Below, one piece after another: positions 1 through 64,000 of a DNA stretch of 64,000 bases. The DNA comes from Octopus bimaculoides. Lineage: Eukaryota. Position 1 is the first letter of the stretch; each line of letters opens with the position of its first letter. The DNA is taken from assembly GCF_001194135.2 (NCBI RefSeq), contig NC_068994.1, forward strand, positions 36,970,498-37,034,497, given 5' to 3'. A model generated the notes under the pieces. The model was not told where the DNA came from and searched no databases. It saw only the letters and a program-made list of their open reading frames with translations. A program made the translations under genes and the position numbers.

Positions 1-2010
1 TGCACACACATATATATGCATATACATATGCATATATATATACACACACAAAGTTAAGTATCTATGCACACACATATATATGCATATACATATGCATATA
101 TATATATGTGTTGGGGGAAATGTGCATATTCGTTTTTGTCTCCATGTTTTGACATTGTCAACATTCAAGAGATGTCCTTTGTTAATCAATCTTCAGTGAA
201 AACAGATCAAGCCATGAGGAAATATTACCTTATTTGGAAACAGGTGAGATTCTCTAAGGTGAAGTAGATGCATTAGCCTGCCCACAGACATGACAATTTT
301 TGTGGTTGGTGCCAGGATAAATTGCACCATAGCATACTCTGGGAAATGGTTGGCATTAGAAAGAGCATCAAGCAGCAGAATCCATGTAAATATGAAGTAT
401 AAAAGCAAGATATAGGCTCTGACCTATCTTGGAGCATAGTAACTTAAAATAAGAATAAATGCATGATGACAATGACAATAATGATGATAATGATGATGGT
501 GATGATGATATATGTATTTGTGTGCATTTTTGTTTGTGCCTATGTTTACATATTCAAGTAAGCCAAGAGATCCTATAAACACTCCCTTTGTAAACTGGTC
601 TTTTGAGTTCTATCATTTTATATCAAAAATAGAAACTTAGTCATTTGAAGAATAGACACCAACAAAATATTTACCAAACTAAAATAAATAGTTGAGGCAA
701 AATGACCACCCATTGATGATGGTACCCCAACATGATTACAGTCCAATAACAAAAACAAACAAAAGAGTAAATGTTTATAATCATGCATAACATTTTCTTT
801 AACCTTCCATATTGTAGCTAATTGCAATGTTAATTTTGATGACAAAATAGGTAAGGAAAAATTCATTGTGAAATTGGTGACAAAATTAGCTTCAGTGAAC
901 AGAACTGAAACCAGTTTTATAAGGAAATCTTTTTATCAACTGAACAATGAATTGTAAGATAGAGAATATTAATGATATTATCAACTTCCTTTTATCAAAT
1001 ATGTTTCAGCCTCAATAGAGAAAATATGGTGATGGTAGCTTGTGGTTTTCATCAATAAAATGTTGAAGTTGGAAATATAGGAAATAGGCTCTATTTTAGT
1101 GTTTCCGGCTGTAACATTATTGTGCTCATCTGCTAGTTGTTAATTAGTGAGTGAGAACTAAAATGCCATACTCCTAAATCAATGACTAATTTCCTCAGTT
1201 CCTGATTTTAGTGCTAGCATTCAGCATGACAGGTTTGAGGTTGATCTTGTCTGGTGTGGAAAATAAATAAATAAAATAATAATAATAATAATAATAAACA
1301 GTAATAGAAGAATAAAAAAGTAATAAAATAATCATAATATTCTAACACATTAGAAAAACTCACAGTCACTTTTAAACATCAAGGATAAAAAAAAGTATTA
1401 AAACATTAATTTTAAATGTCATAAAATATCTGCTACACATTGGTAACATTAAGGAAGTGAGATGTGTGAAAATCAATCAATTTTCCAGCTACAATCCCTT
1501 CCAAAGACTGGACGCAGACATACAAAATGGAGTGTATGGAATATATTTATTTTAAATGAAATGTAGCTTATTTCTAAATAAAAGCTTGTTTCATGAGGGG
1601 ATATTTAAATATCATACAACTTAGGAGAAGAAAATTACACATTTTTCTTTTCTCTTTTTTTTTCTTTTTTTTTTTTTGCATTTACAATTTCTTTAAAGTT
1701 ACACTGTGACAGGCAGCCTCATCACCCAATAAAATATTAATAGAAATATTTATGTAAACTTTCACTAAAACATTATTTTCATGAGAATTATCCCCCACCC
1801 CACCGAATGAGGTGACAGATTACCTATCACAACTTTTCAGGTGCTAGTTATAAATCATGAAACATTAGCTTAAACAAGTATTTGAGAGAATTTTAAATTC
1901 TGTATATGACATTTACTTAAATGCTTTTTGCTTCTCACACAACACTGCACCCATGGCACCTACCAGGGCCGCTATAATTCGGGGGAAATAGGAGGAAGTT
2001 AGTCTCAGGT

Positions 2011-2460
2011 ACAGGCATGACTGTGTGGTTAGAGGCTTGCTTCCCAACCAAGTGGTCTTGGGTTCAGTGCCACTGTATGAAACCTTGGGCAAATGTCTTC
2101 CACTATAGTTCCAGCTTGACAAAAATTGAAAGAAGTCCATCATATACATACATGCATGCATGCATGTATGTATAAAATGTATGTCTGTCTTTGTATTTGT
2201 CCCCACCACTGCCTGACAACTGTCGTGAGTTTCTTTCCATCTGGTAACTTAGTAGTTTAGGAAGAAAGAGACCAACAGAATAACAACTGTTGTGGGTTTG
2301 TTTCCATCTGATAACTTAGTGGTTTAGGAAAAAAAGAGATCAACAGAATAACTACCAGATTTTCAAATAGTATGGGGGGTGATATTTTCAAGCAACCCAT
2401 TCAGGGCAGTGCCCTAGCATGGCCAAAGTCTTAAGACTGAAACAAGAAATGGATAAAAGA
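2011..2460 (+). mobile_element. Family A SINE with an internal ~67-bp tandem duplication
   Basis: Same head, core and tail; duplicated block ACAACTGT..TTTCCATCTG.TAACTTAGT.GTTTAGGAA..AAGAGA.CAACAGAATAAC at about 2215-2283 and 2282-2352. Confidence 0.8.
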
Positions 2461-2931
2461 AAGTACTTTTCATTGAGTGAAACTTGCAAAAGTTACCCAT
2501 GAACAAGGTTAACTTGAGAAATGGTTTAATACTATCAACCAAGATCTGGAACTTTTCTTTTGTTGATCTTCTACAGTTTATATCTACAAAATCCTATTCA
2601 TGAAACTTTGATTAATTTATTTACTATTATTTGATTCTGGTTAGAATCAAAGTGTTTTGATAATTTGAGTTACATCTAATATAAACCAATTCCACATTGC
2701 TGCAGGGATAGCTGTGCGGTTAAAGAAGCTAACTTCACAGTCTTCTGCTATAAATTTCAGTTTTTACCAATACCTTGTGAGTGGAATTTGAAACTGAATA
2801 GAAGCCTACTATCATCCATTGTTACAAACACTGCTACCACTCCTACTGCAATCACCACTAGTGTCACCAACGCCTCTGTTGCTGTTGTCACCATTATTGT
2901 CACCATAATCATCATCATCATCATCATTTTA

Positions 2932-3138
2932 CCCTTTAGCATTTAAACTGGCCCTATCTAGCCAAAATATTCTGCCTCTTTTATATTCAAACTGGCCAGA
3001 TTCAACATCTCATACCTACTCTATAATGTCATAGGAAAAATAAATGATCACATCATAGAAATGATAATGCATGATTAATTTAAGACAATGAGAATATATA
3101 AGTATTACATTTGACAGTGTAATCTGAGTTCTAAAGGG
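2932..3138. mobile_element. piggyBac-like MITE
   Basis: CCCTTTAG...CTAAAGGG ends, TTAA on the right and TTTA on the left. Confidence 0.8.
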
Positions 3139-3680
3139 TTAACAACCATTTATTTTACCCTTGCTTGTGTAGCTTGGACAATCCTTCTTAAATACAATGT
3201 CTTGCTATTTATTGCAGTTTTTTGTTATCTTCATTATAAAGTGCAAAGTGGTGCTAACAGCTTGCATCACTTCTTTCTATCTTTTCTGGTCTTCTAAGTT
3301 TCTTTCACTTGAATTCCTTGTTACTTCTTTAGCGAGTAGAAGGGCTTCATTGTTGTCAGTATCATTGTTGTAGTAATGGTGTCTCATACTTTTCAATATA
3401 GGAGCAGAGAATGTTGGCGTTTGAATCACAATCCATTGTCTGTTGCATTTGTACAGCATCCAGTAGGGAAAGCATATATAGAACATCTAGCTGTTACAGA
3501 ACACAATAATAATTTGCAGCAATAGTAATTATTCACTTAGCTTAAGTTTGGCACCATCATTTGGTGCATTCTCCAAGAGAAAATGTGAATAATGTGCCTA
3601 CCATTCATATTATCAGTCATACTTGTATGGCATTGGTTGTAGGGAGCATATGTATATTTTCTAACAATCAAGAGAGACCT

Positions 3681-3882
3681 TTAACCCGCTCATATCCAGC
3701 CCAAATATTCTATCTCCTTTATGTTTCAACTAGCCTCTCACACCTACCATACAATATCATTCTAAAAACAAACAATCAGATCATTGAAATCATGAAGTTT
3801 TTAGATAATATATGATAAATTCAAAACAGTGTGAATAAATAAGCATTTCACTTAATAAGAGTAATCTGAATGCTAAAGACCT
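3681..3882. mobile_element. Second, more diverged copy of the piggyBac-like MITE
   Basis: Starts TTAACCC; aligns by eye to 2932-3138 in the same orientation. Confidence 0.7.
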
Positions 3883-3948
3883 AAACAAAAGTTAGTTTCT
3901 GCATTGTAAGATGTAGCAAAAACAGATATCTTTTTTATTTATACCTTC

Positions 3949-4095
3949 AGGCATAGGAGTGGCTGTGTGGTAAGTAGCTTGCTTACCAACCACATGGCAC
4001 CTTGGGCAAGTGTCTTCTACTATAGCCTCGGGCTGACCAAAGCCTTGTGAGTGGATTTGGTAGATGGAAACTGAAAGAAGCCTGTTGTATATATG

Positions 4096-4126
<31 letters not shown>

Positions 4127-4331
4127 ATGTTTGTGTGTCTGTGTTTGTCCCCCCAACATCGCTTGACAACCGATGCTGGTGTGTTTACATCCCTGTAACT
4201 TAGCAGTTCGGCAAAAGAGACTGATAGAATAAGTACTAGGCTTACAAAGAATAAGTCCCGGGGTCGATTTGCTCGACTAAAGGCGGTGCTCCAGCATGGC
4301 CACAGTCAAAAGACTGAAACAAGTAAAAGAG
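3949..4331 (+). mobile_element. tRNA-derived octopus SINE (family A), relatively young copy with a deletion in the head
   Basis: GGCATAGGAGTGGCTGTGTGGTAAG head, GGCACCTTGGGCAAGTGTCTTCTACTATAGCC core, central (TA/TG)n, tail CCAGCATGGCCACAGTC..GACTGAAACAAGTAAAAGA. Confidence 0.9.
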
Positions 4332-4456
4332 CATATTTATACGAAATCAGTAAATGCAAACTATACATGATATTTCCATTTTAAAAATATAGACTTTTAC
4401 AACATCCCTTAGCATTGTTATGTAAAATAAGGTCAAAAACTTGTCAGTTTGAATTG

Positions 4457-4735
4457 CACACCCATGTGTGGCACCCACGCTGGTGCCACATAAAAGCACC
4501 CAGGCACACTCTGTAAAGTGGTTGGCAACAAGAAAGGCATCCAGCTATAGAAACCAGGCCAAAACAGTCAAATAGAGCCTGGACAACTCTCTGGCTGGCC
4601 AGTTCCTGTGAAACTGTCTAACCCATAGCAGCATAGAAAACAGACATTCAAACGATGATGATGATGAGGATGATGATGATGATGGTGGTGGTGGTGGTGG
4701 TGGTGGTGGTGATGATGATGAGGAGGAGGAGGAGG
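4457..4735 (+). mobile_element. RTE-tail-type SINE/LINE 3' end with (GAT)n tail
   Basis: AAAAGCACCC..CACACT..GTGGTTGGC..AGAAAGGCATCCAGC..AACCCAT..CAGCAT.GAAAA..GAC.TT.AA.GATGATGAT; related copies at about 40085-40530, 45830-46000 and 58925-59030. Confidence 0.75.
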
Positions 4736-6204
4736 AAATAGTTAAAAACAAAAATACACTGCTATGCTAATGTTAGATTATCAAATAAATGTGAATTACT
4801 CACATCTCTAGTCAGGGATTGCATGTATATGTTTACTCTAATCAAATCATCAGTCTTCTTCATATGTAAATTTGCTGCTTTTGTGAAAGACTGCCAATGT
4901 ATATTTAATACGAGCATACAGTGCCTTAATTGAATAGGCCACAAATATATAAAAATGAGTCAATATTGGGCAAGGAATTTGTCCTCCTCTTTAAATGGAT
5001 CACTGATAGCTATTCAATCAGCTAAACTCATTTTTGTTTCTTTGTTAGGGAAATAAGAGTGATAAAGTTTAGGGGAATATGAGCGATAATGTTTAGGAGA
5101 ATAAAGATGGTGCTATGCTAAATGGTTATCAAAAGTCTCATCTTAATGTAAGCATGTTCAATCTACAAATAACAGAAACTAAAATACATTAATTAATCTC
5201 ACCTACTCCCACATCTTCATCATTATCAGGTTATTAACCATTAGTTATTGAATAACTGAAACCAGACTTTGAATGCTTGTAGGGCTTATTATCTTGACAC
5301 ACCAGCTCAGCTATAATCTTTTATTGCCTATCCAAGTATTTATTATATTAACTGTTGGGGCTTAAAAGCTAAGCTGATCTTGGCAGGAATCAAACTCACA
5401 ACTGTAAATTATCAAAGAGATGCTGCAGTTTAGTGCTTTGGATTTGGCAATATAACATGTGGCTGTTTGCATGTTAATTCTACTATGTTGATTCTGTACA
5501 AGTAGAAGCAAAGTATTGATTTCTGACAAAAACAGTAAGCCACACATTTTTCCGAAGAATTCAATTGGGATTAGGTGACATTCATACATTTCTCATGTAT
5601 TTTTGATGTAACTGATAGAAGAAAAAAATATTTAATTTTTCTTGATAGAAGCATTAGATTTCACATGTATGTGCAAACTGCAGTATATGTTTTGTATATG
5701 TGCTTACTATGTCATGAGAGGATGCATGTCTGTGTCTTTGTATATTAAGAATGGTCTTCATTTCTTTGATTAGAGAATGGACAGCTGATTCATGGTACAA
5801 GCATGGCCACATTGTTATGAGTTTCTCAGTGGCAAATGAATCAGAACCAGAAAGAATTCCTTAAGTCACTAGTAGAATATAAATGAAAATATAGTGGCAC
5901 TAAAGATGTGCATACATTTACGCACACACATACAAACACATCCACATACATGCATATATAGGTTATGTGTGTATGTGTGTGAATCTGTCTATAGAAGGTC
6001 CTTGAAATAGAAAAACAGCACAATCAGTATATTGGTAATAGAATGAATACAATTTGAATACAACATCTCTTGTATATCAGTCTTGCCTAAGCTGAGATTT
6101 ATTTGACCAAGCATATTTTCGTAATAGTTTACAATATTGTATTCAAATATATGAGTGAGTAAGTGTGTGTGTGTGTGTGGGGGGGAGCATAGATAGATAG
6201 TGAA

Positions 6205-6237
<33 letters not shown>

Positions 6238-6859
6238 AATAGACAAACAGACACAGAGTTTGTGTGTGTATGTATATATATATATATATGTATATTATAT
6301 ATTTATATTTCTGTGTGTGTTTTAATATTTTGCTTAGGTATTGTGATACTAATAACCTGGTGTAGAACTCAATATGTATGCCTGTGAAAGAATTGTTGGT
6401 CAAGTGAAAAGTGGTAATAAGAGAAGAGATGGCAATTATCTTATGAACTTCGTTAGCATACAATTGGTTCCACTATAAGATGTGGTGGACTCACAGTTGA
6501 GTGGCTGAGCAACACTTTACAGAGCTTTATGCATGTGTGTATGTGTAAGATGTTGAATTAGTAAATGTCTCAGTCTGCAAAAATTGATAACTCTCCACTA
6601 AAATAAATGCTTTTGTTTGAGTCTATTCCTGTTCTAACTGAACTGATGAAACATTCTACTCCTTAACAAGTTAGTAAATGTTCTGGTATTTTGTTTTAAC
6701 CAAATCAGAAAAAAAAATCTAAACAATTAAAAGAGAAACGAGTGTCTATGCTTTATGTTCAGCTTGTACCTAGCTGCTTGACTGGCTGGAAATAGCATCT
6801 ACATCTCCTTTAAATCACATCCCACTGCCTAAAAATTAGAAAGGAGTCAGTCATAGTTT

Positions 6860-6962
6860 TGAGTTCAGTACCACTGCATAGCACTTGGGTAAGTGTCTTC
6901 TACTACAGCCCTGCTGATCGAATCCTTGGGTGTTTGGTTGATGGAAACTGAAATATGCCTGT

Positions 6963-6994
<32 letters not shown>

Positions 6995-7430
6995 TATAGT
7001 GTTGATGTTTGTATGTTTGTGTGTGTGTGTGTGTGTGTGTGGAATAGACTTTTTATTGCATGACAGTTGAAAATGAGCATCACCATCACACATGCACTGT
7101 CCTTTATTTTCCAATCTTTTTGTGAAAACATGTTGGCCATGGCCATTGTGAAAACATGTTGGCCACCTTACTTGAAAACAGATTATGTTTGACAACAAGG
7201 CCATTTGACCATTGAAAATCTGCCTCTTTAAATTCCATCAAACTCATGTTAGAATGTAAAAGTGGACTTTAAAACAATGCAATTCAGTGAAAAGAGCCTG
7301 ATAGAATGAGAACTAGTCTTAAAATAAGTTCTGGAGTTGATTTGATTGACTGAAAACCATTCAGGGCATTGCCCTAGCATGACTGCAGTCCAATTATAGA
7401 AACAAGTAAAAAAAAAACAAAAAAAAACAA
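6860..7430 (+). mobile_element. Split family A SINE
   Basis: Head/core at 6860-7040 and tail at 7320-7430. Confidence 0.65.
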
Positions 7431-10400
7431 ATGAAAGATTAATCATTTATGATTTGTCCCTTTGCTAGTTGAATGTCTGAATGGAGATAAAATATTTCAG
7501 AAAGAGAATTCTTTCTGGATTTTCATTTGTGCATGAATATTCTTAAGATAGGTTTAGGATTCAATTGTGTAGAAAATTGGAATGGACAATTATCTTTTCC
7601 ATCAGGCTCACATTTCAATACATTGTCCAATAAATGATTGTGAGTACAAGCAACTTTCATTTTTCTCTGCTGGTCTGGAACAGGGAATTTTCTGTTATAA
7701 AATGGTATCCCAAGCCTGCTTATGGTAAGATCAAACATATTTTGTTGAATAATTAGCTATCTATAAGAGTGAGGAATGAGTCTTGGAGGCATACATTCAA
7801 CCTATCCTTATATATGGTTATGTGATTTGATGGATTATCAACTAACAAGTGCAGAAGCTTATCAGAGCTGCAGAGATTTGGTTCCATAGATAAATACTGA
7901 GGGTATCTTATGTCGATAAATTAATGACAAACAGTGAAGTTCTTAGATGAGTAAAGACCATCAGTAATCTTTTCAACAACATAAGGAGACAACAGGCTTA
8001 GTTCAGTGTACGGCATATGAAAATAAAATACATTGAGCACTTGATAATGATGGAAAAACTGAAAGAAAAACATTGGGGAAGAAAGAGAGACAAGGTATAT
8101 GATAACCTTAGTAGCTAGCTTCATAAAGATCAGGTCAGTAATGTGCTAAGTTGTGGGCAGAGGAATGTGGATGGCCATGATCGCCTATGCCTTTAGGAAT
8201 GGCACATGAAAGAGATGATATCAGAAGTTTGGTAAAATTGTTAAGTTTCTAATGAATGTGTTCCAATTGAACTCCTGCCATAAATGTGATAACTATGATA
8301 TCGTCAAAAGTCAGTGAAAGAACCTCTAGGTAGCAGCTGTTCAGCATGCAGAAATATCAGCCTATTCTCCCTCAGATAATACCATCTGCAATAAAGGAAA
8401 GGACATATTAGATTATGTAGTTGACGATATCTCTAAAATGATGTGAATGTCTTAAGTGGAATACATTTAACCTATTTCTACTCAGAGTTCGTCTGGAGCT
8501 AAACAATAACAAATGGCTGCTAAATTTGCTTTCAAATTTCTCGGTTTGTCTCTTTCTTATGAACCCTACTTCTGCCTGTGTTCTCTCTCATAAATTAACA
8601 TAATAAAACCTGTCCACTGTACTGTTAAATTGTTTCAACATTTGCATAACTGTTTAAAGTTAGCTTCCACAAACTTTAATTTACTTATGCATTTTAATAT
8701 CATTTCAAAATTGATTCCATTCTCATTTTGTATGTTTGGCAGCATCAAACAGTTGGTAATTCATATCAACTGTTTTTGATATGTGTTGCATCTCTGGGAA
8801 AGATGCTCAGCCTTCAAGGGTCTCTTGCAGTTATTCTAAAATAGGTACTATACAAACATGAAATGAAATTCATCTTTGTAAGCAAAAATGGGTACCAGAT
8901 CAGTTGAATATTTGTTACCTTTAACTTCTTGGCTCACATGTTTATTATTAAAGCAGAAGCAAAAAATCAAACAAAATAAGCATTAATTCCAATGGACATA
9001 TTTTTGGAAAATATTAATTTTCTTTTCAATCCTGGAGTCCACTTGGGTAGCCTTGTAGCCTTCATTTGAAGGTGTAGCTTTATGTTTCATACATTTATTT
9101 AATAGGGAAAAATAATCAAATAATGAATCTCAAATAAATCTTCAGTAGATTACTGCTCTGGCATTTGAATATCTGGGATTGTGTTGATGCTACATGTATA
9201 TATATAAGTACTCACACACACGCACATATATGTATGCATGAATGTATGTGTATGTATGTGTATGTATGTGTCTGTGTTTGTCTTTCATCAGATGAAAGCT
9301 AATGTTTTCATCTGGTGAAAACCTAGCAACTCAGTAAAAATAAAATAACAACAATAATAATGGTTTAAAATTTTGCCATAAGGGAGGGGAAATAAAGTAG
9401 AATAAGACCAATAGAACCAAACTGAGAAGCATCCCAAAATAGGCCATATAACTGATTGACATGAAGACACTCACCAACTGGCTCACAGATGTGCTGTGTT
9501 TCATTACTGTGCATTTTCAATAAGAATGATAGTCTTATCAGCTATTCAGAGCTGGCTGCCTTATGCCATACCTACTAAGACATTTCTGACTCCCTTGCTG
9601 TCTCTCCTCTTATAATTTATATTAAGTCCACCCAATTCAAGCCCAGCAACTAACCACTATACACTGCCCTTCTTTCTCCAGAAGGTCAGTTCTCTAGAAA
9701 TCCTTCCCTTCCCATATTCTTCATGCAGTCATGAACTTATTTAACTGATTTAACTGTCTTGTGGGATCTGCAAAGGCTAATAACCCAATAACACAATCCT
9801 TCCTTCAGATCAAATCATTAATATATGTATATGTATATATGTATGTATGTTTGTATGTATGTATGTATGTATGTATGTATGCATGTGTGTGTGTATGTAT
9901 GTGTGTGTGTCTGTATATATCCATGTATACATATACATACATACATAGATAAATATATGCTTATGTACAAGCTTATATATATGTTTGTTTTACAGATCAT
10001 AAGACTTTTAAGAGAGCCATACCATTGTGATTGAAATCCTAGGGAACATTAAATATTTCTCAGAAAAATTCCTTATTAAATAATTTGATAAAATGTCTTC
10101 AGATATCTAATAAAATATTATAAGAAATATTTTTAAAAAATAATAAAATTGCATTTCAACACTCAATTTTATATTGACCTACATCCCAAACTTGAACTTT
10201 ATTAATCTTGATATCTTAACATTCTTCAAACAATATAGATTTATCATAATTAAATTTTGCTCTCACTGCATAATATAAATAAAAAACAAAAATATTTTAC
10301 TTCCTTCCAGTCTCATGCTTAAAACTGTATTGCTTTCATCATAGCATAAATGTTCTATTTTTTTATCATATTCCATATAAACTGATGAAGTTACACCAGG

Positions 10401-10643
10401 CCATACTGTAATGATTCAAGCCTACCCAAGCTAGAGGGTCAATTGTTTATGTTCACTCATCACAACTGCACTGTGTCCTTGAAATATTAATAAAAATATT
10501 AAGCAATATTTTGGTGCTGCAGCAATTTTCAGAATTTACTTTTAAATCTATTCTTTTTCCAAGCTAGCAAAATATGAAATTTGATCTTAGTTTATGAATA
10601 AAATGTAACTTGGTTTACCAGTTCTCTGCTTGTTCATCTAGTA

Positions 10644-11315
10644 CAGGAGTTCCCAAACATCTTCTTCCATCATATCCCTACATGTCTAAATATCTAACAT
10701 TGGTGTACCCAATGTGAAGAATATTAGGTAAAATAGTTGGACACCATAGAACAGGCAATAAACCCGTTATTTGTTATCGATTTACTTTTAATTTTATTTC
10801 ATTTATTTCATAGAATTCAAATCCTGCCATGGTTTACATTGCCTTTTGTCCTGGGTTCAGTAGAATAATGCACAGTTCAGTACTGATTCAATTTAATCAA
10901 CTTTCTGTTCTCAAGAATTTCAGTTAATTTAGTATTATATTTTTATTAGATAGATGAGCTTGGATGTTTCTAACAAGTAACTCAAACCTAGGCTCAGTTT
11001 CAGAGAAGCACACTTGCATACATTTCTTAATTAATAGCTCCCTGTCTACTGTTCTAGTAAAAGGGTTAGAAGAAATTTGATTTTCCTAAAATTGATTTTT
11101 GCTGAAATTTTGATTTTTGGGTTGCTGACTCTCTTGCTGATGTTAAGTGTGTTGAAACAGCAAAAAATCTTCCCCACATAACTTTGAGGTACATGAGTTG
11201 CATATTGGTCATTGCGATTGTTTCGAAATTCCAATGCATTTACAACCCTTGTGTGCCCATGCAATTTCTCATGATTACACATGGGAGTATGCATACCCCT
11301 GTTTGAGAACCCTTG
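10644..11315. mobile_element. hAT (Charlie-like) MITE
   Basis: TIRs CAGGAGTTCCCAAACA and TGTTTGAGAACCCTTG (13/16 match); 8-bp TSD ATCTAGTA / AGCTAGTA. Confidence 0.8.
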
Positions 11316-11575
11316 AGCTAGTACATTGAAGTAATCGAAGAAAACATTTTTTTGTTTTGTATTTTGTAGGCCTGTACATTTAAAACTTTAAGTTCAACCA
11401 GTATGAGGATTTCACAAGAATATTTCTGTGGAGATGTACATGAAAAATAAAGAAAACATATCTGCAGGTAAGTTTGTAAAATACTCAATATCATGTGTCA
11501 TACATTAACTTATGGAATCATGAAATTCAACAGTAAGCTGAGACAGGGTGACTGACCAAATAATATACTTCTTGC

Positions 11576-11707
11576 TTCTGAGTTCAAATTCTGCCAAGGT
11601 TGACTTTGCCTTTCATCCTTTCAGAGTCAATAAATTATGTTGTGTACTGATCTAATTGACTGGCCCCCTCCCCAAACATTTCTGGCCTTGTGCCTAGAGT
11701 AGAGAAG
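11576..11707 (+). mobile_element. 5'-truncated SINE (family B) with a 14-bp TSD
   Basis: GAGTTCAAATTCTGCCAAGGTTGACTTTGCCTTTCATCCTTTC core, flanked by exact AATATACTTCTTGC at 11562-11575 and 11708-11721. Confidence 0.85.
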
Positions 11708-11937
11708 AATATACTTCTTGCATATTTGATAACAAATTCTTTCAGCATTAATAATGTGCTAGACAGACCTTATACAAAACCTGTAAAAAGTTTAATGAAC
11801 AATAATTTAAAATAGATATTTTCATGGAAATAGTTCGATTATATTTTTGCTGACTGAAACACTCTAATTTTAATAAAGGACACTAATCGTTAAACTTTTA
11901 CAAATAACTGGAGTGTTAAACTACTTATAAATTGTAC

Positions 11938-11978
<41 letters not shown>

Positions 11979-12059
11979 AGTCTGTCTGTCTGTCTATATA
12001 TATATATACACACATACCAGTTTATATTTTAGAAAGAATGAAACTGGAAAATGAGAGAG

Positions 12060-12372
12060 TGTTGCTTTTTATACGTGTGATTTGTGGAAGGAAATGTTTT
12101 AGTCATGCAGGTTTGGTGAGCCATCAGAGAACTCGCAGGAATCAACCCCTTGTAAATTGTGATATGGCTGTTGTTCACAACAGAACATATGCAAGCTGTG
12201 GAAAGGTGTGCCTTTCAGTTGGAGGATTGAAAAGGCATGTCAAAAGACTTCATACTGTGGCACCTGTTCCTTCTGCCAGCCAGCACAGCTGTGAATTATG
12301 TAATATAGAATGTGCAACCTTTTGGCCAGGCTCAAGAGTTATACAAGGGCCTCACATTGCATCATCAAAGAC
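12060..12372 (+). mobile_element. 3' remnant of a LINE (RTE-like) ORF2 with three degenerate C2H2 zinc fingers
   Basis: VICGRKCFSHAGLVSHQRT, SCGKVCLSVGGLKRHVKRLH, and CELCNIECAT continuing after a frameshift as LARLKSYTRASH. The CGxxCxSxxGLxSHxR type is typical of LINE C-termini. Family assignment is inference. Confidence 0.6.
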
Positions 12373-12513
12373 TCATTTCATTGATTCTTTCTAGCAATGG
12401 CTTTGCTCATATATGAGAAAGCATCAATTATATATATCTATTTATATCTATAATTACTTGTCTCACAAGAGACTGGGATTTGATTCTCTGCCAGGGAGGT
12501 TTATTATTTTCTG

Positions 12514-12688
12514 GGCACAGGCATGGGACATGGCTGTGTGATAAAAGTTTGCTCCCCAACCACATAGCTCCAGGTTCAATCCTATTGCACAGCACCTTGG
12601 GCAAGTGTCTTCTACTACAGCCCTGGGCTGACAAAGGTTTTGTGAGTGGATTTCATAGACGGAAACTGAAAGAAGCCCATCACACACT

Positions 12689-12740
<52 letters not shown>

Positions 12741-12930
12741 CATATATTTGTGTATGTATGTCACCCACCACTGCTTGACAACTGATGTTGATTTATTTAT
12801 GTCCTCCTAACCTAGCAGTTTGGCAAAAGAATGTGTCAGGCTCAACAATTTGTTTGACTAAACCCTTCAAGGGGACACCCCAGCATAGCTGCACACCAGT
12901 GACTGAAACACATAAAAGATTAAAGATAAA
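12514..12930 (+). mobile_element. Family A SINE
   Basis: Head, CACCTTGGGCAAGTGTCTTCTACTAC core and CCCCAGCATAGCTGC..GACTGAAAC tail. Confidence 0.85.
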
Positions 12931-13819
12931 AGATATATAAAAATATGTGTGTAGATATCTATATATATATGGGAAACTACATGTGTGTGTGTGTGTGCAT
13001 GTGTTTGTGTGTGCATGCATGTGTGTGTGCATGCATCTGAGTGTGCCAATAGCACTGTTATCTCTTAAGAAGAACTTTCATCTGTTGAATGTTTTACATG
13101 AATATTTTGTATTTTCTCTATGTTTAAGAATTGTATTAAGACTTTTGGAGTCTGATCAAAATGTAATATATACATGAGCATGTGTGCACACACACATGTA
13201 CACATGCATAAAGAATCCTGTAAGAGAATCAGGTAAACACACTAAAAGTTCAGCTGCCATTTCGAACTAAATTAAAGACATTTCTGTCTGGTTATAGAAT
13301 CAAGAATGAATAAACCAAATTTTATACATTCAAAGCAAGAATTTTACTAAGTTCTAACATGATACAAAAAAGGTTTTCAGAGATCAAAACTACTAATAAT
13401 AATTATGAACATTGATGTAATAAAGACATCAGAGACAGAAGAAAATGTTTAATTTACCAAGTCTAATGAAGACAATGATCTTAAAGACAACGATTGTTGT
13501 TGATTAAAACTGTATTGATAAACAAGAATATTTTTTTAGGGTGGCTTGTTTCAATATCAAGAGTTTATATTATTCGTGAATATTTTTCCATTTTCATTTA
13601 GAGATATTTTAGTGTGGATGAAATTAATTGGAAACATATTAAGTTCATTAAGTCTGATAAACGGGAGCCTGTGGAAATTTAGTGTGCCAGCATCTAGTCT
13701 TATCTATGACAAGTGCATATGTCTAAAGTACAGCTAAGATTAATTATATATATATATGAATGTATATAAATGGAGAGAGAGGAAGAGAGAGAAAGAGATT
13801 CATGAATGATCATGGAATT

Positions 13820-14056
13820 GAAACAAGAAAGTACCCTTCCCAGGCATAAGTCTGGGCAAGGTTGTTTGTAGAAGACCAGTTGTCACCCATGCATAAAAGT
13901 CTTCCTGCTCCATGCCACACATGTTGTTCAAAGGAAAGGCAAAGGCCAATACAACTTGGCACCATTTCTATACCCGAGTGAACTGAAGCAATGTGAAATA
14001 AAGTGTCTTGCTCAAGAATACAGCACATAGCCCAGTCCTCTAAGCACTGAGCCATA
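13820..14056 (-). mobile_element. SINE remnant (third family)
   Basis: GAACTGAAGCAATGTGAAATAAAGTGTCTTGCTCAAGAA is the reverse of a tRNA-like head; a related piece lies near 41370-41470. Confidence 0.55.
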
Positions 14057-14081
14057 CAACTTCATACATTATATATACATA

Positions 14082-14116
<35 letters not shown>

Positions 14117-14639
14117 AGCGAAAGAGAGGGAGAGAGAGATGTAAAATCATATATATGTATGTATGTATGTATGGGCTTCAACATGGTTATGGTGTTAAGA
14201 AGTTTGCTTTTGAACTATGTCCTTTAAGGTTCGGTTCCGCATTGAGGTACTTTGGGCAAGTGCTTATACTATCGCTTTGGGCCAACTTGTCAGGTATGTA
14301 TGAATAAATGTTAATTTCTGTGAGTGCATGAGTGTGTGTGCATGTGTGCATGAGTTTGTATTTTCCCCCATCTTCACATGTGTTCTCTGGTGTTGGATGG
14401 TATCATTTGTTTCCAGTTCTCCTCTGGGTAACTATGTCTGGGCTGTTTGTTATTTGATAGACTGGAAGACTATTAGCATGTCTGGTAACAGATAGGGGTT
14501 GGCATCAGGAAGATATCTTGCCACAGAGAACTTTGCCCCAACAGTCTGTGTGTATGTATGTATGTATGTATGTATGTGTANNNNNNNNNNTTTTTAATTT
14601 CGTGCATGTGCATTGTTTGTTTTTGATTTTGTTGACTAC

Positions 14640-15046
14640 AAAGAATAGTAGGGTCAGTTGGGCACTGTCTGTGAGAAAATCAGTACCATGACGCAATTCA
14701 CTCAGCCAGAAATTTGGAAACAACATGCTGTACTGCTTGGCAATCATGCCAGAAGCTCCAATACAAACAGATGGTGAACACACAGAACAACAGTTAGCTT
14801 GCTATGTCCCCAAAACATGTACCAAGAGTGATAAAAATCAAACATCTAGTCAACATCATGGTGGATCACTAGTGATGGTGATGTTATGCTTCCACACATC
14901 TATCCACATGGCTTCAGTCTCAATATGGAGGCCTACATCAAGTGCCTGGAAGAAGTAGTGCTGCCCTGGTTCAAATAGGGTGGCTGCTGAAAGACCACAT
15001 GTTTTGCAACAGGACACACAAGCAGGAGGACCCAGGTATGGCTGTG
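14640..15046 (+). mobile_element. Internally deleted Tc1/mariner transposase remnant, maT (DD37D)-like
   Basis: MTQFTQPEIWKQHAVLLG and KIKHLVNIMV/ITSDGDVMLPHIYPHGFSLNMEAYIKCLEEVVLPWFK*, with frameshifts and stops. Confidence 0.85.
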
Positions 15047-15054
15047 TATATATA

Positions 15055-16010
15055 NNNNNNNNNNNNNNNNNNNNNNNNNNNNNNNNNNNNNNNNNNNNNN
15101 NNNNNNNNNNNNNNNNNNNNNNNNNNNNNNNNNNNNNNNNNNNNNNNNNNNNNNNNNNNNNNNNNNNNNNNNNNNNNNNNNNNNNNNNNNNNNNNNNNNN
15201 NNNNNNNNNNNNNNNNNNNNNNNNNNNNNNNNNNNNNNNNNNNNNNNNNNNNNNNNNNNNNNNNNNNNNNNNNNNNNNNNNNNNNNNNNNNNNNNNNNNN
15301 NNNNNNNNNNNNNNNNNNNNNNNNNNNNNNNNNNNNNNNNNNNNNNNNNNNNNNNNNNNNNNNNNNNNNNNNNNNNNNNNNNNNNNNNNNNNNNNNNNNN
15401 NNNNNNNNNNNNNNNNNNNNNNNNNNNNNNNNNNNNNNNNNNNNNNNNNNNNNNNNNNNNNNNNNNNNNNNNNNNNNNNNNNNNNNNNNNNNNNNNNNNN
15501 NNNNNNNNNNNNNNNNNNNNNNNNNNNNNNNNNNNNNNNNNNNNNNNNNNNNNNNNNNNNNNNNNNNNNNNNNNNNNNNNNNNNNNNNNNNNNNNNNNNN
15601 NNNNNNNNNNNNNNNNNNNNNNNNNNNNNNNNNNNNNNNNNNNNNNNNNNNNNNNNNNNNNNNNNNNNNNNNNNNNNNNNNNNNNNNNNNNNNNNNNNNN
15701 NNNNNNNNNNNNNNNNNNNNNNNNNNNNNNNNNNNNNNNNNNNNNNNNNNNNNNNNNNNNNNNNNNNNNNNNNNNNNNNNNNNNNNNNNNNNNNNNNNNN
15801 NNNNNNNNNNNNNNNNNNNNNNNNNNNNNNNNNNNNNNNNNNNNNNNNNNNNNNNNNNNNNNNNNNNNNNNNNNNNNNNNNNNNNNNNNNNNNNNNNNNN
15901 NNNNNNNNNNNNNNNNNNNNNNNNNNNNNNNNNNNNNNNNNNNNNNNNNNNNNNNNNNNNNNNNNNNNNNNNNNNNNNNNNNNNNNNNNNNNNNNNNNNN
16001 NNNNNNNNNN
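15055..16010. other. Assembly gap (956 N); other gaps at 14581-14590, 29238-29712 and 32285-32388
   Basis: Runs of N, mostly flanked by microsatellites or poly(A). Confidence 1.
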
Positions 16011-16135
16011 TATGTGTGCATGTATATATATATATTTTGTATCTATCCATATCCATATATTCATACATACCTACATTACATATATTACATACATTATATA
16101 CATACATGCGCACATGCATACATGCATACGTACAC

Positions 16136-16168
<33 letters not shown>

Positions 16169-16249
16169 CATACATACATATGTATGTATATAATAACTTT
16201 ATTACAATTAATTTTTTCAACTTTTCTGTTTTAAATTATTGGCATGTAA

Positions 16250-17007
16250 TTTGAAATTCACGACAGAACAACAAGTAAGAATAATCAAATTTTATCTGCA
16301 AAAATCAACGATCAAATGTGCTAGTACAAAGAGCTTACATTCATCATATTCAGAACAGACAACCACCATTTAAACTAGCAGTATTCAACTTACTCCGGTG
16401 GTTTGAACAACAGGGGTCTATAATTGATTTACCACATGTGGGAAGGCTACATGTAAAGTGGAGCATTGAAGAAGAGCCTCCGACAACAACCTGAAGGCAG
16501 TCCCAGCAGCTGGGTATATCCTGAAGCTCACTATAGAAGATTAAAAGTATTATGAATTTATTTCCATACAAAAGTACTGCTAGTGCAGGAAATGAAGCCA
16601 GCCGATTATCAGGTATGATTAGTGTATGCTGCCCAGATCAAGAAACTCTAAATTCAATTGGCCCTCATGCTCACCTGATTTAATGGTTCCAGACTTTTTC
16701 TTGTGGGAATATCTGAAAGATAGAGTATACCATAACAAACCTCGAACCATCCAGCAGTTTAAGGTGAAGAAATTGAAGGAATAAGCCAAGAAACATTGCA
16801 AATGGTGATGAAACTCTCTTTAGAAAGAGCTCACCATTTTTCAAGAACGAAATGATGACCATTTAAACGGACATCATTTTAAAAACTAATTTAAAATGTT
16901 TTTCAAGAAGTGTATTTATTGTTTATAAAAGAATAAATGTAAATATTTAATAAACAAAAGGGTTATTATATTTTGAAATGATCAAATGATTTTTGGGCCA
17001 CCCTGTA
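16250..17007 (+). mobile_element. Decayed Tc1/mariner element, rosa/VS (DD41D)-like, with right TIR
   Basis: TTEQQVRIIKFY, LLRWFEQQGSIIDLPHVGR, SIEEEP..RQSQQLGIS, WPSCSPDLMVPDFFLWEYLKDRVYHNKPRTIQQ and terminal DIIFKN*. Ends in GGGCCACCCTG-TA at 17005-17007. Confidence 0.85.
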
Positions 17008-18304
17008 CATACATACATGCATACATACATACACACATACATGCATACATACATACATACATACATGCATGCATGCATGCATGCATGCATGCATGCATAC
17101 AGACAGACAGACAGACAGACACATACACACACACATACACACACAGACACACACAAAATGATGGATTGCAATCAGAGTTTTCAACCATGATTTTGATCAA
17201 CTGATTTTTGATCCGCTGAATTATCAAACTCATGTAAGCGGTTGAGTAATCCGCAAACATGTTGCGTATCCTTAATGTAATTCTCTGGCAGAGTCTGTGT
17301 ATCACAATGTGACAAGGTTAGGCCTTTGAAGTACAGTGTAATCCAGCCAGCATGCTTCCATACAATTCCCATCTACCCTATTTCACTTACATAGATAGAT
17401 GAACATGAGGTTACAGAAAATGTTACTTGACCATGACATCACACATTGAGATCAAAATGAACAGCTTGTGATTAAGAAGCAATCTGCTTAATTGTGCTTA
17501 AACATGTACATAGACACACGCCACATATATTCATATACTCTTACACATGCACACCTGCGTTCGTATGTAAATGTTTGTATGTACATTTTTATGAAAAAAT
17601 ACATCATTTAAACCTAAATTATTTAGATTAGTTTCTTGTGAGTGGTTGACAGTAAGCAGAATCTACTGTCGGAATTTAATTCACTGTTGAAATGATTTTG
17701 CATCAATTTCAATTATAAGCTATTATTGGTAAAGGCATGAACATCACAACACATCCTTTAAAAGATAGTTCTGAAATGGCTGCATACTTAAGGTAGTACA
17801 TTAGAAATCATAATTATCAAATGTGTTAATTCTATACTCTTCAGCTCATCTAGACTTGAGGACTTGGCCAGAAATTTTGGAAGTCATACTTGTGATAGTC
17901 TGATGTTCTCTTCTGGGAAGATATTTATTCAGTTTTTATTTAATGCTATAAGCTTTCAGTTAATTGCCAAAACTTGTGAGACACAAGAGACTTTAAAGAT
18001 TCACCTCTTTATAATGCTCAGTATATCTTTCGTTGGTACACAACCTTTTTTTCAGTACTCACAATCAAAATTTACATATAGCAAATGATAACATAGGGAA
18101 AATAAACATTGGAGATATTTTGCCCATCTATTAAGTACAGAAACTACTCAGAAGTATTGCAAGCTCTTTTAAGTCCATCACAATTTTAGAAACCCTTCCA
18201 TATCATCAGCAGATATTTCAGGATCACAAGCATCTCATTCCTTAGCTTCTATGCTTTGCCTGAAAGGGGCAGCAAGGACTGAATTAGTCTTAGTCTGTAA
18301 AAGG

Positions 18305-18690
18305 GTTCCAACTTTGGTCTCTTGCTAACCGCAGCCAGCTGCTATACCTATCTCCTTGATGGCTTCTTCAGCTGTCTGGGTTCTAGTGCACCAATCTAGC
18401 TGGAGAGCCATGGTAGCCAAAAGCTTCAATGGAGAATGAGGCTACCTGCCATCCTTTAAGTGCCTCATCGACCAAGTCTTGTACGAAATTCTTTTACTGA
18501 TAACTCTCTGACTCTTTAAATCAACAGTTCCATAATGGAGCTTCAAAGACCTTTTTTCCACGGGAGGAAATACTGTAACACTGAACTCCTGATTGGTATT
18601 TGAAGAAAACAGTGAGTTGATGAAATAAAGTTCAGCCACAACCATGTGAAGATGCTGACATCAAATCTTGACTGGCATTTGGAAAAGAAA
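18305..18690 (-). mobile_element. HERO-like (RLE-type) non-LTR retrotransposon 3' remnant
   Basis: Fragments MVVAEL, QDLVDEALKGWQVASFSIEAFGYHGSPA and KEAIKEIGIAA..WLRLARDQSW resemble the restriction-like endonuclease C-terminus of HERO/R2-group elements. Confidence 0.7.
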
Positions 18691-20439
18691 TAGCTTATCT
18701 AATAGAATAGTGTCACGATCATGCTGTTATGATAACCTACATTTGATATTTCGAAGACTGAAATGAAAGTAAGGAAGAAAAAAAAATGTACATTTTCCTA
18801 TAAATATTTATCTTTCTTTGTTCACTTTAGCTAATACCATTTATAGAGTCCAAAAATATTTCAGACACATTGATGTTATGCTGGTATTACAAATGTAAAG
18901 GAAGTTACTTATATTTCAATTTACTCAATGATAACACTAAAATAGTCATGAAGTCAGATGTTATTACAAAATCTGTTCTGTTTATTCTATCTCTATGCAA
19001 TTCTCTATAAAACCATTCTAGAAATGTACCATCTCTTTTTCACATTAATCATGCTATTAATTTTTTCCCTCATAGCCATCTCATTTCTCTTATAGCCAAT
19101 GAAATTTTCCTTGATTGCTGTATGTGATATTAACTCTTGCATATTTATTCTGATGTTTCCCATTATTTCTATTTGTATGAATATCTCTGTGCATGGTATT
19201 TGGTATGTGTGTGAGTGTGTATCTGTATGTCTGTATGTTTATGTGTGCATATGTTTGTGCATGTGTGTGTGTGTGTGTGTGTATTTGTGTTCATGTGAAA
19301 ATGTACTTCTGTCTGTCAACTAGATTTAATCAAGGGCATGTCCCTCATCATACAATGATTCAACTAAATGTATAATACAAAAAAATGCTAGTGTGTTCTG
19401 AGGTGCACAGTAGGACAGAAGATGTTAATCAAGGTTTCAATACAATGCTGGTAATTCTATAATCCAAATGTTTAGACTTCTATCTGAAAGACTGAATCAA
19501 TTAATTAGGAGTTACATTGTAAAACACACTTGGATGTGTGAAAACAGGAGGAAGCAAGGAATATTTATTAATCAATCAATAAGCCAAGATTCAACACTAA
19601 TGGACAGATAAAGACATGATATCAGCACTGTTTAGTAACATGACACATTTTCCTTCTGTCAAATGTCACTATCACTTAACTATAGCCTCTATATCTTCAC
19701 TGATAGTTGATTAAATTTGTTACTTCTTTTTTACTATTGCTTCTTGTAACTCGATTCTTTATGTAACTTTTTTTTTTTCTATTATCAATTGATATGATAA
19801 ATTTGTTGAAAACTATCAATCACACCTTAACATCCTTTTGCATTGGTCTGTCTTTGTACAATGTTGCAATTACCAGGCCTTGTATTCTGAATGTGAACTG
19901 AGAATTTTCTCAAATACTTTTGCAAAAATTTTTTTAACTCAGTTTGAATGAAATAATTAAATTCTTGAAAGTCTTTTCTGATGTCAAATAATCTAATGAC
20001 ACAAATTGAATAAAGATAATTAGAATAACTGAAAGAAATATTAAGTTAGAAGAATATATAAAATGATCTCCTACACATCTCATAGAAGTATTCAATTACA
20101 GATTCTTAGTATTCTCTCAGCAAACTTCCTCTTTTTTTTTTCCAACTTATTTTAGCATTCTCTTAAATAGTTTTTCTCCCAGAGAAATCATGTGAGAATA
20201 TAAGAGTGGGCACCATCTCAGAATACTCGAGTATTTATATCAGGTGACATAAGAATATTTCAAGAAATAGGAGTCTATTGTGTAATCACTTTCTGTACAA
20301 ATTCTATTACTGCTGAAGCTATGTATTTAAGTTGGATTTGAACCAAAATTCTATTAATTCCAAGTTCTGATTTAGTGGAGTTTTCTTATTGATATTGATT
20401 AAGTAACAAAATATTTCAATAGAAATTATAAGTGTAAAA

Positions 20440-20448
20440 ACTTACCTG
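20440..20448 (-). other. Splice donor ending the ectodomain exon (CAG|GTAAGT, phase 0)
   Basis: Plus strand reads acttacctg at 20440-20448; the exon ends after Gln codon CAG. Confidence 0.88.
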
Positions 20449-22857
20449 ATGTGTCCCTTGGATAATATTTTGGTGTAATATTCCTGTTGGGGAATTTTTC
20501 CAATTTTGTCCAGGTTTATGTCTGGGAAGTGATTCTTTTTTAAGTGTAGCTGTCTGTGTATTTCTTTTCATGCTGTTGTCAGATACCATTGTAATAGAAA
20601 TATCATATTGAGGAGAGACAGTCTCAGAAACATATTCTGATGGTCTCCTCTCTTCAGCAAACTTATTATTCCCATCTACGTCGTTAGTATAGAGAAATTT
20701 TCTTTGGTTGTTTTTCTGAATGATACATATTGCAATGGAAACCACAATAGCAACAGATACAATGACAGCTGCAATAACTATAACAGCAACTAAATTAAAA
20801 TGTATCTTTTTATCAGCCTCTATGCCTATAGGTGTAAACATCTTAGACGTATTGTTACTGACAGTCAGTGTCAAAGACAGTATAGTTGTTGCTGATAAAA
20901 CTGGTGTGCCACTGTCTTTGACAACAAACTGAAGATCATATAATCCTGCATCATTTTGGTAAACTGTTCGATAATAAGACAAAGTTCCTGTGTAAGGATT
21001 TATTGTAAATAATTGTTTTCCATTTCCAGAAAGTATTTCATATTTGAGAAAAGCATTCACGTGACTGTCTCTGTCTGAAGCTCTCAAGGTTGTAATGTCA
21101 CTATTACTCTGTGGATGGTAGTGAACATCTAAAGTGAAAGGGCTAACACTGGGAAATGTAAAATAGGGAGCATTATCATTTTTATCCATAACTTCCACAA
21201 TTACAGTAGCAGCGTTACTTAATGGCGGAATACCATTGTCTTTGACTAAAACTTTAAATTTATAGACGTCTTGTTGTTCCCGATCCAACATTTGAGTCGT
21301 TACAATAAATCCAAAGTTGGATATCTTAAAAGGTAAAACACGGTTGTGGTCATTCAACAAAGAGAAAGAAAGTCGACCACCAGATCCTTGGTCTTGATCA
21401 GTTGCATTTATCAAACCAATTGGAAAATTTGGTTTCTCATTTTCATAAGTTAAAAATTTGAAAACATCACGAGTAAAATGTGGTTGAATGTCATTGATAT
21501 CTTTTACTTGAACTGTAAACATTCTTTTGGTTAGTAAAGGGGGCAACCCTTTGTCTTCACATACAACTGCAAAATTAAGTTGACTTTGACTTTCTCTGTT
21601 CACAGTATTTTTGATGACTACTTTGTATTTGTTTGTTCCCAAACTTCTGAGTTCCAGTTTGTCATGTTCAAGCTGACAGGAAACTTCTCCATTTAAACCA
21701 ATATCATTGTCTATAACTTTCACATAAGCAATGAAACTTCCAACTTTTACTCCTTCAGATATTGTTACTCTGTTGCCTTCAAACTTTGAAACAAACTTCA
21801 TATCTATTCTTGGAGCATTATTTTCTTCGTTTAATATGTTTATCAAAACAATTGCAGTTGAACTTAAGGGAGGATTACCATTATCAATAGCTTCAATATA
21901 AAGCTTATACATTTGTTTCCTTTCACCATAGTTTGTCCGAGACTGGAAAATCTCTCCCGTTTTTTCATTAATTGTAAAATGAGATTTTGCAAGAGGAGAT
22001 GTTTTTGAGCCAAATTGGTATAAAATTTCACCATTTTCCCCTGAGTCTAAGTCTGTTGCATGCAAAACAAACACTGGAATATCTTTCCGAAAACCATTAT
22101 TAATTGATACATTATATATATCCTGAGAAAAGGATGGAGAATTATCATTTTCATCTGTAACTGAAATCTGAATATCTAAAATGCCTTCCTTTGGTGGTGA
22201 GCCGCCATCTCTGGCAATAACCTGCAGAGCATAGCTATCTTTCAATTCTCTGTCAAGTGCTTCTTCTAACATGATACCAATTTTAGCTGTTCCATCAACT
22301 TTTTTATTAACTGATAAAGAAAAGGGTTCATCTAGGTTCTTGTAAAGCTGATAATTAATCTGGTTATAAAGTGTGCTAACATCTTTGTCTAAAGCATTCG
22401 GTATTGATTTCATAAAACCTTCTCTATCAGTTTCAGAAAATTGAAGTTTGATTTGTTTGCTGGAGAATTCAGGAGCATTGTCATTAATATCATCAATGAT
22501 TATTTTAATTTCCAAAATTCGGACAAAAGATTCCTCATGCCTGACTGCAATCTCTACCATTTTAAAACATTCTGAATTATATTTACAGAGGGATTCAGCA
22601 TCTAATATCTGTGTTGTGTACATTTTACCTGAGCTAGTTATGTTAAACAGTTCAAAATCTTCACTAATACTTTCATGTAACTGGCTGAATGTAACAGAGC
22701 CATGTTCTTGAGAAGGCATGCTGTCCAAAAAATGAGTTTCATCAGCAATATTCCCTATAAATGTACCTGGACTGTGACCCTCTGGCACATGGAAGATAAC
22801 ATCTACAGACAACGATTCTCCAAGAATGAACAATACTACACAAAATTTTAACATCAT
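20446..22857 (-). CDS. Pcdh: Protocadherin large ectodomain exon (804 codons): signal peptide, EC1-EC6, TM (~20719-20792), proximal cytoplasmic tail
   Basis: Uninterrupted ORF. First ATG is 22857 in an AAAATG context (the ORF-track start at 22863 is TTG, preceded by an in-frame TGA). EC1 has the C-X5-C motif (CKYNSEC). Cadherin linkers DINDNAPEF, DENDNSPSF, EENNAPRI, DINDIQPHF, DKNDNAPYF; LDRE twice; hydrophobic LVAVIVIAAVIVSVAIVVSIAICII. Ends at a perfect CAG|GTAAGT donor in phase 0. Confidence 0.96.
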
Positions 22858-22874
22858 TTTCAATCATAAGTTAG

Positions 22875-22980
22875 CTGAGAAAACTGATTAATTTGTTTCA
22901 ACTCCAAATAAGTCTTCACTGTGAAGTAACAGTAGCCATCTTGATTTTTTCACTCATGAAGTAAATCTGGAAAAAAGTTG
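22875..22980 (-). other. Two candidate splice acceptors for the ectodomain exon (exon start 22966 or 22874)
   Basis: Minus strand aacttttttccAG|atttac (AG at 22968-22967) and cagttttctcAG|ctaac (AG at 22876-22875), both upstream of the ATG, implying a non-coding upstream exon. Confidence 0.6.
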
Positions 22981-23838
22981 ATTATTTTTCAATTAGCGAA
23001 ACATTATTTTTTTCAAGACTTTTAGAATTGATTTTTCACTCAATAAAATTAAAAGTACTTATTAAAATTTATCATTTATTCATTTACTTTTTTTATATTT
23101 CTATCTTTACAAAATTAGCTTAGCACAAAAATACAAATCTTAAATTAAAATCTGTGTAGATCTAAATTAAGAAGGAGTGTTTACTAAATTTTTTGGTTTC
23201 CATCCAAACTAATCTAGTGAAGCTTCAGCAAAGCCATGAGTAAATAGCATTATGAGTTTAAATTCCAATTTACTTCTATAAGCAAAGGTTTCACACTTTC
23301 ACACCATTTTTGGTTGGAAAGCATAGCAACAATATATTCATCACAGAAAATTTTTTCATAGATTATAAATGCTTCATAATCTAATTTGGCCAAGGTGATG
23401 AAAATGAAAATCTATTTTCATAAATGCCATATATTATTGTGAAAAGCTGCCTATTTGAAATAAGTGAAATACATTATTTGCAGATTAAGTAGGTTAAAGG
23501 GGAAAAATAAATTGAATATGAAAGGTTGAATAGATTGCCCCTTAGGATAAAGAGAATAAAAATTATGAATAAATTCATCTAAGTGGGTGAAATTTTAATA
23601 GCAGCTTCTTAGCCTATATTTTGTTTAAGATATGAAGAGAACAATCTATCTTTCTTTCTCTCTCTTACACCCATCCATGTAGGTGTCTTTGCTTAGATGC
23701 ATCTGCATTTCTTCCTCTTTATCTCTCTCTGTCAACATACAAAGAGGTATGTGAGTGTATACATATATAAATACATACACATATATATATATATATATAG
23801 TATGCATGTATGTGTACATATATCTTTTATACATAGAC

Positions 23839-23898
<60 letters not shown>

Positions 23899-24988
23899 TT
23901 GCATGTCTTTTAGCAGTGGCTTGTCAGTTTCAAAGTGGTTTAGAATGAATGAAAAAAGTAAGCTCCTTCCCACCACTTGCTTAGGGGCTCACCTTGGGGA
24001 AATAACAAAACCTCACCCTAGATTCAATTCTTTCTTTAGCCTCCTAAACTTCATTCACCTGAATAAAGATGTCCAAAATGACTGCAAATCTCCGTCTCAT
24101 GCCAATAATATTTTGTTATTGGTAAACCTAGCAGAGCTGACAAGGGAACAGATGGAGAATAGTGGAGCCCCAGTTCAATTTAATCCTGTTTCAATTCATG
24201 TGAGTTGTTAATGCAGATTACACATGTTTCAATAAAACCTTAATTTAGTCTTGATAATTTTGTCTTCAACCAAACTGAGATGATATCCTTATATATATAT
24301 TTATACACACATACACACACACACACACAATATTATATTATATATATTATTTATGTGTTTGTGTGTGTTTTAAATGTGTGTCTGTCTGGCGGGGTGGGGG
24401 TAAGGCAGAGAGAAGGAGATAAAAAGAGATATTTAACTGCTGTAAATCCATTTTCCCATGTTAGAATGGGTGAATGGTTTTGCATATTTAGATATTTGCA
24501 TATTGTTGGAGCAAATGTTTTTACAGTTGGATGCCTTTCCTAATGTTAACTAGCCAACCATAAAGCGGGGCTGAGACTATTTTTCAGCTACCTATACTGA
24601 AGCAATGCACTTTGAACTCATTAAAGTGTGGTCAGCAGTCCAGCACATCATATTAATGGCCTTTGCATCTCTGCCTATAGATGCTTGTGTATTTATGTGT
24701 GTATATATGTATATATTATGTGTGATTGTTAGTATATGTTAGTATGTATGTATCTATGTAAGTGTATATGTATGCATATTTGCATGAATGACTGTATCTA
24801 TCAATTCATTAAAACACACACACATGCATATGTACACACACTCACACACATTTAACTAGCTAAATGTATATATCTAAATGCATGTATTGGAGGATATTTA
24901 TACTTGTCTCCATATTGCCGAATGGCTGCTTCTTACACATATTTGCATATACACTTACACATATGCATGCATGCATCATACATACACA

Positions 24989-25070
<82 letters not shown>

Positions 25071-25910
25071 TACACACATATTCACATATGAATATTTGTA
25101 TGTGTGTACATATATGTATGTGCAAATATATACAGAAACAAATGTATATATGAGACAACCAAACAAGTAGAACGAAAAGTTATTTATTCAGAAAGCTGGG
25201 GATGTTGGGAAAAGCTTTTGATTACATTCAGCCATTTACTTGTAAAATAAGTGAAATCCGAAATGAGTAAAATATATAAGTATATATATAAATATATATG
25301 TGTGTCTCTGTGTGTGTGAGTGTAAACAAATAAAAATTCAGAAAAATAAAGGTAAAGGAAAATAAAAATTGAGAGATTCAACATTATGGAATTATATATC
25401 TATGCCAATAAATCAATAATCAATCACTTAGTGAGATATTGAGTAGTTTTGTATAGATGAGAAGGACATTTAAAGTAAACCCAGCTGAATAAATTCAGAT
25501 AAATCACACTCAGACCAAAATATGGTGTAGTAGGCAATGATTAACATAGCAAGAATTGGAAACCACACAGCGGCCTCCTGGGGTTCACAGCCACAGATAC
25601 ATCCAACTTTCTCTATTAAATTTTTAATCACTTATGGAGTGAAAAATATCAATAATATATATTAATATACATACATACATACATACATATATATGTGTTT
25701 GTGTGTGTATGTACATACACGTGTTTAAGCATATATGTGAGAGAGGGAGAGAGAAAGAGAATGAGTATATTTTTGTGTCTAACTCTGTTTGTAGTTATGG
25801 ATGTATGTCTGCAAATTTGTGTGTGTGTGTTATGTGTTATGTATATTTACCTATAATATCTATCCATCTATCTATATGTATCTATATATATGTGTGTGTG
25901 TGTGTGTATA

Positions 25911-25968
<58 letters not shown>

Positions 25969-26287
25969 GCATGCCTATAATATATATATACATAGATAGA
26001 CAGATTTGGTAACAATAGAAGAAACAGAATTCAATACATATGAATACTTATTTATGTCTACATTTTTTAATCAGTTGTAAAATTAAAGTGATTTGAAAGC
26101 TGAGACTTTCACACAATCCAGGAGTTTGTTAAGTTATATCTGGACGTAAATATTAGCACCAGTGTTATAACAATGTATGACATTGTCTGATCCTCTGAAA
26201 GTTCTGCCAATCCACTGTATATACATATGTGTGTGTGTTTGTGTGAATGCACATATGCACATTCATATATCTATCCCTGTGAATGTA

Positions 26288-26321
<34 letters not shown>

Positions 26322-26445
26322 AATATATGTAAATAGACTTTTACACACACATTTTACACACACACACACACACAAACATACATATATATGTATATGCAGA
26401 CTCATATTTACATACTAATTACATATGTATGTCTGCATATGTATG

Positions 26446-26493
<48 letters not shown>

Positions 26494-27129
26494 AAGGTAG
26501 ATTGGTAGGACTATTGGGGAGTTTGGCAACATATTGTACATTATCTGTTGCAGGTCTTTGCTCCATAACAGTAATGTCTACTACAATACTTGTGTTAACA
26601 TTTATTGGGCCAAATTGGTAGCATTTCCTTGGATAAATATTGTTGGTGAGGAGCAGAGAGTTTTGCATGCACATCATACAACTGACAGTCATTTTTCATA
26701 AAATTTTGCCCAAGCCTTTGCCTATGTGTGCAAATGCAAGGCCAGCCTTCACTGAGATAGGTTCTATATATTTTTATGTACTTTGTGATTTCATTTTCTT
26801 GTCGTCACATCACAGTTCTTCTAGTGCTCTGAGGTTTAACGGTCTGTTGATAATGTGATAAAACAACTTTGGTTTTCACTTGACAGCTGATGAGGGGAGT
26901 ATAGTGTTCATGTTTTTGTCATGACTGGTGCATTTTCCCTGTAATCCATTCTTAGTTTTTTTCCTATGTGATCATAATGTTACTGGCTTTTGACATCACA
27001 TTCATATACATTGTATATATGAAAGTATGTGTGATCTATAGTTTCCTAGTTCTTTCTATCTCATACTATATGAACTCTGGTGTACTTATTGTTTAATGCT
27101 TTACCTATTCACTTCCTTCTGTACTCAAA

Positions 27130-27860
27130 CACCAATTTGCCATCACCATCAAACAATATCTTCCCTTATGGTGATGACACTTTCATTCCCATTTAATCTT
27201 ACCCAGTCATACATCATCTATATGCAACCTATAAGCTACACACAACATCTCTAATTTCAGAAAAAGAGACCCTGAAAGTTTCCTATAGTAACCAAGCTAA
27301 TCTTCTTCCTTTTAACAACCAAAAACTCAAAAACAAAATCACTGATATCAAGAAATTATCAGAACAATTGTCCATTTAAAATTAAGCAACACAGATTAGT
27401 AAATCCACTCTCCCTCCAAATGTTAAGCTTTCAATTACCAAGGGTATCTCCTGATGAAAGCACATCATTGCATAGCATTTCAAAGGCTGGTTCCTCTCTT
27501 CTAAATATTTCACACTATCAACCTGCCTCCTACTAACAACCTACAAACCTCATGTGAGACCTATAATGGAGCATTACTCCTTCATCAGGGACAGTATTGT
27601 TTCTGCACACACAGCCATCCTTGGCTACATCCAGAAAAAGATCATTCAAATGGTTACCATAAAATTCGCTAACAAAATTCAAGCTTTAGCCTACAAGTGT
27701 GTCTCTTGTCTCTAGCTTTTTCACTGTTAATATGTGTTTGTTCCTTGCAACTGGCTGAACTGTCTACCACAACTGCCACTTCTAAATCACTCCTCTCTTT
27801 TTCTCTAATCCATCTATTCTCCAGGCACCATACCAATAACTATGCCTAGTTCTTTCTTAG
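27130..27860 (+). mobile_element. Old CR1/Jockey-like LINE RT C-terminal remnant
   Basis: LLTTYKPHVRPIMEHYSFIRDSIVSAHTAILGYIQKKIIQMV at about 27530-27660 matches the YKxxVRPxLEY..LDRIQ motif; many stops. Confidence 0.65.
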
Positions 27861-28319
27861 AATATCAGCTCTATGAAATTCACTCTATGATTATGTTTCC
27901 CCTGCTGGTGTCAAATTGCAAAAGCTTGCCTCAGGCATTAAAATATCAGTCTCACTGGTCTCCCAGTAGTAGATACATAGCTTTCTAGTAAACCTTATGG
28001 CTCTCTTCACTCTGAGGTCTAATTAATTTACTGTTCAACTTTTGGATGGAAGTTGAAAATATCATACACATATTGGTCAATTTTATCCTTCCTCTCACTT
28101 TTACTTTTTGTCCATCCTGTCTGCCTCTCTATATGGTAAAAATCTGTTAAGATCAGACCTGAAGGTGATCAGGTTGCATAAGGCCTAGAGGTGCTCAGGA
28201 TATGCTGTATGTCATGTGGTGAGTCTGTGACTCAATCAAGTTTATGAAGGCAAGGCATGGTTTGAATATGTAGAGATACACACACATACATATATGCACA
28301 AGTGTGTTTGGAGAGAGAG

Positions 28320-28440
28320 AAAGATACTCATAGTTGCATAAATGCACATATGTGTGTGTATGTGTGCATGTATGTATACACACAGAAACATGCATACATA
28401 CATGCGAACACACACATATCTCTCTCTCTCTCTCTCTCTC

Positions 28441-28525
<85 letters not shown>

Positions 28526-29017
28526 TGTGTGTATATAAGAGATGAAAAGATGAAAGCCAGTATAATAAAGGTTATTGTAGAATAATATAATACAGTCATC
28601 ACAATGTGCTAAACATCTTTTTCATGATGTGAAGTCATATTTTCAAAATTCATTCTCTGAGTGTGAACACAAATTACACTTGTTTGATAACTTTTTTGTT
28701 CAGTCTGACGTTGGTTACTTGAAACTCTCACCAACAGTTTGTGAAGTTTTTGCAGATACAATAAAGCACCACTTTTAATTCTATGTTTAGTACTTAAGTA
28801 CTATTTTCCACTAGGTTTTGCACGTCTGCTTCAAAATACATACATACATATATACTAATATGTGTGTGTGTGTATGCGTGCGTGTGTGTGTGTGTGTGTG
28901 TGTCTATGTATGCATATCATATTATGTATATAATATATTAATATGGTATATATTATATATGCCACATCCCAACATCCATACTTAAATTTGTATAAATAAA
29001 AAATATATAATACATAC

Positions 29018-29059
<42 letters not shown>

Positions 29060-29131
29060 TATATAAACAAATTCTCCTAAATATGTACATATATATATAT
29101 ATAAACAAATTCTCCTATATATGTGCATACA

Positions 29132-29164
<33 letters not shown>

Positions 29165-29837
29165 GTACATATATGGGAGAATTTGTTTTGGGGGTTGAAA
29201 ATGAACCTGAATCTCAAGATGTGTAGTTGTTTTAAAANNNNNNNNNNNNNNNNNNNNNNNNNNNNNNNNNNNNNNNNNNNNNNNNNNNNNNNNNNNNNNN
29301 NNNNNNNNNNNNNNNNNNNNNNNNNNNNNNNNNNNNNNNNNNNNNNNNNNNNNNNNNNNNNNNNNNNNNNNNNNNNNNNNNNNNNNNNNNNNNNNNNNNN
29401 NNNNNNNNNNNNNNNNNNNNNNNNNNNNNNNNNNNNNNNNNNNNNNNNNNNNNNNNNNNNNNNNNNNNNNNNNNNNNNNNNNNNNNNNNNNNNNNNNNNN
29501 NNNNNNNNNNNNNNNNNNNNNNNNNNNNNNNNNNNNNNNNNNNNNNNNNNNNNNNNNNNNNNNNNNNNNNNNNNNNNNNNNNNNNNNNNNNNNNNNNNNN
29601 NNNNNNNNNNNNNNNNNNNNNNNNNNNNNNNNNNNNNNNNNNNNNNNNNNNNNNNNNNNNNNNNNNNNNNNNNNNNNNNNNNNNNNNNNNNNNNNNNNNN
29701 NNNNNNNNNNNNNTATATATGTATATATATATGTATGTATATGTATATATATATATGTATATATATATGTATGTATATGTATATATATATGTGTATATAT
29801 ATATGTATGTATATATATATATATGTAGATATATATG

Positions 29838-29886
<49 letters not shown>

Positions 29887-29923
29887 ATGCATATATGCAT
29901 ACATACACACTTAAAATTTTTAT

Positions 29924-29966
<43 letters not shown>

Positions 29967-30409
29967 CTCATATACATATGTGTGATGGGGAGGTGAAGGT
30001 GCATGTTTGTGTTTCTGAGTATTCATATATTCATAACTAAGTTAGGAGTGACAGTGAATTATTGTTATAAATATTATATGTGATCATATAATGCTCTCAC
30101 ACATGTATAAACATGCCCTCCTTCATATAAATATAATTTTTTGATTGTGTACACACACACACACATACACACACATGCGCTTGCATGCACACACACACAT
30201 GTCTATTACCCCACTCCTGTTTCTTTAAGTTTCACTTCATACCTTAGCTCATATGTTTGTGTGTGTGTATATAAACATAATTCATATTTACATACACATA
30301 CTCACTTAAACATATGCATATATATATTTACATTTATGGAGATATACATACATACATAGACACATGAACACACACATACATATACATACACACACACACA
30401 CACACACAT

Positions 30410-30440
<31 letters not shown>

Positions 30441-30603
30441 CATATACAAGTATACTCGATGTATACAAATACAGAAATATTCCAGCATGGCCTTATGTAT
30501 GTTGGTTAAAACAAACTAAAGAATTAAAGTGCATGCACATATGTCCCATTGTGCCACACACATTTATAGATAAAATCATTCACTCTCTGTCTCTCTTTCT
30601 GAC

Positions 30604-30657
<54 letters not shown>

Positions 30658-31120
30658 TTGTGTGTGTGTGTGTGTGTGTGTATATATAATCAATCAAAAT
30701 ACATATAAATAAATGTGTATATGTATACATATGTATATATTATTTCATCATCATCATCATTATCTAACATTCATGTTCCATGCTGGTATGGGTTGGATTA
30801 TCTGGACTTTCCTATATCTTCTGTTTCCGAAGAAGAGCTTTGCTCAAAAGGTAAAGCAACCACTCTTTCTTTCCTTCTCTTAGCATCTTATTATTACTTT
30901 GCATGTTCCACGTCCTCATGCTGTTTGTTTTCTTGTCTTTTTTTCTGTTGTTTGATTAATTATATACATACACACACAACACACACACACTTAGATACAA
31001 ATATATGTATAGATATATAGATAGACACAAACACACACACAGACACACATCTGTACATATATAAATATGCATCCACATGTATGTATATATGTCAATATAT
31101 ATATGTAAACAAATAAACTT
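28320..31120. repeat. Dense compound microsatellite field (AT, AC, CT, ATAC); similar arrays occur throughout the window
   Basis: Long perfect dinucleotide and tetranucleotide runs. These explain most short ORFs in the ORF track. Confidence 0.95.
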
Positions 31121-31590
31121 TTTTGCGTATATAAACACACTTGTACATAACTGGTTGAAACTATTAAACAATGTGACCAACAAAATTGTGCTGTATGTTT
31201 GCATTCTATTTTTGAAGTTTTGGTTTTGTTGCTTCACAAAGCTATGTTATGTGTACTTTTCTAACTTTGCATTCATATATTTAAATATATCACTTTAATT
31301 GCCTTTGCTTAATATAAAAATAAGTTAAGTTCATAAAATTCTGTGTAAATTCCTATGTACTATTTTCAAAACACCTGCAGAATTTACTTTTTAAATTACT
31401 AGAAATTACTTTGGGAGAAAAAGGAAAAAAGCAATCAGAAAATATCATCACAACAAGATTAAGTTTAATAGAAAATCACAGAAATGTATTTTTGTAATAA
31501 ATATATCACTTAAATATGTAATTATGCAAAAGAATGAAAATAATGATAATAATTAATCAAAGAACAAATGAATCATGGAAAGAAATAACT

Positions 31591-31865
31591 ACTCACTGAT
31601 GCAGGTAAATCCTTGAAAGTTTTCTTGAGATTAGAAGTGTATCCTGCTGTCGAGTTGTATTCAATGCTAGCTGCTGTTGTGTGCTGCTAATATTATATAT
31701 GGCTTGGTCTGTGTTGTGTGAGCATCAGCTAGAAAGAGAGTGGTAGAAGAGGAGTGAAACCAATAGAGAGAGAGAGAGTGTGTGTGTATGTGAGAGAGGG
31801 AGTGTGAGAGAGGTCTGCAGTCCTATCTCATATAAAGTGAATGTAATGTCTGCTGCAGCCAATGA
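31591..31865 (-). promoter_or_regulatory. Candidate promoter and non-coding first exon of the 22857 protocadherin
   Basis: Minus strand TATATAA at 31699-31693; CCAAT boxes at 31760 and 31859; CT/CA-rich island; donor TCA|GTGAGT with exon end at 31597. Lies between the upstream gene's putative 3' end and the acceptors at 22.9 kb. Confidence 0.45.
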
Positions 31866-34711
31866 CAGGCTGGTTTGTGGTTCCCATGGAAGGGAAACGG
31901 AAACCCTGCCTCTACTTCTTGTAGCAGAGAAGTAGATTAACTGAAGGATTGAGTCATTGAGAATTATATCAGTTCTTACACACTTTTCTATATATTCAAC
32001 TCACAGCTATAATTTAGTTTCACAATACATTTTTGAAATACTGTTCATTTTTTTCCATAATTAAATAACACTGACTGTTAATAAACAGCTTTTCAGATAA
32101 ATCAATTTAAATTCAATATCTGTCAAAAAGAAAACTATTTAATAGATTCAACAATAACTTATCCACAGTCTATTTGTCAGTTCTTATGGAATCAGGCATT
32201 TTTCAAGGAAAATTCTGTGGTCATTGAAAGTATCTCATTATAGCTATATATCTTTATTGACATAAATTTCTAAAGTAAAAAAGANNNNNNNNNNNNNNNN
32301 NNNNNNNNNNNNNNNNNNNNNNNNNNNNNNNNNNNNNNNNNNNNNNNNNNNNNNNNNNNNNNNNNNNNAAAAAAAAAAAAAAAAAAAAAAATGAAGACAA
32401 AATAAATAAAGGGACATGAATTATCTATAATATTACCTTTTCAAAGGCTTATAGTTATCTGAATCAAAGTTCAGCATATATGGATTTATGTCCGCAAGTA
32501 AATGATCAATGCAAAAAATAAAAAAATGAAAATAGAAAAGAAATTATTGATTCTGTACTTACATTAAGTTTTTCCTTTTTTATAGCTATTTTTCACACTT
32601 GTTTAGCAGACAATATCTATTTTAATGAAAGATTTTTCTTATCTTTAGAATGGAAAAAGTTTTTACTTCTTTATTGAATTATATTAAAATTTCTCTCTTC
32701 ACTTTTTTCCTCTCTTGTTACTGACACAATAATGAAATCATATTGTCAGTGTCTGTTTAAGCTAATGAAATTTATAGACTAAGTTTAAAGAAAGTAATTA
32801 GTAATGTTGCTATCACACTCTATATTATCGACACAGCCAGTTTAAGCATCTTTAAGAGTATCTATGATTATGATGTAGGTGTGTGCTGGAGATATACTTT
32901 TAATCTTTGTTGTTGTTTTTCTTTTTCTTCATTTCTTTTTCCTTTTTTTTTTTTTTTTCAAAAGGTTGAATCTTTAAATGAGATTATAAAGAATAACTAT
33001 GGATGGATATTGGAAACACCAGTTAAAATTAGCAGCAAAAAAGAAAACAAAAACCTCTTTGAGGTTTACATAGCTTACTTAGTGCCATTATTGATCTTAT
33101 AGAATATCTTTAAATGTATCCCTTATTTTGATTTACTGGACATTGTCCATAGTTTGTTCAGCATCGCTGCCTTCAGTTTGAATGATATCAGCAGAAGAAT
33201 TTTACTAGCAAAGGACTTGGAAAATAATCAACTCTTCCATTCACTATCATGCTAAACTGGTGCCTAATCTTCTGGAAGAAACTTGTATTGAGTCTTGAGA
33301 CAGTATTCAGAGTCTTACAAGCTCCAATAGCAACTCCCCAGCTGCAGCAGTCAGGCAAAGATGGCAGTTGGCATATTCTGAAGTGCACAGCTCATCATGG
33401 GGTTTAGATTTGATTCCATACAGTTGAACTGCTTCCAAGGAATTTACATTTTTTGCCAGATTTTGTTACCATGCTGCTTCTGCATATTCTAAATGTGAAT
33501 GTATCTAGTTTTAATACAGACCAATTGATATATCTTTCTCTTGGCTGACCACTGCTGGACTCAACCAGCAGAGCATTTGATTGGCTTTGTTAATGGCGTA
33601 AATCCTCTTACCATTTGCCTTAGATCTCTTTCAATCAATACTATGAGGTCTTACCCTACATCACTGTCTTCTAGTGTCTTCTAATTGATTGCATTGAATA
33701 CTAAAAGTAACATGGTTATTCTAAATACCAGTGCTTCTGTAAACAATCAGGTAGGAAAATTCAGATATCTGATGCAAAATAGTTTGCACAATTATTAGTG
33801 TTGTAAATTTTCAATGAAATAATGGTTAATTGTCAAACTGGCATGAATGTTTGTCTTTTTTTATTTATCTTAACTATTTTGAAGATTTTCAAGTGAAATT
33901 CTGAAACTGTAAAGCAGATCCAAAATTCATTATCATTCTACTATACTCAAAGTTCAATGAAATAAGAACAGATTATGTACCACTTCAAAAGTCCAGATGC
34001 ATAAAGGTTTGGACAAGAATTCTCTATTAGCTTTTGTGTAGTTGCTAATCCATAAAGCAATAACATTTACATCAGTTGACATCACTTTATTTGCAAATAG
34101 TATGTTTTAAAATTTAATATATCAGAAATGAAAATGTAGTAGCCATTCATATCTGCACTGATCTTTTTACTGATTTAACTTTGTCTTGAGTTACTATCTT
34201 ACTTATTTAAATGTGATGCATATAACAATGAAGAGTGCATTACAAAAAGAAATAAAAAGAGATCTGTACCTTTTACATGTGCTCTTTAACAGCCTTCGAT
34301 TAGATTAGACTTCTCATTCCTTCAAAGAAGAGCTCTGTTTGAAGCATCAGTATTCACTTTACCTTTCAGTATCTCACCTCATTTTATCTAATGAATTTTA
34401 CACCTGTACTCTAATTAAGTTTTTATGATTGTATTAGTTGTGTATTTGTACACTGTTCACTCATAGAGATTGTTTGAAATATACAACTTGCATTATGGTA
34501 AGTTTATGAAAATCTTGAATATGAGGCTTCATTTGGACTATCTGCATCAGTGTTCAATATTGTATCAGGCATACTGATGTTTATAGAATGTTTACGTAAT
34601 ATGCATTCTTGATGACTTATGGATTGTATATATCAATACAGTGCATCAAATTTATTAAAACAGTTAACTCTTTTAAAGGTCTAGATTATGATATTGAATA
34701 AAAAAATTTAA

Positions 34712-34747
34712 CTGTACACAAAAAAAAACCATCTTTGCAATTTTATT
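34712..34747 (-). terminator. Candidate polyadenylation site of the upstream protocadherin (3' UTR about 2.6 kb)
   Basis: Minus strand AATAAA (34747-34742) followed 13 nt later by T9GTGT, a U/GU-rich downstream element. Proximal AATAAA alternatives at 37211, 36684 and 36194. Confidence 0.4.
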
Positions 34748-37075
34748 TAATATTGTAAATATAACATTATATATTACAACTAGTTTTCTCCGTTGTGTTA
34801 TGTCACTTGGATATAGTTTTATGATATAACATTTTTTAAAAAGAAAGTATGTATACTGGCAATAAAAACCTAATTATTCAATAATACTTATCTTAAAGAC
34901 TTCGCTATAGTTATTAACTGTGTCATATTGCAGAATAGAAGAAATATATAAATGAAATAGATTTATCTTTGAAAAAGCTAAGCAGTTCTCAGTGTTTAGG
35001 AAAATCTATTGTAACATCAGACATTTTCTAAAGTATGACCAATAGAGGCTCTTGAGGTGGAAATGAGAAAGAAAACTCTTATAAACCTATAGAAATTTGT
35101 GCTACATACCACAGTAGGATTTCAAATGGAAATCAATGTTATCAATAAAATTGATATTCTTTAATCTTAACAAATGAAATAAAATTTCAAAGAGAGAAAT
35201 CAATACGTAAAAATAATACTTGCTTTTATAGAGTACATTCCCCTCTGCCAGTATGTCTTTTATAGTGAGTTCTATTTTTCTTGTGATCACAGGAACAAAG
35301 AGGAGACCTTTTTTGATGCGTTTTACTATCAAGCAAAGAAATACTATTCGTTCTGTCAAGTTTATGTCATGTCTAGAAACAAGAATCTCATAATATCTTT
35401 TAGCACAATATGAACATACTAATTTCTTGAAAGAATCAATACAGATAACATAAAAAGACATGTATGTTCACAAAGAAACCTATACACTTGGTAATGTGTT
35501 AGCAATATATACATATTAACGACGACAATGATGCTGACAACGACGATGATGCTGATGATGATGATGATGAGGATGACATTGATAATAATGTCAACGATGA
35601 CAATGTTGTTGATTATGACAATGGTAATGACAATGCTGCTGCTGATGATGATTTAGCATTTAAGATTATATTAATGAGTGGTTCTCAAAAATTAGGGTGA
35701 TTTATTTATGAGAATTTTGTGTAAAGATTAAATCTTTGTTTCTCAAATTTTCTAAATATTTCGAACCACTCAAACATAAAAGAAAACAATGAAATAAACA
35801 AATTAAATTAATAATTTGTTAATCATTTTGTTTCTTTATCTATTCCCTAGCTCATTCAAGCTCCATTTTATATTCATGAAACTGTTTAACTACAAGCAAA
35901 ACCCTCTTTCTCTCTGTAAGTAGTCAGCTAAACAAGAGAATGAGGATGTTGCAATTGTTTGTCTTTTGTTTAAAATATTTCTTTAATTTTTGCTCCAAGT
36001 TATATTTCTCTAATATTTGTACAATGCTTTAAAATATTATAAAGGTATTGAAAAGCTGAAAACTATAATAAAACCAAATCTGATAATCTTAAATATTCTT
36101 CTAATAAAATTAGAGAAATTATTGTGATAGAATCTGTTTAAATCTGACAAGAAAAAATAGATAACAATGTTTACGTTTATAGAAAAGTTTTATTGGAATA
36201 GTTTAAGGGCACAAAAAACAAAACAAAACAAACATTTTTCTTATTCTTCACCTCCCCTCCCCCTCCCTCCCTACCTCCTCCCTCCCTCCTCCTCTTCTTC
36301 TTCTTCTTCTTCTTCTTCTTCTTTGTAGTTAGTATTCATGTATGTGTGTGTGATTTTCATTCATTATGCCTCAGTAATATAATTTAATACTTTAATATGA
36401 CGTGATGATTTGATGGAAGGCTAAAGATATTTGGCTTTTGGGGAGATGTTTACTATTACACAAATAACATTCTGCTTAAGGTGGTCATTTGTTGAAGAAA
36501 ACATTAACTCTAATATTGCAAGACATGCTTTCTAAGCTTAATTGAAAGTTTAAAACTAGAATGACTATCAAGATTATTTCTCTTACTAAATTTAATGAAA
36601 GATAAATGTAGAACAGAAACAGTGCAAAAGGTAAGAGAAAATAGGTGGGGTGATACAAAGCCATAGAAATGCAACATATTTATTATTGAACGGGTTCAGT
36701 TTGAACAGATCTGTAACTTCAAATCAAACTTAATTAATTATGAAAGCCTCATTTTGGTTTACAACTGAAATATTTAAATCTCTAAGCTTGGGAAGATCAA
36801 GTAAATGAGGGGAGAAACAAACAAACTGTCAACCAAAATTGTTTAAATGCATATTTTCTATTAAGAGGGTAATTTTAGATAACATCACACATTCTGAACA
36901 CATAAATAATAAATGTCTTTTGGTTTCCTTTCTGTTTTTTTTCATCTCTTAATATGTACCAGCAATAGTGAAATATTAAAGGAACAATTATTTTTAATAC
37001 TGGAGTATATTACAAATATACATAGTTCTGCTTAAATAATGCAACAGTATGTTATATATGTATGTATGTATGTAT

Positions 37076-37128
<53 letters not shown>

Positions 37129-37305
37129 CATACATACTCTCTCTCTCTCTCACACACATACACACACACACATATTATTCAATACAGAGACTGGCAGAAA
37201 ATATTTTTATTTTGACCCTGTAAAAGAATAGTGAAAATAAAAAAAAAAAGACAATAGTTTATGAGTCAATTCAACTTTAGAAGAATTTAGTACCAAATCT
37301 ACATT

Positions 37306-37592
37306 TTATGAGTTTGGTAATATTTTTGGTACTGCAGGGAGTGGCTTAGCATATGATGTGAAACTATTCCTACTTGGTAAATTCCACAACTGTGTAGGTA
37401 TAGTAGAACTGGAAGTGTTCACACGTATTGATTTCAAATCAATCACATCATTGCAATGAGAATTCTGGCCAGCATCGTTTTGGTCAAAGCGACCACCACC
37501 TGTTGTCTTTGATTCTGTTGATTTATTTAGTATCTGTGGTAAAGACATTGAACCTGTAGTGTGGAGTTTTTTTTGTTTGTAAGGCTTGAAAC
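37306..37592 (-). CDS. Terminal cytoplasmic exon of a second, upstream protocadherin gene
   Basis: Strong acceptor tttctttctctttttcttcAG|GT at 37594-37593, phase 1. Open frame FKPYKQKKLHTTGSMSLPQ...DLKSIRVNTSSSTIPTQLWNLPSRNSFTSYAKPLPAVPKILPNS*. I recall WNLPxRNSFTxYAKPLPAVP as the C-terminus of octopus protocadherins (from memory, needs BLAST). Same strand as the ectodomain exon. Confidence 0.75.
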
Positions 37593-38016
37593 CTGAAGAA
37601 AAAGAGAAAGAAAATATAAACTGTATAGAAAGAAATACTCAGGGATTCTTGACAGAGATAGGAAAGGAGGTTAACACACATTATATTGTTTAAATATCAT
37701 GTTATGAAAATGACACAGTAGGTAATATATTTAACAACTGAAGTAATATATCATTTATTTGCTATGGTTAAAAGAAACTAAGAGTTATGTTCCCTAATGG
37801 TCTCTGAAACAAAAACAAATATAAGATATTCTTGAATTATTTCCTTCTTTAGAGCATAGTGAGATCAAAATATTCATGCATGCTTATTAATTTGATTGTT
37901 AAAGTACGGTAAAAATGACATTTCTGCTCTCAAAGTTTAAAATTATATATTAAGAAACTGTGAACTCTGAACTGGTTGAAAAACAGACACAGACACACAC
38001 ACACACACACTGACAT

Positions 38017-38072
<56 letters not shown>

Positions 38073-39983
38073 AAAATACAGACACATATATATTTATATA
38101 GATGGACACATGTGCATGGCTGGGTGGTTAAAGAGTTTCCTATACAACCTCATGGTTCTGTGTTCAAGTCCTATTGTAAGGTATTTTCAGCAAGTGTCCC
38201 TATTTAGCAAGTGCTTGAGGTTGACTAGGTGGAATTTCATGGATGGAAGCTACTGTCTTATGAATGGGAGTACTTAAACAATACCTACGTGAATAGATTT
38301 GAGTTTGTAATTAAAACTGTAATTATTTGATACTATATGACATTTTCATGTGGAAGGATTCCCTGGAAACAATTTTACCTTGTATGTAAACATTAAGGAC
38401 TTCTCTTTTCTCTTGATTCCTAAACTACTGATAAACTATGAAGAGAAATAAAATAAAAACATACATATTCCATGAATTTCATCCAGGTTAATTATTTTCA
38501 TCTTTAACAAAATATTTCCATTCATAAAATGTTTAATTCACAAGTCACTTGTTATATCATGCTGATGATTTCAAAAATGAATGAAAGAGTACTATACATG
38601 ATGCATTATCTAACAGATCGATTCCCTTCCTATTGCTAACCCTTATTTGGTTCCCAAGTATTAAGGAATCTCACAAAAGGGCAAAGTGAGTAGATGATTT
38701 GTTGACAAGTGGACTGACCACAACACCGCATGTCAAAACCTTAACAGATGTCAGTTGTAAAAAGCACAGGCACACACATGCTTACTCATATAAACACACA
38801 CGTACGTACACACACACACACAAAAAAAAACATGCACACATATATTTGTATATATAGATACCAGGGCTAATAAATTTGTTACTTCAAGTTGGTTATCTTA
38901 ACATGTAATGTATTATAACTGGATTCCAAGAGGCTTTTCATGTAATCATGTACATACTTATGTATCTTACTCAAACCTCCATGATATTAATTGCGTCTTT
39001 CTCTCATGTAAAATATATTGGAAGTAGGATGTTTAATAACTATCTTACTCTAACTAATAAACAAATTGTGTATGTTGAATAAGAATGGTAAAAGGCAAGT
39101 TTAAGAAATGATTTACCAGCCACACTACTTCTTTCAAGTGTATCAGTGAGAGAAAAACAACAACTGTTTCTAATTATACTGAGATTAAAAAAGAATAAAA
39201 TTGACAATCGAATAAAGTGGAAAATTTATGAACATAAGATGATGTAAATTATATACTGCAGAAAAGATCACCTAACATAATAGCACCAAAGCCTCATATA
39301 AATATTTAAACACTTTAAACTTTATCCAGTGCCACCACTTTTATAAGGATTTGTTAAAATTTTTGAAAACCAATTGAACAACCTGACTTGTTATACATAA
39401 ATAGCAACAATAGTTATTTTTTTGACCAGTAACCTACATTTCTTACTCATTCTGGTGCAACCACACCCTTCAAGACTCCCACAGTTACATGAAAATATAC
39501 AACTATTGAACTTTCCACACCAACCTAATATAAATGTCTCATACATTTAATGCTAATGCTTACCTCCTCTTTTTGTTTATCAGCTTCTGAATAACTAGTT
39601 ACATTTATTAAATGGTTTTAAATGTCATTAGTATGCAATTGAGAGATTTTTCTATATATTTTGCAATGCTAATTGCACCAAGTAAAGTAATCCAGTAGGT
39701 TAACCATTAATTATTCCCCATTACATTAAATTGCAATTGGTGAGAAAAACAGCATTTATATTAAGGAGTTTTATGTAACACAGACAACGAAGATACTCTT
39801 GGAATCTTAATTCTTCTGTCTTTTATTTTGTAAATGATTGGTGGAACTCAGATAAGCAAACTTAACTATCCTGAAAATTAAAAACTATTAAATAATAAAA
39901 TTTAATATAATTTGTATAAAGTTCTCTCTTTTTGTCTCATGGAGCCCATATTATGATATATCATTATCATCACTACCATCATA

Positions 39984-40619
39984 CAGGGTGGTTCAAAAGT
40001 CACAGAGAGGTCTAAAAGTTTAATAAATTTGTTTTAATTACATTTATTTTATTTGTAATTCATAAAATGGGACTCTTCATTCCTAATGTACATATATTTC
40101 CTATATCATCCATGCTGGTGGCATGTAAAGAACATCTTTTGAACGTTGGGCCTCATGGAGGCAATGTGGCTGAGTTCCTTTCAAGTGTTGGGCCTCACAG
40201 AGGCAATGACCAAAATTGTTGGTATTATGTTATGCTTGAGAAGACCCATCAAGCCAAGCAAAATCACAGTCATGGCAGATACTGGTATCACACAAATTGG
40301 CACCTGTGCCAGTAGCACATAAATGCACCCCAGTGTCATGCAAATGGCATGTAAGAGCACCCATTACACTTTCAGAGTGGTTGGCATTAGGAAGGGCATC
40401 CAGCCATAGAAAATCATGCCAAATCAGACTGGAGTCTCGTGCAGCCTTCCAGCATGCCAGCCCATCAAACCATCCAACCCATGCCAGCATGGACAATGGA
40501 CATTAAATGATGATGATGATGATAATGATATAGATATACTGTATGTGGTGCTAAGTTTCCATGAATTTAAAACAGCATAAATTAATTATTAACACCTTTG
40601 TGACTTTTGGGCCACCCTA
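39984..40619. mobile_element. Mariner-type MITE interrupted by a SINE
   Basis: TA-CAGGGTGGTTCAAAAGTCAC ... GTGACTTTTGGGCCACCCTA-TA; SINE insertion at about 40085-40530. Confidence 0.8.
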
Positions 40620-40847
40620 TAAAAGTATCAATGTCCTCTTTTCCATGCTCACATGAGCTGGGCTGAATTTTGTTGTGGCAAATTTTCGATGGTTGGATGC
40701 CCTTTCTGACACTAAATCTCACCTGTTTCCAACTAAGATAATATTTCCTCATGAGCAAACAAGTTTGCACAGAAAATTGAAAATGAAGGTGATACCGGTT
40801 TCAACTATCACACAATATCAAAGTAACGAAACAGTAACATACAACCA

Positions 40848-40887
<40 letters not shown>

Positions 40888-40938
40888 TACACAAACACAC
40901 ACACGCACACACATGTATACATACACACATGTATACAT

Positions 40939-40987
<49 letters not shown>

Positions 40988-40989
<2 letters not shown>

Positions 40990-41143
40990 ATGGTTATCTT
41001 TAGGTTTCCATCTACTAACTCCACTCAGAAGGTTTTGGTTGGTTTAAGGCTACAATAGACATTTACCCAAGGTGCCATGCAGTGGGACTGAACCGAAAAC
41101 ATTATGGTTGGGAAGCAAAATTTTTACCACACAGCCACATCTG
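40988..41143 (-). mobile_element. Family A SINE head
   Basis: CCCAAGGTGCCATGCAGTGGGACTGAACC..CCACACAGCCAC is the reverse complement of the head. Confidence 0.75.
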
Positions 41144-43749
41144 TATTTAACATATGTGTGGGTATGTGAATGATGACTGTGTTTAAAAATTCACTGTATT
41201 CTTTCACATTCTTTAAAATATAAAACATAGCTGTTTGCAAGACTTGCTAGCATGTACCATCCTTTTGTTGATTGTTATAGTTGCCTCCCTTCCAACCCTC
41301 TACAGCTGAAAGAAGAGAGAGAGGGGGGGGGGAGAGAAAATCACCAACATTAAGCTGATAGTCATTTTCAGTCAAGCAGACAGGAGCAATATGAATTAAA
41401 ATACATTGCTCAAGGACACATGACATTCAGCCATAGCATCATGATTGTGAGCCAACAACCTAACCATTAGGCTATGTGCCTTTACTTTTTAAACACTGTT
41501 TTATTATTTTTGCACTACCTCTAGTTACAACTAGTGGCACACCAATATGCTGTAGTACACCATTTAAAAATAACTTGTCTAGATCTTTGTATATTTTGGT
41601 TATCATTTTATTTATACATTTTCATTTTGGAAGGTGGGGAATAGGTAAAATTGTTCCAGTGTTGGAAATAAATGTTTTGTGCCATTTGTTTCAGCTTTTT
41701 ATTTCTAAGTTCAAATCCTGCTCGGGTCAGCTTTACCTTTCATTCTTTTGTGAGGGCAGGGTCAGTAAAATAAAGTATCAATCAAGTACCGAGATTGATG
41801 GCATTGACTAAGCTCAACCCACCAATTGCTAGCCTTATCTCAAATTTAGAAGGTATTTTATATATTTCTGTAGCATTTAACTTATTCATTGTGATTGACT
41901 GGATCAGCAAATTTGAAATCTAAAATTGAACTTATTGTGATTAAAATTCTGTTGTCTTGGTAACTATGTTTAGAATATATATTATATATACTTCACTTCT
42001 GCAAGAGCACTATAACTTATTATAGAAAGAAGAATATTAGAATCACCAAAACTAATGTAGGAGAAAGCTATAGAAATAACTGAATAAACACTGAAGTATT
42101 TTGATAAATTAAAACTAATTAGCTGTCTTTTTTCTTGGAAAGTCAATAAATTAGATTCCTTCAAAGAGTGAGAAAAAAAAAATAAACAAAAATAATAATA
42201 GAAGACATTTAACCTTATAACCAACAGAGCCTATAGTCTAACACAAAAATATGCAGTGACATTGGATATTTTTTTCCTGATCATTCATGTGTGTTTAATT
42301 CAGCCAACCGGAAAAGATAAGTATTATAGAAGGAAAGCAGCCTAAGTAGCTAGCGAGAAAGAATGAATCTGCTGGTGGATAGAGGTGGGTGTGTAAAATA
42401 ACACTTTGTGCATTACAAATGCATAATGAACACAGACCTAAGTAAGAAGAACTACCATATGGCATAAAACTGTTGAACGAATATGGTGCTGCAGTAGACA
42501 GACATATTCTCTAATTGAATTGAAATTGTGAATATTTTGAAGAAATGCCATAGAAATCGGCTGAGACATGTTGAGAAAACTAAGCAAGCTTATAAGTAGA
42601 TATGAAATAAAAATGAAAATATTTTGTCAGAATAAAAGATGATGGACAATTTTTTTTATATTAATAGTTGGTTTTGTTTTCTTGCAGATTTCAAGGTTTA
42701 TAACTAAGCATTTAACTGTACCCACACATGTGCAGACACACAGACATGCATGCATTCAAATGCATGTATGTGTGTGCATATATATATGTATATATATGTT
42801 TCTCTTTATAAATGTATATTTGTATATGACAGCTGATGAAGGAAATGTTCTCTATGTGGCCTGTGTGTTTTCTGTACTCTGTTTATCATTTTGTCCACGT
42901 TTTTTTGCAACGTACTGTACCCAGATATGCATCTATATATACATCTAGATGTAGGTATGTCCATACATGTACGTATATATGCATATACTCATTTATTATT
43001 TGTATATGTGTATGTATTTGTGTGTGTATCTGTGTGTTTGTGTTTTTGTGTGTGTGTGTGCGTGTGTGTGTGTGTTGTGTGTGTGTATGAATACACAGAC
43101 AGAAGTCAAAATTAAAAGCATGCACACATTGCCTGCTACTGTTTATACTAACAAGTCTTTGTGTAATGTATGTAGTATTCAGCAAGGAAAACTGGGTGAA
43201 GGATTAAGCCAAACAAAATCTATTAGATCTAAGCAATGAATTATGGCAAGATTAAAGAATTTAGAAGCATATTGTTGGAAAGTAATTTTGAAAACATACT
43301 GAGGGTTAGTATGAGATAAAGGTGTTAGTGTGGTGGAATAGAAGATTAGCTTTTAGTAATCTAAGGTAAACCACTCAACTTTAATTCTTAGACATATTTA
43401 CCATGCTTTACCTATATCACTAATTTCTGTGAGAAAGGCATGATCATTACAACTTCCAATTTCTTCTTTAAAATAGTCTAGTTTCACTTGAATAAACAGC
43501 TCACCTCCTTCAGTCACTAAGACAAACATAGAAAAAACAATAAGCAGATATGATTTGAGTTTGCATGAAACAGAAGTCAGATATATATAGGATTCAGCTG
43601 TAAAATTTATTTTTAATTAATGCAATTTCATTCTCATCATTAGTTAAACGTACTGCTTATATAGTAATCATCATTGCCATTACTATAGTCATCATTATTA
43701 TCATCATTATTTTTATCATTATTGTTTTCATAATCATTGTTATTGATAG

Positions 43750-44598
43750 GGTGGTGAAGCATGACCTTCGAACATTGGGCCTTACTGAGGCAATGACTAG
43801 TGACCGGGACCTTTGGAGATATGCTGTGCTTGAGAAAACCCGACAAGCCAAGTGAGACCATAGTCCATGGCCTATGCCAGTGGGTGTAACCAGCCCACTT
43901 ATGAACACCCCTCATTCATTGGACAATAAACCTTGCTTGTGAAGTCCTATTGAGCCGCTGACATGGCTGATGACAGTACTGCCTGATTAGCACTTGTGCC
44001 AGTAGAATGTTAAAAGCACATCCGAATGTGGGGTGTAACCGGCCCACTTATGAGTACCCTTCATTCATTGGACAATGAACTTTGCTCGCAAAGACCTATT
44101 GAAGCAAGTGTAAACAAATCAAAATTGCTGATGTGGCCAATGACAGTACCGCCTGATTGGCACTCATGCCAGTGGAACTTTGAAAGCACATCCAAGCATG
44201 ATCGCTACCAGGGCCATGGATTGGCTCCTGTGCCGGTGACACATGAAAAGCACCATTTGAGCATGATCGTCGCCAGTGTTGCCTTACTGGCACATGTGCT
44301 GGTGGCACGTGAAAAACAACATTTGAGCGTGGTTGTTGCCAGTGCCGATAGACTGGCTCCCATGCAGGTAGCATGTAAAAGCATCTTTTGAGCATGGTCG
44401 TTGCCAGAACCGCTTGACTGGCCCTCATACCAGGGGGCACGTAAAAGCACCCACTACACTCTCGGAGTAGTTGGCATTAGAAAGGGCATCCAGCTGCAGA
44501 AACTTTGCCAGATCAGACTGAGCCTGGGGCAGCCTCTGGCTCACCAGTCCTCAGTCAAACCGTCCAACCCATGCCAGCATGGAAAGCAGACGTTAAAC

Positions 44599-44628
<30 letters not shown>
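43750..44628 (+). mobile_element. Long copy of the (GAT)n-tailed element with internal tandem modules
   Basis: About 150-170-bp duplication (two GGGTGTAACC.GCCCACTTATGA starts), four or five ~55-60-bp CCAGTG..CTGGC..GTGAAAAGCA modules, then the shared 3' end and GAT tail. Confidence 0.75.
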
Positions 44629-44629
<1 letters not shown>

Positions 44630-44939
44630 GTTATTGTTATTGTCATCACTGTATTTTAAAAGGTATCTTTTTTAATTCTTTAATCAGGAAACAAATTAGT
44701 GCCCATGACTCTCTCTCATCATAGGTCCTTCAAGACTGGTAATAGGGATGGAGGGAAGGAGTAAGGCATCCTTGAATTGGAGACCTAGCCTGAATGGTTG
44801 CAACAGGGCAAACTCCATTAAAGATACCATACAAGATACCAGGAGGTGCTGTTAAAATGGTTATATTAGATTAACTCCCTTGCCTATCACTCCTTGGTTT
44901 TAAACACTCCCGGATAATGTTTTTGCCTACCAATTACTT

Positions 44940-45302
44940 TTGTAGTCAAGAAGCTCACTTTTTAACCATATGGTTTCTGGTTCAGTCCTAATGGATGACA
45001 CCTTGAACCAGTGTCTTCTGCAATAGCTCCAGGCCAACCAGTGTTTCGTGGGCGATGAAAGCTATGTGGAATCCCATCATATATATGTGTGTGTATGCAT
45101 TATGTCTCTTTGTGGTTGTGGTTGTGGTGGTTCTGCTGCCACTGCTTGAAAATCGATTTTGATTTGTTTATGTCCCAGTAATTTAATGTTTTGCCAACAA
45201 AGACCAATAGAATAAATGTTAGTATTGATTTGTTCACCTAAACATGTCACAGTAGTGCCCCAGCATGGCCACAGTCCAGTTACTGAAACAAGTAAAAGAT
45301 AA
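44940..45302 (+). mobile_element. Family A SINE (diverged)
   Basis: Head GGTTCAGTCC and tail CCCCAGCATGGCCACAGTCC..ACTGAAACAAGTAAAAGAT. Confidence 0.75.
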
Positions 45303-46390
45303 TCACAGTTGATCAATGGTTTTCAACTCACTATATTACCTAAATGAGAAATTGTTATATTCCTGTGTTATGTATCTCAGATTGTGTTAATTTACTTGTC
45401 AAAATAAAAATCATTCTGAGATGGTAGCAAAAACATTATTGGCATTGCAATTGTTGTTGAGCCCTAGATTATTCCTGATTTGACCAACTTCTTATTAAAA
45501 GTATTCCATTCTTTTTTCCTAATGAATATAGTACCCAGAAGAACATTATCCAGTTATACAATATTCCTTTTTTGTAATGGTCGTATAGTATCTATTTATG
45601 GTAATGTGGGCTGAACTTGTAAAAGTTGAACCAGAGACTCAGTGCATCACCAGTGATGAAACAAATTCTTATCCTTCAGGCCTGTTGTTCATCACTTCAT
45701 CGACACATCTGCCTTTAACTCAAAACAGATTTTATTTAATCTTTTTAATTAACCCAACTTAGACCACTCATATTAAAATGCATATATCACAAGATTTTAA
45801 TTGGGCAACATTAATGTAATATGTATTTGTGCTGGTGCCACATAAAAAGCACTCAGTACACCTTGTATAGTGGTTGATATTAGAAAGAACAACCAGCCAT
45901 AGAATATCATACTAAAGCATAGTTTCTGTTGCAGACGTTGGAGCTTGGCACAGTCTTCTAGCTCTCCAGCTTCTGTTGACCTGTCAAGCCCATGCCATTA
46001 TATTAAATAATTATGAAGGCATTATACCTTGCTTTCGACCCTCAACTCTTGTGGGAGCCATAGAAGTGCTGTCATGGCATATGATGCAGCTTGTGCATAT
46101 TTTGATCTGGTAGAGTTCATTCTCTCCTGGATTAACCTCACCTGATTTCTTCTGGAGACAGCAAAGGGGAATTTGAGAATCAACCCTAGCACAATATCTG
46201 TTGATCCTCAAATGGACAAAAGGTGAAGCTGATTTTGCTGTGGTTTGAACTCAGTGTGCAAGGATCTGGAACAACTATCACAATGCACATTATTTAATAC
46301 TTTAACGACTTTGCCAACTCCCTACTTTCTGCACTAATACGCAGACATACGCACACACACATGAATATTATCCACATATATATGTGTATG

Positions 46391-46437
<47 letters not shown>

Positions 46438-47584
46438 ATATATATATATATATATATTTATATAAAGTTAGGGATATTTTGGTGAATCACTCCAAACATG
46501 TTCATTTTACTGAATATAAAGTAGAAAACACAAGGGCATTAGGAATTCGAAATATAGTCACAAAAGAGTGTTAAAGAAGAGAAATGTGCAGTTATTAAGT
46601 ATAAATATTGCTAGTTCAGGGCATGGTAAAATGATTATTGAGCTGATTGTTGTAGTCTGGGATTTAATATTTAGAGCTAAATAGCTGAAGTCATTTATAA
46701 TATATCACCAATAACCAGTAGGAAGAGATTTCATTCTAAAAATATAGATTGTATTTTTGATCATTAGATTTAAAAAAAAACAGATAGCAAATAGTGAAAA
46801 GGGGGGAAAAAAAACAAATGAACAAAGCTAACTAGCTGCTTTGTGGGGGAAAAAAATGTTATTTCTTTTTTGAAAGCTAAATGTTTCTGTAACAAGTTTA
46901 TAAAGCAGACATGAATTGTTTGAAATTCTGAACTGAATTGTTGGAAATTGTGAGCTGAAAAATTTTTGCAAAGAGAGAACAGTTTGAGTTTTATGTTTGA
47001 GAGAAAATAGAGCTTGGCTCATGTTGAGTACAAGTAGAGTTATGTTTTTGACGGTGAAAGCAGATAAAAGTTGTCAGGATCTCATTAAACGAGATTGAAA
47101 TCATTGCTCACGAATATAGCATTGGAGCACATATCCATAATAAGGATGTAAGGAGAGAGGCGAATTGGGATTTTATGGCAAGAGTAGTGTTATGGGGAAT
47201 GGGTGGTCACGATGGTAAAAGAGTGAATGAGGTTATTAGTAGCTATCTTCCTGTGCACGCACAGCAAGCTGGGTAATTATCTTACAGGGTTGTAAAGCTA
47301 AAGAAAGTACACATGCAAATAACTGTTTGTAGTGTTTTTACTTTTCTTTTCTTTTCTTTGCTATTTCTATTTACAGTACTTTGAATGTGTAAAAATATTA
47401 ACAGAATCTGCCAACAATAAAATTGTCTTGTGACTAAGGTAGTTTTTTTTCCTTTTTTTCTTTGTATCATAAAAAAAGTGGAGGGAAACAAAAATATAAA
47501 CCGAAAAAAAAAAAGAAAATACAGCATGTAAATGAGAAAAAGAACAGTTTGCTGACTTGCCAAAGAAAAGTGATATGATGACAT

Positions 47585-47725
47585 TGAATGAAATAATGAT
47601 AACAATAACAACAACAGCAATAACAACAGCTACACTAATAATGATGGTGATGATGATGAAAATAATAAGAAGAAGAAGAAGAACAACAACAACAATAACA
47701 ACAACAATCACCATCATGATAATGG
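47585..47725. repeat. Compound trinucleotide repeat (AAT/AAC/GAT/AAG)
   Basis: Directly visible; similar blocks at 35520-35655, 43670-43745 and 55372-55412. Confidence 0.9.
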
Positions 47726-48442
47726 AGTGGAGTGGAGTGGTTAGTAAATAGAGTACTGAGGTCTTTGTGATTGGAGATATTGCTATGTTTCTGGAGAAAC
47801 AACATATAAAGTTTCCGTATCAGAACAAGCAGCAGCATTTCCAATCAGTAAACCATGTGTAAGTACAAAAATAATGATACACTTGTTCGAGTTCAGGGTG
47901 TGTTTCACACATGCATGCATACATATACACTCACATTTGCGCAATCATATATATAGATAAACAACAAACGCATAAACAAACAAAGAAGTAAATAAAGCAA
48001 CTAGAAAAATATAATAAAATACAGTTATCTCAAGTAAAGAATTTGTTGTGTTGTTTTTATGTTGCTTCGGAGTTTGTAATATATCTGAGTTGCAGAGGAA
48101 AGAAGAAAAGAAAAGAAAAAACATTTAAGAATATAACAAAAGAGAATTTGGAACCCCCTAATGTGAATTCTTCTTCAATACATAATAGGTAAACAATAGA
48201 AAATATGAAAACTGGTTGGAGCTGAAAAATTACCAAAAGAACTGATGAGGCAAAAATGATAGGATGGTGAGAGGAACAGTATAAGGAAAATATGTTGCAA
48301 AAACATAAAAGGAGGAATATAAAGAAGTCAGTAATTCTTCAGGAGCTTGCAAAAATAGAGAGTTGTCCTTTGGTGCACTGTTTGTTGGTGGGGGCAGAGT
48401 TAAGTCAACCAAATACTGCTGACTAAATACGGAAGAGAGAGA

Positions 48443-48564
48443 GAGAGACAGAGGAAGAGGGAGAGACAGACAGAGGAAGAGGGAGAGACAGACAGAGGAA
48501 GAGGGAGAGACAGACAGAGGAAGAGGGAGAGACAGACAGAGGAAGAGGGAGAGACAGACAGAGG
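48443..48564. repeat. 22-bp purine-rich minisatellite GAGAGACAGACAGAGGAAGAGG (4 full units plus partials)
   Basis: Directly visible tandem units starting at 48461, 48483, 48505 and 48527. Confidence 0.95.
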
Positions 48565-49080
48565 CCAATATCGATATTATTGTCTCTTTACATGTTTAAT
48601 ATTTACATCACCATAACAATAGCTAATGGAAGAAAATTATTTCCATTGGGTAGCCCTGCCCAGTTCTGCTTCAGCAAACCTAATGAGGATCTAGCAAAAT
48701 GCTGAACTGGTCATGGATAAGAACTAATCATGGAAGTCTATGTTGAGTGGTATATATAGCATCTTTTATATTATATGTTACCCCTTTATGGTGTTAGAAG
48801 AAAATGTCAGAGAAAATGGTATTTAAAGAATACTGATCATATAATGCATTCAGTTAGTGAGTGATTTTAACTATGGTCATCTTGTCAATATTTTGAGCTT
48901 ATTATTCTGAGATTTAAGACATACAATATGCCAGTACAATTTTAAAAGTTCATAGGACGTTTGAGCTCTTTGGATTCCACATAGATGATTCAAAAGTGGG
49001 AGACAATGAAAAAAACAGAAGTTGCAGTTATTACACACAAGTGCAAGCACACACACACACATACACATGCATACACACAT

Positions 49081-49116
<36 letters not shown>

Positions 49117-49176
49117 ATATATATAATGTTCTTTATGTACACAGCCTTGGTTTTTTACCTCATTACAAAAAGTAAA

Positions 49177-49216
<40 letters not shown>

Positions 49217-50039
49217 TACAAGATGCATGAATGACTTTCCTAAGAAGTTTGCTTTCCAGCCACATGATTTCAGATTTGACAATGTGTGTGTTTGTGTGTA
49301 TTTGGTGTAGGTAAAATAAACGTCAAAGATGCTTTGGTCCATACAGAAACTGCAGGATTTACTTAAAGATGTTGCAAACACTTCTGATGTTGACTGAAAT
49401 GTTGACTAAAACTATTGCTATTTTGGAAACACTTCTGTATTTTCAGCAGCTATCTCTGAGTCACAAGCGTTTCACCTTCTAAGCTTTACTGTTTCCTTGA
49501 ATGGGGTAGCAAGGTGTGAATTAGCCTTTACTGATAGTAAGCTTCTATCTGCTGTCTCTTATCAACCACAACAACCTTGATCTGGTCTCAGCTATCATGG
49601 TTATATTCTTGGTGGTTTTCTTCAGTTGCTTCCAATCTTCTGCAAGAAATAGCATACTGATATTGCTAAGAAACCATGGCAGCCAACTTCGTGGTTCATC
49701 AAAAGTGACCAACAGAACAAGTATCAGGTTTTAAAAAATATAATTACTAGGGTCAATACATTCAACTAAAGTTCTTCAAGGCTGTGCCCCAGCATGGCCA
49801 CAGTCTAATGACTGACACAAATAACATAAAAAATACTTTCATTTATTACATGTTCCTCAGGAAACTCTTTTGCATTGATTGTATAGCAAATTAAATTCTA
49901 AATTAAATCTCTATTGCAATTTGTGATAATTTTGCACCTTTTGCTAACTTCAAATCTGAAACAAGGAGAAAATATCAATTTGCAAAAAGTTGCACCCTGA
50001 ACCACATTTTCACCAGATGCTTTAGAATAGTGGGAGCTA

Positions 50040-50200
50040 TACAGCTGTGTACATCCATACATATCACATGACCAAACCAGCACAGTCTTCTCTCTTGCAA
50101 ACTGCATCAAATTCCTCTTATGCCCAACTCTTCCCTCAAAACTCTAACACTGTCACACATGTACACTGATGATGTACATCCAGCAGAGTACACTAGCTGT
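50040..50200 (-). mobile_element. RTE LINE fragment
   Basis: VLREELGIRGI*CSLQERRLCWFGHVICMD, the RRLRWFGHV motif of RTE ORF2. Confidence 0.8.
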
Positions 50201-51176
50201 AGAAATGTGTATATCTCTGTGTTCGTCCCCTCCACCATGACAATTAGTGCTTGTTGGTTTGTTTATGTCCCTTTAAATTAATGGTAGAATAAGTATCAAA
50301 CTTAAAAGTACTGGTGTCAGTTTGTTTGATTAAATCTTTGAAAGTAGCGCTCCAGTATGGCCGCAATCTAATGACTGAAACAAGTAAAAAATAAAGATAA
50401 AAAACAGAACAGCAAAGAAAATGGTAGAGTACCAAGTAAATGGTGGAGGACTAAGATAAACAGTAGTACATTTAGTAAATTGGAAACACAGCAGGAAAAT
50501 GGCAAAGTTTTCTGCAAAATAGCAAAAGGCTAAGAAAAAAAAATAGTTGAGCAACAACAAAAAAATTATAAAACACCAAGAACAAAAGCTGGAGCAATAA
50601 GAGAATATGGTGAAACAGTAAGGAAAGTGATGGAGATCTGCAAAAAACAACAACAAAAGGGAAAGAAATGCTGAAAATATAACAAAAATAAAAAAATGTC
50701 GAAGTAGGATTTTGCTTCTTCCCTTTTAGACTCAATATTCAAATGTTAATTTCCCCACTCAGTATTGACAGACTATGTACCAGTAATATATTGGGATTTT
50801 AGGAAGTATCACTTGATCATTCAGCCTATTAGAAATAGCAGCCAAATCTCCTTAAATTGCATTCTGTCATCTTAAAGAAAAGTAAAACATTAGGTTTTGG
50901 ATTAAGTGCTCTTACATATTTTGTCAAATAAAAGATGGGATAGGCCTGGTTGGAACACCTTTGATCATAGGTATGCCTGATCATTGCTATCCTGGGGCTA
51001 AATAAGATATAAGTACTACAAAAAAAAATATTGACCATACACCTTATCGAAATAAGTCTAAGTTGTTTTGTTTGATAAGTAAATAAATAATGTAAATGTG
51101 AAAAACTGTCTGAGCATGAGTGAATTCAGAAAATGATTGCTGTAATTGACTGCTTCAAATACAATATATGTGTGTG

Positions 51177-51228
<52 letters not shown>

Positions 51229-52339
51229 GTATATACATGTGTATGTATACATTATATGAATATATGTGTGTATACAAACATATATGTATTTACATGTATA
51301 TATATGTGTGTGTATGTGTTTGTGTGTATAATGAGTATATATATGCATGTATGTGTATGTATGTATAGTCTAATATATATATATATATATATATATACAT
51401 ACACACGCACACACATACACACACGCACACACACATACACTATTACAATATTCAAACATAAAGTACTTAGATCAAAGCACGAAAGTTTAAGCCTGATGGG
51501 GACAAGTGGCAATATACCATTCTGCAGGACTATACACTGAAGAAAAAGAACATGACTTTACTGCATTTGGCTGAATTGATAGATGATGTTGATACAGTAG
51601 TGGTGGTGTTGGGAAGAGAAGGCTTAAGGAAAAGCTAGTTATTGTGAAGATAATACAATGCAGTGTTTGGAATGATCTACTTCAAAAGCTTAATTCATAA
51701 TGCTGAATATATAGTATCTCAATGACATAAGAGGAACATTAAAATATGTTTAATATTTCTAGCCTTATATTCATCCTTCTAGATTTATAGAAAGCTTTAA
51801 TCTTCTTTCAGGAACTTTAAAGCTTCAGTCAACAGAGGAAGGACTTAGCTTTTGTCTTCCTTTTCCTTTTATAAAAGGAGCATACATCAGATAGTGACTG
51901 GGAAACTTCATCTGACAATTAGAGATTAGAACTTGTATTTTTTGGCTGCTTAGTTACCTTAGTGCTTAAATCACGCAACAAAGAAAGTAAGCATTTTTCA
52001 AGATATCATAGAAAAGAAATATAATAATCCAGGTAGTAGTATCAATTGTACACATTGTGCATAAGATTAGGTAAGAATGAGCAAATGATTTAGTTTTCTT
52101 ATATTCCTTTTTTGTTTGTTTGTTTTGTTTCCTGGAAGCCAGGTTTGATTAGTACAGCTAATATATACTTAGAAGATGTAGTAATTTAGAATCAGGGGAG
52201 GAAATAAAAGTAAATCACTTCTTAAGTGTTGCCATGTTATAGAAGAATGGTTAGATTTTCTCTTCAGTAAAGTATGTAAAGAAGGGGCTGGAATTCCTGT
52301 GGAAATAGATTCATATATCCCTCATAAGAGTTTGAATAG

Positions 52340-52854
52340 TGATGAAAGAAATGGTAGACAACTGAACAGCACTGGTAGACAACTTGGATCCCAGTAGTAG
52401 AATGATGCTATATTTCATCAACACTGCAGAAAGGGTGAAAGGCAAAGTCAATCTCAGCAAAATTTGAACTTTGACCACAAAAATATGCCATCTTGTTTCA
52501 CGCAATAATGATTCTACCAATCCACTGTCCTAGACATAGCCAAACAGTCCTTTCTACTGTAGTACAAGGCCTGAAATTTGAGGGGAGAGATTTAGTCGAT
52601 TACAACGACCCCAGTGCTCAACTGTTACTTTTTTTTTTATCAACCCCCAAAAGGATGATAAACAAAGTCAACTGTTGTGGAATTTGGAATCAGAATATAA
52701 AGCATTTTGCCCAGTGTGCTAATGATTCTGCCAGCTTGCCACCTTGCTACAACTAAATAATACAAGGCATTTTGTCAAACACTTTGTTTCTTCCAAATGC
52801 ATGCCTTTGGTAAAATAATACTGATTTCTAATGTAAATACAAGACTTTAAATTT

Positions 52855-52894
<40 letters not shown>

Positions 52895-53045
52895 AGTTGA
52901 TTGATCCAATCCCATTTCTTGCCTAGTGCTTATTTTATCAATCCTCAGAAAAATGAAAAACAAAGTCAAATTTGAACTTAGAATGTAAAGGGCCACGATT
53001 AAATGCTGTAAGGTATTGTGTTTTGTTTGATGCTCTAACAATTCT
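52340..53045 (-). mobile_element. Three co-oriented family B SINE remnants
   Basis: GAAAGG.TGAAAGGCAAAGTC..AATTTGAACT-type cores near 52430, 52650 and 52950. Confidence 0.6.
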
Positions 53046-55371
53046 GCTCTTTTGTAATATAATATGGAATATTATACAAAATTGTATGATATTCTATAGA
53101 AAGCATGGCACAGCATATTTATAAATGTAAATCTGAATTTACAAATACTTAAAATAAATTTTGGCTGCTAGCATGTTAAAATGGATGCCATTATGTTGAT
53201 GCTAGATAAATGATTACATTCTTGAGATTGACAAAGAAATGCTGTAGATTATTTGATAAATTATGAAAACAATTCTGCCCTTGACAATGTGCTTAGCTTC
53301 ACCTACTGTGAAATGCATTAAAAATTGCATCCAATCATATGACGTTTATTTTGTAGAGTTAATTAGAATTAGAATTTTAGTCAGCAATATTTACCTAAAC
53401 CATGCACAAATGGCAAAACATATCTGTTAAACCTCATAATTTTGAAGTTCAACTTTAGGATAGCTGCCACTTAAGGATTGCAATTTGAATAAATTTAAAA
53501 TGCTGCATATATAAAAGAGTGAGCCTTTTTATTCCATGATAGATCTATTGAAGAAAATGGTTTCCTAAAGTTTAAGAGCAATGTAGAACTTTAACTGCGT
53601 CCATATAAATTGAAGTAATGTTAACCTATCACACACCAAATGTAATAGCATTGGATTGATAAAATGATTCTCCTGAATTTTTGCATTTGCTTCCAAATAG
53701 TGTTTAGAAGCACGTGGTTACTTGACTGGTGACCACAGCTGCTGCTGCTGCAGTTTATTATTGCTTATAGAGTACGAGAGAAAGAGAGAGAGACTACAAC
53801 TATAAGATGACAGAGAAGGTGAGAAGTCTCCTTCAGGGGACAGAGCGGTTTCATGGTTTGTAACTTATCCCCTGTTTGTTCTTTTTTCCTTATCTTCTTG
53901 GGTCTTTTTCTTATGAATGGAAGACTGTATTGTGTTTCTATATTTCCATACAATCCATTTATTGAACTTTCCTATAGTTGTAGATTGCACTATTTCATCC
54001 TTATTCTGGGCTCATCAGTACAACATAACATGAGAACTTGAAATTAGTTAGACTATTTCATTTGAAAGGTAATATCAGGAAGCGCTTTCATTAGAATAAA
54101 AATCATAATAATGTCAATGACATGTTTTATTGTTTCTTTCTCTTCTGTCCATTTAATTCTAACTAAATAAATATGTATATGCAGACAAATCATAATCTAT
54201 TTGACTTGTGCTTGAAAAAAATTAATTTGAGTGAACAAAGTCAAGGAGAAAATAACATTATTAATGAGAAAAATCTCTTTATCACTTTTATCTGCTGTTG
54301 TTCTCCTAGTTCCTAGTGTGGTTTTAGATCAGAAATCATAGGCTGTAAAACAGAATTAGGACAGAGTAATAAATTTTGTTCATTGCTGGTAAAAAGTCGA
54401 ATTTGTCTGTTGGTGATATATCATGTAAAGTGCAATGAAATGGAAATTTTCATAGTTAGTCTTTGAAATCATGCATAACAATATATATATATAGGTAGTG
54501 AGTGAGTGTGTGTATGTGTACATACGTATGAATATGTACATATGTATGTATACATATTCATATATATGTATATATATTCATATATACATGCACATACATA
54601 CACATATTTATACACACACATGTGTATATGTATGCATTTTTTTTCTCTGTACAACAGGTCTTGCATATAGAATTCAACTGAGCATATCTTTTTCTTTCTC
54701 TGTAGTATCTTAAATAATCACAAAATTGTTTACTTAGCTTTTCCCAATTTTGTGTACTGCTTCTTGCATTAGTATAATTTTATTGTTCATTGAAAAGATC
54801 AAGAATAAAATGATTATAGGCCATTACTAAAGTTGATAATTGCTTATAGAAAAGAGTAGAAAGACATAAATTGAAACAATTTAGCTTGATAGAATAAAAC
54901 TAACTGGAAGAAAACTGGTTGAACAAAGATGATAAATTATTTGATATCATTTTATATTATGTTACCAAAGATAATATAATCTGCTTTAGTTTGAAAAACT
55001 TCTATGACTTTACAATATGTGAATTTCAACCTTGAATACAAAGTATTTCAACATTGATAAAACATTAGTCTGGAAGCCTTGAGTCGTGATACAAATTCAT
55101 CGATTATACTTGAGTTTTCAAGCTAGTTTCTATTTCTTCAAGTTTTCAATCTAGCTTCTGTTTTACTTTGACACTTCTCAAATATTATAACCAAAAATTA
55201 TTAAATATTCTGCAAATGAATTGTATATTCAAGCAATTTTTTAATTACATGTGTTAAAAGACTAGCCAAAACATTCTATGAAAAACTGAAGAAAACCTTT
55301 CCGAAGTTATCAACTGCCGAAACAAGATTTACTTACTATTCGCTGAAGCAAAGTATCTAAAGTCAAATATA

Positions 55372-55412
<41 letters not shown>

Positions 55413-55710
55413 TTCTTTCTAATTTTTAGCACAAAGACAGCAATATCAAAATATTAGGGGAGAGGCAAGCTGATTGCATGACCCCTAGTAATTGACTGAT
55501 ACTTTATTTATTAAACCTGGAAAGATGAAAGGCAAAATTAACCTTGGTGAGATTTCAGCTCAGAATGTAAAGCTCAAGAAGTGCTTCTAAAAACCTGAAT
55601 ACTACACTCTTTGATAACCTAAAATCCATAATTATACAATTTACTTGCTGTTTTCTCATAACAAACCCTTGTTCCTATCACTTCATGCAACATTTAAGAA
55701 TATTCAGGTA

Positions 55711-56097
55711 TCTTTTATCTTCTACTTGTTTCAGTCATTAGACTGTGGCCATGCTGGGGCACCACCTTGATGTTTTAGGTGAATGAATCGACCACCAGTG
55801 CTTTCATTTTTTTTAAGCCTGGTATTTATTCTATCAGTCTCTGTTGCTGAACCACTAAGTTATGGGGACGTAACTACACTAACACTGGTTGTCAAGCAGT
55901 GGACAAACACAGACACAAACTCACACACACACACGATGGGCTTCTTTTAGTTTCCAACTTTCAAATTCACTCACAAGGCCTTCATTGGCCCAAGATTATA
56001 GTAGAAGACACTTTCTCAAGATGCCATACAGAGGGACTGAACCTGGAACCATGTGGTTGGGAAGCAAGCTTCTTATGATGCAACCACACTTATGCCT
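55711..56097 (-). mobile_element. Family A SINE (diverged), source of the 231-bp duplicate
   Basis: Full reverse-complement copy: TACTTGTTTCAGTCATT..GGCCATGCTGGGGCACC..GGGACTGAACCTGGAACCATGTGGTTGGG. Confidence 0.88.
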
Positions 56098-57068
56098 TTT
56101 CCATTCACATCTTCCACTGAAAATTTATTAAATGGATGAAACCATGTTTACAATCTCAACTAAACATCTTGTCCTGGCAATCTACTTCACAATTATAAAA
56201 TACATCTTCAAACTGTTTTATTTTGTTCTTGTTTAACTCTCATAGCATCAAAATAGCTACGTTAGCACCAAAGAAATTTGCCTGAATCTTATATTACTAT
56301 AAGACATTTTAATATTGAGATGTCTTCAAAATTCTGTTTTACTTTTTGTTAACAGCAGAATCTTCTACCATAGTGGACAATTAACAAAGATAACAAATTA
56401 ATAACGGAACTTGCATGGGGTCAGTATAAGCATCATTTTCTCAAAATTTGTGCCAAAACAATGATGCAAGCCATCTAATGAGCACATACACATCATTTTG
56501 TGATTTTATAAGATATTTATGTGTTTATAAACTGAGTATATGGATCAGTGAAAAGTTAGACTTTATAGTCTACTAGCAGTAGTATAAGGCATTGCACGGG
56601 TCTTAATAAATTACCATTCAACTGCGGAAAGATGAGGCCTTACACTTGAGAAAATTTTTTGATCCCTACCTCGGCTACTGCATTTGCGCAATGCTCTTCT
56701 GATTTCAACACCTTACTCCTCAGCCCGGCGCAGATTAGAACCATACACTTGCAAATAAAGCCATACAACGAAGCACACAGATAAATGTATAGGAAGAGAA
56801 TGAGTTGAACAATTTCAGAGTTTCCTAAGAGGGAACCGTTATGGGGACGTAACTACACTAACACTGGTTGTCAAGCAGTGGACAAACACAGACACAAACT
56901 CACACACACACACGATGGGCTTCTTTTAGTTTCCAACTTTCAAATTCACTCACAAGGCCTTCATTGGCCCAAGATTATAGTAGAAGACACTTTCTCAAGA
57001 TGCCATACAGAGGGACTGAACCTGGAACCATGTGGTTGGGAAGCAAGCTTCTTATGATGCAACCACAC
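55859..57068. repeat. Exact 231-bp direct duplication (55859-56089 = 56838-57068)
   Basis: Base-by-base comparison found no mismatch, including the (CA)n length; offset 979 bp. Confidence 0.95.
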
Positions 57069-58925
57069 AACAGTTGGAATGTCGCCCTCAAGAGGCCCAA
57101 CAAGTAGCCACCATGCATTTTGTAAATTGGTATCCTTTCCATTGAATTGGTCACTTTAATGTTATGAATAAACATACTCGAGGTAATCGACCATATAGAA
57201 GGCAGCAGAAATGTCCTCAAATATGCGATACCTAAACTGCCTTTCTGCTGGTCTGTTTGTAGCAGCTGTCTGAAAACATTATTTCTTATTATTATTGTGC
57301 AACTGCAATGAATCGCCACCTCTTTGCCATCGTAGGAGCACCACACAAATGCCTTTCATAAACCCACAGAGTGTCAACAGGCAGGCGCCCTTTTCTGATG
57401 CTTCCGTCTGATATGGGAAAAATAGTAAAAGTATTTGAGCGTACCCCATTATAGGCATGCAAAGCGATAGTGTTCCCACTTCAGCTTTGGCAAATATGTA
57501 GCACTTCATTCTAGACAATGTTTCTTGTTTTCACCCAACGTGTTAATGAGAACAGTCTGTCTCTACTGCCAACTCTGGAGCATGCAACGTACAGCTGGCT
57601 GTGGGAAAAGCAAGGCTCTTCCAAGAGAAGTCTGGTCACAGGGAGAGTCTGGCCCTAGGACTTGTTGACAGACATGGTGAAGCTGGGCCAGAGTGGGAAT
57701 TGCAGTCTTCTGAAGGTGAAAGGTATGTCTGCTCCCAAGGGAGTAAGGGGAATCCTGGGAATGAATACATTCTCACCTTTTCTGCATCCGGATAGGATGC
57801 TTCATCAATTTTTTTACAACTGAGTTTTTGCAAAAACCGAACATTGATTGAAGCAGTTGTTATGACTAAAACATGCCTCAGAACATACCTAAGTATATCT
57901 GAAATTTCAGTCAAATCGGTTTGGTGGTTCAGAGGTTTGGCCCAGTTTCACCTGAAAGCACTTGTACACGGAAACCATAAACAATGCAAAAATATAACTT
58001 TTTGAAAGGCAGCTTGAGTATTGATTTGATTCAAGAGATTACCAAGGTTATTGCTTTAACAATGTCATGCCCCAAACCGTCTTTTCTCAAGTGTAAGGCC
58101 TCATGTTTCCGCACTTTCATGGTAATTTATTAAGACCTGTGCAACGCTGGTTACTACTGCTTGTGAAACAGATGAAGGAAGTAGTATGTACTTACCAGTA
58201 GCTTGTGCAGTGCAGAGGCTGTTATTGTTTTAACTGTCTCATGCTACACATAGAAATCGCTTTCATTTATTGCAATGGAAAGCCTCAGTGCTGGATGTTT
58301 AGTGTTATTGGCAGTGGCTATTTTGAGGTCATGTGGGGTCACAATGTGTGTGCACACCATAGTGGAGATTAATTGTTTATGCATCGGAGAAGGAATGGGG
58401 TCAGTGTTCTGAGAAAAACAAATCAGGAGCTACCTCAGGAGCTACAAAGGCATTTTGTTCGAATGTTAGTTTGTCAAATTGTGCTCAAACAAAGCACAAT
58501 TTAATGAAATGAACCATAGCATAAGACTCGTTGGGTGAAAATGCATTCGTTTACCGAGTTTGGTTTAAATTGGCTCAATGGTTCTGGCACTATGGCCAAC
58601 CTTAAAGGCATTTTTTGAGTCGGTTTCTCCCGTGCTGTACTCAAATGAAATGGAATTTGAAAAAAATAATAACGAAATGAAAAACCTTGGGTAAGAATGC
58701 ATAGGTATGTCAAGTTTGATCAAAATCGGATGCCTTTTTGAAAAAATCGATAATTATCGATCGAGTTTTTGTGAAAACCAAACATTGATGGAAGCATTTG
58801 GTATAACTAAAACATACCTCGGAACATACCAAATGCATGTCTGAAATTTCAATCAAATCGGTTTGGTGGAACTCGAGTCATAAACCTTCGAACTTACACA
58901 CACACACATACACATGCAGACAGTT
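56575..58925. mobile_element. Rearranged Helitron/Helentron complex
   Basis: About 80-bp inverted repeats (56575-56654 and 58082-58161) containing GC(A/G)TTGCAC(G/A)GG; two ~120-bp direct modules (57815-57935 and 58760-58877) with GAAATTTCAxTCAAATCGGTTTGGTGG; helicase remnant; more CpG than the flanks. Confidence 0.7.
57496..57810 (-). pseudogene. Helitron PIF1-type helicase C-terminal remnant
   Basis: ILSGCRKGENVFIPRIPLTPLGADIPFTFRRLQFPLWPSFTMSVNKS*GQTLPVTRLLLEEPCFSHSQLYVACSRVGSRDRLFSLTRWVKTRNIV*NEVL; contains the Helitron RepHel motifs FIPRIP, QFP, NKSQGQTL and FSHGQLYVACSRV. Confidence 0.92.
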
Positions 58926-59388
58926 TGGAGCCTGGTGTAGCCATCTGGTTCACCAGTCCTCAGTCAAATCGTCCAACCCATGCTAGCATGGAAAGCGGAC
59001 GTTAAATGATGATGATGATGATATGATGATATACAGATGGAAATAGATATGTTTTATAGAAAGAAATGTAACAAAATAGGGATTTTTTCATGCTAGAAAT
59101 GGTAGCAAAATCCTTGTAAACCATGCTCGATGTTTTGTGAAAAGAATTTATTGGATAATCTAATTTGAAATATACTGTATATGAAAAAAATGTGATCAGA
59201 AATGGATTTTTGATGTGATAAGCTCGAATTAATATATGATGTATTGTAAAATAATTGTCTTTAACTTTAGGTTACTGTCATATAATTGGTAAGAAATGCA
59301 AGTACTATACTACTCATGACTAGTCTACTAAATACTGAATGATTAACCATTGATTTATCAATTTAGAAGACTTTTGTTTCATAATAAT

Positions 59389-59785
59389 GAGCAAGCATGG
59401 GTGTGTAGTTAAGAAGCTCACTTTGTAGCCATGTAGTTTTGGGTTCAGTCCCACTATGCTGTACCTTGGGAAAATCTTTTCTTTATAATCTTGGGCTGTC
59501 AAAGGCCTTGTGAATGAATTTAGTAGAGAGAAACTGTGTGGAAGCCCATCATATATAAACATGTATGTGTGTGTCTTTATGTTTGTGTTTGTACCCCCTA
59601 CCACTTTATAATCGGTGTTCGTTTGTTTACATCCCTATAGCATAGTGAGTTTGCAAAAGAGACTGATAGAGTAAATACCGGACTTAAAAAATAAGTGCTG
59701 GGGTTGATTTGTTCAACTAAACATTTCAAGGTAGTGTAGTAACATTGCCACAGTCCAGTAACTAACACAAACAAAAGATAAAAAA
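59389..59785 (+). mobile_element. Family A SINE (diverged)
   Basis: GGGTTCAGTCCCACT..ACCTTGGGAAAA core and a recognisable tail. Confidence 0.8.
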
Positions 59786-60214
59786 TAAACGGTATTGCTT
59801 ACAGAGCTCAAGTTTACAACACACTTCCAGAATTTTCCTGAACTAAGAAAATAGATTGTATAGTGTACAAAATTACACAAAATTCTGTTTCATAAAGGTA
59901 AAATCGGTACATAGTTTCAGATTTAATTCCATGGGCAAAAGTTTTCTATTTTGGGGTTGGGATAACTGCCTAGAATCTTCTAGGCAGTTTTAAATTTCAG
60001 ATGAAAAAAAATCCATTAATATTTGATGTAAAATATGAGCATCCTATTTCCTTCATTGTTGACCTTCCTTTACATTACAGTGATTTCATAAGTAACCATA
60101 CACTTAAAATAGAAATGAAAATTTAGACAAGGAGAACTAGGTTCTTGGATAATGGTAATTTTTCTATCTAAATACAAACTTATTTCCTACCAGACAGGAG
60201 TCTGTATTATCTTG

Positions 60215-60247
<33 letters not shown>

Positions 60248-60249
60248 TG

Positions 60250-60290
<41 letters not shown>

Positions 60291-61218
60291 TCATATGTAT
60301 ATACACAAATCTAGATATATACATACCTACACACACACACACACACACATAATGTATACACAAAGACATTCAGGATATTTTTTGAGAGATAGGTATTCTA
60401 TTTACATGTTTTGTTTGTTTTTTTTATAAGTATTTACCTAAATATGACATTTTAAAATATCTTCTAAACCAAAAAAAAAATAGTTTAAATATTTTCTGAA
60501 TGGTACAATTTCTAAACTCATTGTTAATAAATACACCAAACATATATCTTTCTCAGGAAAACAAACAACATAAGTTTCCTACACTTTTATTGATTTACAA
60601 TTCAAGAAATACAAATTTAAAAAACAAAAAGAAAGGATGAATTGAAGACATTTCTGTATATAATAAAAAATCATAATCTAATGGAAGAATCATAGATTTC
60701 TTGATTCTGAGAAAATCCTTATAGATATATCAAAATGATATATATAAATAAAAGACCCTGACTTTCAACTCCTTAGAATGGTACTGAAGTTTTATAAAGC
60801 AATATTTATGTAGAAATATGATTATATGAAAATAATCAAATAATTTGAAATTTTATATTTTGCCTTTCATAATCTTTATTTTTTTTTACAATATTTTTAA
60901 TTTCATGTTTTGCTTATGTTTTTTGTTCAATGAGGAAGATTGTTGCCCATAGCCATTAAAGAAATCACAAAGTAGAAAGTGAGATAGCAGAAGATTATAA
61001 CAGTTTATACAAAAATAACATAAAAATAAAACAATAGAAAACGATAATGTGTCATGAGGAATAAATAATTTTAGTATTTGCTTGATAAAATAAAGTTTCA
61101 GCTAAGTACTGGAGTTGACTTATTTGACTGTACTCTCTCTGTACTAGTTTCAGCAAGAAATGTTATCTATTTTTAACACTTTGTTTAACAGATATTTGTC
61201 AACACAAATGAATCACAC

Positions 61219-61506
61219 CAGCCGGGTCTGTTCAGCTTCGCTCACAGATTTTTTAATTAATTCTTTTTAACTAAACAGTTTGAAACTTCGTATACTGGTG
61301 TAATTTCTCACTGTAAACACGGTTCACTTTCACCATTTTTAACAAAATTTCGTATTTTAGAAGTTATTTTGTGTTAAAGTTGTCATATGCGGGTAATTTT
61401 AAGAAAGCTACTGTTGTTTGTGATAGTAATCAAAGAGCAACAACTTCCTGGTCATTGCTACTAAATGATTAAAAAATCTGTGAACGAAACTGAACAGATC
61501 CCACTA
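61219..61506. mobile_element. MITE with ~40-bp imperfect TIRs
   Basis: GGGTCTGTTCAGCTTCGCTCACAGATTTTTTAAT versus ATTAAAAAATCTGTGAACGAAACTGAACAGATCCC. Confidence 0.8.
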
Positions 61507-63443
61507 GCCTTCTTGGATACTTTTAATTGATTTTTTTCTCTTGTATAGGGCTTCACACTTGTTTTCTTTTCGAAATGAAGGAAATATGTAGACAAATAAG
61601 AATTTCCAAACTAATACAATTTTAATAGGAAATAGGGCAATGAAATAGTAAAACATTAAAATGTGAGTATAAATAGCTAATGATGAATTAAATTACTGAC
61701 AGACTTGTGTCATTTTCTTTTTTTTCTGTTGATATTGTGTTGAGAATTGAAAAATATAAAACACTTTCCCATGAATCACAGAAAAATTAACTGGAATTTC
61801 TAAGTATTCAGAATTTCTAAGCAGATTAGGTAAAGGTTAGAAGTTAGCTTATCATAAAGTTCTAGGGATGTATTGAAATAATTATGTTTGATATTTATTG
61901 TCCTGTTTTTGCTTCTTAGAATAAGTATTATAATTCATCTATTCACTACTCTGAGCAAAACAGTGTACATTTCAATCAAGGTGGGACTGGGTATTGGAGA
62001 GTCAAATGATTGTGCCTATTCAGGACAAGATTCTTGGGTATCTTTGCAAGTTTTTGTGTATGTCACCTACCTCTGAGTAACATTCTGTATAGCAGCAAAC
62101 TGTACCACAGCTTGTTCCAGTTTTTATAACATCATTTGAGAGATAATGTTTTCTCTGAGTTAGGAATGCTGATTTATTGAAATTGTCCTCAAAATATTTC
62201 AACATAACACAAAACATGAATAAATCAAATACATAACAAAACATACTCATTGTGCTTATTTGTAGCTAAGTTGAGGGAGCTTTTGAGAATTTTTGAAAAT
62301 TAATTGCAAATAAAGTATAACAATACATTCACATGGCACCCATTTGATGCAAAAGATACAAGGCTATTGAGAATTATTCAGAATTAATTACAAATCAAAG
62401 ATATATACACAGTGAATCTTTGATAAACTGAGTCCCATTAACCTGGATATTAGATAAACTAGACTAATCAAAGATAAGAGACTGACTGATAGTTTTGACT
62501 TACTAATTACCCTCTTGATTCGCCTATTTTTTGAATTCATTCACCTTTCCTCTCCTCTCAATATATTGAGGTTGTTGCTTATATAAGACGTCTTGGTGAG
62601 ATGTAGTTATAAATTCATTGAAAATTTATTAACTGAACAAACTGGTTTTCTTTACAATTATTATGATCTTGTAACATAATGATATAATCTGGCTCTAATT
62701 ATTATCAAATCTAATTGGACATACTCAGTAACAAAGATATAGCCAAAAATTTGTATGTTTCTTTCTGATTAGTAATACTTATATCATACTATTAAGTTCA
62801 ACTTGGTAATGCATAGCACACTGAAAATAACCACCAGTTGCAACACAATACAACTAGTGTTGCCTTGAAGTTTTAATATTTCACTAATTAGGCATCGTAT
62901 TTTAAATCATAGTTTTAACAGAGAGTAATAATCTAAAGACAGAGCATGTAACTCTATCTGTGATCCCAAACTTGAGTTCATAAGTCAGTTGAAGGCTGTT
63001 GGTTTGGTGACATAAGTTTTTGAAGTGTGTGATGTTAAAAAGTAAATTTGGACATAGGGATTAGTATAAAATCCTTCTTGCATTTCCTTTGAACTATGTT
63101 GATGAAAACTCTATATCATTACCTGCCATGCAAGAAAGTATTTGATAATTGCAAAATATATAAATCTTGAGAAGGCAGTAATGAAGTGGTTTATCCATCA
63201 ACGATCCTGTGATAAAATGTCAGTAGTGTAGATATTCAAAGTGTAACTTGCAAGCTAACTAGACATATATGGGTAACAAAAGTATTGAAGTTAGTGACTG
63301 ATGGTTATGGCAATTTAGAAATTGCTGTGAAATGGGTAATAAAATTGCCCATGTTGAAGTGGACAGCCCACCAAGTGAGGAAGCTGAATCATCATGAAAG
63401 AGGTTAAATGACATAATCAAGTGTATTGGTGGTAACTAATCTA

Positions 63444-63570
63444 CAGGGTGTCCACAAAGTCTGGGTACATGGAGTAAATAAAATCATAACATAAACAATT
63501 AAATATAAGAAATAATAAATTCTTAAAGTATGTGCTAATCCCCATGTACCCAGACTTTGTGGACACCCTG
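63444..63570. mobile_element. 127-bp Tc1/mariner MITE with perfect 29-bp TIRs
   Basis: CAGGGTGTCCACAAAGTCTGGGTACATGG (63444-63472) and its exact reverse complement (63542-63570); TA on both sides. Confidence 0.95.
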
Positions 63571-64000
63571 TAGAATACTCAAATATTTTAAGAATATATC
63601 TTAAATACCTTGTCATAATTTAACAGATGAACATTTCCCAGTGTATTGCTATTTGAGTGAAGACAGTATGTACCTTTTAAAGTTTGTGGTGGTAGGAAGG
63701 AGATCAGCACATTTATGAGTTTTGAATGACATGCTGGAGCAAAAGATCATGGTCAACATCCATATCTGTTTTTCCCAGAATTTCATACCTGCTGTATGTA
63801 ACTACCAGAAAGATATCCTCAAAGTTTTTGCTGATGTGCTAAAGATGCTATTAATTTCTAATGATGCACATATTCTCCAGGTCTTCACTAATTTGTCGAT
63901 AGTGATTGTAAAATAAGGTGCATGTTCTTACCACCTAATGTTAATGCCATGATCTGACCAATGGATCAAGATATACTTGTAAGGAAAGAACATATTTGAC

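Follow-up and report, generated by a model that had tools for sequence, protein, structure and literature searches.

The window, i.e., the entire stretch of 64,000 nucleotides of Octopus bimaculoides DNA that was analysed, comprises parts of two protocadherin genes, of which one contributes its last coding exon (the tail exon) and the other its large first exon (the ectodomain exon). With the minus strand encoding both, the tail exon (37592-37306) is located 5' of the ectodomain exon, at a distance of 14.4 kb, which is only approximate because assembly gaps fall within it. The following features were assigned:

37306..37592, minus strand: last coding exon of protocadherin beta-2, assigned by sequence and frame, 100% identical to residues 860-954 of XP_014777697.1 (P0152)
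37527..37592, minus strand: reading of the tail exon in beta-2 isoform X3 (XP_014777699.1, P0148), mapped isoform, frame 0
37593..64000, minus strand: 3' portion of the final beta-2 intron, with no match to the beta-2 ectodomain or middle exon
22858..37305, no strand: intergenic region from the beta-2 stop to the beta-13 ATG, microsatellite-rich, holding the beta-2 3' UTR and the beta-13 5' region
20446..22857, minus strand: exon 1 of protocadherin beta-13, 100% identical to residues 1-804 of XP_052829030.1 (P0154)
16680..16712, minus strand: short alternative terminal exon of beta-13 isoform X2 (XP_014777701.1), mapped isoform, ...THQ joined to IFPQEKVWNH and a stop
1..20445, minus strand: 5' part of intron 1 of beta-13, the middle and tail exons of which are outside the window

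The tail exon is preceded by a polypyrimidine tract and an AG (37594-37593), and its acceptor is of phase 1, as the first two bases from 37592 complete a split codon. The frame comprises 94 codons and ends with TAA at 37308-37306. Its product is 100% identical across 95 residues, mapped exactly to 37592-37309, to XP_014777697.1, which is isoform X1 of O. bimaculoides "protocadherin beta-2" in RefSeq; a match of this kind goes far beyond what chance would produce. The frame and the acceptor confirm the sequence-only reading in its recognition of a phase-1 terminal exon 5' of a same-strand ectodomain exon, and the identity to XP_014777697.1 bears out its assignment of the peptide as a genuine protocadherin C-terminus. 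Two conserved cytoplasmic motifs, NDVIDLKSIRV and WNLPSRNSFTSYAKPLPAVPK, are encoded in this exon. Neither the tail nor the entire cytoplasmic region matched any family in Pfam scans, and the tail motif is therefore lineage-specific. The tail differs in two residues between O. bimaculoides and O. sinensis, and the tail exon is 59% identical to that of the Argonauta orthologue (P0006). In isoform X3 (XP_014777699.1), exon 1 is joined straight to the tail exon, with exon 2 skipped, producing VSSLTNKKNSTLQVQCLYHRY followed by a stop; O. sinensis isoform X5 (P0153) has the same exon-skipping pattern.

In an indexed protein search, the tail peptide alone matched nothing but the ORF of the window itself and a single short Logan ORF, an exhaustive phmmer search with the tail against 1.84 billion representatives returned 14 matches, mostly short ORFs, and a search with Argonauta P0006 for its Octopus orthologue gave no match above 60% identity. 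These results were misleading or uninformative because XP_014777697.1 is hidden within a 90% cluster whose representative is another gene, where it was placed owing to an O. vulgaris model (1745 aa) in which both genes are fused; a listing of the cluster members resolved the matter.

The ectodomain exon, of 2.4 kb, has its ATG at 22857, an open frame to 20446 and a phase-0 donor (GTAAGT at 20445-20440). It is the first exon of O. bimaculoides "protocadherin beta-13" isoform X1 (XP_052829030.1), and it encodes a signal peptide, cadherin repeats, a transmembrane helix and a juxtamembrane segment. Six stretches match Pfam Cadherin (E 2.8e-67), in addition to an N-terminal Cadherin_2-like stretch. 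The exon is 98% identical to its O. sinensis counterpart (P0003) and 88% to that of Argonauta (P0004), and among 1852 matches at E <= 1e-20 octopod protocadherins ranked first. The ectodomain of XP_014777697.1 is a different one, and the beta-13 protein has its own tail (...IPKTICS), encoded outside the window and about 50% identical to that of beta-2, which agrees with the earlier statement that the tail at 37592-37306 and the downstream ectodomain exon cannot be parts of one gene. The alternative exon of isoform X2 (16712-16680) has a phase-0 acceptor (tctttcag); a mariner-like origin, considered on account of a resemblance, is at most possible for it, and a Pfam test of such an origin was negative.

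Tblastn searches in which protocadherin ectodomains (first five, later ten) served as queries detected no other significant cadherin-coding segment across the whole 64 kb, so that the 26 kb above the tail indeed hold no further ectodomain exon, and no protocadherin-like coding segment was found with ectodomain queries in the intergenic region. The coding range of beta-2 is 129,287 bp in GCA_001194135.2 and that of beta-13 is 132,839 bp; therefore, the other exons of each gene fall outside the window. The tail of beta-2 is separated from its own ectodomain exon by more than 26 kb, as had been proposed, and the newer assembly puts the distance at about 125 kb. Two assembly gaps (14581-14590 and 15055-16010) are in intron 1 of beta-13, and two are intergenic, between 37306 and the ATG at 22857, one (29238-29713) bordered by microsatellites, namely (CATA)n and (TATA/TATG)n, and the other (32285-32368) by an A-run. 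As the two intergenic gaps break no coding exon, the continuity of frame across them is not at issue, and the long ORFs that cross them are merely translated N-runs and microsatellites.

Results of our analysis indicate that the window very probably represents the junction of two neighbouring, separately transcribed protocadherin genes of the O. bimaculoides tandem array, arranged head to tail and each provided with a private tail. Past the right edge of the window, the upstream gene, beta-2, has its large ectodomain/transmembrane exon and its small middle exon, and 37592-37306 is its private last coding exon. The downstream gene, beta-13, begins at 22857, and its donor at 20446 splices to private middle and tail exons past the left edge. 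The plan of each gene is that of a phase-0 exon 1, a small exon leading from phase 0 to phase 1, and a phase-1 tail exon. Each gene probably has an independent promoter, and rare splicing between different genes probably does not occur. The arrangement is one of ordinary tandem genes with very long introns.

The relevant exon pairings recur in other octopods. Ectodomains and tails are paired as in O. bimaculoides also in O. sinensis and Argonauta hians, and the arrangement is conserved over three octopod genera. The Argonauta orthologues of beta-2 and beta-13 (P0006 and P0004) are encoded on one strand of one contig, with P0006 upstream, and have three coding exons each, including a tail of their own. 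The ectodomain of P0006 is 86% identical to that of O. bimaculoides beta-2, its gene occupies 37 kb and contains no nested ectodomain exon, and the Argonauta intron orthologous to intron 1 of beta-13 is of 63 kb. In O. vulgaris, the fused model CAI9732410.1 (1745 aa) runs the beta-2 tail directly into the beta-13 ectodomain, which indicates that the two genes are adjacent in this species too. The same geometry is found at another O. bimaculoides protocadherin gene, just upstream of which a gene of a 943-residue protocadherin ends on the same strand.

In vertebrate Pcdh-alpha and Pcdh-gamma, variable exons are spliced to shared constant exons, and the sequence-only reading had considered the tail at 37592-37306 as a possible constant exon of this kind. 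In such a system, several upstream variable exons with their own promoters would be cis-spliced to it. The geometry alone, with a strong acceptor and a tail far from its own ectodomain exon, would be compatible with such a system, but the remaining evidence makes it highly improbable. A single ectodomain exon and a single tail exon per gene were found in all four loci seen from start to stop (L001-L004: two Argonauta orthologues and two other O. bimaculoides protocadherin loci), including across introns of 14-63 kb. Each paralogue has a different tail, and no tail common to different ectodomains was found among 42 tailed models: tails are gene-specific and are alike only where the ectodomains are orthologous. 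Except for one paralogue pair (72%/60%), no tails of at least 70% identity accompany non-orthologous ectodomains, and none are identical. Tail and ectodomain diverge together between Octopus and Argonauta. In the RefSeq models of two Octopus species, and also in Argonauta, no ectodomain other than that of beta-2 is joined to the beta-2 tail, and all RefSeq isoforms that use this exon carry the beta-2 ectodomain, these RNA-seq-supported models being predictions rather than full-length cDNAs. In the window itself, a private tail is present between successive ectodomain exons, which is not the order of an array upstream of a single constant set. That no ectodomain exon is nested in the further ~100 kb of this intron of O. 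bimaculoides beta-2 is expected by analogy, namely, with the 37-kb Argonauta gene and with L003 and L004. According to Albertin et al. 2022 (PMC9068888), several first exons spliced to common final exons do not occur in cephalopods, so the question treated as open in the earlier interpretation had an answer in the literature. Thus, of that interpretation the identity of the peptide, the separate gene and the distant ectodomain stand, while the shared constant exon does not; the one-to-one joining of tails and ectodomains, which it had itself named as the mark of ordinary tandem genes, is what the loci and models examined display.

Two further explanations concern the integrity of the locus. 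As two gaps of estimated length (29238-29713 and 32285-32368) separate the tail exon from the ectodomain exon, the piece bearing the tail might have been misplaced or misoriented in the assembly. We regard this as very unlikely: order and strand in the gap-free Argonauta contig agree with those of the window, the fused O. vulgaris model continues beyond the tail into the following ectodomain, and the beta-2 and beta-13 models have consecutive RefSeq accessions in O. bimaculoides and O. sinensis, which is weak support. The first indexed protein search, which gave no annotated protein, could raise the suspicion that the tail exon is no longer in use and is decaying as the relic of a gene since lost, but that outcome reflects a limit of the search, in which the bearer of the tail was hidden inside another cluster. 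With its frame intact, its 100% identity to a RefSeq model and its conservation in Argonauta, the probability of the exon being such a relic is close to nil.

Two neighbouring genes with private tails agree in every respect of substance with the tandem-array protocadherins of coleoids, which Albertin et al. are said to have described in 2015 as tandemly duplicated genes. Both have a single large exon, same-strand head-to-tail neighbours, private 3' exons and octopus-specific cytoplasmic motifs, beta-2 and beta-13 are themselves RefSeq-annotated members, and the window merely cuts both genes. Four features of the coleoid array were looked for and all were found here: the large exon, the head-to-tail order, the private 3' exons and the close relation to octopod protocadherins. 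In the published descriptions, the large first exon of these genes encodes the whole ectodomain with the transmembrane helix, and the genes, which are multi-exonic and have their own 3' exons, form a head-to-tail array on a single chromosome (Albertin et al. 2022, PMC9068888; Styfhals et al. 2019, PMC6339937).

Vertebrate clustered Pcdh genes likewise have large single exons for the ectodomain, transmembrane and juxtamembrane parts, in tandem and in one orientation, with the rest of the cytoplasmic part encoded in small distant 3' exons. However, 3' exons are shared within the vertebrate alpha and gamma clusters, whereas the octopus genes each have their own middle and tail exons and their C-termini differ; one C-terminus on several different ectodomains was not observed. 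In this regard, the octopus genes are closer to vertebrate Pcdh-beta or to the non-clustered delta-protocadherins, which are independent units, than to the alpha and gamma clusters. Had octopus possessed a shared constant exon, the splicing logic of vertebrate clustered protocadherins would, strikingly, have been invented twice, by convergence. The evidence shows that there is no such exon and that diversity at this locus, in line with the published account of the entire family, arises by duplication of whole genes, tails included, and not through the splicing of numerous first exons to common last exons. Since introns of these genes range from tens of kb to more than 100 kb, a 64-kb window routinely shows the tail of one gene beside the head of the next, and such a picture in octopus protocadherin DNA should not be taken as unusual geometry.

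A weaker form of exon sharing may be considered, although it is unlikely: the acceptor at 37592 might occasionally capture transcripts of upstream protocadherin genes, or beta-2 transcription might read through into beta-13, at which the fused O. vulgaris model CAI9732410.1 hints, with low-level chimeric isoforms as the outcome. Such isoforms, if they occur, would represent rudimentary exon sharing in the octopus array.

Results of our analysis indicate that the protocadherin tail exon regarded as an orphan in the sequence-only reading is, as judged by its sequence, the last coding exon annotated for the O. bimaculoides protocadherin beta-2 gene, and that the ectodomain exon downstream of it belongs to another gene, protocadherin beta-13. 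The two exons, and the two assembly gaps that lie between them, are as follows:

22857-20446, minus strand: protocadherin ectodomain exon; ATG at 22857, open to 20446, GTAAGT donor, phase 0
37592-37306, minus strand: protocadherin tail exon; long pyrimidine tract and AG, then phase-1 acceptor, 94 codons, TAA at 37308-37306
29238-29713: gap with flanking (CATA)n and (TATA/TATG)n microsatellites
32285-32368: gap flanked by an A-run

The ectodomain search returned octopod protocadherins, with XP_029645575.1 of O. sinensis as the top match (98%), followed by P0004 of Argonauta hians (88%). The identities were settled from the sequences of the proteins that cluster with the ectodomain match. The ectodomain exon is 100% identical to residues 1-804 of XP_052829030.1 (beta-13 isoform X1), and the tail exon is 100% identical to residues 860-954 of XP_014777697.1 (beta-2 isoform X1). 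The expectation of a distant upstream ectodomain for the tail was thus borne out, the coding range of beta-2 being 129,287 bp. The tail peptide alone, used as a query, at first matched no annotated protein, because clustering at 90% had merged beta-2 and beta-13 via a fused O. vulgaris model, CAI9732410.1. The beta-2 ectodomain (MKNFHKVMLAQ...) is unlike that encoded in the window, and beta-13 has its own tail (...WNLPTRNSFTSYAKPLPAIPKTICS), which shares only about 50% identity with that of beta-2 and was not found in the window.

The coordinates, phase and geometry given in the sequence-only reading proved correct. The donor of the ectodomain exon is of phase 0, since GTAAGT is met exactly at a codon boundary, and the acceptor of the tail exon is of phase 1, since a split codon is completed by the first two bases of the exon. 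The 804 residues of the ectodomain exon comprise a signal peptide, an N-terminal Cadherin_2-like stretch, six Pfam Cadherin stretches (E 2.8e-67) and a transmembrane helix. Pfam scans found no family for the cytoplasmic tail; from its composition one might guess that the proline-rich end, KPLPAVPK, resembles a docking motif. The earlier statement that the 26 kb above the tail exon hold no other ectodomain exon also stands: tblastn with five and then ten different protocadherin ectodomains revealed no further cadherin-coding segment in the whole 64 kb. On the minus strand, 14.4 kb separate the tail exon from the ectodomain exon downstream of it, a distance made uncertain by the gaps. Of four N-runs in the window, the two listed are located between the tail-exon stop and the ectodomain-exon ATG; as they touch no coding exon, frame continuity is not at issue, and only the intergenic distance is affected. 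Long open reading frames across these gaps are translated N-runs and microsatellites.

The sequence-only reading left open whether the tail is private to one gene or is a constant exon common to several ectodomain exons, as in vertebrate clustered protocadherins. Three tests point to a tail private to beta-2, at the level of sequences and gene models, and do not support the variable/constant possibility. Among tailed models (36 initially, 42 in the final set), every paralogue had a distinct tail around the core NDVIDLKS.RV ... WNLP.(R/K)NSF(T/S).Y.KPLPA(V/I)PK, and no identical tail occurred on different ectodomains among the 42. Pairs at least 70% identical over the last 60 residues are orthologues of different species, as their ectodomains are 81-99% identical; the sole exception is a pair of paralogues (tail 72%, ectodomain 60%). 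The exon census covered four loci seen from start to stop (288 kb, introns of 14-63 kb), two of Argonauta and two of O. bimaculoides (L003 and L004), the latter on CM046614.1, the chromosome of both window genes; each locus holds a single ectodomain exon and a single tail exon (4/4), as expected of ordinary tandem genes. Finally, all RefSeq isoforms with the window tail exon (O. bimaculoides X1 and X3, O. sinensis X1 and X5) carry the beta-2 ectodomain.

The locus comprises two independent genes of three coding exons in tandem, each with a private cytoplasmic tail. Each gene presumably has a separate promoter 5' of exon 1, and cross-gene splicing would be absent or negligible. The only hint of anything unusual is CAI9732410.1 (1745 aa), in which the beta-2 ectodomain, middle and tail exons to WNLP are followed by the beta-13 ectodomain. 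This model is probably a prediction artefact, but it may instead reflect read-through; chimeric or shared splicing at a low level seems very improbable. The two tandem genes are ordinary, already annotated and already described. Multiple first exons of cephalopods are not spliced to shared final exons (Albertin et al. 2022, PMC9068888), and the head-to-tail arrangement and octopus-specific cytoplasmic motifs have been described (Styfhals et al. 2019, PMC6339937). With these published statements, the shared-exon question had already been answered in print, and the window locus agrees. A feature in common with vertebrate clustered protocadherins is the large exon encoding ectodomain and transmembrane segment (2022 review, PMC10084454).

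The coding ranges in GCA_001194135.2 (129,287 bp for beta-2, 132,839 bp for beta-13) place the remaining exons of both genes outside the window; in O. sinensis, the beta-13-like gene extends over 136,967 bp. The exons of the Argonauta orthologues are:

P0006 (beta-2 orthologue), locus L001: 10001-12436, 14808-15059, 46788-47123
P0004 (beta-13 orthologue), locus L002: 10001-12418, 75417-75554, 76338-76703

P0006 is 86% identical to beta-2 isoform X1 in the ectodomain and 59% identical to the window tail. Both genes lie on one contig, BAAFZT010000037.1, on the same strand; P0006 comes first and ends 56 kb before P0004 begins, an order that matches that of beta-2 and beta-13 in the window. The exon 1 donor is of phase 0 and of GTAAGT or GTATGT type in every case. 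Octopus introns of the two genes are about two to three times the Argonauta length, and the genes are much longer (129 and 133 kb vs. 37 and 67 kb). Less intergenic sequence separates the pair in the window (14.4 kb, gapped) than separates the Argonauta pair (56 kb, 36 kb of it unseen).

Skipping of the middle exon shifts the frame, and RefSeq beta-2 isoform X3 (XP_014777699.1) exhibits exactly such a shift: its exon 1 is joined straight to 37592 and reads VSSLTNKKNSTLQVQCLYHRY, then stop. Isoform X2 of beta-13 has an alternative terminal exon in the window:

16680-16712, minus strand: ten codons, IFPQEKVWNH* (XP_014777701.1), 3.7 kb 3' of exon 1

At about 16.2-16.9 kb, translation of the other strand gives ...WPSCSPDLMVPDFFLWEYLKDRVY..., which resembles a mariner/Tc1 transposase C-terminus. 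The exon may therefore be an exonised antisense transposon remnant; a Pfam scan gave no match. No stretch of the window matched the second short terminal exon annotated for beta-13 (ESEISFPS*, XP_014777702.1), which may lie within the 956-N gap at 15055-16010 in beta-13 intron 1 or past the left edge; a further gap is at 14581-14590.

In O. bimaculoides P0021 (locus L003), the WNLP exon (44863-45093) is not the last one, and a seven-codon exon, DTKTELM*, follows 16 kb downstream (61492-61512); therefore, the 3' architecture differs among paralogues. The seven-codon exon appears to be conserved, as P0049, the counterpart in Argonauta, ends in ...KDTKTELV.

Several other features were noted in the introns. 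A 166-codon open frame in the beta-13 intron (11894-12391, plus strand) has C2H2 zinc-finger-like spacing (CGRKCFSHAGLVSHQRT..., CGKVCLSVGGLKRHVKRLH); its Pfam zinc-finger matches were all under threshold, and it is probably a degraded piece of a transposon or of the expanded C2H2 family. Three open frames on the minus strand (3895-4305, 6868-7167 and 12466-12792), adjoining (CA/TG)n microsatellites, have in common the motif ...SVS.YQIHSQ...AVVEDTCPRC..., which points to a single family of interspersed repeats whose copies have diverged beyond what self-BLAST shows at ≥150 bp. In the beta-2 intron, a 231-bp direct duplicate (55859-56089 and 56838-57068, plus strand; 100% identical, copies 979 bp apart) may result from recent duplication or from an assembly error.
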